In this document: positions 1-64,000 of the stretch, piece after piece
How positions within the stretch are numbered: the first letter of the stretch is position 1
How the letters are laid out: every line of letters begins with the position of its first letter
Assembly: GCF_006345805.1 (NCBI RefSeq)
Contig: NC_043006.1
Location: 10,602,001 to 10,666,000, forward strand
Direction of reading: 5' to 3'
Source of the DNA: Octopus sinensis
Taxonomy: Eukaryota
DNA: 64,000 nucleotides
Notes under the pieces: model-generated
What the model was told of the DNA's origin: nothing
Databases searched by the model: none
What the model saw: the letters and a program-made list of their open reading frames with translations, nothing else
Translations under genes and position numbers: made by a program

Positions 1-1800
1 TAATTTAATTTCCAATGTATATTTAATTTGCCCCTAGTTTCAGGTGATATATTTATAACGTTTTGTTCAGCATCTCTAGTTATGGCCTTTAAAATTCTGC
101 ATGATCCGTTGTAATCCTATGGGATTATATTTAAGTTTATTAGTATTTAAGCCTTTATGGCCTTCGCAGTTCTTATAAATCCTTTTAACATTTTTTAAAG
201 ACTCACCATCATTTTAAAATGTAGTAGACAGCTACCCATTAAAATTTTAAGTAGTTTCTTTATAAACAATAATACAATGTCGATATTGTTTAATAGAAAC
301 GCTGCAATCCATTCTTCTTGTTATTAATTGAAAATATCGGTTGTGATATTCCTTCTCTATTACCTCAGGCCTTTCAACACGTATCTTCATTACGTTTCTA
401 TAAATGATATCTCTAAATCTCTATATTCAGCAAACATGAATTTAACAAACAAAAACTTGGCACTGATTATTGCTCAAACCATTGTCATTCGTCAAATATA
501 CACATTTACTTGTTTATGCTAATGTTGATTACATACTTTATTATATTTATCCTATATTCTGTTTCTATTTAAAATTGATGAATTATGATTTTTGGCATTA
601 AGATTCTATCTTTTTATACTATCATTTTTCCTTTTCTTTCCTCTACTTTTTCCCTCTCTCTCTCACTTTCCTCTGAAGCTTCGCAGAGACCGTCGCTTTT
701 CTTTATAGTTTTGTTTAAGTTATTTCCCTTAAAGTATAATTACCTGGATCTCCGTAAATTTATTCTTATTTTGAGAAAATTATAATACTTTAATGTAATA
801 CATCTTGATGGTGATATTGTCGGTGAGGTTTGCCGTGGAAAATTTAACATTAAAATAAATATTTTATGTTTTCCTATTCTCTGATTATAATAGAGTAAAA
901 TATTGTTATACAAGTGTATCTTTTTTGTTTTAATAGTTAAATATATATATTGTTCTACACTGCTGACCCAGACGTAATTTCAAATCAATTCTGATGTGAC
1001 AGCTCCAGGCATTATTTTGATATTTTCATTAATTGCTTGAAAAACTTGTTATGTTTCCAACGAATCATCTTTTCTTGTTAAAACATAATTACTGCTGGCA
1101 TTTCTTTAAAAACCACCACCAATATTAATAATAATAATATTAACAACAACATATATAATTATATTTATAAGAATGATATCTACAGTATCAACATAGACAG
1201 TGTCATCATTATAAACAAAGTCATGTAGCGTTGCGACAACAAACCTACATCAGAAATAACAACATAGAAGTCTAAACATGCGGCCATGTTTTTTCCGCAC
1301 TCTCAGCGTCTTATCTGAGGAATAACCTAAGCGTGGATTATAAACTTACAATTTAACAAAGAATATTTTATAATAGATTAGATCCCTTTTCAAATATTCA
1401 GTTTCAATACTTGAATGACTACCATCACATTGTATTCATTTTCTTATCAACGGTCGGTGAGGCGACTACAGGCTTGCCCTTCTTTTGAAATAGGGAGATC
1501 CTATTTTTGATGTTTGCTGGATGATGAAAACTTGACCACAGAATTAATTTAAGAATGAATTGAATTAATTTCTCTCAGTTAATCTGTAATTTCCCGGACA
1601 CCTTGAGAGCGGACACATCGAATCACTGGTAGCAATACAGGACCTATTTCCAATACATGAAGAGTTCAAGAGTGACAGAGTTACCTCGCGCATCTATAAA
1701 ACAGAGCAACATACAGATTCTTTCGTGGTCTCGTACACTTCAATCTACATTGCAAAAATATAAATTTTTATCTGCGATTTTGATATTACAATACTTATCA

Positions 1801-2040
1801 GTTGTGTCTGCGGAGAGTCATTTTTTTTTGTGCCTTATAATATAACACACTCACCGGTAAAATTTCCACTTCTTTTTTATTATTTTTATTTTCCTAAAAT
1901 AAAGAGTCAAAACTATTGAAAAGGTTGCAAGATGCAACGAAAATTTTAGGAAAATAAAAATAAGAAAAAAGGGGAAATTTTACCGGTGAGTGTGTTATAT
2001 TATAAGGCACAAAAAGAAAATGACTCTCCCCAGACACAAC
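1801..2040. mobile_element. Foldback/MITE-like element with ~100-bp inverted arms
   Basis: 1801-1898 (gttgtgtctgcggagagtcat...ttttcctaaaat) is the near-perfect reverse complement of 1942-2040 (attttaggaaaa...actctccccagacacaac); loop about 45 bp. Confidence 0.7.
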
Positions 2041-2936
2041 AGAATATGCTTCAACACACGAACACATATAAAGAATCTTGCAAACCAAATCCAAAACCAA
2101 ATACTTATCAGGTTTCATGAAAAGTACACATAAGCCGCGTGCGCGTATGTGTGTTTACATATATATGTATATATGTACAGGCCCTCACACATCATCACAT
2201 ACAAACACACACATACATATTAGTAACAGTCATTGTAGAACTACGTTCGTTTCTACTTTAGTAACATTTTCTCCATATTTCGACTAATATTTCTTGGTGC
2301 CGTAACTGAAACTGATTTTTCTGATAAGTGGTAATTTTACCATGTCAATCAACCTTGTCACAATCAAATTAAGTTAGCGGTAAAGAAAGAATATCGTTTC
2401 TCGATCTCCCTCTGAAAGAAAAGAAAAAACAATCTTTATCCTGAACTTTGTATTTTGATTGAATTTTTATTCATCTGATATAAGAAATTATTTTAACGTC
2501 ATGTCCATTTCATACACTAATCAGTTTTCCTTTGCTTATATTTTCCAGACCTTCTACCGTTAGCTTGAAATAATTCTGTATTTCTTACTCCACCTTCTCG
2601 GTGTGGGCAAAAGTTTAACCTATTTATATTGGCCTTAGAATATTGGTTTCGAAAACACTAGAGAGTAGTTTACTTATTCATACATTTCAACTTACTTATG
2701 TTCAAGAAATTGTTTATAGCTGCAACGACATACCTGTCTTTTGTTTTACGTCGTGTTCTCTGAGTTCAAAGTTTCAATTTTATTTTCAATATTAATCACC
2801 TTTATTACTATATGTTGTTTCTTACAAACGCCATCAGATTCTAGATATGTCTTTGGCTATTTCTATCGTAACTCTAATTTTCATTGTCTAGGTATGGAAT
2901 TGGATTTTGTATTTTTATTATAAGTTTACCTCTTAA

Positions 2937-3230
2937 GGTAGCGAGCTAGTAGAATCCTTAGCACACCGGACCAAATGTTTAGCGGTATTTTACCCGTCGT
3001 GATATTCTGAGTTCAAATTCTGCCGAAGTCTTCATCCTTTTTCAACCCGTCGTTACATTCTGAGTTCAAATTCCGCCGTGGTCTTCATCCTTTTTTACCC
3101 GTCGTGACATTCTGAGTTCAAATTCTGGCGAAGTTTTCATCCTTTTTTACCCGTCGTTACATTCTGAGTTCAAATTCCGCCGTGGTCTTCATCATTTCGG
3201 GGTCGATAAAATAAGCGCCAGTTAAACACT
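2937..3230 (+). mobile_element. SINE family A (tRNA-derived), degenerate, with 4x internal tandem duplication
   Basis: Head ggtagcgagctagtagaatccttagc resembles ggcggcgagctggcagaaacgttagc; the ~52-bp unit containing ctgagttcaaattc occurs four times; it continues into ggggtcgataaaataag. Confidence 0.8.
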
Positions 3231-3372
3231 CCACCAAAATTCCTACCCTTGTGGCAAACTTTGAAACCTTTATTAGTTTACCGCATGCTGTAATTTGTGT
3301 GTGTATGTGTGTCTGTGTTGAAGATTTGGTAACTACCTCATCCACCGAATTAAATATATACTATAAACTCTA

Positions 3373-3761
3373 GGAGGCGCAATGGCCCAGTGGTTAGGGC
3401 ACCGGACTCGCGGTCGTAGGATCGCGGTTTCGATTCCCAGACCGGGCGTTGTGAGTGTTTATTGAGCGAAAAACACCTAAAAGCTCCACGAGGCTCCGGC
3501 AGGGGATGGTGGTGATCCCTGCTGTACTCTTTCACCACAACTTTCTCTCACTCTTACTTCCTGTTTTTGTTGTACCTGTATTTCAAAGGACCGGCCTTGT
3601 CAATCTCTGTGTCATGCTGAATATCCCCGAGAACTACGTTAAGGGTACACGTGTCTGTGGAGTGCTCAGCCACTTACACGTTAATTCCACGAGCAGGCTG
3701 TTCCGTTGATTCGGATCAACCGGAACCCTCGTCGTCGTAACCGACGGAGTGCTTCCAGTCC
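3373..3761 (+). mobile_element. SINE family C (tRNA-Arg-like head), full length with 13-bp TSD
   Basis: A-box tggcccagtgg and B-box-like gtttcgattccc; TSD actataaactcta at 3360-3372 and 3762-3774. Confidence 0.9.
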
Positions 3762-4639
3762 ACTATAAACTCTAAGTCATTATCTTTTCATCCATATAAT
3801 TTACGGTCTAAAGGGGGAAAAAACTCTTTTCTCCTTTAGCTTCTTTCCGATTACTTTAGTTTCACCAGTTTTCAACATTCCAATTTTTTTATATATATTT
3901 CCTTCTCGCCTTTTCTCGCTTCTTCTCTCGTCCTATTTTTAGCTCATTATGGCATGTGGGCATTGCTTGATTATTGTACTTGGATACGAGACGTGTTATA
4001 AAAAAATGTTTGGCATGTTCTCAGCGCATGAAACTAATAGAAGCACATAAAAACATATAATATATTTATTAAATAATATTTACCTCTCACACCAGATGAA
4101 GTACCTTTTTGTTAATTTTACCCTCACGGTGCGGTACAACACTATGTGCGTGAGCCTGTGTGTCGTGTGTGTGTGTATGTATGTGTGTGTATGCGTGTGT
4201 GTGCGTGTGTATATGTGTGCGTGTGTATAACTCAGAAACTGATATCCTAGTTGAATCTTTGAGTAATGTGTACAAAAATGTTTCAATTGTGTGTTGCCAA
4301 TTGTAAATTAACATCCATATAGAAGAATTAGTTATAATTCTTCTGTAACATACTTGTGTCTCCAGCCGTTATGAAAATTGTTATTGAAGTCAGACCCAGC
4401 CATATAATAGTTGGAGCAATGAATCTCTATGATATTATTGTTGTTTGTACTGTTAGAAGTCTGTACTTTTGAATTTGCCTTTTTGTAATAAGTGCCATGT
4501 GATTGAATGCTTTCCTGTTTTCATTCCCTGATTTACTAACGTGATCCCACCCTCTTTCTGCTGTCTTTGATAATATGCCAATTCACTATTTGCGTTGCAT
4601 ATGCCTATTTCCAGCTCAATACTATTTCATATTTAAGAA

Positions 4640-6795
4640 ATGATTCCGGATGCGGAAGGAAGTAAAGAATTTTAGGGCGGGCTGTGGAACAGGCACGCGT
4701 GACAGAAAGAAAGCGCGAAGTGGATAACACAGGTGGAAAGATAACTTGCAACTGTACCATGATAAAAGGACGTCAGAATTAATATATGTACAGTGAAGCA
4801 GAGGTTAATAAAATAGCCAATTGGAAAGGACAAGACCCTGATAAAATACAAGGCTATTTGCTGAAGAACTTTATACAGTTGATTGAAATGATCGCTGCGC
4901 AACTGAATGTTGTCTGCAGCATGGTCACGTCCCTGCATGGATGACGAGTGGGCGAAAACTATATCTTAAGGATCCCTTGGAAGGGAACTTGACATCAAAC
5001 CTTCGATCAGTAATCTGTTTACCACTGATGTGGAAGCTTATGACTGGTGTCTTGAGGAAAGAGTCATACAGCCATGTGGAAAGTAACAATCTATTCCCAG
5101 AAGAACGGAAAAGATTCAGGAAACAAAATAGAGTAACAACAGATCACGTTTTAGTTGATAAAATGATAATTACTAATTCGAAATTGTAGATATAGATTGA
5201 CGGGGCTGAATGTGGCATGACTAGATTACAATAAAATATATGGCATGTTACTCTCTCTCTCTTTTACTCTTTTACTTCTTTCAGTCATTTGACTGCGGGA
5301 ATGCTGGAGCACCGCCTTTAGTCGAGCAAATCGACCCCGGGACTTATTCTTTGTAAGCCCAGTACTTATTCTATCGGTCTCTTTTGCCGAACCGCTAAGT
5401 GACGGGGACGTAAACACACCAGCATCGGTTGTCAAGCAATGCTAGGGGGACAAACACAGACACACAAACACATACACACACATGCATATATATATATACA
5501 TATATACATATATACGACAGGCTTCTTTCAGTTTCCGTCTACCAAATCCACTCACAAGGCATTGGTCTGCCCGGGGCTATAGCAGAAGACACTTGCCCAA
5601 GATGCCACCCCATGGGATTGAACCCAGAACCATGTGGCTGGTTAGCAAGCTACTTACCACACAGCCACTCCTGTACCACACTGTTGGTTAAGTAAAACAA
5701 TGAGCATGTGTGGTATAGCAAAATGCATGGAGAAAATGCTTAATGAAAGTATGAGACTTTAGAATACCGAATTGATCGGAAGAAAATATAAATTCGAAAA
5801 AGTGAACATCAGACGTGGAATATTACAAGTTGAGAGCTTATCTCCATAAGTATTCATATTGGCCACGACGGTGTTCACTATGATACTACGAAAAGCTAAA
5901 ATAGCTTAAGATTTGGGAAAAGAAAATGGTCAGGTAAATTATCTTTTCATGGTTGAAATAAAGGTGTATTCGAAAAATGAGAAACAGCTTGTAAATCTTG
6001 TACATACTATTCAGATTTTCTGGAATGATGTAGGTATGGAATTTGGGATAGAAAAGTGCACAACGTTGAAAATGAAACGACCGCGATTTGAAAGAAGTCA
6101 GGGAATTGAAATGCCGAATGGACAAACAATGAGAGCGGTTTAGAAAGGGTAGTGGTATAAGTCCTTGAGAATACTGGAAGCAGACGAAATAAAAAAAATG
6201 AAGAAATGAAACAAATTACTAATAGGGAGTATACAGGGAGAGTGGGAAAATGATTGCAGTTAAGGCTGAATTCAAAAAAATATTATTGAAGCAATAAATT
6301 CAAGAGCAGTAGCATTAATCATTAATCAGATATGGGTGTGTCGACTGAACCAAAACGATATAAACAAACTTGACAGAAAAACTAGAAAGTTATTGACAAT
6401 ATACGGAGCCCACCATCCGAAAGCTAATGTCAGTCACCTGTACTTCAGCAGAGACCTGGATGAAAGAGACTTAATAGCAGTAGAAGAATCTCTACAAAAT
6501 GAAAGAAATAGCCTAGTAGAGGGGATCAACAGGTTAATAGGAGAAAAAGACAAGAAGAAATTTAAAGAGAGTACGTCGGCCTAATTTAAGAGAAACTTAT
6601 ACGTGGTCAAATTTGGAGAGCCGCTGAAGATGTATGTGGAAAAAAATCTTGGGCTTGGTTAAAAAAATGGCATTTAAAAGAAGAAACAGCGAGCCTGATA
6701 GTTGCAGCCCAATATCAAGCGATAGAAACGAACTTGATAAAAAATATATATGGAGAAAATGTGTCAGAAAAATGTAGAGCCTGTGAAACCATTTT
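4640..6795 (+). mobile_element. Decayed R4/Dong-like non-LTR retrotransposon ORF (reverse transcriptase region), split by a SINE
   Basis: Translated pieces PDAEGSKEF*GGLW, NWKGQDPDKIQG, ICLPLMWKLMTG...FPEERKRFRK...TTDHVLVDK, VPHCW, NIRRGILQVESLSP, NYLFMVEIKVYSKNE...GMEFGIEKC, YKSLRILE, NKLDRKTRKLLTIYGAHHPKA, AAQYQAI follow the motif order of R4-clade RTs; many stops and frameshifts. Confidence 0.85.
5255..5672 (-). mobile_element. SINE family B (tRNA head, internal TA/CA microsatellite, LINE-like tail), inserted in the R4-like LINE
   Basis: Reverse complement of caggagtggctgtgtggtaagtagc...cttgggcaagtgtcttc...gactgaaagaagtaaaagag; nearly identical to the copy at 40305-40702. Confidence 0.9.
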
Positions 6796-6807
6796 GTCGT
6801 ACGTGTG

Positions 6808-6872
<65 letters not shown>

Positions 6873-7789
6873 TGCTGGGATATGTTCAGAATGATAGTGC
6901 TATTATTAGTCTGAATATCCTCTAGGCGTGTTCGAACCGGTGAACAAGCTACTTCGTTTTGTCACGGAAAATATATATCCCGTTTGTTGCCAAATGGTGT
7001 GTATACACACCCGTTTCGAATGCTTATAAGATAAGGTGCAGAGCTAAAATGTAAAATATACAGAAATATATAGTGTGACGGAGGGTAATGTTTTCCACAC
7101 ATCTCCAACATGAGCATATGCAAAGACACGTCGCACCCATTATCTTAAAATTGAATCTAAATCTAATACAGAAAAGTAATGAAAAATAAAACACGAACAA
7201 AATATATTTAAACACATCTGAGAAGCGCCTCTCTTGAAATGGTGAATCTATTGAAATATTTATTCTCGAAACAGGAGACTAATAATTATAATGTTTATAA
7301 CAAATATTGTTCTGCATCTAAAGTGACTTTAAAATCTTTAAAAATGGCGACAAATCAATAGGAAGAATGGTATTATAGATAAATTCCTTTCAAGAGTTTG
7401 GACTATGTTCCGTTTGATTTGTTTGCATGAGTGTTTAATAAAAGCACTAGATAACACTAAATAACTCTTTTATATCAAAAGATGCCCGGCAAATCTATTG
7501 AAATAACGAGATACTCTAGCTTGCTATTATTTCGTCTGGGTTTATTAGTTGCTAGAAGAAGAACGGTGCTGTAATTGAAGGCAGTAAAGTTATTCACAAA
7601 GAAATGACTCAATATAAAAGGTGAATTAAACAAAATTATTGCCCACCAATAGCTACTGCTATTCTTTTAATACCCATTAGCCGGATAGAATTATAGGGTT
7701 GAAAGAGGGCCAGGTACAACAATGATGATGATTATTGAGCGTTTTTCCATTAGTGAACTAGAGATAGTTTGCAGCATGGTCGATTATGT

Positions 7790-7825
7790 ACGTACGTACG
7801 TACGTATATGTATAGTATATATATG

Positions 7826-7912
<87 letters not shown>

Positions 7913-8064
7913 GTATATATATATGTGTGTGTGTGCATATATATGTATGTACATGTATATATATATATATATTATATATATATATATATATAGATATATA
8001 TATATATATATGTATATATATGTATATAATATATATATATATATATATAGATATGTATATATAG

Positions 8065-8095
<31 letters not shown>

Positions 8096-8117
8096 GTATA
8101 TATATATTATCTATATA

Positions 8118-8162
<45 letters not shown>

Positions 8163-8209
8163 TATATATATGTATATATATATATATTATGTATATATAT
8201 GTATATATC

Positions 8210-8244
<35 letters not shown>

Positions 8245-8264
8245 GTATATATACTATATATATG

Positions 8265-8297
<33 letters not shown>

Positions 8298-8328
8298 GTA
8301 TATATATATATATATATGTATATATATG

Positions 8329-8359
<31 letters not shown>

Positions 8360-8388
8360 GTATATATATATATATATGTATATATATG

Positions 8389-8421
<33 letters not shown>

Positions 8422-8573
8422 GTATATATATATATATATGTATATATATGTATTATATAGATATATATATATGTATATATATGTATATATATTATATATA
8501 TATATGTATATATGTATATATTATATATATAATATGTATATGATATATATCTATATATATATGTATATGTATA

Positions 8574-8622
<49 letters not shown>

Positions 8623-8781
8623 ATATATATATGTATATATATGTATATATGTATATATATATATGTAATATATATATGATATATATATATATATATGTAT
8701 ATATATGTATATATATGTTATATATATATGTATATATATATATGTTATATATATATGTATATATATAATATGTATATATAG

Positions 8782-8835
<54 letters not shown>
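7790..8835. repeat. ~1-kb interrupted (TA)n/(TATATG)n microsatellite
   Basis: Directly visible; source of the YI-repeat ORFs. Confidence 0.95.
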
Positions 8836-8837
<2 letters not shown>

Positions 8838-9143
8838 ATTATATAAAAGGGCTTAGTAAAATAAATACTTTGCCACATACTGAACTCATTAGAAATAGTA
8901 GCTAAAAAAACTTTTCTAAACTATTTCTAATACTTAAAGAAATAACCTTCTCAAATAACCTTTGCATTTGATTTTTTAATGTCTTTACCCCCATACTTTC
9001 GTGAGTTGAGTTGAGCAAACACTATTTGAGAGAGATTTTCTTTAAGTATTAGAAATAGTTTTAAAAAAGTTTTTTTAGCTACTATTTCTAATGAGTTCAT
9101 TATGTGGCAAAGTAATTTATTTTACTAAGCCCTTTTATATAAT
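8838..9143. mobile_element. Foldback/MITE-like element with ~105-bp inverted arms
   Basis: 8838-8942 (attatataaaagggcttagtaaaa...cttaaagaaa) is the reverse complement of 9037-9143; loop about 95 bp. Confidence 0.75.
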
Positions 9144-9800
9144 GTAATAATTTGAATTCGCCTTAAATGGTCCCTTTACATACTGAATACTTGGTGAAAT
9201 TGATTAATAATTAATTAATTTTACCCTCAATTGTTGAAATTATAATTCATCTCTCTCTATTTAATGCTTCGGATTTTACCGAAAAAGCATAGTGTTTACT
9301 GATTTTAACCCACGCTGGTGGAAAGGGGGGAGCAGAAATTCTTCGCTTGCATTTTTTGGGTTTGCTGGCACTGTTAGTTTCGGGCAGATCTTCAGAAGCG
9401 ATAAGAAGCCGAAAGGGTATGCTCCCACTTTCAGTGTTTTCAAATCCAAACCAAGGAGTTCTGAGCTGATGATAGAAATGTCGAGTTGACTAATCTTGAA
9501 ACGTACGTTCTCAAATAACCCTTGCATTTGATTTTTAAATGTCTTTACCCCCATACTTTCGTGAGTTGAGTTGAGCAAACACTATTTGAGAGAGATTTTC
9601 TTTAAGTATTAGAAATAGTTTTAAAAAAAGTTTTTTTAGCTACTATTTCTAATGAGTTCAGTATGTGGCAAAGTAATTTACTTTACTAAGCCCTTTTATA
9701 TAATGTAATAATTTGAATTCGCCTTAAATGGTCCCTTTACATACTGAATACTTGGTGAAATTGATTAATAATTAATTAATTTTACCCTCAATTGTTGAAA
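8948..9800 (+). repeat. ~292-bp direct repeat pair (8948-9239 and 9508-9800) with 268-bp spacer
   Basis: Both copies run ttctcaaataacc...ttgttgaaa with only a few differences by eye. Confidence 0.9.
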
Positions 9801-9835
<35 letters not shown>

Positions 9836-9956
9836 TATATATCATGAATATTCGCATGCCTGTATGTGTGAACGCACACATAAATGAACACATACAACCG
9901 CGCACACACATGCACATATTTGTGTGAGTATATATACATATGTGCGTTTATGTGTG

Positions 9957-9991
<35 letters not shown>

Positions 9992-11059
9992 GTATATATA
10001 TGTATGTGTGTGTGTTTGTATGTATGCATATACGTATGTGTGCGTGTATGTGAGTGTAGGTGTGCGTGTGCGCGTATGTATATCACTTTATTAAATATTT
10101 TCGCCACCGAGAAAAGTTTGATTCGTTCAATTATAAATCCTACGAGTTCGCGAAGTTGTATTTTCGACGCCAAAGTGGCCGACCAATTTAAACCATTTAT
10201 ATACTGTTAACAATATAGAGGTTGACTATTGTTGTCTTCGGGGAGGAAAATTGCTGCATCAAAATTTCTATTTTATAATAAAGAGGCAATTAATGGGAGC
10301 TGAAAGAGATTATATGAACTGCGGTTTGTTCTAAAATTTAATTCTCAAAAATAATTAGTATCTAAGTATTAACTCAAGCAAGCGGTAAATCGTGAAGGTT
10401 AATGGTAGTATTTATTTTGACAGAAATATCGTCCTGAAATTCTTTGTTATCTACGCTATGTAAGATATATATACTGAGTATATTATGATATGGCATGGGA
10501 TAATGCATTTTAAGTATTATATCAAATAGTCACAGAAATTCGGTTCGAATCGAAGGTGGCACTTTGTTAGATATGGTTAGAGAATATAGAAAGATAAAGG
10601 AAGCATGTTAGACTTTTTGCTCCGATACTCAATGTTCTAACTTTCAGGATTGAATGTTGTTTTGTGATTAAGACGATCATTTTTTATGCATGTGGTTAGA
10701 GTTTCTAGCCAGCGACATTGCTTCGTGGCAGCGTAGTAGCTTAAAAACAGAGTTCTAACATACGTTCGCGTTGATAAATATTTGAGAATAAAATTTGGTA
10801 GACAACAACTGCACAGTAGTTTTAACTGAAAGAATTCATCAAGGTATGTTTTCGGTTCCACGTTTTTGTTTAGTGAAACATCTCTTACACTGTGGGACAG
10901 CGACCGTAAAAAGTTAATAATATAATAATCTGATATGTTGCCTACATGCAAGAAGCAAACGACAGGATGTTATACCTGGTTCTGAAGCATTATGGTACCG
11001 AAACATGCCCTCAGTTACAGAATAAAAAATGCTAATGATATATCTTCAGAAAACTGCTA

Positions 11060-11760
11060 GATGAAACAGGAACAGAAAATATGTCCCTAACTGCAAAGTA
11101 AAAGAAATAAAGCAAAAATCCAATACAGCAGCATCCAGTATACAGGGAAAAATTAAATTAGAGCAAACCCCACTACATGCTAAACACCTAAATAGAACCA
11201 GGACGCAGAACAGATCAGAATGTTATCCAATAGAGTCTATGATGCCCTTATCTCAAATCAGGGACCCAGATTAAGATCAAACCGATACACATCAGGGATT
11301 AGCATGCCATTGTCTCTAAACCACAAAACTTACTCGTGTGATGTTCTAAAACATGAAGCAAGAGAGATCATCCTGAGACAATATAGTTTTTGGATGCGGC
11401 CAACAGATAGGGTCAGGTTACTTACATCGAAAGGGCAGAGCAGTTTAGTACACATATACATATACTTGTCAATATACCATACAAAAAGAAGATGCGGAAT
11501 CATCAAACTATAAGTTGTGCAGAATACAGAAATTAAGATACTTTGTATATTTTGTGTTCAGACAGAACGGGGAGTTCAGGCTATCTGAGTAGAGAAATCA
11601 TATTGAAAAGACCTGTCATTTGATGGATGCAGGAGCCCCAACGGCCAAAACCACATCTTGGAAAACGCTTGGAAAATGGAGTAAATATAAGGAAATGAAG
11701 CTAGTAATCAGATGAATAGGGCATTTCAAGGCAATATCACCTGATATTATTATGATCAGG
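11060..11760 (+). mobile_element. Decayed 3' part of an R4/Dong-like LINE ORF (zinc-knuckle and restriction-like endonuclease region)
   Basis: Remnants PLHAKH (cf. PLHGKY), DNIVFGC (cf. DHIVSGC), VQTER.VQA (cf. IQTDR.IQA) and GKWSKYKEMKLVI (cf. EKLSKYKDLEIEI). Confidence 0.6.
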
Positions 11761-12071
11761 CAACAGAGGGGATTTAACGGGTGTAAAATAAAGAAGCGCA
11801 ACGAAGAGGGTAATTTTATTGCGCACCAATCGCATCCATTACCATTTGCATACGTGTGTGTGTGCGCGCACATACATACTTACACAGACTTATATGTGCG
11901 CAAGATACATACGCTGAAACACAAACATGTGCTCACATGCCTGTACATGCACATCTAATGCAGAAGACGGGAAGACATTGCAATAACGCCTACATGATAC
12001 GAATCCTACACGAGCTGTTAACTTTATACATATATTAGTAAGTGTATATGTATACATGCATATATACATGC

Positions 12072-12133
<62 letters not shown>

Positions 12134-13142
12134 ATGTTTAAAAAAATATATATATGTATATATATTGTCTCATTGGGTATGTGTGTATGAATATATATCC
12201 GTGTGTATATATGCAGGTAAGTGAAAGACACGGTTCTCTGCTCAAACATTTTCTAAGTGCATCGTGGAGATAAGTAATGGCAACAATATATACGATTTTA
12301 TTTCGTTAAAATTTTTTACAATATTTGAATAGAACGCTCATCGATTCCATTACAGTTTGGAAAGTTTAAATAGATTTGTTTAGATTTTGCTGACGTGATT
12401 TATTCAAGGCCCACAACAGTGCCAAAATTTTTATCAAGATACTTATAACTTAACTCTGAGATTACGTTACCTCAAGAGTGCTTATAAACAGGAGAATTTG
12501 AGTGGCAAACCAACACATTTATTAACGATTTGCATCCATATATGTCAAATATTATTTGAAAGTTATCCTCTGCCAATGTGATTTAATTTTCATCTATTCT
12601 GAACTTGAGAATCTCTTACTAAATGCCAAGCACAAGAAGTGAAATTGTTCTCGCACCTACCTACTCACAGTTTAGACCTACATATTAATTTACTTTTTGC
12701 ACATTAGTCAAAACGAATCCCTCTTGAAGACTTAATTATCGCGCGCACTACGAGAAACTTCATGAAGGACACTTTAAAGTAATTATCATTGTTACAGAAA
12801 CGAATCATCGATAACAATTTCTGCTATGAGGTGTTTCACGTCTAAATAGCTGATGGCAATATAGATGAACTTTGTTAAGTTAGGCTGTAAATTACTTAAC
12901 TCAGATAAAACTTTTAGATGCTCAATACTGATGTAATCTTATATTTCTTACTGATGTGTTTTGCAATTCTAAATTTCCAAACTTTGTAAAACCGTATTCT
13001 TAACAACAGATAATTCAATTTGAAAGATCTGTGATATGGTTCAACCTGAAGGTCTGCATCTTTTACTTTCCTTATTATTCAATAGTGATGTATTTAAGAC
13101 GTATTACTTAATATTTTTCGTTTATTTTTTTTTCTTTACTAG

Positions 13143-13219
13143 AAATTGATGACGCTACTTGCGTTAGGGAATTTGAGGAAGCAATGTGTAACATTATAGA
13201 ATATTCAGTGGATGTATAA
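13143..13219 (+). other. Candidate terminal coding exon (unverified)
   Basis: Strong acceptor tttttttttctttactag, then phase-1 frame (E)IDDATCVREFEEAMCNIIEYSVDV*; no partner exon identified. Confidence 0.2.
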
Positions 13220-14199
13220 GCATGTGTTTCCTCATAGATATTTGCCAATGACACATTTAATCATTTTCTTTCTTGAATGTTATTCTAGTATTCTATTGTG
13301 TAAAGCGCCATACTTTTTTATTTTAGTTATATATATATATATTTTTTAGAACATATTCACACTTTAAAAACTTCCATATACATTTTTCATATAACTGTCT
13401 AAGAATACGAATTCCCAAGGGAAAATACGTTGGTGTATTTCTCTTCACGTCCTGAGTTCAAATACCGACGCGGTCCCATTTTATCTTCTATACATTTGCA
13501 GTCGATAAAATAAGTATGGGGTAAGCACCTAGCATCAAAATTGCTATTCTTGTTCCCAAATCAGAAGAAATTAATGCTCGTTGCCAACCATTTGAACATG
13601 TCTTTACGTAAGTAAGTGTGCATGTCTGATTTGGTATGCTGCTCACGTCTGTTGTCTCAGAAGAAAAGAAATAATAATTTTCGTTACAATATTTATAAAA
13701 AATGGTTTTATGCGAAATCGAATTTCTAGTTCTCACATTGATACACATGTTCTACAATATAATTTCTCTTCCCGTATATCGCCCTTTTAGTTATTTCTAT
13801 GCCCTCACTTCCCGTGCGCAATGTTATACATGAAGCATCTTAAGACTTGAACGGGAGTTTTCAGTTTTCTTTCACCTCAATAGGGTCGAGTACTGATTCT
13901 AAAAGCTGCCTTTCCTGAGAAGTAAGACTGCAAGACTGTCATCGTTGTTTGCGGGAACCATCTCATCAAATAAATGCCTGTATTCCTTAGAAGTTTATAT
14001 TGGCCAATCATAAATTTGTGACATCCTTTCATTTACCCCCTTGTTCTTTTAATATCGCTGGACTGCGGTAAAGCTGGGGCACTTCACTTTGAGGTTTTCG
14101 TCAATTAACTCATGACTGCCTTCCGCTGGTAATCATTTCGGTCAGGAAATTGTCTTTAACGATTTCTATTTCCCGAACTGCTCTAGATTAAGAAAAGCT

Positions 14200-14405
14200 A
14201 AATAAATAAACAACCACTGACACACACATATTGTTTTCAAATTTTGGCACAATGCCAGTAATTTCGTGGGGTGGGGGAAAAGTTGATTACACCAACGCCG
14301 AAAGAATGACAAAGTGAAGCTTGCCATAACTTGAGCTAAGAACGTTCGAAATGTCGCTAAGTATTTTGCTCAGCGTGCTAAACTTTCTGCCAGCTCGTCG
14401 CCTTA
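14200..14405 (-). mobile_element. SINE family A, degenerate
   Basis: ttctgccagctcgtcgcc at 14385-14403 is the reverse complement of the family A head. Confidence 0.6.
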
Positions 14406-15029
14406 AACACACGCACACAAACACGCGTATTTATGTATATTCGCACTTCCGCATGTATGTATTCTATCTAGAAAATTCCACACATGAAGCATTCGTAACA
14501 AAAGTCTGGGGTAGGAAAACCACTTTCCTACAGCGTCGCCATTGTTCGCGACACCGGAATCACGTGGATAAGGCGTGTTCTTCCGGACGACACTGTCAAA
14601 TCTGCAGCTACTTCATAGTTTATATGTCTCTACATTCAAAAAGATTGCTTCTCTAAATACCGAAGAAGTTATTTTTACACTTTCAAAATCTCATTGCAGA
14701 ACTCTATGATAAAAATGTCTCCATTTGTGGCTAGTGTCTTTATTCCAAGGAACGTGCATTTAACACCGCTTTATAAATCATAGTTTTCGATATCGTCATT
14801 TACAACAACAATTTAAAGAAGATTTGCTTCCTGTTTCTAACACGTCAAGCAACCAGAGATGACTTCTTGCTGACTTGTGAATTGCAATATAACATCTTCA
14901 TGCTTCGAGCATTAAAAAAAATTCAGCTATTTCTTAAATTATAGACACCAGATCGCCGGTAATCCATTCCGACCATAATTGTTATGAAAGATAAATCTCC
15001 CACCACGAAAAGAACACCTGATTATCACA

Positions 15030-15257
15030 TCTCTTTTAATTCTTTTACCTTTTACTTGACTCCGTCAAACAGCAGCGGTGCTGCTAAGTCACCTTGAAGT
15101 GTTTAGTAGAATAAATCAACCCAAAACATATTTTCCAGTCTGGTACTTATTCTACCGAGCTCCTTAACTGAAATGCTAATTTATAGAGATATGAACGAAT
15201 TAACACCGGATGTCAAGTAGTGGTGGTGGACAAATACGAACACAGACGCACACACAA

Positions 15258-15294
<37 letters not shown>

Positions 15295-15440
15295 ATATGT
15301 GTTGTGTGTGTGTGTGTGTGTGTGTGTGTATGCATACATATGTGTATATATATATATATACATATATATATATACACATGTATATATATATATATGTGTA
15401 TATATATATATATATGTATATATAATATATATATATATAT

Positions 15441-15494
<54 letters not shown>

Positions 15495-15805
15495 CATATG
15501 TGTATATATATACATATATATATATATATACATGTGTATGTATATATATTTACATATATAAATACATATATATATATATATGCATACATATATATATATA
15601 TATACACATGTATTCATATACATGTATATACATATATATATACATACATACATAAATATATACATACATACACTCATGGTTCAACGTTCCATCCCACTGC
15701 ATGACACCTTGGTAAGGTGTCCTGTATTGTAGTCTCGGACTGACCAGAGACCTGTGAAAGAATTTGATCGTAGCAAACTGAAAGAATCCTATCCTATATG
15801 CATAT
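15030..15805. mobile_element. Old SINE family B pieces (tail on - at 15030-15245, head on + at 15680-15805) around a (TA)n tract
   Basis: Degenerate similarity to the family B tail (tcttttacttg...ggtacttattct...ggacaaa) and head (catggttc...cccactgcatgacaccttgg). Confidence 0.6.
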
Positions 15806-15812
15806 ATATAAG

Positions 15813-15846
<34 letters not shown>

Positions 15847-16010
15847 TGTATGTATGTATATTTATGTATGTATGTTTATGTATATGTATGTATGTATACA
15901 TGTATGTATGTATGTATGTATGTATGTATGTATATATTTAGGTATGTATGTTTATGTATATGTATGTATACATGTATGTATGTATGTATGTATGTATGTA
16001 TGTATGTATA
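15800..16010. repeat. (TATG)n microsatellite
   Basis: Directly visible. Confidence 0.95.
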
Positions 16011-16254
16011 TAGTAATGTTTGCTACCACTTCAATATGGCTTCTCCGTACGGAACAACCTTTCTACTCTTTCTTAACTCCAGAACACCTCTTCTGGGTGG
16101 TTAACTACAAATCTTTATCCGACATATTGCGAGCAGAGGAGTGAACCCGAAACATGTAAGTATTTGACAGGACCATTAGAACAGCCTAGTTTCTGGGTAT
16201 TTGCTCTTCCTCAGTACTGGACAACTGCCCACTTGAAATGGCAGTCGTTCGCTC

Positions 16255-16308
<54 letters not shown>
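16255..16308. repeat. (CT)n microsatellite
   Basis: Directly visible. Confidence 0.95.
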
Positions 16309-16311
<3 letters not shown>

Positions 16312-16544
16312 ATATATAGAAAACTACCCTGAATCAAGTCTGTTCCACTGGTCCTGTCAAATCGCTAGATGGTAGAGATTCGCTCGCCTACTCGCGATAC
16401 ATCGAAATGGCAACAAACATTACTTTATTATTATTTACATCTCCTATACAGATTTTAGAAGTGTCTACTTTGCTGGTGATCCAGCATGGCCGCAATCAAA
16501 TGACTGAAACAAGTAAAAGAATAAATATAATATATGTATATATG

Positions 16545-16715
16545 GGGAGAGTTTACGAAAAAAACAAAAGACGAAGACAGGTGGTGTATTAGTATAACGC
16601 TCAGGAATAGAAAAGTATTTTACTTTTCGAGCCTACGCTCTTCTACAGAAAGAGATACAGAAAAAACAAGGAGAGAAAAAAGAAGAGAAAAAAAATATGT
16701 GTAGTGGCTAACGAT
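16545..16715 (-). mobile_element. Penelope-like-element-derived repeat fragment
   Basis: Minus strand reads ctgtagaagagcgtaggctcgaaa, resembling the ctgaNgaag-stem-cgaaac end motif typical of Penelope-like elements. Confidence 0.45.
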
Positions 16716-16744
16716 ATATATATATATATATACTGGAGTAGTCG

Positions 16745-16914
16745 ATAAAGTCGATTATATCGACCCCAGTGCGTAACTGGTACTTATTTAATCGACCCCG
16801 AAAGGATGAAAGGCAAAGTCGACCACGGCGGAATTTGAACTCAGAATGTAACAGCAGACGAAATACCGCTAAGCATTTCGCCCGGCGTGCTAACGTTTTT
16901 GCCAGCTCGCCGCC
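16745..16914 (-). mobile_element. SINE family A
   Basis: gtcgattatatcgaccccagtgcgtaactgg...gccagctcgccgcc. Confidence 0.9.
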
Positions 16915-16921
16915 TTTGAGC

Positions 16922-17050
16922 ACTGCAAAACCAATGGAATAGGTGTGTGGACCGCAACGGAGATTATGTTGAAAAATCAACCTCACGTGGTTACATTTTA
17001 TAAGAGTATCTTGATCATCCTCTGAGCTTTTCAGACGACTTTCGTAAGTG
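16922..17050 (-). mobile_element. Mariner/Tc1 terminal fragment
   Basis: Minus strand tacgaaagtcgtctgaaaagctc...gatttttcaacataatctccgttgcggtccacacac resembles a mariner TIR and subterminal sequence. Confidence 0.55.
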
Positions 17051-17564
17051 TACTGTCGCAATATAGTAATCTTACTGTATTTATTATATATCTCTCAGAT
17101 GTTTCTAATTGAATATACTTATATACTGATATATTACAATACTTCACCAGTAAGTATTTTTCTCAAAAGCCCACACATTTTTCAGCCAATGTAATTTAAT
17201 TTCAATAACTTTTGTTAAATTGAAAACTGAAACTTCGTCCGTGAGTGAGTTCTGAAACGTATGTGAGTGTATTTATATGTGTAGATTTGGTTGCGAACGT
17301 GTGTGTATGCTGTGAGGTTTGAAGTACAAAGAAAACATTAGAAATAAATAAGTTCAAAGAGACTTAACCAATTAAGGGACTTAATAAAGTCATGAGACAC
17401 GACGTGGAGAATTCCAGAAATTCCGTTACATTTCTTATCATTAGGTCTCATCTTTCGCACCCATTTGAATACCGTATATATCCACTTCCATTCTGATACA
17501 TGTAAATATATATGCGTTCGTGTGTATGTATATGTGTGTGTGTGTACCTATATTTGTCTATACG

Positions 17565-17595
<31 letters not shown>

Positions 17596-17799
17596 GTACA
17601 TACATATATATATATATATATATATACATATATATACATATATATATACATATATATATGTGTGTGTGTGTGTATGTGTGCATGCGTATGTGTGTGTGTG
17701 TATGTATGAAGAGTGATAGGGAGAGAGAGGGATAAGAGGGAATGGAAGGCGGGAGATCAAACATTCGCTCTTTAATACATGTTTGTATAATTATGTGTT

Positions 17800-17833
<34 letters not shown>

Positions 17834-18412
17834 GTGTGTGTGGTTTCTCTTTATAGGTATCAATCTATTTATCTAACTATGTTATTCCCAATAGCAAAGA
17901 TACAACCATCTGATATCAGTTTATTTAACGCAAGTATCACACTGTTTCAGATAATACTACAATGATATTTTTCTTACTACTTCTTAATTTCATGTCTTAC
18001 TTCATAAAACTTCGAATTCTTTTACACTTGATTAAAAGATTATCGCCTTAGATTCCTTCATGTAATGCTCTTCGTATCTTTTCTTTGTTACACATTAAGT
18101 ATTGTCTGCTTTAATTTGTTGATGACCATTCATGCTTTATTTTATAGTTTGTTTTATGTTTTAATTGATACTTTGTTTCATACGTTTCGGTAAGATTCCA
18201 CAGTAAATCTTATCTATCCGTTTAATATTACATCTAAGGAGTTATAACCAACTGCATAAAGACCAAAACTGTACAGAAATACATTGTAAGATCAATTACT
18301 TTTTACAACATCTGAGTCTCTTTTCTTTTCATTAGAAGTAACTGGATAAATTTACTCTGTAATTTTGCCTCGGATATTGCAGTACAGTAACACTTAAAAA
18401 TCAACATAATCG

Positions 18413-18833
18413 GGGCAGGAGTGGCAGTGTGGTAAGAAGCTTGCTTACCAATCACATGGTTCCGGGTTCAGTCCCACTGCGTGGCAGTTTGGGCAAGTGT
18501 CTTCTACTATAGCCTCCGGCCGACCAAAGTATTGTGAGTGGATTTGGCAGACGGAAACTGAAAAGAAGCCCGATGTATATATGTATATGGATATATGTGT
18601 GTGTGTGTTTGTGTGTCTATGTTTGTCCCCCCCCCCCAACATCGCTTGACAACCGATGCTGGTGTGTGTATGTCCTCCGTAACTTAGCAGTTCGGCAAAT
18701 GATACTGATAGTATAAGTACTAGGCTTACAAAGAATAAGTCCTGGAGTCGATTTGCTCGACTAAAGGCGGTGCTTCAGCATGACCACAGTCAAATGACTG
18801 AACAAGTAAAAGAGTAAAAGAGAGTAAAGAGTA
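18413..18833 (+). mobile_element. SINE family B, full length
   Basis: gggcaggagtggcagtgtggtaag...ggttcagtcccactgc...tail gactgaacaagtaaaagagtaaaagag. Confidence 0.9.
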
Positions 18834-20356
18834 TAATCCATGACTACTTTTTACTCTGCTACATTATATTTCTTTATTTGTATATCTCTTTGGTTGTATA
18901 AAGCTAACTTCCGCTTCATATTCTATACCGTCAATTATTTTGCTAAAATTTATTGTTCGTTTCTTAATAATGGCTGCTTACAACGATCTCCGCCATGTTA
19001 AGTATATTCATATACCTCAACTACAACGTGAATATTTTACCACAACTATACACTTAGAGAATTTAGCAATATTTTATGAATACTAAATTGCATGCCGTGT
19101 TTCGTTTGATGAAAGAGAAGCCAAATACCATTGATGGTATTTAGTAGTTAAGCCAAAATGAGAATCCGTTAATTATCAACGATATTTTTGGATTTCTTTT
19201 TGTCGATTTCCATATAATAACAGAGGTAGAGAAATACAACCGATCTTTAATGAACCCTGAACTCAGAATCAATATCGTATTATTTCCAATGCAGGAAGGA
19301 TCGTTGAAACGTGACTATCGTCCCACAAGATACATTGTATCAATCTGTTATTTAATTCAGATGTAGACGCCATATTTCTAAAAACGAAACTAAAAAAAAA
19401 TATTTCCAGCACAACTCCGATTGAGAGTTGAGAAAATATTAAGAAAAATATTAGTTTTCCTAGATTACTATCGTATATCTATTAATTCGTGCTCTTTTCA
19501 TATGTAAATGGGTGTAAGTGATTTTTACTTATTAGTAGAAATAAAGCTGCTTGTTTTTCCTCTGTATATATGGATTTCTAGACACATACGTACATTCGTA
19601 ACTATATGTTTCATTACTAATGCGTGTGATCTGATGGTTTTCGTGTGCGTTGTGTGTGCTGAGGGATGGTTGTTATTAAAAGAGAGCAGGGGAAATAGTG
19701 TGGCTTACATATTACTGTAAGCACAAGTATATTCTCTCTAACAGACGAAAGAGATTATAAGCCGACCTTTAGCTACATACACCGTGACTGCGTTTTGGTT
19801 TTTATAGTCTATTTATTGACTGTCAGATGACAATCGAGTTGCGATCGCTAGAGAGTCGACGCCATTGTAAGTCTTTATTAAACAAACCTGAAATCTTCAA
19901 TTATCTGAGGATTAAGACAGTTAAGGATACGAATGAAATCTTGCTATTTCTTTTGTCATCTTACTTCTGGCTTCTTCTCTATCGTAAATTGGGGATTAGC
20001 TGTACATTGGAAGTTTGTATTTGGCCTAGAGTACCACACTGCAACATTTGCTGGTGAAGAGTGTCGGTGAGAAGAAAATGAAAATAAAGCTTTCGACACG
20101 TAAGAAGCATACTTAATGCATTGATTAATAGTATATATTGATCTGCAGAATTAACCGAAACACGTATACACAACTTAAAGAAGACAAGAAATAAAAACAA
20201 AATTAAAGCCTATCAGGAGACAAAAGCAATACAATTACATTCTCAGAAATACAATTTAAATATGTACGCACCGACAAATGAATCCATGTCCATATAAAAG
20301 TCATAAACTATAATAAATGAGTAAAACAACAAAATATATCGATAATAAAAATAATG

Positions 20357-20557
20357 AAGATGATGATGATGATGACGACGACGACGATGATGGTGGTGGC
20401 GGTGATGATGAGGATGAGGATGATGATGATCAAAGTGGTGGTGGTGGTGGTGGTGGTGGTGGTGACTCCAACGACGATAATGATGATGATGATGATATGA
20501 TGATTTTGATGATGATGGTGATGGTGGCGGTGATGATGTGAATAGTGGTGATGATGG

Positions 20558-20592
<35 letters not shown>

Positions 20593-20839
20593 GTGAAGAT
20601 GATAGCGGTGGTGGTGGTGATGGTGGTTGTGGTGGTGTTGGTGGTGGAGGAGTTGGTGGTGGTGGTGGAGGTGGTGGTGGTAGTGGTGGAGGTGGTCGTG
20701 GTGGTGGTCGTGGTGGAGGTGGTCGTGGTGGTGGTGGTGGTAGTGACGTCGACGATGATAATGATGATGATGATGATGACGACGACGACGATGACGACAA
20801 CAACATCATCATCATTATCATCATCATCATCATCTCATC

Positions 20840-20872
<33 letters not shown>
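20357..20872. repeat. Compound trinucleotide microsatellite (GAT/GAC/GGT/CAT/AAT)
   Basis: Directly visible; gives spurious poly-D/G/P/H ORFs in all frames. Confidence 0.95.
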
Positions 20873-21283
20873 GCAACAGTACCAACATGACAATTCGCTC
20901 ATACGATTCCAATATTAAGCCGGAGACCAGAAGATATATGCGATTTCATCTTACATTTAAGTACGTCTAATCTCTTTCTTTTCCTAGAAAATGTTTAAGG
21001 AGATTGTTTTGATTTTTAAAATCAATTTTCACTTGTTTATTTTTGGGCGGGTTTTTTTTGCATACATTGATATATAATCTTTGAATTTTTCTTGTTCTTC
21101 TTGATGTTGCTGCTCTTGTTGTTGTTCTTGATATGGTATGGGTTCAGAATTAATTTAATATTGGGTTGCTCTATAGTGCTTCTGAGAGAGTTAGCTAGAA
21201 TTCCATTTATCTTTATTAACATTTGAATTTATTTTCATCGTACGTGATAAAAAATAAATGTTTACGATGTATACATACGTAAA

Positions 21284-21318
<35 letters not shown>

Positions 21319-21449
21319 AGGAAAATATTTCACAGGGATTTACTCAACATAAATGTGAATCCAAAAGCACACAATCTTTACTGAATATATGAACACACCG
21401 CATACATGTACCGCTTACATGTACACTCAAGCATATATCTGTGGGTGCG

Positions 21450-21935
21450 TATATATATATATAAAACTTACTTGGAAGAAGACAACGACGCGTGCGTTCG
21501 ATCATATAATAACAATTTCATAAATAAAACATATGCATACATACCTACATCTATATGTATATATACATGCATGTTTATTTGTGGTGTCCTGTACTCATAT
21601 ATGCATGTATATATACATATAGATGTAGGTATTTACATATATGAATGTATGTATGCATATGTTTTATTTATTAAATTGTTATTATATATATATAACAAAA
21701 AATATCTAAACATATGCATATATACATACATATATGTACGTACCTAAATCTATATGTATATATACATGCATATATAGGTACAGGACACAAAAAAAATGTT
21801 GATTACAATGAGAAGAGAAAACATAAAAACAAAAACATGGAAACGGACTTTTTTTTCGAACAACGAAAAAACAGAGTACAAGACATACAACACAAGGAAT
21901 ATTCCCCGTCTTCAGTTGTCCCTGTTTCTGCTACG
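21450..21935. mobile_element. Older copy of the repeat family at 59926-60895
   Basis: Shares acctacatctatatgtatatatacatgcat and gtacaggacac...aaaaacagagtacaagac...acaaggaa...cagttgtccct with the 60-kb element. Confidence 0.65.
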
Positions 21936-22377
21936 TGACCATACTTGATTGGGGCCTTGAAAACACTTAGTCGTACAAATCGACCCTAACGCTTCTATTT
22001 TTAAACCTGGTAGTCGTAATATATGAAAATCATTTGACAAACAGTTGGGTAACTGGAACGTAAATTCCATTTTGTGAACCGTGGTGAGGGACACATGCAA
22101 ACACAAAGATACACGCACAAACACAAAAATAGATAGAGACAGAGAGAAAGAGAGTCAGCGGTCTTCTTTCAGTTTTGGTGAACTACATCCACTCACAAAG
22201 TTTTGGTAGGACCCAGAATATAGAAGAAGAGTGGGCGACTGGGCGACAGCTACCCAAAGTGTCATGCAGTGAGAATGAATCCGAAATCACGTGGTCGCAA
22301 AGCAAAATTCTTACCACAAAACTACGCACACTCACACACATGCATATATATATATATATCTATATATCTTTTTTTTT

Positions 22378-22598
22378 TTATTGCCCACAAGGGGCTAAAC
22401 ATAGAGGGGACAAACAAGGACAGACAAACGGATTAAGTCAATTACATCAACCCCAGTGCGTAACTGGTACTTTATTTATCGACCCCGAAAGGATGAAAGG
22501 CAAAGTCGACCTCAGCGGAATTTGAACTCACAACGTAACAGACGAAATACGGCTACGCATTTCGCCCGGCCTGCTAACGTTTCTGCCAGCTTGCCGCC
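22378..22598 (-). mobile_element. SINE family A, full length
   Basis: ttattgcccacaaggggctaaac...gccagcttgccgcc. Confidence 0.9.
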
Positions 22599-22602
22599 TT
22601 AA

Positions 22603-23940
22603 GAGCGTAAGCTCTGCTTACAGCTCATTACGCATTTTATTTAGTTGGCTAACATTTCTGTCAGTTAACCGCTTTTGGTGGCAAGGCATTTATTCAGACT
22701 CTGTGACCATCGTTTAGCTACCTACGAAAAAAAAATGCGAATTTCATACGTGAAATTTCATATTTAATTAGAAAACTTTCTTCTTTTCTGGAAAGCGAAA
22801 TCGAAAAAATAGTGGCAATGCAGACAGTCCACACTGAAAAGATGAAATTATATCAGGGAATCATGAATAAATCTCTCAAAATTAATTCACACAGTTATAT
22901 GAAAGTCTTGTCTTTGTATGCATTCATGAGAGTATGGTCATGTTTCAGTATATTATTTCTCATGAATAAATCTGTATCCTATACTCTTACATACTTCGTC
23001 AGTTACAAGCGGTTTACATATAATATTTGACTCACTGAAAGTTTTGGTCCACTATAGTCTTATAATGACAAAGTAAAAATGAAAAGAGAGAAGGGAAATA
23101 ACACAATTGGCCACATAAACCACTGGTTTCGATATGGGTGATATCCTGAATACCATACGGATTTTGTGTTTTGATATTTTCCGAGGATTTTCCCGAATTT
23201 GCCGGAACGTATTATGAATGAATATGTTTGCCATTCTTTTGGTTTTGACTCTTCTCCATGCACACGAAAAATTATTGCATTAAAAGATACCTCTTTATAA
23301 AAATAAAATTGTTACCGCACGGAATTTTTTTATTTGTTTCTCCAGCACACGGGAAAATCCTCGGAAAATATCAAAACACAAAATCCGTATGGTATTCAGG
23401 ATATCACCCATATCGAAACCAGTGGTTTATGGGGCCAATTGTGTTATTTCCCTTCTCTCTTTTCATTTTTACTTTGTCATTATAAGACTATAGTGGACCA
23501 AAACTTTCAGTGAGTCAAATTTTATATGTAAACCGCTTGTAACTGACGAAGTATGTAAGAATATATGATATAGATTTATTCATGAGAAATAATATACTGA
23601 AACATGACCATACTCTCATGAATGCATACAAAGACAAGACTTTTATATAACTGTGTGAATTAATTTTGAGAGATTTATTCATGATTCCCTGAAATAATTT
23701 CATCTTTTCAGTGTGGACTGCCTGCATTGCCACTATTTTTTCGATTTCGCTTTCCAGAAAAGAAGAAAGTTTTCTAAGTAAATGTGAAATTTCACGTATG
23801 AAATTCGCATTTTTTTCGTAGGTAGCTAAACGATGGTCACAGAGTCTGAAGAAATGCCTTGCCGCCAAAAGCGGTTAACTGACAGGAATGTAAGCCAACT
23901 AAACATAATGCGTAATGAGCTGTAAGCAGAGCTTACGCTC
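22603..23940. mobile_element. Non-autonomous foldback DNA transposon, ~590-bp TIRs, TTAA TSD (Kolobok-like)
   Basis: 22603-23195 and 23350-23940 are reverse complements with few mismatches; TTAA at 22599-22602 and 23941-23944; termini GAGCG...CGCTC (5'-RR...YY-3'). Confidence 0.85.
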
Positions 23941-25128
23941 TTAATTCTTTCATTTGGCGAGGTCTACGTTACTTTTCATCCTTTTGGGGTCGATGAATAC
24001 ATCAAACAATGGGGTGGATGTTATTGAGTAGTCGTCTCTCTCCAAAATTTCAGACCTGGTGATTATAATAGAAAGGGTTATTATTAAAGTAGTGAATCAG
24101 CAGAATCGTTAACTCGGGTGACAAATCTATTTGCGGTTTGTCTCCTAGCTTTATGTTATGAGTTCAAATGCTGCCAAAGTCAACAATCCGATCATTTTTC
24201 GGTGTCAATAAAATAAGTACCAGTTTAGCTCTAACGTTTCTCCTTCCACTGCCGGCGGTCTAAGTAGATGCTTAATAAAGTACAGTGGGATGAAAGGTAT
24301 TAATTTTCTTTCTGAAATTCATGATTAGCATCTCTTTTACCGGCGATGAGGAAGTCCTGTCATTGTAAAAGTTACGAATAGTGTTAGACAACTGAAATTA
24401 ATTAAACTGTACATTCGAGATTCTTTTTAGTAGAGGATTAAATGAGTCGTTTGGCGCTTTTTCTGTGGTCCTCACAAATTTATTATTTGATTAATACGTA
24501 AAGGACTTTCTCCCATGCTATTCCTAAGAGATACGTAGACTTTAACACATCGACCTGTAGCATTAGGCCAGCGAGAATGTTGACGCCTCCCAGCCGACCA
24601 CATATGCAGACTTTTTTTTTTCTTCTGGTAACGAGCTGTTCTTCTACACTTTCAACTTCAAACCACGTTTGTGAGCCTCATTTTATCATGGCCCGGTCAA
24701 ACACTAGCCATTTCAACCAGTAATTAACAGAGGGATTCCTCTGGAATTCCATCATACTGAATAGTTTCCCTGCTATTAAAACCGACTACGGTTTAATGAG
24801 AGCATTCGGTAGAAAGAATTCGGTAATATTGCAGGACCAGCGAAGATCGGGGATATGGCAGATTCAGCCACAGCAATCTAATAAATATACATTAAAATCA
24901 ATATCTCTGAATTTACAACAGATCACTCTATGTATAACATATTTCCCAGGGTAAGAATAACGTAAGTATATGTTTTATTGCGTTTTTTTGTTGGGGTTTT
25001 TGTATACATTTTATTTTTGTGAATTGCGTATCTAAGGTAATGAAACATGATTTTACATATATCTATATTTATATATATATAAATATATATATACATAAAT
25101 ATATATATATATATAAATATATATATAC

Positions 25129-25179
<51 letters not shown>

Positions 25180-25349
25180 ACAAAATAAATGTTTGCATGC
25201 ATTTAACAAGCTTATCTATATTGTATGACAATTATATAAATAAGCATATCTACATATCTATACGAATACAAAAAACATATATTCATACATATAATTATAT
25301 ATATATACACACATGTACATATACATATACGTATATATATATATATATG

Positions 25350-25390
<41 letters not shown>

Positions 25391-25887
25391 ATATATATAT
25401 ATATATATACATAGATACATACATACATACACGCACGCATACATATATATATATATATATACAATGTATGTAACTGAACAAAGGATTCGAAGGAATATGC
25501 ATTACATTCATGTTTCTATTCAAATATTTCTCCCATAATATCACGTTGAATTTGTCTATGTATACGTTTGCGTGTATCTCTCTGGTGTATATGTACGTGC
25601 TTTTTGTGCGTATATGTTCAGCTAAGTATATAGATAGTTAATTATATAAAGCTCTACACACACACACACACATATATATACATATATTATATATAATATA
25701 TAATATATATATATATTATATATATATATATATACAAACGCGTCTATATATGTGTACACTCATGTATATTATATATAATATAGTGAGATATAGATATATC
25801 GATATACATAAATTTATGCATATATATATACCCACAAGCACGCATGCACACACGCACATACACACACACTTATATACATACATACAC

Positions 25888-25941
<54 letters not shown>

Positions 25942-26770
25942 GTATGTATTAATATATACACAGGCTATTTTAATTTTTCTTGTATGTGTACGTCTCTTTA
26001 TCAGGTTTTAGTCACGCGAAATTCCCATTCTTGAACAGTACCAAAGTAAATGTTACTCCGTATTCAGCATAGCCTCACCTTCTCATTCCAAATCCGCTTC
26101 TTCAGTAAAGTGTTGATTTATATATCTTCCATTATTTATTCTTTTCTTAGTAATTTCTTTTAGAATTTTTTTCACCCAATTCCCTGTGACGAAATACTTA
26201 GGTTTCGCTATTTATTCACAAAGAGTTGGAGAAATTTCTCTGTTAACTTCACGTTTTTATCGTTGTTCCATAGTTTACGGCTATTCAAAATATTTAAATT
26301 TCGTTACTTTCTTACTTTCACTTGTTATAATTTTGAATAGAGAACCGATAAAAAAAAATTGTTCTCGTTTCATAAATTTCTTTTTCCTTATAATAACAAT
26401 CGGATTCATAATGTTGATATATTATTTATTTATTTAGGTGCCTGAAAGCAAACACCCATACACGCACACACTCACATACATGCAATACATACACACACAT
26501 ACAGAAGATCACACACACACACATACACAGACACACTTGTATATTTGTGTACGTGTGTGAGTAGGCCTGCGCATGTGTGTGTATGTTTAAATAGAAAGAT
26601 ATACGTGTATATATATATCGACATAGGTATATAATCATAAGCCTGTACATACATACACACATACACACACACATATATACAAACATACAGAGAGACGCGT
26701 ATAAGTGCGTGTATAAATGAATAGGCATACGTACATAATTATATGTATGTACTGTACGTATGTATGTAAA

Positions 26771-26806
<36 letters not shown>

Positions 26807-27315
26807 GTGTGTATATGTATATATATATATATATATGTGTATATATATATATATAATATATGTATATAGCCATGTATATATATATATATATATATGTATA
26901 TAGCCATGTATACATACATATATATGCGTGTGTATGTGTATACAGAGATTTTGGATATATAGATTATGGGAAGTGGAAGAGATAGACAAATTGTACAACT
27001 GCGCATGGGAGGGAGAAAGTCCAATAGCGAAAGTGAAAGTTATATAACATACACTATGTATTGATTGCACCATTCACGACGATTAATGCTGTGGAAGAGT
27101 ATTTCCGACTAACTCGTACAATCATAGTTGCGCCTATACCCTTGCATACGTATATATGGTTTACAGGTGTATTTGAGTTTCTTAGTATATGCGTATATAG
27201 AGATGACACATATATATATATGCACAAAGATACACAAGAACATATGTATGATAGCTGAGTTCAAAATACAATGTAAATCATATGTGCGTGTGTGTATATA
27301 ATTATACATACACAC

Positions 27316-27348
<33 letters not shown>

Positions 27349-27410
27349 AGAGAATGCGAGAGAGATACATACATATATGTATTTGTATATTTACACACAC
27401 ATAAACACAT

Positions 27411-27462
<52 letters not shown>

Positions 27463-28081
27463 CACCTACATATACCTGTTTAATAATATACACATATACA
27501 ATCACATAGTATCACTGACACGTATATATGCGTATGTACAAAAACATATGTACATATATATATATGAATATATATATGGATATATATTTGTACATGTATA
27601 TACATATACATACATATAAACATATACTTTTATACATTTATATATAAATACTTATATTCATATGAAAAATAATAATTTCTTATATATACACACAAAACAC
27701 ACTCAAACACACAACACATGTCTGTGACCAACGACTGTAACCAGTAAAAGAATAAAAGAATAAAAAGCTACAAATGTTAGCTGTGATTGCGACAAAAACT
27801 GAATTCATCTCCAGAAATTATTCTTAAAATAAAGTATATTTTTATAACTTTATATAATTTTTACTGTTTCTTTCCTTATTCTGCACAGACCAGACTTTTA
27901 TGAATTCTGTTATAAATTGTAGTTTGCGAAGTAAAATATATCAGAGATTCATTCTTTCTGCTGAGAAGACAGGAAACTAGAATTGTATTGTACATAATGT
28001 CGAAAATTTTGCTCCAGTTTTTAAATGCTTTCTATTAAAACCTTGTGTTGCAGTTGTCATTGTTCTCGAATTTGTTCGAAG

Positions 28082-28193
28082 TCATATAGGAGAATTTTTA
28101 TATGCCATATCTTGCAAGTCGAGACACCGAGTCACCTGCTCTTTGGCAGAAATGAGATCCTGTTCGTATGAAACCAGCCATAATCGAGCAGGC
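28082..28193 (-). other. Candidate terminal coding exon (unverified)
   Basis: Branch-like aactcac, acceptor atctatttctctag, phase-2 frame PARLWLVSYEQDLISAKEQVTRCLDLQDMAYKNSPI*. Confidence 0.2.
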
Positions 28194-28599
28194 CTAGAGA
28201 AATAGATTTTGAGGTGACCGTGAGTTTTATTCAAACACATTGCATTAAAGGGCTTACTTTGTTCTGTAATTTATTCCCTTTTTAAAGTGATTGAACGTAA
28301 ATTTAGTGGCGTATTTGGTTGCTAGTTTTAGACAGCTATACTGACTCAGAGAAGGTTTATGTTTGTTGTTTTTTCAAGGACATTTTTGCAATATAACGGT
28401 CATGTGATGACAATTGTAAGATGCTGTTGCATCTTTGATCAGCTCTTAGTATTAAGAAGTCATGATCGAAGATATATTCCAACTATGGGCATTCTATTTC
28501 ATGCATCTAGGGTCACATTACCCAATGTGTTCTTCTTTTACGAAAGGAGATATAACATGGTAAAAGATACCAAGTCGAGCAACCACATCGATACTAATG

Positions 28600-28850
28600 A
28601 TAATTAATGATGATTATGAGGAGGATGATGAGGAGGGGTGGAGGAGGACAACGACGACAAACAGGCTGGGTAGAAAGAGAAGAGGGAGAAGGAGAGGGAG
28701 GAGGAGAAAAGGAAGAAGGAGGAGGAGAAAATGAGGATGAGAAGGCGGTGAAGATGGAGGAGATGAAGGTGGACTAGGAGAAACGGAAAGATGAGAAGAG
28801 AAGAAACATAAGGAGGAGGAGAAGGAGGAGGATAGCAATGTAATTAGGAT
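28600..28850. repeat. Purine-rich (GGA/GAA/GAT) low-complexity tract
   Basis: Directly visible. Confidence 0.85.
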
Positions 28851-31094
28851 GATAATGTTTCTGAAGGTAATGTTATTTATATATATTTACATAATGTATA
28901 AATGGAATTGTTATTAGCACTGAATGTCGAGGCTCTCCCAGGAAAACATCTGGACGTCTGAAAAGATCTGGTAGTCCTGTCCCTGTTGGAGTAAAAACAA
29001 GTCTGAAGGCACAGTTTACATTCAGGTTCATCAAATTACCTTCTGGATCCAAGAAGATAATTCTTATTTTGAGACCCAGACCTCTCCGTGACAACAATAT
29101 AATTCTACTCAGCATTGCTTGATAACATTGCGTTAAAAAGGGAATACTGTAACTATTGTTATAGAAGGATATAACTGGAAAACAAAACGAAATAGTATTC
29201 GTAGTTGAAAAATCCAAGGCTACATGCGTGTCTCATCAGAGTTGACTTTCTGCTAAAAAGCAACAAGAAAATTTTTCATAGAATTATTTATAATGGAAAC
29301 TAGCAATATTCTTAGAGAAGTCACTATATAGGTTACAAGCTACAGCGATATCCTCAACAAAGCGGTTATATCCTATATCTGGTATAATAGATGTGTGGGT
29401 TGATCTCGTAGGATGATTAAATTATTCTGGTGTAAGAGTAGATGAACGGAACAATCATTGTAGCAGTTTTTTTAGTAACAGAATAGTCGTGATTAAGCAG
29501 ACATATTAGCAGAGGTGTTCCATACATGACTATCTCTTTTTACTAGGCTTAATGTATCTAAGATCATATTATCTCACATCACCTTCTCAACTGGTTAGAG
29601 AAAGATTTGGTTTGAATATTAGGAAGTCAACGACCACGTTGTTTCGAAATTACAAGTAACATGAGAGGATCGGTTTAATTAGGTGTACTCAAATCTGGCC
29701 AACAAACTGGCAAATTTTTAATTTAGAGAGACATCAATTATTTTTTTTCATTAAATGGAATTTTACTACAAAAAAAGAACATAAAAATTCGCGAATACAT
29801 GACTTCCTAGTGTAAATGCCACAAGAGTATACCACACTTGACATTAAATATAAAGGTGACAACACCGTTCTCAAGTTGCATACTAACACTGACATTCGAC
29901 CTCATATTTCGGCGGAGAGACTATTCATATAAATCGCCTCCAATCCGTAACTAGTACATGTAGTATCCACCCCAGTACGAACTAAAATCGAACAGTCCTC
30001 AGGCTCCGTCGTTCTGGACAGTGACTTATTTAAACATTACAGATGTTTTAGCTGATTGCATTGTAATTGTTCAGACGCTAGGGAAATAATTAAACGAGCA
30101 ACTTATACTCAAATATTTCTATTAGTTATGCTTCAATAAACCTAATCATATAGGTGCTAATATCTTGGCAAATTTTATCTAAAACTAAACGGCTTCCTTT
30201 TTTCTTGTGGGAGAGCAATATTTCCTATTTACACTGTATGAGAGTATCAATATCGCCAGCCAATTTTCATGTTGTAGGGTTCCTGTTACTGTTGATATTC
30301 ATGTAAGTTTTCTATTCCTTTGGTAATGGACAATTCCTAATGATAAACGTGTTTGTGTTTGATTTAATGTTCGGTAAAGATTAACTACTTCATTGACACG
30401 CTTCGCTATCACACCTTATTTCATCTCCGCGGCCATAAGAGAGTTCTGAAAACATGGTTCGTTTCAGTAGGTCTCAATGCTGTAAGATTAAATTATGCGG
30501 AAGTTGACCGCAACCTGACACCTTCATAACAGCAATAATTCCGACACCTTTCAGAATTGCATGCCATGTAAAATTTCGCTTTATGCATGGGGATTACACT
30601 CATATAAAATAACAAGCGAAGAGATTTAAAAGGATATATTGGAATTTTTCAATTATAAGTTACTGTCATGTGTCACAACGAAACATCTGTAATAATCATT
30701 GAATTACTTGCATATATCAGTTAATGCTATAATAATGGTATTGATTTCTCTTGGTTATTTTACGCTTCTAACTATTGGGAAGATGTAACCAGAGGAAACA
30801 CTATTATTCCGTCCCAAATAGCATTAAGAATTGATTATGAAGGATCCAAGATTTATTTTCTAATGGAAACTGAGTTGCTAATTTGATCCAATTGGGGTTG
30901 TATACTTGACTGGATATTTCAGGTGTTTTAGGAATATGTCTCGGCATTCGATCTCGTTCTGTGGAACAGTTGGGCATGGACAGTCTATCATATCTCCAGA
31001 GGCCCATATACTGTGACTATAATTTGTCAGACAAACTGTTTGGATGTCTTTTATGAACAAATACGTGTGTATTTGTACATGCGCGAGTGCGTGC

Positions 31095-31138
<44 letters not shown>

Positions 31139-32039
31139 ATATATATATACACACACACCCATATATATATCTATATAAATACACACACACACATATACAT
31201 ATGTATATATGTACATATACATACAAACATTAGTTTGTGCATCTGCGTGTATATGTGTGTGTATTTGTATTCATACATGTCTATCTTATACATATGTATA
31301 TGCATATACAGAGGCGAGCTCTGGGTGTGCTGAGGTATGCATGTACGTATAGATAATACATATATGCATACTTTAATACGTGGGTGTATATGTAATATAT
31401 TCAAATCTATATATACACATATACAATTATTCTACATTTTATTTACCACTTTTTTATTTTCACTTTCCGTCCGCCCTGACTTCCTGTATCTCTTTGTCTT
31501 TTCGACTATTCCAAAGCCTAAATCTATCTGCAATAATTAATAATAAAAGTCAAATTTTTTAAGCTTTTGATCATTGAACCAAAACTAATATCAGTTTACA
31601 GCAGTAACATTGCTTTAAAGATCATATTAATTTTTCATGTCATCCTACGTATTAATAGGAGACAGTCTCAACCAAAATACTTAAACACACATGTTAATAA
31701 CGGATTCGTATATAGTCCATATATATAAATTAAAGTCAATAGTTACATCTAACATTGCCAAAAACACATCTAATATCTCAATAACCGTATAAACATGATA
31801 AATCCAACAGTTGTGACAGCGAAGAATTATCTTAACTAAATCTATCCCCACCAATCAACTCCTATTGGCTCCTAATTCAGACTTCCCCATATAAATAAAT
31901 AAATATATATAGATATATATATATATCCTGTGACAAGAGAATTTCTACTGTATGGTGACATTAGGTAGCCAATAGCTATCGAAGAGCTTTGTATAGCATA
32001 TCACAAAGTTTTTACCCCCATGTTATTCAACTATATATG

Positions 32040-32084
32040 TGTGTGCATGAGAATGTGTGTTGTGTGCGTGTGTGTGTGTTTGTT

Positions 32085-32166
<82 letters not shown>
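32040..32166. repeat. (GT)n microsatellite
   Basis: Directly visible. Confidence 0.95.
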
Positions 32167-32168
<2 letters not shown>

Positions 32169-33000
32169 AAGTGAACCAATTTTTAAATTCCCGAGCCGTA
32201 AGCATTATACCAACTAGCTGATTATAATTACTCTGCAGAATAAAAAGTAACAGAAAGTTTACAAATCGGCAACTAAATACAATCTTAGACATTAAACGCT
32301 CTCTCTAATTTGAACTTAAAAGCATCATACTTTGAAAATGTTATTTCCTTTAGAGCCTTTCCTGGAATTCCCCAAAATATAAAACAGTCTTGATAGTGAC
32401 CATTTTAAAAGTTCGATAATATCCCGTTAAGTAAGTGGCTGTACTCTACCAACATTTGTGTTTCATCAATAATCATTTGAAGGACCTGAAAACACTTGTT
32501 CACCATACTTACATATTCCATTGTATTCCCGCCTATTATTTATGATAAATATTTGAGTTTGCACTTCATCAAAAATTTAACTTTTAAATCTTTAGAACAT
32601 TCGTTGAATTTGGTTATCTATTCATATTTTAGAATTTTATTCCCAAGTAGCTTTCATTTTTTTTTCTTTTTCAACACACAAGATTCGAAATTTTAAAAGA
32701 ATATACATTTACCATGATATTTTCTCTTGATTATATTTCGAAATCCCTAGAATTTCTTTATCCAGTCGTATTTGAGAGTTTTAACTCAGAACTTGTTCAA
32801 ATTAAATTTGCTATTTTCCAAAAAGCGGGATTCTTCCAAGAAATACTTTTAAAGATTCCTTAATATTTCAATTACGTGAAAGTATTTTTTCTTATTTCCT
32901 ATTTTACCTTCTCTATGTTATTATTAATCTGAGTGTGTGAGAGAGAGTGTGTGTGTGTGTGAGTGTGTGTGTATCAATATATACGTGTGGGGGTTCGTAT

Positions 33001-33056
<56 letters not shown>

Positions 33057-33749
33057 AAGAGGGAGAGACAGAGAGACAGAGAGACAGACAGTCAGATAGA
33101 TACTTAGATAGATTATGGCGGTATATGTATTGAAGGTGGCACTTAAGAATACTGAGTTCTTACAACTTAAAGTTTAAGAGAAACAGTAAATAACAAGTAT
33201 AAAGGGAAAATGAAAAAGGAAAAGAAAAGGAAAACTAAAACAAAGAAAAGGGGAAAGAGAAATGCAGAAATAAAAAGGAATGTGAAAAATGGTACGTAGA
33301 ATTTCCTTCTCTAGTGTTATGCCAAAGGTTTATACAAGTTACGAGAAAGCGTAAATACAAATAAGAAAGTGTGAAATGGCATTTCTATTGAGATGTGCGA
33401 AAGCTAATAATAAAGCGCTAGCTTTATGATTATTCAATTAACTGCCTGAATGAAGGGTGCAAGAATTTTTATACGGAAAGTGGATGTTACGCACAATCTT
33501 CACACATACAAACACACACAATTACACACTCACAAAAACACACGCATACACACACACACACACACACCCACGGGCAGTTAGATAAATTTATGCATATGTA
33601 TAACGTAGATACATATATATATCTGATGCATATATATTTACTTATATACTAATACATATTTGCATATATATATATATATATATATACATATATATACACA
33701 TACATAGATATAAATATATATATATACATACATATATATTACATATATA

Positions 33750-33868
33750 TCACGTGATCACGTGACCGACCAGACCATCAGATGTTGTTACACATCGCTG
33801 GTCACAATGCGTTCGCATTGTTTTAGCCTTTGAATGACGCCACCCCGCTGGCTAAGCGAGCAGGCCAT
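33750..33868 (-). mobile_element. Short 5'-truncated LINE 3' end (RTE-like by recollection) inside a (TA)n tract
   Basis: GC-rich 120-bp island in TA repeats; minus strand ends ...ggtctggtcggtcacgtgatcacgtgat with a short tandem tail; family assignment is from memory. Confidence 0.5.
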
Positions 33869-34105
33869 ATATATATATATATATGTATATGTATATATAT
33901 GTATATATATATATATATATATACATATATATACATATACATATATATATACATAATATATACAGATATATATATATATATATTATACATATATATACAT
34001 ATATATATTATACATACATATATACATACATATACATATATATAATACATATATATATATATATATATATATAATATACATATATATATACATATATATA
34101 TATGC

Positions 34106-34164
<59 letters not shown>

Positions 34165-35184
34165 GATATATATATATATATTATATATATATATATTTGC
34201 TTACGTTAAATGTTATTCGCTACTAGGCTATGTAGCATCTACAATTCGGTACCATTCATAACGATTGTTAACAATTCTATTAGATTTCCACGCCATTTAC
34301 TCAATGCATGATAAGCGTCCATGCATTTATTCATCCACGGCTACAAACATGAGTAAGCGAATTCTCCCGCGCATTCACATTTTCACGCCGGCCTACGCAA
34401 TCATATTCACAGCTGTAGAAGGTGCGTATTTGATTAATAATCCGCTCTATCTTCCTGCATGGTACAGGAAGTAAATACTTTATAAGGAGAGTCCTTAGTT
34501 GACAGGGTTATTTGCTGAATTTGTTCACAATGAGACAATATTATAGCCGGTGGTTAAAATGCAAATTTATATAGGTCAGGCTTATTGTGTTCTATCTTTC
34601 ATTATTGGATATCTTCTACGCTGTAGAGTAAAATATCACAAATCTCCAACCAGTATATAATTAGAAGCGACAGAACAGATTTATTATATCAAGATGTTTT
34701 CTCTTGAGTGAACAAAGGCAGTAATGATCTCATCGAAGCGGTAATAGTGTTGAGATTTTGGGAGGTTCTAAGCGTTGGTTTTTCACATTTTGGTCATATA
34801 CAGGCGCCCCGGGATCGATTTATTTGATACTGGTTATGCATTCTTGAAACAGTTTCAGGTCAACAACTGCTGGGAACAAATTAACTCTAAGGTTATAGAA
34901 GTTCTGGGGCAAAAGAAGGAGTCAGAATGACTAGTATCATGTTGAAGGGCTTATGCGTACGATGAAGGGCGGAAATGGAAACACAAGTGGGTTGGAGGAT
35001 ATTTAAGTGGCTATGGTATGTAATAAAATCACCTCCATAACAATTTTCCAAGTGACCTTTCTGTAGACGCAGTCCAAGTTATGTGCACGTAGTAGCAGCA
35101 TCGTCCCAGATATGGACCAAATCTTCTATTATGACCATCATTTGTGCTTTGTAAAGTATTAATAGCTGTTAGTGGTGGGAATAC

Positions 35185-35567
35185 TCTTTTATTTGTTTCA
35201 ATCATTTGACTGCGGCCATGCTGGAACACCGCTTTTTGTCGAGGAAATCGACCACAGGACTTATTCTTTGTAAGCCTAGTACTTACTCTATCGGTCTCTT
35301 TTGCCTAACCGCTTGGTTACGGGTACGTAAACACACCAGCGTCGGTTGTCAAGCGATGTTGGGGGGACAAGCAGACATACAAACACATACACATATATAC
35401 ATATACACGACGGGCTTCTTTCAGTTTCCGTCTACCAAATCCACTTACAAGGCTTTGGTCGGCCCGAGGCTATAGCAGAAGACACTTAGCCAAGGTACCA
35501 CGCAGTGGGACTGAACCCGGACTCATGTAGTTGGTCACCAAGCTATTTACCACACAGCCTCTCCTGC
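35185..35567 (-). mobile_element. SINE family B
   Basis: tcttttatttgtttcaatcatttgactgcggccatgctgg...accacacagcctctcctgcg. Confidence 0.9.
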
Positions 35568-36587
35568 GTTACGTTTATGAATTTGATTTGCAAGATTCTT
35601 GATGTGAAATCGTGTATTGAAGTAAATATTGTTTCATTTCGGGATGGTAATCGTTTTTTGTGAGGTAAACACGTACACTAAATTTTCGTTTTTCACTCGT
35701 TTACTATTGTTCTTATCTTATGTCCAGTGTATCCCTAAACAGAGAATCGACTAAACAGAACAGGAGGAGACACGTAGGATGGAAAAGTCACTGAAGGGGT
35801 CACAGATGTGTGATGAAAGATTTCTAGGTAAAGACCATAAGGTAAAATAAGAAGAATAACAAAAGAGCGAAGAACGAATATATAGTGCGTAATGTTTATT
35901 TTGCAGGAAAAATTATGACCATCCCGAAATGTAACAAAATAGTGGGAAGATTTTTCACAAATGAAGATAATTAGACAGCTTTTGTTATGCAGTCCGATGT
36001 ATTGAACTGACGTACATGTATCACAAAGGATGTTGGTTGATAACGAGTTCCAACATTTGTAGCTAAATTTCAGAGCTCTGGGTGAGTGTCATATGTACTG
36101 AGTGGAGGTGTGAGGTGCGATGATGTTTTTTGTGATATGAGTAATAATTTCATGTTCATGGAAGCTAAGATGCTCCTAGATGCGTTGCCAGTAATATACT
36201 TAATAATTTAATAACTTAAGTTAACACGACCATAGTTTGTACGTAAAGGGCTTCTTTCTGAAATTTGAGACAGTCACTACCTCCTTGTAACGAAGCTCAT
36301 GGGGAAATCTAAATCGTCTAGTATTCTAAGGTGAACTGGTCTGATTATTCTATTGACTTTTTTTACGAATAATTTTTATTTCACACCCGTTTCTGTTGTA
36401 TATAATTTCCCGTCTACTGTCACTATATAATTCTATATTAACTTCCTCTGCTGCGTTATTTTGCATGTTAAGAATATAAAGATCGGAAAGGTTTACAGTT
36501 TCATCAACATCTTTACTCAGCCAGTGGAAATTTTCTTGAAATACCGGATTGGTATTTTCTTGAAATTTTCTTGAAATTTTCTTGAAA

Positions 36588-36820
36588 GGCGGTGAGCTGG
36601 CAGAAACGTTAGCGCGCCGGGCGAAATGCTTAGCCGTATTTCGTCTGTCGTTACGTTGTGAGTTCAAATTCCGCCGAGGTCAACTTTGCCTTTCATCCTT
36701 TCGGGTTCGATAAATTAAGTACCAGTTACGCACTGGGGTCGATGTAATCGACTTAATACCTATGTCTGTCCTTGTTTGTCCCCTCTAAGTTTAGCCCCTT
36801 GTGGGTAATAAAGAAATAGG
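36588..36820 (+). mobile_element. SINE family A, full length with 14-bp TSD
   Basis: TSD aaattttcttgaaa at 36574-36587 and 36821-36834. Confidence 0.95.
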
Positions 36821-37754
36821 AAATTTTCTTGAAATAACAGCGTTGTTTTGACGTTTATAATCATATAAATTTCGTGGAGCGCAGAATATTTCAATGGTTA
36901 TCGAACGAGGCAATGACTTTTTATATAGTTACTCGACAGCTTACAAACGGCAGTCAATTTCCCTTAAGCAGCCCTCCATAAAAAAAGCAGCTAAACACAT
37001 GAAAAATAATTTAAATAATTTAAATCGTAGATTTCCCTGAAATCATAGGATGGTTACTTCTGAAAGCATTTTGAACATAGATCTATGTGATTGCTGTGAT
37101 TCTGCTCCTAAACAACATCAAAAGCAACAATGGTTATTTTACATTACAAGTAGCATTACTCGCAATATTAGTATATCTTAATATCAAATGATCAAAAACC
37201 ATTTTAACATTTTTATGAAGTTCTTTTAGATATTCTAAAATATTAAAATGATTTCTGTGATGTCACAAATATTGTTACGATCTATACACAGTAATGCAGG
37301 GTTGACATTTGTATTATAAAGCGATGGCGGTCATTAATTTTTTTGTGTTTTTTTACTTTAATGTTGATTCAGAATTTAATATATCATTTCTATGCATTTG
37401 CTCTGGTTCCTACCGCACATTAAACGAAACACTCTGCATATTTGAAATTATCTTCTGCTTCTTCTTTTCTCATAATATTTATTTTGTTGCACCCTTCGTT
37501 TGAACTTCCACAATCTCACTTCATTATTGGTCAGCTGTAAATATAGGTATGTACGTGTCAATTAAAGGAATTCACAATTCTGAAATTATTTGCTTTTTGA
37601 TTGTCAGTGATTATGTGAAACAAGGAGGAAAAAAAAAAATAATAATAAATTAGGTGAATTTATTTGCAACTCAAATTCAAACCGATATCTCTCCCTCACA
37701 GCCAATCAGATTCATAATACAGACAAGCACTCACACGCACAGATATATACACAG

Positions 37755-37780
37755 AGATAGATAGATAGATAGATAGATAG

Positions 37781-37843
<63 letters not shown>

Positions 37844-37845
37844 GC
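37755..37845. repeat. (GATA)n microsatellite with no insertion
   Basis: Directly visible. Confidence 0.95.
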
Positions 37846-38024
37846 AAGACAGAGAGACAGAAGGTTAGAGATATTTACACACATTCATTATATTTATTCT
37901 CACACATGTACCCATGTCTGTAAAAGAATATACATACATATATATATATATATACATATGTATGTATACATACATATATATTTACATCTACACATACATG
38001 TATATATGTATACATACATATATA

Positions 38025-38057
<33 letters not shown>

Positions 38058-38501
38058 TTACATTCGTATGTTAACATATATATATATATACATAATATAA
38101 ACACATATACATACACACACACACACATACATATATATACATATATACAAACAGAGACGCACACACATATTTATACATATATTTAAATGCATAAATAAAT
38201 ATAAATGCGTATCTTTATGTATGAAGGTATAATTTCTGTGTATGTGGGTGTATATACGAACACATTTTTTCTTATCTTTTCACGCGTTCTCTATCGGTTT
38301 CAAAAGACAAATCTAAAAAAAATATGCATAAATGCCGTATCATATTATTTGTTACTCCTCTTTTTCCTTTATTTGTCTAGTTTTTTGCGTATGAAAATGA
38401 AAACCAATTCGATATTTCTTGGTCGCAAATATATTATTATCTAGAAAGTAAAATTTATAGAAATAAAAATCGTTTCATTTTAACAAAAACGTTTTTAGTT
38501 T

Positions 38502-38561
<60 letters not shown>

Positions 38562-39385
38562 ATATATATATATATATATATGAATATGTATATGTATGTA
38601 CATATATATATGTATGTATGTCTATGTGTGTGTCTGTATGTGAGTACATAAAAAAACGTTAAGTGAAAACCTTTACTTTATAAAATTCCTGTAAGGTTAA
38701 AAAAAATACCAATCATAAATTAATTTTACAAATCGATATATTCAGAATTGTGGAGTAGGCGTTAAGTGTGGATGTATAGAAATACTACTTTTTTATATTA
38801 TTTTCTTTTACAAATCACCTTTAACAGTTCTAAAACAACCTTGTTTTGGTCTAGTTTAATTTTTGCAGTCGTAAGCTAATCAGTTATAACAATAGAGCCT
38901 ATATAAGGATGTTCACATGCAATGCATTCTACTTCTCTAATCCCGCATAATCTACGCATATTTCATTTAACATATAATAATAGATATCAAATTGGTTGTC
39001 ATTTTAATTATTTTTCTTTATCGATAAATGTTTAGAAAGTCTGAAATACTTACATATGCAAAATTCTTTACCATGGTAACTAGCAATGGTTTATTAGAGA
39101 AATGTTATTCATTATAGCATTATTATATTCACATACTCTCACACACATACACCCACATACTCCTACACTCATACGCAAAATAATGTATATTTTTACTTGT
39201 TGGATCAGGCGGAGATTAAAGCATAGACAGATAAAGTGAAAGAGAGAGAGATAAATGTATAAGGTGATACAGGAATATAAAATCGCTATGAAAAATAAAT
39301 GGTAATAAATATAGAAATTGGCTTTATAATTTCTGACAGTGTTGCTCTGATAATGTTTTTCACTTGCATACAAATTCGACTATAT

Positions 39386-39551
39386 GAAACAGCATTATGA
39401 ATCACCGCATTAATATCGGTTTCAAATATAGGTATAAGGACCACAAGTTCGGTCTTGTATAAAAATTTGAAGCAGCATTATGAATCACCGCATTAATATC
39501 GGTCTAAAATTTTGTTACAAGATCCGCAAGTTCGGTTTCGTACCTAAACTT
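39386..39551 (+). repeat. ~82-bp tandem duplication
   Basis: tgaa(a/g)cagcattatgaatcaccgcattaatatcggt...caagttcggt occurs twice. Confidence 0.85.
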
Positions 39552-39603
39552 GAAACAAATATTAATAATGTCAAGTAAAGCGCCCATCTGGCAGAATTGT
39601 TAC

Positions 39604-39836
39604 CTATTTCTTTATTACCCACAAGGGGCTAAACACAGAGGGGACAAACAAGGACAGACATAGGTATTAAGTCGATTACATCGACCCCAGTGCGTAACTG
39701 GTACTTAATTTATCGACCCCGAAAGGATGAAAGGCAAAGTCGACCTCGGCGGAATTTGAACTCAGAACGTAACGGCAGACGAAATACGGCAACGTATTTC
39801 GCCCGGCGTGCTAACGTTTCTGCCAACTCGCCGCCT
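39604..39836 (-). mobile_element. SINE family A with 17-bp TSD, inserted in the head of an older family A copy
   Basis: TSD tctggcagaattgttac at 39587-39603 and 39837-39853; the older + copy continues to about 39960 (ctgagttcgaatgcc...tcatcctttcgggttcgat). Confidence 0.9.
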
Positions 39837-40304
39837 TCTGGCAGAATTGTTACTGTGTAGGTCAAAATATTTTAGCGGCATTGCTTCCAACTTTACGTTC
39901 TGAGTTCGAATGCCGTCGGGATCAACATTGTCTTTCATCCTTTCGGGTTCGATTTAGCTGGCCTTGTACTCAAATTGCAAACAAGTATTTTAATGTAAAA
40001 TAATGAAAGTGTTTGAAACTTGAGATAATCCGATTGCTCCGCCATAAATGAGTACAACTAATGGCTGGGATCGTAATAGAACAAGTTAGAGCCTGGTGAG
40101 AAACATTCATTTATTCTCAGTGATTTAAACAACGGTGTACTGTGACTCATACAATATGAGTTTCAAGGAATTATTCAGTGAAAGTATCATGGAATGTGTT
40201 CTCAGTCAGTAAAACATTGATCTCTAGTAACTGTAACTCAAGAATCTAAGGAACAATGAAATAGGCATAAATTCAAGGAAAGGCATTTTCTGAAAACATA
40301 TACT

Positions 40305-40702
40305 CTCTTTTACTTGTTTCAGTCATTTGACTGCGGCCATGCTGGAGCACCACCTTTAGTCGAGCAAATCGACCCCGGGACTTATTCTTTGTAAGCCCAG
40401 TACTTATTCTATCGGTCTCTTTTGCCGAACCGCTAAGTGACGGGGACGTAAACACACCAGCATCGGTTGTCAAGCAATGCTAGGGGGACAAACACAGACA
40501 CACAAACATATACACACACACTTATATATATATATACATATATACGACAGGCTTCTTTCAGTTTCCGTCTACCAAATCCACTCACAAGGCATTGGTCAGT
40601 CCGGGGCTATAGCAGAAGACACTTGCCCAAGATGCCACGCAGTGGGACTGAACCCGGAACCATGTGGTTGGTTAGTAAGCTACTTACCACACAGCCACTC
40701 CT
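40305..40702 (-). mobile_element. SINE family B, young full-length copy
   Basis: Nearly identical to 5255-5672. Confidence 0.9.
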
Positions 40703-41134
40703 ATCTGTATAAATAAAAAGTGTTGCATTTACTGGTAGTGTCATAGTATAGGGTTTCTTGTGCCACATATTTTACACAAATATATGAATTATGAAAAATG
40801 TTGTCAGGTCTACATTCGTGTAATTAATGTATCTCTTCGTATCTCCTCTCTTATTATCTTCTATCATGTATTTGTTTTAGTCATTGGACTGTAGCCATGC
40901 CGAAGCACAGTCTTAAAGAAATTTAGTCGAAAAAATATCTACCCAGTAGTTACTTGTTAAATCTGATATTTATGTTTTAGGTCATTTTTACCGAACATCT
41001 AATGTATGGAGATATAAACAAACTAAACCTGATTAACAAGCGATGTGGAATGAGGACAAGCGCAGATACAAAGACACACGCACACATACACAGATAGGCA
41101 GCTAGATAGATAGGTAGGTAGGTAGGTAGGTAGG

Positions 41135-41186
<52 letters not shown>

Positions 41187-41201
41187 AAAATAGATAGATA
41201 A

Positions 41202-41503
41202 GTTTCTTTATTGGCCACACAGGGCTGCACACAGATGGGACAAGTTACAAGGTAGAGCTTTTCTTTTGGGGGATGAAAGAAAGGGGGTGGCGTAGGTTTC
41301 CGATCAAGAGGGATCGTAAAAGTGAAGAAAACAAAAAAAAAAAGAAAAAGAAAAAATGAAAAAATAAATAGAATAAAAAATAAAAAGAATAAAAGAAAAA
41401 AAAGAAAGGGAAAAGGAACAAAAGAAAAGAGAAATGAAAAAAGAAGAAAAAGGGGAAAAAAAGGGGAAGAGGAAAAAGAAAAAGAACGATCAATAGGGAT
41501 CGT
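41202..41503 (-). mobile_element. Tx1-like LINE copy U1 (3' UTR only)
   Basis: Minus strand ends gtggccaataaagaaac+(tcta)n; 5'-truncated at acgatccctattgatcg. Confidence 0.85.
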
Positions 41504-41531
41504 GTAGATAGATAGGTAGGTAGATAAATAA

Positions 41532-41622
<91 letters not shown>

Positions 41623-41623
41623 T

Positions 41624-42708
41624 GTTTCTTTATTAGCCACACAGGGCTGCAAACAGACAGGACAAATTACAAGGTAGAGCTTTTCTTTTGGGGATAAAAA
41701 AGGGGGTTTGGTTTTCGATCAAAAGGGATCGTAAAAGGAAAGAAAGAGGAAAAAAAAAGGGGGGGGATAAAAAAAGGGAAAAGGAAAAAAAAAACGATCA
41801 ATAGGATCGTTATCACAGAAATGTCAATATAAAGTGTAAAGGGGAGGACAGGTGAGGTTTAACCGTGGAAAGAAAAGCCTATGGAAAAGACCACGGTAAC
41901 CTCGGTCTTTTTTTTTTTTTTTTTTTTTTTTGCAAATAAGCAACTCTCTGTTTTCGATTTCTGGGTTCATAGGACTATGCTCAAGGTGGCTTCGTCATTC
42001 ATACGTGCCATTCTTGCTACATTCACCCATCTTTTTTTAAAACATTCGCTAGACAAAACTTGCCTCTCTACTCTCACTTTCCTTTTCAAGTGGTACTTGA
42101 AGAAGTTGATGAGAGATTGACCAGAGAGGAAAGTGTTTGTCTCCAATCCTTTCAGACGCGTCCACCAGATACATTCTTTCGCCATAGCCACAAGGATGAT
42201 GAAAATAGCTCTTCCTTCCGTTTGAAGGAAGGAGGCGTGACAATATTGACGATAGACTCAGCTGATAAACCGACTCGTCCCACACGTGACAGCAGTTGTT
42301 CGACATAAGCCCACAGGTCGGAAATTGTTGGACACTGAACGAGTGCGTGCAGAACGGTTTCGTCGCTCTGACCGCATCTCGGGCAGGTCGGCCCCGTGTT
42401 TCTCGAGCCGTGTCTGTAGAGCTTATCCCGAACGGGTAGCGCTTCTCGGTAGCACTGCCAGGCCAGGGATCTCTGGAAGTTGTCCATGGGCCCTGGCCCG
42501 AAAGTCGTCCCGAACAGGCGGGTCAGGTACTCCTCGTCGACGTTCAGGTTCGCCCCGAGCTCGTCGTCGTACCTCCCCTCCACTAAACCCCTATAGAATG
42601 CTTTGGTTGTGTTGAAGTCACTTAAGGTCGACCCAGGACGGCAGAGTTGCTTGAGAGCAACGCGACACTCGCGGTGCCATTCGCCCTTCCTCGGCCTCTT
42701 TTTGATCC

Positions 42709-42709
<1 letters not shown>
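41624..42709 (-). mobile_element. Tx1-like LINE copy U2 (ORF2 C-terminus 41967-42709 plus 3' UTR)
   Basis: AWQCYREALPVRDKL...CPRCGQSDETVLHALVQCP..LW is a zf-RVT-type zinc motif; AKECIWWTR and FKKRW follow; stop TGA at 41967-41969; one frameshift near 42220. Confidence 0.9.
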
Positions 42710-42762
<53 letters not shown>

Positions 42763-42786
42763 ATAGATAGAAAAATAGATAGATAA

Positions 42787-43082
42787 GTTTCTTTATTGGC
42801 CACACAGGGCTGCACACAGATGGGACAAGTACAAGGTAGAGCTTTTCTTTTGGGGGATGAAAAAAAGGGGGTGGCGTAGGTTTCCGATCAAGAGGGATCG
42901 TAAAAGTGAAGAAACAAAAAAAAAAAGAAAAAGAAAAAAAATGAAAAAATAAATAGAATAAAAAATAAAAAGAATAAAAGAAAAAAAGAAGGGAAAAGGA
43001 ACAAAAGAAAGAGAAATGAAAAAAGAAGAAAAAGGGGAAAAAAAGGGAAGAGGAAAAAAAAAGAACGATCAATAGGGATCGT
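42787..43082 (-). mobile_element. Tx1-like LINE copy U3 (duplicate of U1 including junctions)
   Basis: Same 3' flank (gatagaaaaatagatagataag) and same 5' junction (gggatcgtgtagatagataggtagg) as U1. Confidence 0.85.
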
Positions 43083-43110
43083 GTAGATAGATAGGTAGGT
43101 AGATAAATAA

Positions 43111-43203
<93 letters not shown>

Positions 43204-43204
43204 T

Positions 43205-43665
43205 GTTTCTTTATTAGCCACACAGGGCTGCAAACAGACAGGACAAATTACAAGGTAGAGCTTTTCTTTTGGGGATAAAAAAGGGGGTTTGGTTTTCGAT
43301 CAAAAGGGATCGTAAAAGGAAAGAAAGAGGAAAAAAAAAGGGGGGGGATAAAAAAAGGGAAAAGGAAAAAAAAAACGATCAATAGGGATCGTTATCACAG
43401 AAATGTCAATATAAAGTGTAAAGGGGAGGACAGGTGAGGTTTAACCGTGGAAAGAAAAGCCTATGGAAAAGACCACGGTAACCTCGGTCTTTTTTTTTTT
43501 TACAAATAAGCAACTCTCTGTATTAATTTTTACGGTTCATAGGATCATAGTCAAGGTGGCTTCGTCATTCATACGTGCCATCCTTACTACAATCACCCAT
43601 CTTTTTTTAAAACATTCACTAGACAAAACTTGCCTCTCTACTCTCACTTTCCTCTTCAAGTGATA
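43205..43665 (-). mobile_element. Tx1-like LINE copy U4 (3' UTR plus last ~40 codons)
   Basis: 3' UTR nearly identical to U2; ORF end matches the U5 variant; truncated at caagtgata|tggatag. Confidence 0.85.
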
Positions 43666-43667
43666 TG

Positions 43668-43718
<51 letters not shown>

Positions 43719-43728
43719 TGATAGATAT

Positions 43729-44955
43729 GTTTCTTTATTAGCCAGACAGGGCTGCACACAGATAGAACAAATTACAAGGTAGAGTTTTTCTTTTGAAGGT
43801 AAAAAAAAAAAGGGGGTGTTCGATCAAAAGGGATCGTAAAAGGAGAGAAAGAGGACAAAAAAAAAAGGTGGGTTAAAAAAAAAGGGGGAGAGGAAAAAAA
43901 ATTGATCAATAGGGATCGTTATCACAGAAATGTCAATATGAAGTGTAAGGGGAGGACAGGTGAGGTTTACCCCGTGAAAGAAAAGCCTACGGAAAAGACC
44001 ACGGTAACCTCGGTCAATGAAGTCACATGTTATATTTCTTTCTTTTATTTATTTTTTTTTGCAAATAAGCAACTCTCTGTATTAATTTTTATGGTTCATA
44101 GAATCATAGTCAAGGTGGCTTCGTCATTCATACGTGCCATCCTTGCTACATTCACCCATCTTTTTTTAAAACATTCACTAGACAAAACTTGCCTCTACTC
44201 TACTTCTCACTTCCTCCTCAAGTGATACTTGAAGAAGTTGATGAGATATGACCGAGAGGAAAGTGTTTGTCTCTAATCCTTTCAGGCGCGTCCACCATAT
44301 CATTCTTTCGCCATACCAACAAGTATGATAAAAATAGCTCTTCCTTCCCGTTTGAAGGAAGGAGGCGTGACGATATTAACGATAGACTCAGCTGATAAAC
44401 CGACACGTCCCACACGTGACAGCAGTCGTTCGACATAAGCCCACAGGTGGGAAATTGCTGGGCACTGCACGATTGCGTGCAGAGCGGTTTCGTCGCTCTG
44501 CCCGCATCTCGGGCAGGTCGGCCCCGTGTTTCTCGGGCCATGCCTATAGAGCTTATCCCGAACGGGTAGCGCTTCTCGGTAGCACCGCCAGGCCAGGTAT
44601 CTCTGGAAGTTGTCCATAGGTCCCGGGCCGAAAGTCGTTTGAAACAGGTGGGTCAGGTATTCCTCGTCGACGCCCAGGTTTGCCCCGAGCTCGTCGTCGT
44701 ACCTCCACTCCACTAATCCCCTATAGAATGCTTTGGTTGTGTTGAAGTCACACAAGGTCGACCCGGGACGGCAGAGTTGCTTGAGAGCAACGCGACACTC
44801 GCGGTGCCATTCGCCCTTCCTCGGCCTCTTTTTGATCACGACTGCAGTTCGGTCATGGAGACAAGTTGCGGGAATGCGTGCCTCACAACGGCGACCACAC
44901 CTGTTCACCGTCGTCTACATAGAGCCGAGATGTCGCAGTCTCAGCGTGTCTGCGC

Positions 44956-44957
<2 letters not shown>
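43729..44957 (-). mobile_element. Tx1-like LINE copy U5
   Basis: ORF 44300-44908 contains KKRPRKGEWHRECR...CPRCGQSDETALHAIVQCP...; 3' end aataaagaaacata(tcta)n. Confidence 0.9.
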
Positions 44958-45019
<62 letters not shown>

Positions 45020-45068
45020 GTAGGTAGGTAGGTAGGTAGATAGATATAGATAGATAGATAGATGGTAG

Positions 45069-45100
<32 letters not shown>

Positions 45101-45119
45101 AATAGATAGATGTTTCTTT

Positions 45120-45159
45120 CTATCTATCTATCTATCTATCTATCTACCTACCTACCTAC

Positions 45160-45190
<31 letters not shown>

Positions 45191-45211
45191 CCTACCTACC
45201 TACCTACCTAC

Positions 45212-45270
<59 letters not shown>
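45120..45270. repeat. (TATC)n/(TACC)n block inverted relative to the surrounding (GATA)n
   Basis: Orientation switches at 45120, directly after gtttcttt, and back at 45270 (tcta|gata). Confidence 0.9.
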
Positions 45271-45279
45271 GATAGATAG

Positions 45280-45325
<46 letters not shown>

Positions 45326-45538
45326 TATGGTAGGTAGGTAGGTAGGTAGTAGGTAGGTAGGTAGGTAGGTAGGTAGGTAGGTAGGTAATAGATAGATAGG
45401 TAGGTAGGTAGGTAGGTAGGTAGGTAGGTAGGTAGGTAGGTAGGTAGGTAGGTAGGTAGGTAGGTAGGTAGATAGATAGATAGATATAGATAGGTAGGTA
45501 GGTAGGTAGGTAGGTAGGTAGGTAGGTAGGTAGGTAGC

Positions 45539-45585
<47 letters not shown>

Positions 45586-45638
45586 TAGATAGTAGGTAGG
45601 TAGGTAGGTAGGTAGGTAGGTAGGTGTAGGTAGGTAGG

Positions 45639-45681
<43 letters not shown>

Positions 45682-46962
45682 GTTTCTTATTAGCCACACA
45701 GGGCTGCACACAGATAGAACAAATTACAAGGTAGAGCTTTTCTTTTGAAGGTATTAAAAAAAAAAAAAAAAAAAGGAAGGGGGAGGTTCGATCAAAAGGA
45801 TCGTAAAAGGAGAGAAAGAGAAAGACAAAATAAGGGGGTTAAAAAAAAAAAAAAAAGGGGGGGGAGAGGAAAAAAAAAAATATCAATAGGGATCGTTATC
45901 TACACAGAATGTCAATATGAAGTGTAAAGGGAGGACAGGTGAGGTTTACCCGTGGAAAGAAAAGCCTGCGGAAAAGACCACGGTAACCTCGGTCAATGAA
46001 GTCAATTTTAGTTTATATTTCTTTTTTTTTTTTTTTTTTTTTGGCAAATAAGCAACTCTCTGTTTTCGATTTCTGGTTCATAGGACTATGCTCAAGGTGG
46101 CTTCGTCATTCATACGTGCCATTCTTGCTACATTCACCCATCTTTTTTTAAAACATTCGCTAGACAAAACTTGCCTCTCTACTCTCACTTTCCTTTTCAA
46201 GTGGTACTTGAAGAAGTTGATGAGAGATTGACCAGAGAGGAAAGTGTTTGTCTCCAATCCTTCAGACGCGTCCACCAGATACATTCTTTCGCCATAGCCA
46301 CAAGGATGATGAAAATAGCTCTTCCTTCCCGTTTGAAGGAAGGAGGCGTGACAATATTGACGATAGACTCAGCTGATAACCGACTCGTCCCAAACGTGAC
46401 AGCAGTGGTTCGACATAAGCCCACAGGTCGGAAATTGTTGGACACTGAACGAGTGCGTGCAGAACGGTTTCGTCGCTCTGACCGCATCTCGGGCAGGTCG
46501 GACCCTTGTTTCTCGAGCCGTGTCGTAGAGCTTATCCCGAACGGGTAGCGCTTCTCGGTAGCACTGCCAGGCCAGGGATCTCTGGAAGTTGTCCATGGGC
46601 CTGGCCCGAAAGTCGTCCCGAAAGGCGGGTCAGGTACTCCTCGTCGACGTCCAGGTTCGCCCCGAGCTCGTCGTCGTACCTCCCCTCCACTAACCCCTAT
46701 AGAATGCTTTGGTTGTGTTGAAGTCACTTAAGGTCGAACCCAGGACGGCAGAGTTGCTTGAGAGCAACGCGACACTCGCGGTGCCATTCGCCCTTCCTCG
46801 GCCTCTTTTTGATCCACGACTGCAGTTCGGTCATGGGACGAGCTGCGGGAAACGTGCCCACAAACGGCGACCACACCTGTTCACCGTCGTCTACATAGAG
46901 CCAGAGATGTCGCAGTCTCAGCGCGTGTCTGCGCATCATCAACCACGGCCATGCCCAGCCAT
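45682..46962 (-). mobile_element. Tx1-like LINE copy U6 (longest copy; many 1-bp indels)
   Basis: Collinear with U2 and U5; ORF end identical to the U2 variant (NDEATLSIVL*); 5' junction cagccat|agatag. Confidence 0.9.
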
Positions 46963-47729
46963 AGATAGATAGACGTCAGGCTTCCATAGGGTTTCTGTCA
47001 ATCAATTTCAATCGCAAATCATTGGTCAACCCGGTGCGTCACAGTGAGAGCGAACCCAAAACTGATGGATGCAAAGCGAGCTTCTTAGCCACAGGGCCAG
47101 GCCGTCTGAAATCTGACAAAGATTATCTCGGAGCCTGGCAACATTAGCAGGTCTTGTGACCTATATGTATAAAGAAAAATTGCTGGCGTTCTTCCATTAT
47201 TGTTTACTCTGCTACCTTATTAATAAATGTTTGACATCGAAATACTTTAATAAAAAAACCGTTTTAATGAATGGATTGTGTGCACGCATTATGACAATTA
47301 AATATCTCTTATCAAACGTATTATGACACTTAAACTAGAGGGGTCTTGCTCCTTTCTGTAAGTACAAACAGATTGTTTCTGTAGCAATTCATAATTTTGA
47401 TAATACAGATGAACAACCGCTAGCATGTATTTAAGCCTAATATGAAAAGATAAAATGATGAAATAGCGCATATGTCTTTGTTATTGCTACACAGATAATT
47501 GAGGTCATATCTTACTGGACAATATAAAATGTAATTGAAAATTGCAACCTTTTGACTGACCGTATAATTATTCCCAAGTGTTCTTAATTGAGTAGATTGA
47601 TGCAGTGTCAGATACAAGATATATGGCTGCGTCACTTAGGCGAGATATATAAAAAAAATATGATACAAATGAAGGGGAAATAGCCAGAAAGATGGATGCA
47701 TTATTGATATATATATATAATATTATATA

Positions 47730-47768
<39 letters not shown>

Positions 47769-48087
47769 AATGGCGAACTAAATGAGGGAGAGTGTGAAAA
47801 TGATAGGGGAAAAAAACGGAGAAAGAAAGAAAAGTGAAATAATATGTTATCTTTCGAAATGCCATTACTTTTTTAAATGGTCATAAGGAATACCTATGTT
47901 CAGTTAAATGGCACGAAAATTATATTCGAATATATTGGTTGCCTGTAATGGCAACATTTCACAACAATTTGGAGCCTTTTACGTTAATATACTTTACAGG
48001 AAGTATATTACAACTTTCTGACAAATGGCAATTTTTCAAAGTCAGACTCATAGATGCAAATATACACACACAATGATACTTACATAA

Positions 48088-48137
<50 letters not shown>

Positions 48138-48783
48138 ACGTATGTATACATATATATATTTGTGTGTGTGTATATATACATATGGATATGTGTACATATA
48201 TATGTATGTATGTGACCATATGTATATATCTATCACCAAATCCCTCTCTCTTTCTCTCTCTCTCCCTCTCTCCCTATATATATATATATATATATAAAGA
48301 CAAATTTATACCATAAAAAATATATTAAAATACATTCTCGGTAATTTTTGTTCATTACTCCAGCAACAAATAGGAATAAAACCACATGTATATACACACA
48401 AATAAAGTGTGTATATGCGGGGTTGTCAATAGAATGCTTCCGTTGCCAAGTTCATAGAAAGTGTTAGCAAAACTCATAAATGCTTCGAGCTTCCTCAAAA
48501 GTTGAATCCATAGCTAAAAGTTAAGCGATTGATTCTGTCATTGGTATGTGGCGACCGCCTTGAATCTCCGGCTACAAAAGTTCTAGTCGTTGGTATTGAC
48601 CCCAGCAAATAATCCGATTTCGCACCGTTTTGTCGTTTATTTTTTATCGGACGTGTATGTTACAGTGTATACAACAATGACACAAAATATAAACATCGTC
48701 GGCTTTTCAGCTGATGTAAGCATAAAAGCTGTCAATAACACAAACACACACTCAGGCACACATCATGACACAGGCATACATAC

Positions 48784-48820
<37 letters not shown>

Positions 48821-49419
48821 ATATATATATATATATATATATGTAGAGGAAGAGAGAGAGATACATACATACATGCATACGTGCACAAATACATACATAA
48901 ATACATACATACATACATACGCTATAAAATATAACATCAATTCACTGGCTCTTGCAAACATTAGGTTTATCAAATTTCACTCACAAAATACAGGTCAACC
49001 CCAGGCTATTGTAGAAGATATATCACGAAGATTCTGCCGTAATGTAATATAGAAAACGCTATATCAGAGAAATCTTCTAGTTTCTCCATAGTTCTCCAGA
49101 CGGCATCTTGTGCGCCTTCGGGACTACTATGGATGCACGATCTAACAAAAATTGTAAAACAAGTGAAGTCAATATAATACGCTGAAGGGAAAAAGCAATT
49201 GATATCGACTTTTCGGACTCTAGGTAGATACGAACTAAAAATGACATAGCGGTGTGTGTTAACAATAAAATATCGTAAATAATGGTGGAGCGGAAGTCGG
49301 CATTGGCATACTTTTCCTGGAGGGAAGTGTTTTGAGTGGTGAACCAACGTTGTTCATGCGTGTGATATCAAAATTAGGCATATGAATGCGTGTGTAAACG
49401 TGTGTGGGCGAGAGAGTGT

Positions 49420-49880
49420 GCGTATAAGTGAAGGAATGTGTGGTACGTACGTATATGTGTGTCTCCGTGTAGTGTTGTGTGTGTGTGTGAAGGAGTGTGC
49501 GGTGCATATGTGTGTGTATGTGTGTGTGTGTCCGTGTGGTGTTGTGTGTTTGTGTGAACGGGAATGCGGTGCATATGTGTGTTTCTGTGTGGTGCATGTG
49601 TGTGTGTGTTTGTCCGTGTAGTGTGTGTGTGGATGAAGTGGCTTAGAGAATATAAGTGCGTGGTGCGTAGGTCTGTGTGGCCGTTTAGTGTGTGTGAGCC
49701 TGTGTGTGTGTGAGTGCGTGAAAGTGTGTGTGGTTCGTATATGTGCTTGTGTCTGTGTGTGAGTTTGTATGTGTGTGTGTATGAAGGAGTGTGCAGTGCG
49801 TATATGTATGTGCTTGTGTAGTGTGCGTGTGTGTGTCTGTGTGAAGAAGTGTACGATGCGTATATGTGTGTTTGTGTGTG
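49420..49880. repeat. Degenerate GT-rich minisatellite
   Basis: Motif gtgaaggagtgtgcggtgc(g/a)tatgtgtg recurs with divergence among GT dinucleotide runs. Confidence 0.6.
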
Positions 49881-51049
49881 TGTGTGAGAGAGAGAGAGTG
49901 AGTGAGAGAAAGAGAAAAAGTGAGAAAGTGATTGTGTGGAGGAATTGCATTGACATACGAGAAAGTATGCATTAATGGATAATGTGCATGAGTGGAAGGT
50001 GAAAATATACTTTGGTGTGAGCAAATCCATGTATGCTAAAGAGATGAGGAGTAACTACGCATGAGGAAGTAGAGGAAGTAGACAAAGCAGAGGTAGTAAA
50101 ACTAATTGATTAATAACGGTGACATTTGTAGTTTCTTCTAAACAGAAGATTGTTTACATTTGTTTACACTTTTTCGAGATCAGTGATTTTTCGTCACTGG
50201 AAAAAGTATATATGTATTTGCATTGGGACTCCTTCGCCTCGATGACCGGTGATTGTCGTGCGCTGACGACGGGTAAATATCCAGAAACCCGGGTCCGTGC
50301 GTATCACGTCAGGTCAACGATGAGAAGGATGGCTTCCCTTTACAAATACTGATAGGGCATAGAACGTATGTCAATAGCCAGCTGGAAGAGGTGTCTTCCT
50401 GGGGCTACAAGCTACAGTAGCATCTACCCTTACTGGTTAGCCACATTTAAGTGGCAAATATACTTCACATTGTCGTGCAGCTACTGTTTATACCTCGTTC
50501 AGAGATTTATTATTAGATGATTAACTGTTATCCGAAAAATTCCGTGTAGCAATATTGTAGTAATATTGTAGATTGGTAGTGGCTTGGAGAATATAAGTGG
50601 TGGGAACGGACTACAGTGACACTTGCTTTTTTACCGGAGAATCAAATAGTGTTCTCTTAAACGATCTAACTTTCAATTACTTCCGTATTTATATAGCAAT
50701 CTTCAGGGTCAAAATATATTACAATATATTATGTTAATATAGGAGCAGGATAAAGTGACTGTGACATGGGAAAATAACCTCGAACATGCAATGTGGTGTT
50801 TCCGACTAATGGTAAAAGTAATTATTCGTACGGAGCAGAGAACAGCAAATTATGCAGCCGGGCTGAGAAAGGGGATAATGAAATATGGGTCAAAATGTCG
50901 CGCAAGCTTCGATTGTGTCTGAGAGAGAGAGATGGATTGGTAGAAAGATGAAAAAAGAAAGAAACAGCATTGGATTGGAGAAAATGGATGTTGCTAGAAT
51001 GAAACATAAAACGGAAGTGAAGATGTTTGTTGTAGTTTTTTTATTTATT

Positions 51050-51349
51050 TATGCGCCCTTTTCAAGCCTAGCCAGGCTCATGGGCCCGGTTTCCCGGTTT
51101 CTGTGGCGTATGTGTTCCCTCCCAGTTGGACGGGACGCCAGTCCATCACAGCATCAAGAAACAGGAAGAAAGAGTGAGAGAAAGTTGAGAGAGAAAGAGT
51201 ACAACGGGGGTCGCCACAAACCCCTTCCGGAGCCTCGTGGAGCTTCAGGTGTTTTTGCTCATTAAACACACACAACGCCCGGTCTGGGAATCGAATCTGC
51301 GATCATCCGACTGCGAGTCGGCTGCCCTAACTACTGGGCCATTGCGCCT
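51050..51349 (-). mobile_element. SINE family C variant with a different 3' half
   Basis: Same head as 3373 (ggcgcaatggcccagtagttagggcagcc...gctccacgaggctccgg), but the tail is gtgatggactggcgtcccgtcc...gcctggctaggcttgaaaagggcgcataaa. Confidence 0.85.
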
Positions 51350-51734
51350 GCACAGAGAATTAGCAAGGGGACAAAAGCAAGTAACGTTGTAAAGTGGTAA
51401 GAATAACTGTTGCTGGAAAAATGTGGATCATTTTGGTGAGGATTAATCTCGAAGTCAGAGGAGTCTCGGTTATAGAGGCGGTGGAGACGAGGAATTGAAA
51501 CAGTATAGATTTGGTTTTAGTGTGAGTGATATGACAGAAATTAGGCTATATTGTAAAATAAAGTGTTGAACGGCTCAGGGTGATCAATACAAATGAACAA
51601 TACAAATGTCGATGCCATGGGATATGGCAGGTGTGGAAAAAAAATAGAAATAAGGGAAAATAGCAGTTACGTCTAAAGAGGTGTTCGGCAAGATTTAGAT
51701 CTGTGGACATGCAAATGTTCATTTTCTATTTATT

Positions 51735-51965
51735 TTCTTATTTATCTAGTTTCAGCTCACGACCTGAGGCCATGCTGGGGCAGCGCCATTTGGTGTTGCT
51801 AAATATTCCAAGAGAACGCACACACCATGTAGGTCTTTAAGGTTCTTCGGGAGGATATTGAAAAGCTGTGGACCTCTGAAGCTCAGACTATTGTCCTACA
51901 ACTTGATGGCAAATCTGGAGTCCTTGGCACTATGCAGTGGCGCCCAGTCCTAGTATTTGTGTAAC
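51735..51965 (-). mobile_element. 3' end of a CR1/L2-group LINE (ORF2 C-terminus plus tail)
   Basis: Minus strand RTGRHCIVPRTP...SLSFRGPQLFNILPKNLKDLHGV (frameshifted), then ggcgctgccccagcatggcc...gagctgaaactagataaataag. Confidence 0.7.
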
Positions 51966-52019
51966 TCTTGATGCCAACATAAAGTAAAATAAAAATATAA
52001 GTATATATATCTATTATCT

Positions 52020-52107
52020 ATATTATATATCTATATCTATCTATCTATCTATCTATCTACTATCTATCTATCTATCTATCTCATCTATCTATCTATCTAT
52101 CTATCTA

Positions 52108-52175
<68 letters not shown>

Positions 52176-52190
52176 CAGAGAGAGAGAGAG
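52020..52190. repeat. (TATC)n plus (TA)n microsatellite
   Basis: Directly visible. Confidence 0.95.
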
Positions 52191-52619
52191 ACTTAATGTT
52201 AATTTTCATATACGTGCTATGCTCCTTTTATTCAAATTGATATACCGCTCCTTATATATAGGAAATATAAATATAACACTACTGATTGTAGTTATAACAG
52301 ACTCCTAACTTGTAGTTCTTAAGTTGTAAAGTTCTTCAGTGCTGTCACAGACGTCTGGGGACTTTTCTATTATCATTGAAAGATTGTCAGAGTCTGTAGT
52401 TGCTAGTGATGCTGGTTGCACAAACTGATGTGGTTGGATGAACAGGATACAGTTCTTCGACCTCCGATCAGACTACGGAGCCAAAATGTCCGGCAACTAC
52501 AGGCTGACATATTCTCTCAACGCGACAGTTACCCTCACTATACGAAAACAGAGATTGGCGAAATAGCAGCATTACTGCTAACATGGAATATGACATGAAT
52601 GTAACATGCAATAAGTCTT

Positions 52620-53409
52620 ATTGCATGTTTTCAAGTCTCTTTCCAAGTGTTTTTAAAAGGAATTGTCCAGAAACTGCGCTACTGATTTTGAACCATTTGC
52701 ACACTTTGTTAAGAAATCTTGACAAATATTTTCCATCGATATCTGTTGACCAGTATGACTGAATTAGAAACCGATTTGTGGAATTTGAGCCATTTGAAGA
52801 ACAGCTCACATTAACAGAAGAAGAAGAACTTGCCAGTGTTTCATATGACAGACCATTAAAGTTGAAGCATTCTGAGCTTCACCCGAATGCATTTTGGTTG
52901 CTGGTTGCAAAAGAATATCCTGCAATCGCCCAGAAAGCGCTGTTACTTCTTGTGCAGTTTTCAACTCCCACTTCTGTGAATTTGGATTTTCAGCACAGAC
53001 AACCACCAAGCACAAGAAGCGAGAACAATTGCTGTCTCTGGAATATGAACTTCGTGTGTGGCTATCAAAAACACGACTCAATCTTAGAGAGTTGTGCAAG
53101 AAACACCAGGCTCAAGTTTCTCATTGAGGTTTTGAGGAAAATAAATGTAATCTATTCAAACTAAAGTTTGTTTTTTTAATACATGTTTTAATAATAACTG
53201 TAGAGGCAAGAATAAAATTGCATATGTACGTGACAATTTTTTACAATTTCTGATTTTATTGTATATAAATCTGAACAAGAGTATTTTCATTTCATTAATT
53301 AAATTCTGTTTTTTTTGGATAAGACAATTAAATTATTGCATAGGGGTTCCTCGAGCCAGTGGAATGTTTCCTTGGGGTTCCGCTCCAGCAAAAAGGTTGA
53401 AAAGCACTG
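52620..53409 (+). mobile_element. hAT (Buster/Charlie, ZBED5/FAM200-like) transposase C-terminal remnant with right TIR
   Basis: FWLLVAKEYPAIAQKALLLLVQFST/(fs)FCEFGFSA.TT.KHKKREQL..LE.ELRV.LS...LCKKHQAQVSH* is a hAT dimerisation-domain C-terminus; the end aaaaaggttgaaaagcactg is the reverse complement of CAGTGCTTTTCAACC. Confidence 0.9.
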
Positions 53410-53716
53410 CAATAAGAAATCAACTGTATTGTAAACATAGCTGGATGTACGGAACTTCACTTTCCAGTGATGAGACCGAGTTAAAAGTTCAAACATACAA
53501 CGATGTATACAGTAAATCCATATTTATTTAAACATTAATAATCACAATTCTTATTGTATTCTGTTTGTATATTAGATTACATTACTTTCGTAGAACTTTA
53601 GTTTTTGAATGCCGGGCACATAAAAAATATAGCGAGACATGTACGTATATATGTGTGTGCTATTTTTTATGTATGCTATGTCCATATACGTGTGTGTATC
53701 TGTATATTTGATTGCA

Positions 53717-53748
<32 letters not shown>

Positions 53749-53780
53749 GCAATCAAATATACAGATACACACACGTATAT

Positions 53781-53831
<51 letters not shown>

Positions 53832-54599
53832 TACATTATATATATATGTATATACATATATTATATGCATATGCATGTATACATGTAAATATACACACGC
53901 ACGCGCACACATACTTATGAATCATACATTGATTTATAGAAAAGGAAAGGCAATTTTTTGACAAGTTGACGACCCCTTGTGCTTTATATCCTATCACTTG
54001 ACGCGTCCCACTTTTCGTCTTCTGGGAGCGACTTGTTATTTGTGTGTGTGTATGTGTGTGTGTTTGTAGGTATTGTGTGTGTGTGTGTTCTCTTGGAATA
54101 GATTTACAATTTCGAGTGTTTTTATTTTTTTTTTTTACCTAATTTTTTCGGTAACTTGAAAGAAATATAGCATTGCATCGAAAAATTGATTTGTTGGTTA
54201 ACATTTTATGACAATCTATAATTCATGAAGTTTTATGAAAATGAAACATCGATAGAAGCATATATGGCCGCTGTTATAAAGAAGAGAGGCAGCGACACAT
54301 TTAGTCAACCAACAGTTTCCATTGAAGTCTTCTCCCTTTGCTCATTCTATAAATACGCGAGGTAGAATGACTAACTAACAATTTCTACGCTAAAAGTTTT
54401 ATATTTTATGTTTCATTCTACTCCCTCAATATGACACAGAGGAAAAAGTAATTTGTATAAGTCTCTAATAATGATGGCCAGTGCATAAATAGATTTATAT
54501 TGATTTCTAACCTAACCAGATGGCCGAGATTTTGATGAGCGATGCTATTGGGAATATGTTGATATGAGTCTATTTTTCCGTTTTTCTGTCTTCTATACC

Positions 54600-54830
54600 T
54601 ATTTATTTACTACCCACAAGGGGCTAAACACAGAGAGGATAAGCAAGGACAGACAAACGGATTAAGTCGATTATATCGACCCCACTGCGTAACTGGTACT
54701 TATTTAATCGACCCCGAAAGGATGAAAGGCAAAGTCGACCACGGCGGAATTTGAACTCAGAACGTAACGGCCGACGAAATACCGCTAAGCATTTCGCCCG
54801 GCGTGCTAACGTTTGTGCCACCTCTCCGCC
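54600..54830 (-). mobile_element. SINE family A with 13-bp TSD (1 mismatch)
   Basis: tgtcttctatacc at 54587-54599 and tgtgttctatacc at 54831-54843. Confidence 0.9.
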
Positions 54831-55016
54831 TGTGTTCTATACCGTATTTATATCACCGTTGCTCATTGTCAGACTAGAATGTGGTGTGAGTGAGATAGAA
54901 CGCTATTTGAAGTAAGATGAGCAATCAGTTAGTAGGTCTGTCATTATATGTCCTATACATATGCAGATGTCATTAAAAGGGACCAGTAGTTTGAAGACTG
55001 AGAACTTTTGTATATT

Positions 55017-55237
55017 CCTGGCAGAATCGTTAGCAAGTCGGGCGAAATGCTAAGCGGTATTTCGTCCGGCGCTACGTTCTGAGTTCAAATTCCGCCGAGG
55101 TCGACTTTGCCTTTCGTCCTTTCGGAGTCGATTAAATAAGTACCAGTTACGCACTGGGGTCGATGTAATCGATTTAATCCGTTTGTCTGTCCTTATTTGT
55201 CCCCTCTATGTTTAGCCCCTTGTGGGCAATAAAGAAG
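55017..55237 (+). mobile_element. SINE family A
   Basis: ctggcagaatcgttagc...gtgggcaataaagaag. Confidence 0.9.
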
Positions 55238-55621
55238 TAAGTAGAAGAACTTAATTGCATCCTGTTAAACCACTCAATCAGAGGTTCTCCTGATCTTTAG
55301 TGTTCTTTATGTGTCAAGGCAAAATAAACATATATTCTTGATTTCATTCAGGAGGAAAAGATGACCTTCCGCATCGATGAGATTCGGGTGACGCATTTTC
55401 TTCTTGGGCATGGGAAACGATGTTCAGTGGCGGAGGAAATGAAAAATAGGTGGATGTCACAAGATGGAAAAAGTGGATGTGATGAAAAATGGAAAAACGA
55501 GTGTCACAAGGAAATGAAGGAAAGTGTAAACCTACACCACACACACAGATACGCACCCATACATACACATGCACACAGACACGCGCAGACATATATATAT
55601 AATATATATAATATATATATA

Positions 55622-55792
55622 CGAGTTGTATCAAAATGTTCCCGGATGGTTTGTGTTTAATAAAAAATAACTTATTTACATAAGTTTTAACGACATCTGC
55701 TTCGAAATAGTCACCTTGCGCAGTAATACACCGATCCCAGCGTTCCTGCCACTTTTGGAATCTAGCCTGGAAGTCGTTTTCCGTAAGCGAGT
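55622..55792 (+). mobile_element. Mariner terminal fragment
   Basis: TA|cgagttgtatcaaaatgttcccgga resembles a mariner TIR; truncated at the Helitron and TA tract. Confidence 0.55.
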
Positions 55793-55801
55793 ATATATAT
55801 A

Positions 55802-56309
55802 TCTATATATATAAAACGGTAGTTGTGTGAGTGTCTGTCCCCTTCGATTTAGATTCCTAACTACTCCCACATTTTGCGGAGCAGTTTAACCAAATTCGGG
55901 TATCTTATAGTCGTGATTCATATCGAGCCCGTCTGAGTATTAACGCGCGTCTACGATGAGTCAACGATTTTTAAAATAATTTAACATCATTTTTTATTCC
56001 ATTTTAATGCATAATTTTTCGTGTGTCGATGGCGGCGGAGTTGGCGTCCATGGTCACACCTGCACCTGTTTGCTTCTCCCCTTCTTCCCTCCCTCGTGAA
56101 GCTGTGGGGAAGGATTGTAAGGAAATCAACGTCGTAAAGTGTTGTCAAGGAGACAGCGTTCTTTTAGAACAACGACTTCATGGCTTGAAGACACCAAAAC
56201 AGAAATGGCTAAGAAAGCCCGATTGGCATCTATAAGGGAAGTACTCTCTAAAAATGCTTATATAGTTATTTCCCTTACAAAACCGAGCAACGCCGGGCGA
56301 TACTGCTAG
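55802..56309 (+). mobile_element. Non-autonomous Helitron
   Basis: Starts TC (tctatatatataaaa) after A55801, ends CTAG before T56310, has a subterminal GC hairpin ccgagcaacgccggg, and no TSD. Confidence 0.85.
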
Positions 56310-56324
56310 TATATATATATATAT

Positions 56325-56695
56325 ACTCTTTTACTTGTTTCAGTCATTTGACTGTGGCCATGCTAGAGCACCGCTTTTAGTCGAGCAAATCGACCCCAGG
56401 ACTTATTCTTTGTAAGCCTAAGTTACGGGGACGCAAACACACCAGCATCGGTTGTCAAGCGATGTTGGGGGGTACAAACACAGACACACAAACATATACA
56501 CACACACACATGCATATATATTATACATATATAATACGACAGGCTTCTTTCAGTTTCCGTCTACCAAATCCACTCACAATGCTTTGGTTGGCTCGAGACT
56601 TTAGTAGAAGATACTTGCCCAAGGTGCAGGCAGTGGGACTGAACCGGAACCATGTGGTTTGTAAGCAGCTACTTACCACACCGCCACTCCTACGC
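56325..56695 (-). mobile_element. SINE family B with a small internal deletion
   Basis: tactcttttacttgtttcagtcatttgactg...ccgccactcctacgcc. Confidence 0.9.
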
Positions 56696-56731
56696 CTACT
56701 ATATATATAGTTTCTGTTCTCTTTAATTATA

Positions 56732-56816
<85 letters not shown>

Positions 56817-56820
<4 letters not shown>

Positions 56821-57229
56821 GAGTGGCTGTGTGGGAAGTAGCTTGGTAAACAACCACATGGTTCCTGGTTCAGTCCCACTGCGCTGCATCTTGGGCAAGT
56901 ATAGCCCCGGGCCGACCAATGCTTGTGAGTGGATTTGGTAGACAGAAACTGATAGAAGTCTGTCGTATATATGTATTAATATATATATATATATATATAA
57001 TATATAATATGTATGTGTGTTTGTGTGTCTGTTTGTCCCCCTAGCATTGCTTGACAACCGAGCTGGTGTGTTTACGTTCCCGTTACTTAGCGGTTCGGCA
57101 AAAAAGAGACTGATAGAATAAGTACTGGGCTTACAAAGAATAAGTCCCGGGGTCGATTTGCTCGACTAAAGGCGGTGCTCCAGCATGGCCGCAGTCAAAT
57201 GACTTAAACAGTAAAAGAGTAAAAGAGTA
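56817..57229 (+). mobile_element. SINE family B
   Basis: caggagtggctgtgtgggaagtagc...gtaaaagagtaaaagag. Confidence 0.9.
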
Positions 57230-57279
57230 ATACAATTAAAGAGAACAGAAACATATATATATCCAGTTTTATTCTGCAG

Positions 57280-57381
57280 TTAATCACGGCTTTCCATTTC
57301 CGTATCTACGTATGTTTCTGCTGCTAAATTTGGCATCTTGGTGTGCATTTCAATGTTAATTGTCGCTTCTTCGGATTCCAT
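57280..57381 (-). other. Candidate terminal coding exon (unverified)
   Basis: Acceptor atgtatttatttcag, then phase-0 frame MESEEATINIEMHTKMPNLAAETYVDTEMESRD*. Confidence 0.3.
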
Positions 57382-57624
57382 CTGAAATAAATACATGTCC
57401 GACCAACATATTTCATGCACGTGGTGTTAGTATTCTAAAATTAGCTAAAATTATGACCTTTTCAACTCTGCTGGTTAAAAAAACAAATGTCTAGCTGTCC
57501 AAATATTGGTCAGTAGTCAACAAATGTATTTTATCCTTCGAGTGGTGAGTGGTAATATTCCTATTCTGTATCAAGGTTCCATAGAAAATGTTGATGTTGT
57601 TATTGTTACTATTATCATCACAAT

Positions 57625-57762
57625 CACTACTACTACTACTACTAATAATAATAATAATAATGAGATGAAGAAGAAGAAGAATGAGAAGAAGAAGAAGAAG
57701 AAGAAGAAGAAGAAGAAGAAGAAGAAGAAGAAGAAGAAGAAGAGAAGAAGAAGAAGAAGAAA
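57625..57762. repeat. (ACT)/(AAT)/(GAA)n compound microsatellite
   Basis: Directly visible; source of the poly-K ORF. Confidence 0.95.
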
Positions 57763-58325
57763 TGCCCTGATGCAGTACCAGGCAGTGGCTCTCGTGGCTT
57801 CTGATCTTAACTAATTGGAAGTGTTATCATGTACATTGTTTTGTCTTGGTATAAAAGATGGGCTACAGCAAATGTTATGCTCAATACCACAGATTTGCTT
57901 GTCAGTTGCTTTACCTTAACCAGTTGAGCGCGTCCCTTAGTGGCTGACGATATGTGCATCTCTGACTACGTGCAGAAGTAGTGGGGGAGCATCATAGCCA
58001 TGTGTTGAGAGGGATTCTTTGAGGTTTGGATAATTCACCTCTGGAAACAGGGGTGGTTTGTTCAACAACCTTAAACAATCCTTATTCAGGGACCTTTTGA
58101 TCGGGATGGGTTACTCGACCAGAAGAAAATTCTAACTGGGTCCCACCTACAAGGTCATGCGCTGTTTATCTTGATATGAGATCACCATGTTGCGCACATA
58201 TGGTTGTAATTCATGTGCCCGGTGTACCCGTATCAGACGGGTAGGCGTGATGGGTATACTGGGCTTCGTATATCACTTCGATGGCATGCACTGCTCTCTC
58301 ACTCAATAAAAATAATAACAATAAT
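57763..58325 (+). mobile_element. Interspersed repeat ending in a (TAA)-type tail, probably a non-LTR 3' region
   Basis: GC-richer block bounded by (GAA)n and ctctctcactcaataaaaataataacaataat; recognition as a common repeat is from memory only. Confidence 0.4.
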
Positions 58326-58614
58326 ACTATTACTATAGATGCTAATAATGAGCTATTAGTCTATTATTAAATTTGCTAATTTTATAATTAAATTTATGGA
58401 TGTCGTTAATTTTATTCTCTTATTGTTCTTTAATCTTTAGAAGTAATTTTATTTACGTAGGAGTCTATATTTAATTAGCTTCTTTACTTGCTATTATTTA
58501 CTTGATTTCTATTCTAATTTTAGTATTATGTGTCATACAATTACTTAGATCGATTAAACGTGCGTTTAGACTGATTGACACATTGTAATGCGCTCTCACG
58601 TTTATGTTTTATTG

Positions 58615-58845
58615 CAGTAATCCCTGGCCATCTCGCGGTTCACCTATCGCGGTTCACCTAACACGGTTTATTTTTTAAGGTTACGTCGATTCCTCCGTGG
58701 TGTTGTTTTGCATATATTATAAAATAAATATATAAAAATTATAAAAATAATTAAAACCATTATACAGTACTGTTTCTACTTGGCAGATTTTCACCTGTCA
58801 TGGGTGTTTTAGAACGTAACACCCACGATAGTCGAGGGATTACAG
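58615..58845. mobile_element. Tigger/pogo-like MITE
   Basis: Imperfect TIRs cagtaatccctggccatctcgcg and cacgatagtcgagggattacag|ta. Confidence 0.65.
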
Positions 58846-59925
58846 TAATTTGTATTTTGATGTAAGAATTTCTTCAGCACACAATTCGCTCCATCTTCTT
58901 ATATTATATGGCTTGGTGCTACTAATTATTTCCCAGGTAATTTCATATTCCTAATTATTATCTTTTATGGACCAATTTAATTTGCTTAAGCTAGTTATTA
59001 TTCCTCTTTTTGTTGTGTCTAAATGAGTTTTTGTGATAGGCATTTTTTCTTTTTATATATGCTTCACAAGCGCCGATAGATTTATATAACTGACCTCCTA
59101 AGATTACCTTACACCTGTATACAGTTTCTTTAATTTTGCAGTTAGATTCAAGGGGACATAATACATTGGTGGCGCAATCACATTTTTATCTCTAACTCTA
59201 CTTTTTATATCTTCCGATAATTCATATTGTTATGTTTGCTCCGTTTATCTCCTAATTTACATTCCTTTTTTTGATTTTTATTAATTTGAGTAACACTTCC
59301 CAATATATCATTTGAGTTATTATTCACAACATTTATATATATACAGGTAGTGTGACTGGAGAGCATGTTCACCACTTATGGCTACAAGGCATCATCCGCG
59401 GTACCGTGCTTATGTGGCTGGATCTACGTAAGAAATTCCTAGGTGCACGTAGGGTATATTTTAAATGATTGATACGGAAGACAGAGTGCAACGAGAAGCA
59501 TTGTTTAGAACAACTATCGTTTCGGCTACATTATATTCCTCACTGTGCCTGTGAAAACTTGTATCCCTGAGGTAAGGCTTTATTTCCGCACACGACATCT
59601 TAATTTAATTCGTCCTTAGTCGAAAGACACTTGTTGTTATGTCCTGTTATTTGTATTTGTGTAACACTCTCCGTTTTTTACGTCCTTGTTTTCGTATACA
59701 TTAGATGCTTACTTTTAAGTAATCTAATGCTCATAGCTTAGTTTTTCCTTGGGTCTGGCCAGATTGGAGCAATCTTGAGTATAACTAGCCGAAATTGCAA
59801 AGATAATCTGGAACTCGACTGAAGTAAGAAAACTCAGAATGACACATCCTTGTTTTCTTAGTATTGTCTATCTGGATGTTTTGCGTTCTTGTCCCATTTC
59901 GTATTATGTGTATATATATATATAT

Positions 59926-60895
59926 ATAAACAGTACTTGGAGGAGAAGAAACGAAACGTAACGAATCGAATCGAATCGAATCGACGCGAGGACGCTCAGT
60001 CATACGATAGTGTAATAAATAAAATATATGCATACATACATACATACATACATATATGTACGTACCTACATCTACATGTATATATACATGCATATATAAA
60101 TATATATACGTGAGTACAGGACACCACAATAGACGTAGAACTCAACGCGAAACGAAACGTAAAAACAAGCATGGAACGGACCATTTTTTTACAACGAAAA
60201 ACAGAGTACAAGACAAACTACACAAGGAAAAATCCCCTTCATCAGCTGTCCCTAGTTCAACTCCAGCGTGTTTGGAAGGTGAGGACAGAACACGACTCGT
60301 CGAACTAGCCCTTCCTGCGAAAGAATTAAATAAAATTACTTCGCAGAAGGGTAAAAACAAAGAAAGAAAAAATGTAACACAAACAAGACGTAAAAACGAT
60401 ACAAATAAAATTACAAATAAAATACAAAATAAAAATACAATTACAAAAAAAAATAATATACGAGAAATAAAAACAAACAAGAAAACAAATGAAAAGGGCC
60501 TTTTTTGGCCTGGACGAGGAAGATTCCGGAGAGCGCAAGAAAAAACCGTGTGTTTACAGTTAGGAGGCCGCATCTAAAAGGAAGTAGTTGGCTGGCTGTG
60601 AGAGAGATGAGGAGGAGGAGTGAGTGAGAGAGAGAGAGGAAGACAAGCGGCTGAGAGAGAGATGAGGAGGAGTGAAACAGAGAGAGAGATAGGGAAAGAA
60701 GGGAAGGTAAAGGAAAGAGGGATAGAGTTTCGCGTCATAATTATATATAAAAACAGTACCTGAAGGAGAAGAAACGAAACGAAACAAAGCGAATCGAATC
60801 GACGCGAGGGCGCTCAGTCATACAATAGTGTAATAAATAAAATATATGCATACATACATACATATATGTACGTACCTACATCTACATGTATATAT
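59926..60895. mobile_element. Element with ~150-175-bp terminal direct repeats (Penelope-like pLTR structure)
   Basis: aaacagtac...gaatcgaatcgacgcgagg...cagtcatac...acctacatctacatgta at 59926-60100 and 60748-60895; the minus strand contains ggacagctgatgaagg. Confidence 0.6.
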
Positions 60896-60900
60896 ATATG

Positions 60901-60934
<34 letters not shown>

Positions 60935-60989
60935 AAGAAAGAGAGACATATACATATACATGTGTATGTATGTGTTTGTGTGTACATGT

Positions 60990-61117
60990 GTTCTTGTGCG
61001 GTTAAGAAGTTCAGTATGAACCTCGTTCTCGGTTCAATTGTACTGCGTGGGCAAATGTCTGTTACTATATTTTGACAAAGTCGATTTGATACACGGCGTC
61101 TAAAATAACAACGTCAG

Positions 61118-61149
<32 letters not shown>

Positions 61150-61160
61150 TTATAAATATG

Positions 61161-61211
<51 letters not shown>

Positions 61212-61375
61212 TTGTGTGTCTGTGTTTGTCCTCCACCATCGCTTGACAACCAATGTTGGTGTTTTTACGTCCACGCGACTTAGCTGATCGGCAACAGGGG
61301 CCGATAGTATAAGTACTAGGCTTACAAAAAATTAGTCCTGGGGTCGATTTACTGGACTGAAACAAGTAAAAGAGT
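60990..61375 (+). mobile_element. SINE family B, degenerate with deletions
   Basis: gcggttaagaag...ggttcaattgtactgcgtgggcaa...cgcttgacaacc...ggggtcgatttactggactgaaacaagtaaaagag. Confidence 0.75.
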
Positions 61376-61440
61376 AATATATATATATACATATATATTC
61401 TTTTATATACATATATATGCATTTATATGCATATATATTC

Positions 61441-61487
61441 ATTTATATGTTTCAGCCGTAACGCTGAGGGCATGCTGGTTCACCGCA
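61441..61487 (-). mobile_element. ~45-bp LINE/SINE tail stub
   Basis: Minus strand gcggtgaaccagcatgccctcagcgttacggctgaaacatataaat is a variant of the shared tail motif. Confidence 0.55.
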
Positions 61488-61489
61488 TC

Positions 61490-61600
61490 TAGATAGATAG
61501 ATAGATAAATACATACACAGGTAAATAAAGAAACTGACAGACAACTAGATAGATAGATAGGTAGATAGATAGGTAGATAGATAGATAGATATATAGATAG

Positions 61601-61653
<53 letters not shown>

Positions 61654-61800
61654 GACAGATAGGTAGATAGGTAGATAGGTAGATAGGTAGGAAGTGAGAT
61701 AGATAGAGAGATAGATAGATGCATACATACATACGTACATACATACATACATACATACATACATACATACATACATACATACATACATACATAGAGAAAT
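61490..61800. repeat. (GATA)n plus (CATA)n microsatellite
   Basis: Directly visible. Confidence 0.95.
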
Positions 61801-62218
61801 AGATATACATACTCCTCTGATTTTGCGTATATACATACATGTGCGTCTGTATGTTAGTATATACATACAGCCGCGCACACACTCGCACACACACACACAC
61901 ACATATATACATCATATATAGATTACATGTATGTATTTCCTTATGCATTGTCTTCCTCTCCGTGTTGGTGGAAATATTTTCAGTAATCTAAATACGGTGT
62001 TAAACAAAAATTCAGAAATATTTATAAGCAATTTCCTTTATCTGAATGTTGCAAACTTCATCCTCATGCCTGGGTTCATCTTTCGAGACATTAAATGTTA
62101 CAATGCTTATCAAATGATACATTTTCTCATGGATAAATATTTTGTTTTATTCAGTTTTTGAAAATCAACCAAGCTCACGCGCATACACACATACTATATT
62201 ATATATATATATATATAT

Positions 62219-62263
<45 letters not shown>

Positions 62264-62964
62264 TATCATATATATATATTATTATATTATATATATATAT
62301 ATTAGATATATATATACATACATATATATATATATTAGATATATGTATATATATATATATGTATTATATATTATATATATATATATTAGATATATATACA
62401 TACATACATATATATATATAGTAGATATATATATATATATTATGTATATATATATATATATATATTAGATATATATGTATATATACATATATATATTTAC
62501 TCGCACACATATATTGGTTTGTTCTGGCAGATAAATATTTATAAACAAACACTTGTAACATTTGTGACCTCACAATGCACTAGACCAATAATAATGTGAC
62601 ACGTATTTCTGTCTGCCTGGTGGAAAAATGACAAATAATTCTTCATTGTTTGCTTCTTAAGTTCAAGTGTCGTTGAATATTGTATTTTGACAGTAAAGTA
62701 TATATGTGCCACATCGAACAGGAATTTATATTTTCTTTTATTTTCTTGTTGTTAATTAAGTCGGAAAAGTCATTTGGTTTTAAAATGGAAGTTGAGAAGC
62801 GTACACCTTCTTAGAAACACGAAATAGACACATAATAGATTAAATTATATAGCTACGTAAATAGTTTCATACATATAGGTATAAATGCATACATCAACTT
62901 ATTCATACATAAGTATAGTTCATTCAATCTGTTATAGGTACAAGGTCTGTAATTTCCAGAAGAA

Positions 62965-63095
62965 GACGAGTCGATTACATCGACCCTGAAATTATGAAAA
63001 GCGAAGCCGACATCGGGGGACTTAAACTTAAAGAGCACAGTAAGACGACTGAGCATTTTGTGCGGCCTGCTTACGATTCTGCCAGCTCGCTGCCC
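62965..63095 (-). mobile_element. SINE family A, degenerate
   Basis: gtcgattacatcgaccc...ttctgccagctcgctgcc. Confidence 0.7.
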
Positions 63096-63117
63096 GATAC
63101 ATAATTGTCATATATAT

Positions 63118-63431
63118 AGGCGCATGGCTCAGTGGTTAGGTCGTCGAGCTTACGATCGTGAGGTTGTGAGCTCGAATCCCGGACCGGGCTGCGTGTTGTG
63201 TTCTTGGGCAAGGCACTTTATTTTCACGTTGCTCCAGTTCACTCAACTGTAGAAATGAGTTGCGACGTCACTGGTGCCAAGCTGTATCGACCTTTGTCTT
63301 TCCCTGGGATAACACTGGTGGCGTGGAGAGGGGAGGCTGGTATGCATGGGGGACTGCTGGTCTCCCATAAACAACCTTGCCCGGACTTGTGTCTAGGAGA
63401 GTAACTTTCTAGGTGCAATCCCATGGTCATT
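63118..63431 (+). mobile_element. SINE family D (tRNA-derived, CORE-like cttgggcaaggcac segment)
   Basis: A-box tggctcagtgg and B-box gctcgaatccc, followed by a non-tRNA body ending gaagggggtctttac. Confidence 0.8.
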
Positions 63432-63459
63432 CATGACCGAAGGGGGTCTTTACATACAT

Positions 63460-63846
63460 ATTACTCTTTAATTGTTTCAGTCTTTTTGATTGTGGCTATG
63501 TTGGATCACCGCCTTTTAGTCGAAGAAACATACCCCTGAATTTATTCTTTGTAAGCCTAGTACTTAACTTATCGGCTCCTTTGCCGAATCGCAAACTTAC
63601 GGGAAAGTGAACACACCAACATCGATTGTCAAGCGGTGGAAGGAAGACAAATACAGACACCAACACACAAATATGTACATATATATGCGACAGACCTCTT
63701 TCAGTTTCCGTCTACCAAATCCATACACAAGGGTGTGTTCGGCCCGAGGCTAAGTAGAAGACACTTGCCCAATGTGCCATGCAGTGGGACTGAACTCCAA
63801 ACCAAGTGGGTGGGAAGTAAGCTTCTTACCACACAGCCACACCTGC
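63460..63846 (-). mobile_element. SINE family B, diverged
   Basis: tactctttaattgtttcagtc...cttaccacacagccacacctgcgc. Confidence 0.85.
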
Positions 63847-63848
63847 GC

Positions 63849-63880
<32 letters not shown>

Positions 63881-64000
63881 TATATATATATTATATGTAT
63901 ATATATACATATACACACAATGAGAGGAGAGCAAGCGACAGAGAGAGACAGAGTTGTGGATATGAATATAGATACAGACGTATGGTATGTATATATATAA

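What the first reader, a model, noticed from the sequence alone, without database searches (positions are those of the whole stretch)
22599..23944. 1.34-kb near-perfect palindrome: TTAA-flanked foldback element with ~590-bp arms
Seen: the arms 22603-23195 and 23350-23940 differ at few positions, the spacer is 154 bp, the TSD is TTAA, the termini are GA...TC, and it sits at the exact 5' end of a family A SINE. Established: a TTAA TSD with 5'-RR termini fits Kolobok (piggyBac usually starts CC); long hairpin RNAs are ADAR and Dicer substrates, and coleoid cephalopods edit RNA heavily. Inference: a young non-autonomous Kolobok-like family with unusually long TIRs. If transcribed it gives ~590 bp of dsRNA, and as DNA it is cruciform-prone.
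Basis: partly seen in the sequence, partly recalled or inferred. Interest (0 to 1): 0.7.

Follow-up and report, generated by a model that had tools for sequence, protein, structure and literature searches.

The report
Single-copy TTAA-bounded 1.3-kb hairpin element
A real 1.35-kb near-perfect inverted repeat bounded by TTAA lies next to a SINE in an octopod genome. It is most likely an ordinary non-coding foldback-type DNA transposon copy, but one copy cannot prove that or show which transposon family it belongs to.

Summary
The arms are 22599-23195 and 23350-23944, 597 and 595 nt including TTAA. They differ by 16 substitutions and one 2-nt indel (97.0% identity). The spacer is 154 nt and unstructured. 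TTAA sits at both ends, the termini are GA...TC, and the element abuts the consensus 5' end of a minus-strand tRNA-derived SINE.

- TTAA is itself a palindrome. From one copy it cannot be told apart from the last 4 nt of the repeat, and a TA duplication fits equally well.
- There is no second copy in the 64-kb window, and no other TTAA-flanked TIR element or transposase there.
- No cephalopod genome could be reached. Two searches with the element's ORF translations against the public protein clusters, one exhaustive representative search and four DNA-pattern scans all found nothing.
- The Kolobok call rests on two terminal letters.
- The arms do not code for protein, and they lack the internal tandem repeats of classical Foldback/Galileo elements.

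A new detail: the outermost 24 nt of each arm form their own 10-bp hairpin.

Best reading (about 0.55): a non-autonomous cut-and-paste transposon copy. Main rival (about 0.3): a one-off local inverted duplication. An assembly artefact is unlikely. The predicted dsRNA is real but unremarkable here, because inverted SINE pairs occur in the same window.

The parts
22599..22602 (.). Left TTAA. It is either a putative target-site duplication or the last 4 nt of the inverted repeat.
   Evidence: TTAA occurs at 0.0064 per position in the window.
22603..23195 (+). Left arm, 593 nt, starting GAGCG.
   Evidence: 97.0% complementary to the right arm.
22603..22626 (+). Nested terminal hairpin GAGCGTAAGC-TCT-GCTTACAGCTC: a 10-bp stem with one bulge.
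   Evidence: DNA dG -7.2 kcal/mol, z -3.7, and 0 of 200 shuffles fold as well.
23196..23349 (.). Unique AT-rich spacer (loop), 154 nt, with no structure of its own.
   Evidence: z +0.26. Only a ~30-nt partial match elsewhere, at 56002-56025.
23350..23940 (-). Right arm, 591 nt, ending CGCTC. It carries a 119-codon open frame that is not under selection.
   Evidence: No homologues or domains.
23917..23940 (+). Mirror copy of the nested terminal hairpin (GAGCTGTAAGC-AGA-GCTTACGCTC).
   Evidence: symmetric to 22603-22626.
23941..23944 (.). Right TTAA.
22370..22598 (-). Flanking tRNA-derived SINE copy. It is context, not part of the element. Its 5' end GGCGGCAAG... abuts the left TTAA, and its A11 tail plus a TA microsatellite lie at 22344-22380.
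   Evidence: 88-92% identical to four full-length and one 3'-truncated copy in the window. Four of them share the same end point.
23958..24027 (+). Old, 5'-truncated SINE-related fragment on the other flank, head-to-head with the upstream SINE. It is context only.
   Evidence: I7, 85% over 41 nt; 74% over 76 nt.

Best explanation
This is one copy of a non-coding, non-autonomous cut-and-paste DNA transposon with a foldback shape. One end region of a parent element (~590 bp) was duplicated in inverted orientation around a 154-nt loop. The result was then moved in trans by a DDE transposase that recognises the terminal few dozen bases, including the terminal 24-nt hairpin or palindromic site. It inserted into a TTAA (or TA) at the junction between a SINE 5' end and its flank, duplicating the target.

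The predicted empty site is ...CAGCTTGCCGCC-TTAA-TTCTTTCATTTGG...

Shown: the structure, the boundaries, the lack of coding capacity and the hairpin folding. Inferred: mobility, target duplication, the source of the transposase and any superfamily label. A TTAA-specific family with purine termini (Kolobok-like) is the best guess and is weakly held.
For: 1. The inverted repeat ends on both sides exactly at TTAA. TTAA occupies only 0.64% of positions in this window, so a random repeat boundary would rarely fall there. TTAA-specific (or TA-specific) transposons produce this pattern every time.
2. The termini GA...TC satisfy the published Kolobok rule of 5'-RR/YY-3' with a TTAA duplication (PMC9587614). 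Xenopus Kolobok copies show TTAA followed by AG-type termini, one of them AGAGCAAG... (PMC6004289).
3. The outermost 38 nt, counting TTAA, are identical in both arms and contain a significant nested hairpin. This is the kind of conserved, structured terminus expected of a transposase site.
4. The element is an insertion-like block between two unrelated, older repeats. The flanking SINE is 88-92% identical to its relatives, while the arms are 97% identical to each other.
5. Nothing in it codes for protein. There are no homologues or domains. Of the 9 arm-to-arm differences inside the longest open frame, 8 change the amino acid.
6. Palindromic transposons that form dsRNA on their own are a known class (PMC5625713).
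Against: - There is only one copy in 64 kb, with no diverged relatives by BLASTN or nhmmer.
- The window has no other TTAA-flanked TIR element and no transposase.
- TTAA is palindromic, so it cannot be shown to be a duplication.
- No empty site could be obtained.
- At 1.34 kb with ~595-bp TIRs it is atypical for Kolobok or piggyBac derivatives.
- The arms lack the tandem sub-repeats of classical Foldback/Galileo TIRs.
- Lying exactly at a SINE boundary is a coincidence under this model too.
Confidence: 0.55

Rival explanations
1. A one-off local inverted duplication that is not a mobile element. A broken or stalled DNA end folded back, copied about 595 nt of its own neighbouring sequence in reverse, then rejoined. 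The TTAA at the end is coincidence or junction microhomology.
For: - The element is single-copy within all sequence available.
- No related sequence was found in any searchable collection.
- No transposase is nearby.
- An arm-spacer-arm layout with a unique, unstructured spacer is what fold-back priming produces.
Against: - The repeat would have to stop by chance at a TTAA (0.64% of positions) and also at a SINE boundary.
- The nested terminal hairpin at the exact tip has no role in this model.
- The external null results say little, because the collections contain almost no cephalopod DNA. Only 10 hits were found even for a LINE domain.
Confidence: 0.3
2. An assembly or library foldback artefact: a chimeric palindromic long read, or an amplification chimera, that was built into the contig.
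For: Palindromic chimeras are a known failure of long-read and amplified libraries (my own knowledge). No reads are available here to check.
Against: - The palindrome lies inside the contig, with different and ordinary flanks on each side.
- It has a 154-nt unique spacer rather than a direct junction or adapter.
- The arms differ by 16 substitutions against a single homopolymer indel. That looks like evolutionary divergence, not read error.
Confidence: 0.05
3. Two separate copies of a ~593-nt repeat that inserted head-to-head 154 nt apart.
For: Inverted pairs of independent SINE copies do occur in this window: 54596-54820/55019-55243 and 36586-36823/39600-39837.
Against: - No third copy of the unit is present in 64 kb.
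- The inner ends (…TTTTCCCG|AATTTG and CAGCACA|CGGGAAAA) have no TTAA or other duplication, and they do not mirror the outer terminus.
- Both units would have to be complete to the same nucleotide.
Confidence: 0.03
4. A rolling-circle (Helitron2/Helentron-like) or other hairpin-ended element that makes no target duplication. The boundaries would read T|TAAGAG...CTCTTAA|T, meaning insertion between two T's.
For: Both ends carry terminal hairpins. Helitron2 elements are defined by hairpins at both ends plus short asymmetric terminal inverted repeats (PMC3627910).
Against: - A ~595-bp full-length inverted repeat is not a Helitron feature.
- There are no 5'-TC or CTRR-3' ends.
- No Rep/helicase gene is present.
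- The terminal symmetry is complete, not asymmetric.
Confidence: 0.03

Closest known systems
Kolobok superfamily non-autonomous elements (for example Xenopus T2-MITEs)
   Same: TTAA on both sides and purine-purine / pyrimidine-pyrimidine termini (GA...TC). The element is non-coding. The superfamily is reported in molluscs (PMC9587614; PMC6004289).
   Different: The TIRs are ~595 bp rather than tens of bp, and the total length is 1.34 kb. The terminus is GA, not the AG/AGGRR seen in the Xenopus families. No family, transposase partner or proven duplication was found. No match to its terminal 10 nt (either strand) was found in the KolobokP supplementary files held as text.
Foldback-type transposons with long TIRs (Drosophila FB, Galileo of the P superfamily, Tetris)
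   Same: Nearly the whole element is two long inverted arms around a short middle, so it can fold back on itself.
   Different: Those TIRs are internally repetitive tandem arrays, and their target duplications are 7-9 bp. Here the arms are unique sequence with no tandem sub-repeats, and the boundary is TTAA.
piggyBac-derived MITEs
   Same: TTAA at both boundaries.
   Different: Published accounts set piggyBac termini apart from Kolobok's RR/YY. From my own knowledge piggyBac ends are typically CCC...GGG. Here they are GAG...CTC.
Palindromic repeats and inverted SINE pairs as ADAR hyper-editing substrates (for example the frog Harbinger palindrome)
   Same: A self-complementary repeat that could form long dsRNA without a partner. 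Octopus is reported to be unusually rich in such loci (PMC5625713).
   Different: Neither transcription nor editing of this locus has been tested. At ~595 bp and 97% pairing it is longer and more perfect than the SINE pairs in the same window.

Membership tests
Kolobok | 4-bp TTAA target-site duplication | tested here: inconclusive
   TTAA is present at 22599-22602 and 23941-23944. It is palindromic and merges with the inverted repeat. There is one copy and no empty site, and a TA duplication fits equally well.
Kolobok | Termini 5'-RR ... YY-3' | tested here: met
   GA...TC, if the boundaries are set just inside TTAA. Definition from PMC9587614.
Kolobok | Mobilised by a Kolobok DDD/E transposase encoded by an autonomous relative with the same termini | not testable with these tools
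   Among the 19 window ORFs of 130 aa or more, none looks like a transposase. Only the LINE-like ORF and three of the element's own open frames were scanned against Pfam, with no transposase domain. No cephalopod genome is accessible.
Any transposon family | Multiple dispersed copies with different flanks | tested here: inconclusive
   There is no second copy in the 64-kb window. External searches were empty, but the collections hold almost no cephalopod DNA.
piggyBac | TTAA duplication with CC(C)...(G)GG termini | tested here: not met
   The termini are GAG...CTC.
Tc1/mariner (Stowaway-like) | TA target-site duplication | tested here: inconclusive
   Reading the boundaries as T-[TA]-AGAGCG...CGCTCT-[TA]-A is symmetric and allowed. 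The AGAGCG terminus is not a typical Tc1/mariner end (my own knowledge).
Foldback (FB) / Galileo-type | Long TIRs built from internal tandem sub-repeats | tested here: not met
   The TIRs are long, but TRF and the short-seed repeat search find no tandem structure in the arms.
MITE | Small size (under about 800 bp), short TIRs and high copy number | tested here: not met
   The element is 1,338 bp between the TTAAs with ~595-bp TIRs. Copy number is unknown.
Helitron2 / Helentron | Hairpins at both ends with short asymmetric TIRs, and Rep/Hel-encoding relatives | tested here: inconclusive
   Terminal hairpins are present. However, the symmetry is complete rather than asymmetric, and no Rep/Hel is present.
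hpRNA / endo-siRNA or ADAR-substrate locus | Transcribed long hairpin that yields small RNAs or A-to-G clusters | not testable with these tools
   Only the folding potential is shown. No RNA data are available.

The most novel reading that the evidence does not exclude
The element represents an undescribed cephalopod family of TTAA-bounded long-hairpin transposons. Its ends carry a nested 24-nt hairpin, which may be a distinct recognition mode. Its copies would act as self-contained ~600-bp dsRNA sources feeding the unusually strong ADAR hyper-editing or the small-RNA pathways of octopods.
Probability: 0.07. Interest if true: 0.5.

Novelty: new member of a known kind. Interest (0 to 1): 0.22.

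Why it matters
If it is a transposon family, it adds a long-TIR, TTAA-bounded, non-autonomous element to the poorly catalogued DNA transposons of cephalopods. Each copy would be a ready-made, near-perfect ~600-bp RNA duplex, which is relevant to why octopus shows so much hyper-editing. If it is a one-off inverted duplication, it is an ordinary structural curiosity. Either way it does not change current understanding. Palindromic repeats and inverted repeat pairs are already the accepted substrates for editing, and the same window contains inverted SINE pairs.

Tried and rejected
1. Other copies in the window. BLASTN with word size 9 and nhmmer against the window with the element masked found none. 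The only outside hit is a ~30-nt partial match of the spacer at 56002-56025, too short to interpret.

2. Copies elsewhere through translated ORFs. The 117-aa arm ORF, and a concatenation of the element's other open frames of 35 aa or more, were searched against 5.8 billion protein clusters with no hit. An exhaustive search of 1.84 billion representatives with the arm ORF also found nothing.

3. Exact-pattern DNA scans. The terminal 22-mer and an internal 22-mer were scanned in metagenome contigs. The terminal motif was also scanned in viral contigs and in bacterial/archaeal genomes. All returned zero.

4. Allelic or orthologous locus for an empty-site test. The window's ORFs are not on record in the contig index, so the source genome is not in that collection.

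5. Rfam. Only sub-threshold miRNA-model hits on AT microsatellites, and none inside the element.

6. Pfam on the element's ORFs. Only a noise-level match.

7. KolobokP supplementary files held as text. No match to the terminal 10 nt in either strand.

8. SINE target-site duplication, to order the two insertions. No convincing duplication could be recognised, because the SINE tail runs into a TA microsatellite.

9. Scan for other TTAA-flanked TIR pairs in the window. Only sub-pairs inside this palindrome and inside the inverted SINE pairs turned up, no more than for control tetramers.

10. The coding reading of the 119-codon open frame was rejected. There are no homologues, and the substitutions are mostly nonsynonymous.

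Full report
**Observation**

- The arms are 22599-23195 and 23350-23944, 597 and 595 nt including the TTAA at each outer end.
- They differ by 16 substitutions (8 transitions, 8 transversions) and one 2-nt length difference in an A-run, which gives 97.0% identity.
- The spacer is 23196-23349, 154 nt.
- Pairing stops sharply after TTAA on the outside and at 23195/23350 on the inside.
- The termini inside TTAA are GAGCG...CGCTC.
- As RNA the 1,346 nt fold into a single hairpin of -1027 kcal/mol. The spacer alone has no structure beyond chance (z +0.26).

This is not a chance feature.

**Context**

The upstream flank is a tRNA-derived SINE on the minus strand. Its 5' end (GGCGGCAAG..., read on the minus strand) lies at 22598.
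- In those four copies the next base is T (4 of 4), and T again in 3 of 4. The first TT of the left TTAA may therefore belong to the SINE or to its preferred flank. That would make the pre-insertion site ...CCGCC-TTAA-TTCTTTC..., but four copies are too few to be sure.
- The downstream flank (23958-24027 and 24151-24225) carries older, 74-85% similar SINE-related fragments in the opposite orientation.
- I could not recognise the SINE's own target duplication, because its A-tail runs into a TA microsatellite. The order of the two events is inferred only from divergence: SINE copies are 88-92% alike, whereas the arms are 97% alike.

The host is an octopod cephalopod. A LINE 3' fragment in the window (zf-RVT, PF13966) has its best named relative in Argonauta hians.

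**What the element contains**

It contains nothing that codes for protein.
- The longest open frame is 119 codons, reading inward from the right terminus.
- That frame has no homologue among 5.8 billion clusters or 1.84 billion representatives. It has no Pfam domain above noise.
- Of the nine arm-to-arm substitutions inside it, eight change the amino acid. It has therefore not been under coding constraint since the arms diverged.
- The other open frames of 35 aa or more, searched together, also found nothing.
- The arms are unique sequence. There are no tandem sub-repeats and only trivial short repeats.
- Rfam finds nothing in the element.

The stem is 10 bp with one bulge. As DNA its dG is -7.2 kcal/mol with z -3.7, and none of 200 shuffles fold as well. 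The outermost 38 nt, counting TTAA, are identical in both arms.

**Is it a transposon?**

The case for an insertion rests on the boundaries.
- The repeat ends at TTAA on both sides, and TTAA occupies only 0.64% of positions in this window.
- The termini are purine-purine, as the Kolobok definition requires (PMC9587614; Xenopus examples in PMC6004289).
- The tip is conserved and structured.
- The block sits between two unrelated, older repeats.

The case against, or more accurately the missing evidence:
- TTAA is a palindrome, so from one copy it cannot be separated from the inverted repeat itself.
- The same bases also allow a TA duplication with termini AGAGCG...CGCTCT, or an insertion between two T's with no duplication.
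- There is no second copy, close or diverged, in the window.
- There is no other TTAA-flanked TIR element in the window, and no transposase.

**Attempts to reach other copies or an empty site**

Every route available to me failed:
- translated-ORF searches;
- exact-pattern scans of metagenome, viral and prokaryotic genome collections;
- look-ups of window ORFs in the contig index.

These null results are weak evidence. The collections hold almost no cephalopod DNA: even the LINE domain found only ten relatives.

**Mechanism**

My best explanation (about 0.55) is a non-autonomous cut-and-paste element of foldback shape.
- It arose when one end region of a parent transposon was copied in inverted orientation around a short loop.
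- It was moved in trans by a transposase that binds the terminal hairpin-containing ~25-40 nt.
- It inserted at a TTAA (or TA) at the SINE/flank junction.

Within that explanation a Kolobok-like origin is the leading guess but weakly held, because it depends on two letters. piggyBac fails on its termini. Classical Foldback/Galileo fails on internal TIR structure. The MITE label fails on size.

The rivals:
- The main rival (about 0.3) is a one-off fold-back inverted duplication. It explains the single copy, but it needs the TTAA boundary and the terminal hairpin to be coincidences.
- An assembly artefact (about 0.05) is unlikely. The palindrome is internal, has a unique spacer, and its arms differ mostly by substitutions rather than homopolymer errors.
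- Two independent head-to-head insertions and a Helitron2-like element are minor possibilities (about 0.03 each).

**Consequences**

The dsRNA prediction is sound as a folding statement. It fits the literature: octopus has an exceptionally high fraction of loci able to form long near-perfect dsRNA, and very strong hyper-editing. Palindromic repeats can be edited without a partner (PMC5625713).

It is not unusual for this genome, however. The same window holds inverted SINE pairs of 238 nt (95%) and 225 nt (89%, 198-nt spacer). Whether this locus is transcribed is unknown.

The "cruciform-prone" remark should be softened. With a 154-nt spacer, extrusion from duplex DNA is disfavoured. Hairpin formation would be expected mainly on single-stranded DNA during replication. 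This is my own knowledge and was not tested.

**Verdict**

This is a real, well-delimited, non-coding 1.35-kb hairpin element. It is probably an ordinary member of a known kind (long-TIR non-autonomous DNA transposon), with family status and superfamily unproven. Interest is low to moderate. The decisive test is a simple genome-wide BLAST plus an empty-site comparison, neither of which could be run here.

Noticed in passing
window 22603-22626 and 23917-23940: The outermost 24 nt of each arm form their own 10-bp-stem hairpin (GAGCGTAAGC-TCT-GCTTACAGCTC; z -3.7, 0 of 200 shuffles fold as well). This is a nested palindrome at the very tip of the long inverted repeat. It could be a dimeric transposase site or a hairpin-ended transposition signal.
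   Followed up: partly
window 54596-54820 / 55019-55243 and 36586-36823 / 39600-39837: Two inverted pairs of the same SINE family. The first is 225 nt, 89% complementary, with a 198-nt spacer. The second is 238 nt, 95% complementary, 2,776 nt apart. The second pair is more alike than typical copies of the family (88-92%). Both could form dsRNA if co-transcribed.
   Followed up: partly
window 42152-43072, 44300-44908, 46197-46727 (minus strand): A LINE 3' fragment with the reverse-transcriptase zinc-binding domain (zf-RVT, PF13966) recurs three times. The repeat period is about 2.1 kb (300 nt at 92% identity), and the copies are interleaved with an (IYLS)n-type microsatellite. This looks like a tandemly duplicated block rather than independent insertions. 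The best named relative is in Argonauta hians (60% identity).
   Followed up: partly
window 20243-20970: A low-complexity tract that reads as long poly-Ser/Pro/His/Tyr runs on one strand and poly-Val/Met/Thr runs on the other. It consists of trinucleotide-type repeats, not an evident gene.
   Followed up: no
window 7800-8850, 15200-16010, 25100-26950 and 21500-21800: Very long TA/CA-rich compound microsatellites, several of them self-complementary. They produce many sub-threshold Rfam miRNA-model hits (mir-297, mir-466, mir-3149), which are composition artefacts.
   Followed up: no
window 23261-23285 versus 56002-56025: A ~30-nt stretch of the spacer (CCATGCACACGAAAAATTATTGCATTAAAA) matches a site 32 kb away on the opposite strand at about 90% identity. 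It is too short to tell a shared repeat fragment from chance.
   Followed up: partly

What the first reader, a model, noticed from the sequence alone, without database searches (positions are those of the whole stretch)
41091..46973. Stack of six Tx1-like LINE copies inside one (GATA)n microsatellite: a putative GATA-repeat-targeting retrotransposon that renews its own target
Seen: six copies (U1-U6, about 300-1280 bp), all on the minus strand, share one 3' end (aataa[a]gaaac followed by (TCTA)n), have staggered 5' truncations, and every 5' and 3' junction abuts (TCTA/TACC)n. The ORF end carries a zf-RVT-type CxxC...H...C motif of L1/Tx1 ORF2. No copy occurs outside GATA repeats in this window. 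Established: Tx1-clade families with APE endonucleases can be site-specific (Kibi and Koshi in TC/TTC microsatellites, Keno in U2 snRNA genes, Dewa in tRNA arrays), and telomere elements such as SART/TRAS insert into simple repeats. Inference: this family cuts (TCTA)n/(GATA)n, and its (TCTA)n end recreates the target, so insertions pile up and the microsatellite grows into a multi-kb retroelement array. I do not know of a described GATA-tetranucleotide-specific Tx1 family in cephalopods, but cannot search. U3 is a duplicate of U1, so independent insertions number at most about five.
Basis: partly seen in the sequence, partly recalled or inferred. Interest (0 to 1): 0.9.

Follow-up and report, generated by a model that had tools for sequence, protein, structure and literature searches.

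The report
LINE copies stacked in GATA microsatellite
Six broken copies of an octopus L1/Tx1-type jumping gene, each ending in a (TCTA)n repeat, are piled head-to-tail inside what was once a short simple repeat within a SINE; this fits a retrotransposon that prefers to land in the repeat it carries as its own tail, a known kind of behaviour with a new repeat motif.

Summary
Six 5'-truncated minus-strand copies (about 300-1280 bp) share one 3' end, GGC[C/T]AATAA(A)GAAAC, followed by N and (TATC)n. Every 5' end abuts (TATC/TACC)n, and the window holds no other copy. The coding part carries Pfam zf-RVT. A near-full-length Argonauta relative has APE, RVT_1 and zf-RVT, and its best solved-structure match is human L1 ORF2p. 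This places the element in the L1 group. Tx1 placement is likely but was not tested.

New here: the two flanks of the 5.9-kb array join into one copy of a ~370-bp composite SINE. Six paralogues in the window carry only 25-60 bp of TA/TG simple repeat at that point. The array is therefore a real insertion complex in a pre-existing simple-repeat site.

There are five distinct 5' truncation points. U3 plus the 3' part of U4 is a recent copy of U1 plus the 3' part of U2, and the units are mosaics. I count 3-5 independent insertions.

Three other (GATA)n loci in the window are empty. Sister lineages have other tails or none. No further genomic copies could be fetched, so genome-wide GATA specificity and endonuclease specificity remain untested.

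Verdict: probably a new member of the known microsatellite-targeting LINEs. Interest is moderate.

The parts
40840..41092 (-). 3' body of the composite SINE that hosts the array (left flank on the + strand)
   Evidence: Aligns with the body of six other SINE copies in the window once joined to the right flank.
41093..41201 (-). Tail of U1: (TATC)n with a (TACC)6 block. This is the outer 3' boundary of the array.
41202..41503 (-). U1: the last ~300 nt of the LINE 3' UTR, with an expanded pyrimidine-rich stretch. Its 3' UTR differs from the other units by 17-22%.
41504..41623 (-). Tail of U2, which is also the 5' flank of U1. On the + strand it reads gta(GATA)2(GGTA)2(GATA)aataaata(GATA)22.
41624..42709 (-). 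U2: C-terminal ~185 codons of ORF2 (zf-RVT) plus the 3' UTR. Its ORF is 99% identical to U6, and its 3' UTR is identical to that of U4.
42710..42786 (-). Tail of U3, a copy of the proximal part of the U1 tail with the same gaaaaata interruption.
42787..43082 (-). U3, a recent duplicate of U1.
43083..43204 (-). Tail of U4, a copy of the U2 tail with the same interruptions.
43205..43665 (-). U4, a mosaic. Its 3' UTR is identical to that of U2. Its 5' ~170 nt (the ORF end) is 10% from U2 and 7% from U5. The 5' junction has TATC microhomology.
43666..43728 (-). Tail of U5, about 15 TATC units.
43729..44957 (-). U5: the last ~230 codons of ORF2 plus the 3' UTR. It holds an open 202-aa frame at 44300-44908, with zf-RVT at about 44441-44602.
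44958..45681 (-). Tail of U6: about 720 bp of (TATC)n/(TACC)n blocks. It includes an inverted block at 45115-45270 that is preceded by gtttcttt.
45682..46962 (-). U6, the longest copy: the last ~294 codons of ORF2 with several 1-bp frameshifts, plus the 3' UTR.
46963..46973 (-). Residual target repeat, TCTATCTATCT on the minus strand, between the 5' end of U6 and the SINE head.
46974..47115 (-). Head of the host composite SINE (right flank on the + strand), ending ...GGAAGCCTGACG.

Best explanation
A cephalopod L1-group (probably Tx1-clade) LINE family has a conserved 3' end, ...GCAGCCCTGTGTGGCTAATAAAGAAAC, and a templated (UAUC)n = (TCTA)n tail. It integrated repeatedly, by target-primed reverse transcription, into one (TCTA)n/(GATA)n tract. 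The first hit was in the internal simple repeat of an old composite SINE. Each 5'-truncated insertion left a fresh (TCTA)n tail, so later copies could land in the tails of earlier ones, always in the same orientation. The proposed priming step is that the nicked (GATA)n strand pairs with the (UAUC)n end of the RNA. Local DNA exchange then reshaped the array: one ~0.97-kb block (tail-U1-tail-3' UTR) was duplicated or converted. Shown: the anatomy, the L1-group identity, the paralogous empty site, the distinct 5' ends and the mosaicism. Inferred: the preference for (TCTA)n itself, its cause (endonuclease sequence specificity and/or tail-target pairing), and the order of events.
For: Six copies with one 3' end and five distinct 5' ends, all abutting (TATC)n. 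The 3' junction is in the same microsatellite phase in all six, and all copies have one orientation. The 5' junctions show 1-4 nt microhomologies (TATC for U4, AT for U5), as is typical of 5'-truncated LINE insertions. The flanks rejoin into one SINE whose six paralogues have only 25-60 bp of simple repeat at that point, and an 11-nt TCTA remnant sits at the distal junction. Units differ by 0-22% and belong to at least four sequence types, so they are not copies of one insertion. The ~330-nt 3' UTR is conserved in an 80%-identical relative from another sample, so it belongs to the LINE and is not a separate element. zf-RVT is present in the window. APE, RVT_1 and zf-RVT occur in the Argonauta relative, and L1 ORF2p is the top PDB hit at E 1e-51, against 6.5e-21 for R2. 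The Argonauta relative also sits at the end of a same-orientation stack of elements that share its 3' end, next to (ATT)17, which matches its own (ATT)n tail. Microsatellite-specific Tx1-clade families are established: Kibi (TC)n, Koshi (TTC)n and crocodilian Tx1 (TTCC)n/(TTTC)n (PMC4494074, PMC3812793).
Against: All the evidence for targeting comes from one locus, and no other genomic copy of this family could be retrieved. Three other (GATA)n tracts in the window carry no copy. In the host SINE's paralogues the site is (TATA)/(TGTG), not (TCTA), so the original target may have held only about three TCTA units. The mosaic units and the duplicated block show that non-retrotransposition processes also built the array. 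The 5' flank phases are not uniform, so there is no sign of a sequence-specific second-strand cut. The frequent 1-bp indels between copies look like those of a noisy long-read assembly, so details of the array could be wrong.
Confidence: 0.6

Rival explanations
1. One or two retrotransposition events produced a concatemer. During a single target-primed reverse transcription, the reverse transcriptase repeatedly jumped from an internal position on one LINE RNA to the (UAUC)n end of another. This would give head-to-tail 5'-truncated units separated by tails, with no preference for GATA targets.
For: Every internal 5' junction is by construction a junction to a tail. The units are mosaics with a switch point at an internal homopolymer: U2 has a U6-type ORF with a U4-type 3' UTR, and U4 has a U5-like ORF end with a U2-type 3' UTR. 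This is what copy-choice between templates would give. The ORFs of U2 and U6 differ by only 1%.
Against: The inter-unit tails are long (15-30 units, and ~180 units for U6) and carry interruptions that look evolved. The 3' UTR of U1 is 17-22% from the others, which suggests different ages. The exact repeat of the tail-U1-tail-3' UTR block needs a DNA-level duplication anyway. The distal junction still retains TCTA repeats at a simple-repeat site.
Confidence: 0.15
2. The (TCTA)n is only a tail, added or extended by reverse-transcriptase slippage as in other stringent-type LINEs. The copies cluster here because of a regional effect, such as a TE-rich permissive region, together with local unequal crossing-over and gene conversion between microsatellite-flanked units.
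For: Sister lineages keep the same 3' end with other tails or none: O. sinensis has none and its flanks are not GATA, and Argonauta has (ATT)n. The tail is therefore a lineage-specific appendage. A 0.97-kb duplicated or converted block and the mosaicism show active local recombination. Other GATA tracts are empty.
Against: Five different 5' truncation points each fall in (TATC)n, and unequal exchange between flanking microsatellites reproduces whole units rather than creating new truncation points. There is no copy anywhere else in the 64 kb. All copies share one orientation. The whole complex lies exactly at a simple-repeat position of a SINE.
Confidence: 0.15
3. Assembly artefact. Part of the array, such as the U1-U2 / U3-U4 repeat, the inverted block or the ~720-bp tail, is a false duplication, a haplotype join or a chimeric-read palindrome in a noisy long-read assembly.
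For: The two blocks differ mainly by length differences (18 gap openings in 977 aligned columns), with no substitutions in the shared 3' UTR. U6 has 28 gap openings over 1171 aligned columns against U2, and many are single-base deletions. An inverted microsatellite block lies at 45115-45270.
Against: The outer flanks are colinear parts of one SINE, and U2, U4, U5 and U6 have different 5' ends and sequences. The core observation therefore survives even if U3/U4 or the inverted block were artefacts.
Confidence: 0.1

Closest known systems
Kibi, Koshi and the crocodilian Tx1 group: Tx1-clade LINEs inserted in (TC)n, (TTC)n and (TTCC)n/(TTTC)n microsatellites (Kojima & Fujiwara 2004, as cited in PMC4494074 and PMC3812793)
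   Same: APE-type, L1-group elements found with the same simple repeat at both junctions. The target is a microsatellite, and copies are usually 5'-truncated.
   Different: The repeat here is the tetranucleotide TCTA/GATA, and the host is a cephalopod. Specificity rests on one locus here, whereas those families were defined from many flanks (more than 20% of flanks is the criterion in PMC4494074). Clade placement by RT tree was not done.
Waldo (ACAY)n and Mino (AC)n of the R1 clade, and Dong (TAA)n (PMC3812793)
   Same: Non-LTR retrotransposons described as microsatellite-specific. The mechanism is thought to be endonuclease specificity but is not well understood.
   Different: They belong to other LINE clades and lack the C-terminal zf-RVT of the L1 group. 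Their repeat motifs differ.
LINEs and partner SINEs with a conserved 3' end and a microsatellite-like 3' repeat, for example the RTE-related retroposons of Nishiyama & Ohshima 2018 (PMC6007223). From my own knowledge, eel UnaL2 with (TGTAA)n is a further example.
   Same: A conserved 3' end is followed by short tandem repeats. The 3' end is shared with SINEs. PMC6007223 proposes that the 3' repeats of the RNA template influence the choice of priming or cleavage site.
   Different: Those families are dispersed and are not reported to stack inside their own repeat. They belong to other clades (RTE, L2).
Head-to-tail stacks formed by insertion into the tail of an earlier copy: Zepp of Chlorella (an L1-clade element, named in PMC5203782), and L1/Alu insertions into A-rich tails. 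The stacking behaviour is recalled from my own knowledge and was not checked here.
   Same: The tail that each insertion brings is itself the preferred target, so 5'-truncated copies pile up in one orientation.
   Different: The tail and target there is poly(A). Here it is a (TCTA)n microsatellite.

Membership tests
L1 group of non-LTR retrotransposons (L1/Tx1) | C-terminal Cys/His zinc-binding motif after the RT (Pfam zf-RVT) | tested here: met
   U5 scores E 7.8e-9 (36.5 bits, cut-off 27.5) and U2 scores E 2e-8. The motif reads CPRCGQSDET[AV]LHA[IL]VQC.
L1 group of non-LTR retrotransposons (L1/Tx1) | N-terminal APE-type endonuclease and an RT domain in ORF2 | tested here: inconclusive
   Every window copy lacks these regions because of 5' truncation. 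They are present in relatives. Argonauta L003 has Exo_endo_phos (E 5e-11), RVT_1 (2e-18) and zf-RVT. P0012, 65% identical to the window's C-terminus, has RVT_1 and zf-RVT. The best PDB match of the Argonauta ORF2 is human L1 ORF2p, E 1e-51 across APE and RT, against 6.5e-21 for R2.
Tx1 clade | RT-domain phylogeny places the element with Tx1 rather than L1 sensu stricto | not tested
   None of the protein searches returned a labelled Tx1 reference. The only support is indirect. An RT-based survey lists a Tx1 clade, but no separate L1 clade, among the 11 LINE clades it names for bivalves, and repeat annotation finds L1-Tx1 in 35 mollusc species (PMC10294476). O. vulgaris has 13 recently active L1-Tx1 families (PMC13282606).
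Tx1 clade | ORF1 of the RRM / zinc-knuckle type, not the mammalian coiled-coil type (PMC5203782) | tested here: inconclusive
   The Argonauta ORF1 contains CHRCGLPGHIRSGC, but Pfam zf-CCHC scores only E 0.062, below the cut-off. No ORF1 of the window's own family lies in the window.
Target-specific (microsatellite-specific) LINE | One type of sequence in a large share of the flanks of the family's copies (more than 20% in PMC4494074) | tested here: inconclusive
   All five distinct 5' junctions and all six 3' junctions lie in (TATC)n, and the complex sits at a SINE's simple-repeat position. All of them are in one locus, however, and no other genomic copy could be fetched.
Target-specific (microsatellite-specific) LINE | Endonuclease that nicks the target repeat specifically | not testable with these tools
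   This needs a copy of the family that bears the endonuclease, and an in vitro nicking assay.
LINE with a specific ('stringent') 3' end shared with partner SINEs | 3'-terminal sequence conserved among related LINEs and shared with SINEs | tested here: met
   TGTGG[C/G]TAATAAAGAAA ends the window LINE, the O. sinensis LINE (L002) and, with one extra A, the Argonauta LINE (L003). It also ends five ~205-bp SINE copies in the window and more than 20 repeat copies in L003, several of which read as SINEs.

The most novel reading that the evidence does not exclude
An octopod Tx1-like lineage has evolved true specificity for (GATA)n/(TCTA)n, by endonuclease recognition combined with pairing of a templated (UAUC)n tail. 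Because every insertion regenerates the target, it turns short microsatellites, including those inside SINEs, into multi-kb retroelement arrays. It would be the first GATA-tetranucleotide-specific LINE, and the first microsatellite-specific LINE described in cephalopods.
Probability: 0.4. Interest if true: 0.6.

Novelty: new member of a known kind. Interest (0 to 1): 0.45.

Why it matters
If the preference is confirmed genome-wide, it adds a new target motif and a new phylum to the short list of microsatellite-specific LINEs: (TC)n, (TTC)n, (TTCC)n/(TTTC)n, (AC)n, (ACAY)n and (TAA)n. It would also give a natural system in which tail-target pairing and endonuclease specificity can be separated. 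That is possible because sister lineages share the same conserved 3' end but carry no tail or an (ATT)n tail. It would further explain one way in which tetranucleotide repeats in octopus genomes grow into kilobase-scale arrays. Finally, it links this LINE group to an abundant octopus SINE family through a shared 3' end. For genome annotation, such arrays are easily mistaken for satellites or for misassemblies.

Tried and rejected
(1) I considered whether the ~330-nt 3' part after the internal poly(A) is a separate tailed element. I rejected this because the same module follows the stop codon, without the poly(A), in the 80%-identical relative L001.

(2) I tried to obtain more genomic copies. 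A protein-pattern scan of metagenome contigs, an exact 3'-end DNA scan of metagenome contigs and a protein-pattern scan of bacterial/archaeal genome contigs for contaminant DNA all returned nothing. Look-ups of P0011 and P0004 were not on record. The Logan, ENA and JGI contigs of relatives (L001, L004-L016) are short and stop before the 3' end, or belong to distant families. A search with the ORF1 part of P0011 gave one O. bimaculoides protein with no contig.

(3) I looked for named Tx1 or L1 references for an RT tree. None was returned, and a supplement look-up found nothing held as text.

(4) I tested the idea of a uniform second-strand cleavage phase at the 5' flanks. The phases differ, so I dropped it.

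(5) I asked whether the left flank belongs to a repeat that typically carries a (GATA)n tail. Only one weak paralogue was found by direct blastn. The question was resolved differently, through the composite SINE alignment.

(6) Twin priming as the origin of the inverted block 45115-45270 does not fit, because the inverted part is microsatellite and not upstream LINE sequence.

(7) AATAAAGAAAC at 61524-61534 inside another GATA tract might be a seventh mini-copy. It is ambiguous. It lies in phase with degenerate TAAA/GAAA repeat units, and it is on the strand that the pairing model does not predict.

(8) ARAGORN finds no tRNA in the window. 'tRNA-like SINE head' is therefore my reading of the sequence, not a tool result.

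Full report
**1. What is there**

Between 41093 and 46973 the + strand is built from (GATA)n/(GGTA)n tracts that alternate with six stretches of complex sequence. blastn of the longest stretch against the whole window hits only these six places. A multiple alignment puts them in one register. Read on the minus strand, every unit ends ...GCAGCCCTGTGTGGC[C/T]AATAAAGAAAC (U6 lacks one A). One A or T follows, and then TATC repeats in the same phase in all six. The 11-mer AATAAAGAAAC is expected 0.09 times in the window and occurs six times. Five occurrences are these 3' ends, and U6 carries the variant lacking one A.

The refined unit coordinates are:
- U1 41202-41503
- U2 41624-42709
- U3 42787-43082
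- U4 43205-43665
- U5 43729-44955(-57)
- U6 45682-46960(-62)

The 5' ends fall at five different positions of the alignment (U1 = U3), and each one abuts (TATC)n or (TACC)n. Small microhomologies are visible at these junctions, TATC for U4 and AT for U5.

**2. What the element is**

The coding part is the C-terminus of a LINE ORF2. U5 keeps an open 202-codon frame. U5 and U2 both match Pfam zf-RVT above the curated cut-off. A ~294-aa conceptual C-terminus finds only cephalopod-type fragments:
- an ENA contig at 80% identity (P0001);
- JGI, ENA and NCBI fragments at 58-68%;
- Argonauta hians at 58%;
- Octopus sinensis at 46%;
- a 37-residue stretch, 97% identical, at the start of an O. bimaculoides gene model (P0011).

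The Argonauta locus (L003) holds a near-full-length relative. It has an ORF1 with a CCHC-like knuckle and an ORF2 with Exo_endo_phos, RVT_1 and zf-RVT. That ORF2 matches human L1 ORF2p over endonuclease plus RT at E 1e-51, far better than R2 proteins at 6.5e-21. P0012, which is 65% identical to the window's C-terminus, also has RVT_1 and zf-RVT. The family therefore belongs to the L1 group.

I could not test Tx1 against L1 placement, because no labelled Tx1 reference was returned. The literature makes Tx1 likely. An RT-based survey lists a Tx1 clade, and no separate L1 clade, among the LINE clades it names for bivalves (PMC10294476). O. vulgaris has 13 recently active L1-Tx1 families (PMC13282606).

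The ~330-nt region downstream of the stop codon is the element's own 3' UTR. The same module follows the stop codon in the 80% relative L001, without the internal poly(A) run seen in the window copies.

**3. The 3' end is conserved, but the tail is lineage-specific**

The motif TGTGG[C/G]TAATAAAGAAA ends several elements:
- the O. sinensis relative, which has no repeat tail, flanks that are not GATA, and a short target-site duplication;
- the Argonauta relative (with one extra A), which has a short (ATT)n tail;
- five copies of a ~205-bp SINE in the window, with no repeat tail and unique flanks;
- more than 20 repeat copies in the 20-kb Argonauta locus, several of which read as SINEs.

The group thus appears to have a specific 3' end that it shares with partner SINEs. 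The (TCTA)n tail is a feature of the window's lineage only.

In Argonauta the full-length element sits at the end of a same-orientation stack: a 3' fragment, then a 3' fragment with (ATT)17, then three SINE copies, then the LINE. Each begins right after the previous 3' end. The three SINE copies could be a tandem duplication, so this is only suggestive that stacking at tails is a property of the group.

**4. The empty site**

The right flank (47115 to 46974, read on the minus strand) ends ...GGAAGCCTGACG. It resembles the head of a SINE that is present about eight more times in the window. In those copies the head is followed by a TA/TG simple repeat and then by a ~190-nt body.

Joining the two flanks of the array and aligning them with six other copies shows that the left flank (41092 to 40840, minus strand) is that body. 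The whole 5.9-kb array therefore sits exactly at the internal simple repeat of one old SINE copy. The paralogues have only 25-60 bp at that point. An 11-nt remnant, TCTATCTATCT, remains between the SINE head and the 5' end of U6.

This has two consequences. The array is a real insertion complex, not a join of unrelated DNA. And the first insertion went into a simple-repeat site that contained at least about three TCTA units.

In the paralogues the repeat is (TATA)(TGTG), not (TCTA). Whether a long (TCTA)n tract pre-existed is therefore unknown.

**5. How many insertions**

One colinear block, 41124-42092, matches 42709-43662. It comprises part of the U1 tail, U1, the U2 tail and the 3' 470 nt of U2. 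The copy even includes the microsatellite interruptions gaaaaata and gta(GATA)2(GGTA)2(GATA)aataaata.

Substitution divergences, excluding gaps:

| Comparison | Region | Divergence |
|---|---|---|
| U2 vs U4 | 3' UTR | 0% |
| U2 vs U4 | U4's coding stub | 10% |
| U4 vs U5 | U4's coding stub | 7% |
| U2 vs U6 | ORF | 1% |
| U2 vs U6 | 3' UTR | 10-13% |
| U5 vs U2 or U6 | ORF | ~8% |
| U1 vs all except its duplicate U3 | 3' UTR | 17-22% |

Two ORF types and two 3' UTR types therefore occur in all four combinations, and the switch lies at an internal homopolymer. This could arise by DNA gene conversion or unequal exchange, or by template switching during reverse transcription.

Counting distinct 5' ends gives five events. 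Counting sequence lineages gives at least three or four. Simple tandem duplication of one insertion is excluded. A purely stepwise history is not proven.

**6. Mechanism**

All units share one orientation and one 3' junction phase. On the element strand the repeat on both sides of every unit is the same, (TATC)n.

The simplest model is target-primed reverse transcription. The nicked (GATA)n strand pairs with the (UAUC)n 3' end of the RNA. Each insertion adds a new (TCTA)n tract, which is a further target.

Whether the endonuclease itself recognises the repeat cannot be told from sequence. The 5' flank phases vary, so nothing points to a sequence-specific second-strand cut.

Three other (GATA)n loci in the window are unoccupied: 37755-37842, 52034-52109 and 61492-61641. 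This is compatible with a low-copy or old family, but it gives no support.

**7. Comparison with what is known**

Microsatellite-specific APE-type LINEs are established:
- Kibi (TC)n, Koshi (TTC)n and crocodilian Tx1 (TTCC)n/(TTTC)n in the Tx1 clade;
- Waldo (ACAY)n and Mino (AC)n in the R1 clade;
- Dong (TAA)n (PMC4494074, PMC3812793).

Full-text searches found no LINE reported as specific for GATA/TCTA repeats and no target analysis of cephalopod L1-Tx1 families. The idea that a tail recreates the target is familiar from poly(A)-tailed elements. I state that from my own knowledge.

If real, this is a new member of a known kind: a new motif and a new host group.

**8. Caveats**

Frequent 1-bp indels between near-identical units suggest an imperfectly polished long-read assembly. 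The irregular partial repeat units in the tails point the same way. The inverted microsatellite block at 45115-45270, preceded by gtttcttt (the last 8 nt of the element), is unexplained and could be an artefact or a rearrangement.

All evidence for targeting comes from one locus. Attempts to fetch further genomic copies failed.

**9. Verdict**

| Explanation | Probability |
|---|---|
| A (TCTA)n-tailed L1/Tx1-type LINE that re-inserts into (TCTA)n, followed by local recombination | ~0.6 |
| Single-event concatemer formed by template jumping | ~0.15 |
| Tail only, with regional clustering and recombination | ~0.15 |
| Partial assembly artefact | ~0.1 |

Interest is moderate (0.45).

Noticed in passing
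window 40330-40715, 5290-5682, 35170-35575, 56300-56702 (minus strand); 18407-18800, 56809-57200 (plus strand); host copy 40840-41092 plus 46974-47115: A ~370-bp composite SINE: a head with tRNA-like boxes (my reading; ARAGORN finds no tRNA), an internal TA/TG microsatellite of 25-60 bp, and a ~190-nt body. The LINE array sits in the internal microsatellite of one old, diverged copy.
   Followed up: yes
window, 3' ends at 36816 (+), 55237 (+), 54602 (-), 39607 (-), 22373 (-): A ~205-bp SINE family ends ...TTTGTCCCCTCTATGTTTAGCCCCTTGTGGGTAATAAAGAAAT. Its last ~43 nt closely match the 3' end of the O. sinensis L1/Tx1-type LINE in L002 (...TTGTCCCCCTCTATGTTTGGGCCCTTGTGGCTAATAAAGAAAT). This suggests that the LINE group mobilises an abundant octopus SINE. 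These copies have no microsatellite tail and have unique flanks.
   Followed up: partly
L003 (Argonauta hians) 4680-5360 and throughout its 20.8 kb: A same-orientation stack lies directly upstream of a near-full-length LINE (5360-11190): a 3' fragment, a 3' fragment with (ATT)17, and three SINE copies. More than 20 repeat copies ending GGCCCTTGTGGCTAATAGAGAAAT(CTAT) occur in 20 kb.
   Followed up: partly
window 45111-45270: Inside the long tail of U6, gtttcttt (the last 8 nt of the element on the + strand) is followed by a 156-bp block of the microsatellite in inverted orientation, (TATC)6(TACC)4(TATC)7(TACC)6(TATC)14. It could be a rearrangement, an aberrant insertion or an assembly artefact. 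Twin priming does not fit.
   Followed up: partly
window 61524-61534 (+), inside the (GATA)n tract 61492-61641: This is the only other AATAAAGAAAC in the window (0.09 expected by chance), and it lies inside a second GATA microsatellite. It is in phase with degenerate TAAA/GAAA units and is on the strand that the pairing model does not predict. It could be a chance product of repeat decay or a minimal remnant.
   Followed up: partly
3' ends listed (window, L002, L003): A possible 4-bp hairpin lies just before AAUAAAGAAA: window LINE AGCC/GGCT, Argonauta and O. sinensis GGCC/GGCT with a G-U pair, and octopus SINE GCCC/GGGT. One position changes on both sides (G-C to C-G). I read this by eye and did not test it statistically.
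   Followed up: no
window 28912-29157 (-): A fragment 38% identical to residues 74-162 of the Argonauta ORF2 endonuclease-bearing frame (tblastn E 2.5e-10). It is a different, decayed LINE, unrelated to the array.
   Followed up: no
P0011 (O. bimaculoides A0A0L8GCS6), matching window 42075-42185: This gene model starts with 37 residues that are 97% identical to the C-terminal part of this LINE's ORF2, and it continues into a LINE ORF1-like sequence. It is probably a chimeric model that spans two adjacent LINE copies. It shows that the family, or a very close one, exists in O. bimaculoides.
   Followed up: partly
P0004: A 466-aa protein of this cephalopod LINE group is deposited as 'MAG: zinc-binding domain-containing protein [Herbaspirillum sp.]'. 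This most likely reflects host-DNA contamination of a metagenome bin.
   Followed up: no
window 41124-43662 and U6: Near-identical copies differ mainly by length: 18 gap openings in 977 columns between the two blocks, and 28 in 1171 between U2 and U6. This looks like an unpolished long-read assembly, so frameshifts in these copies should not be read as mutations without the reads.
   Followed up: partly
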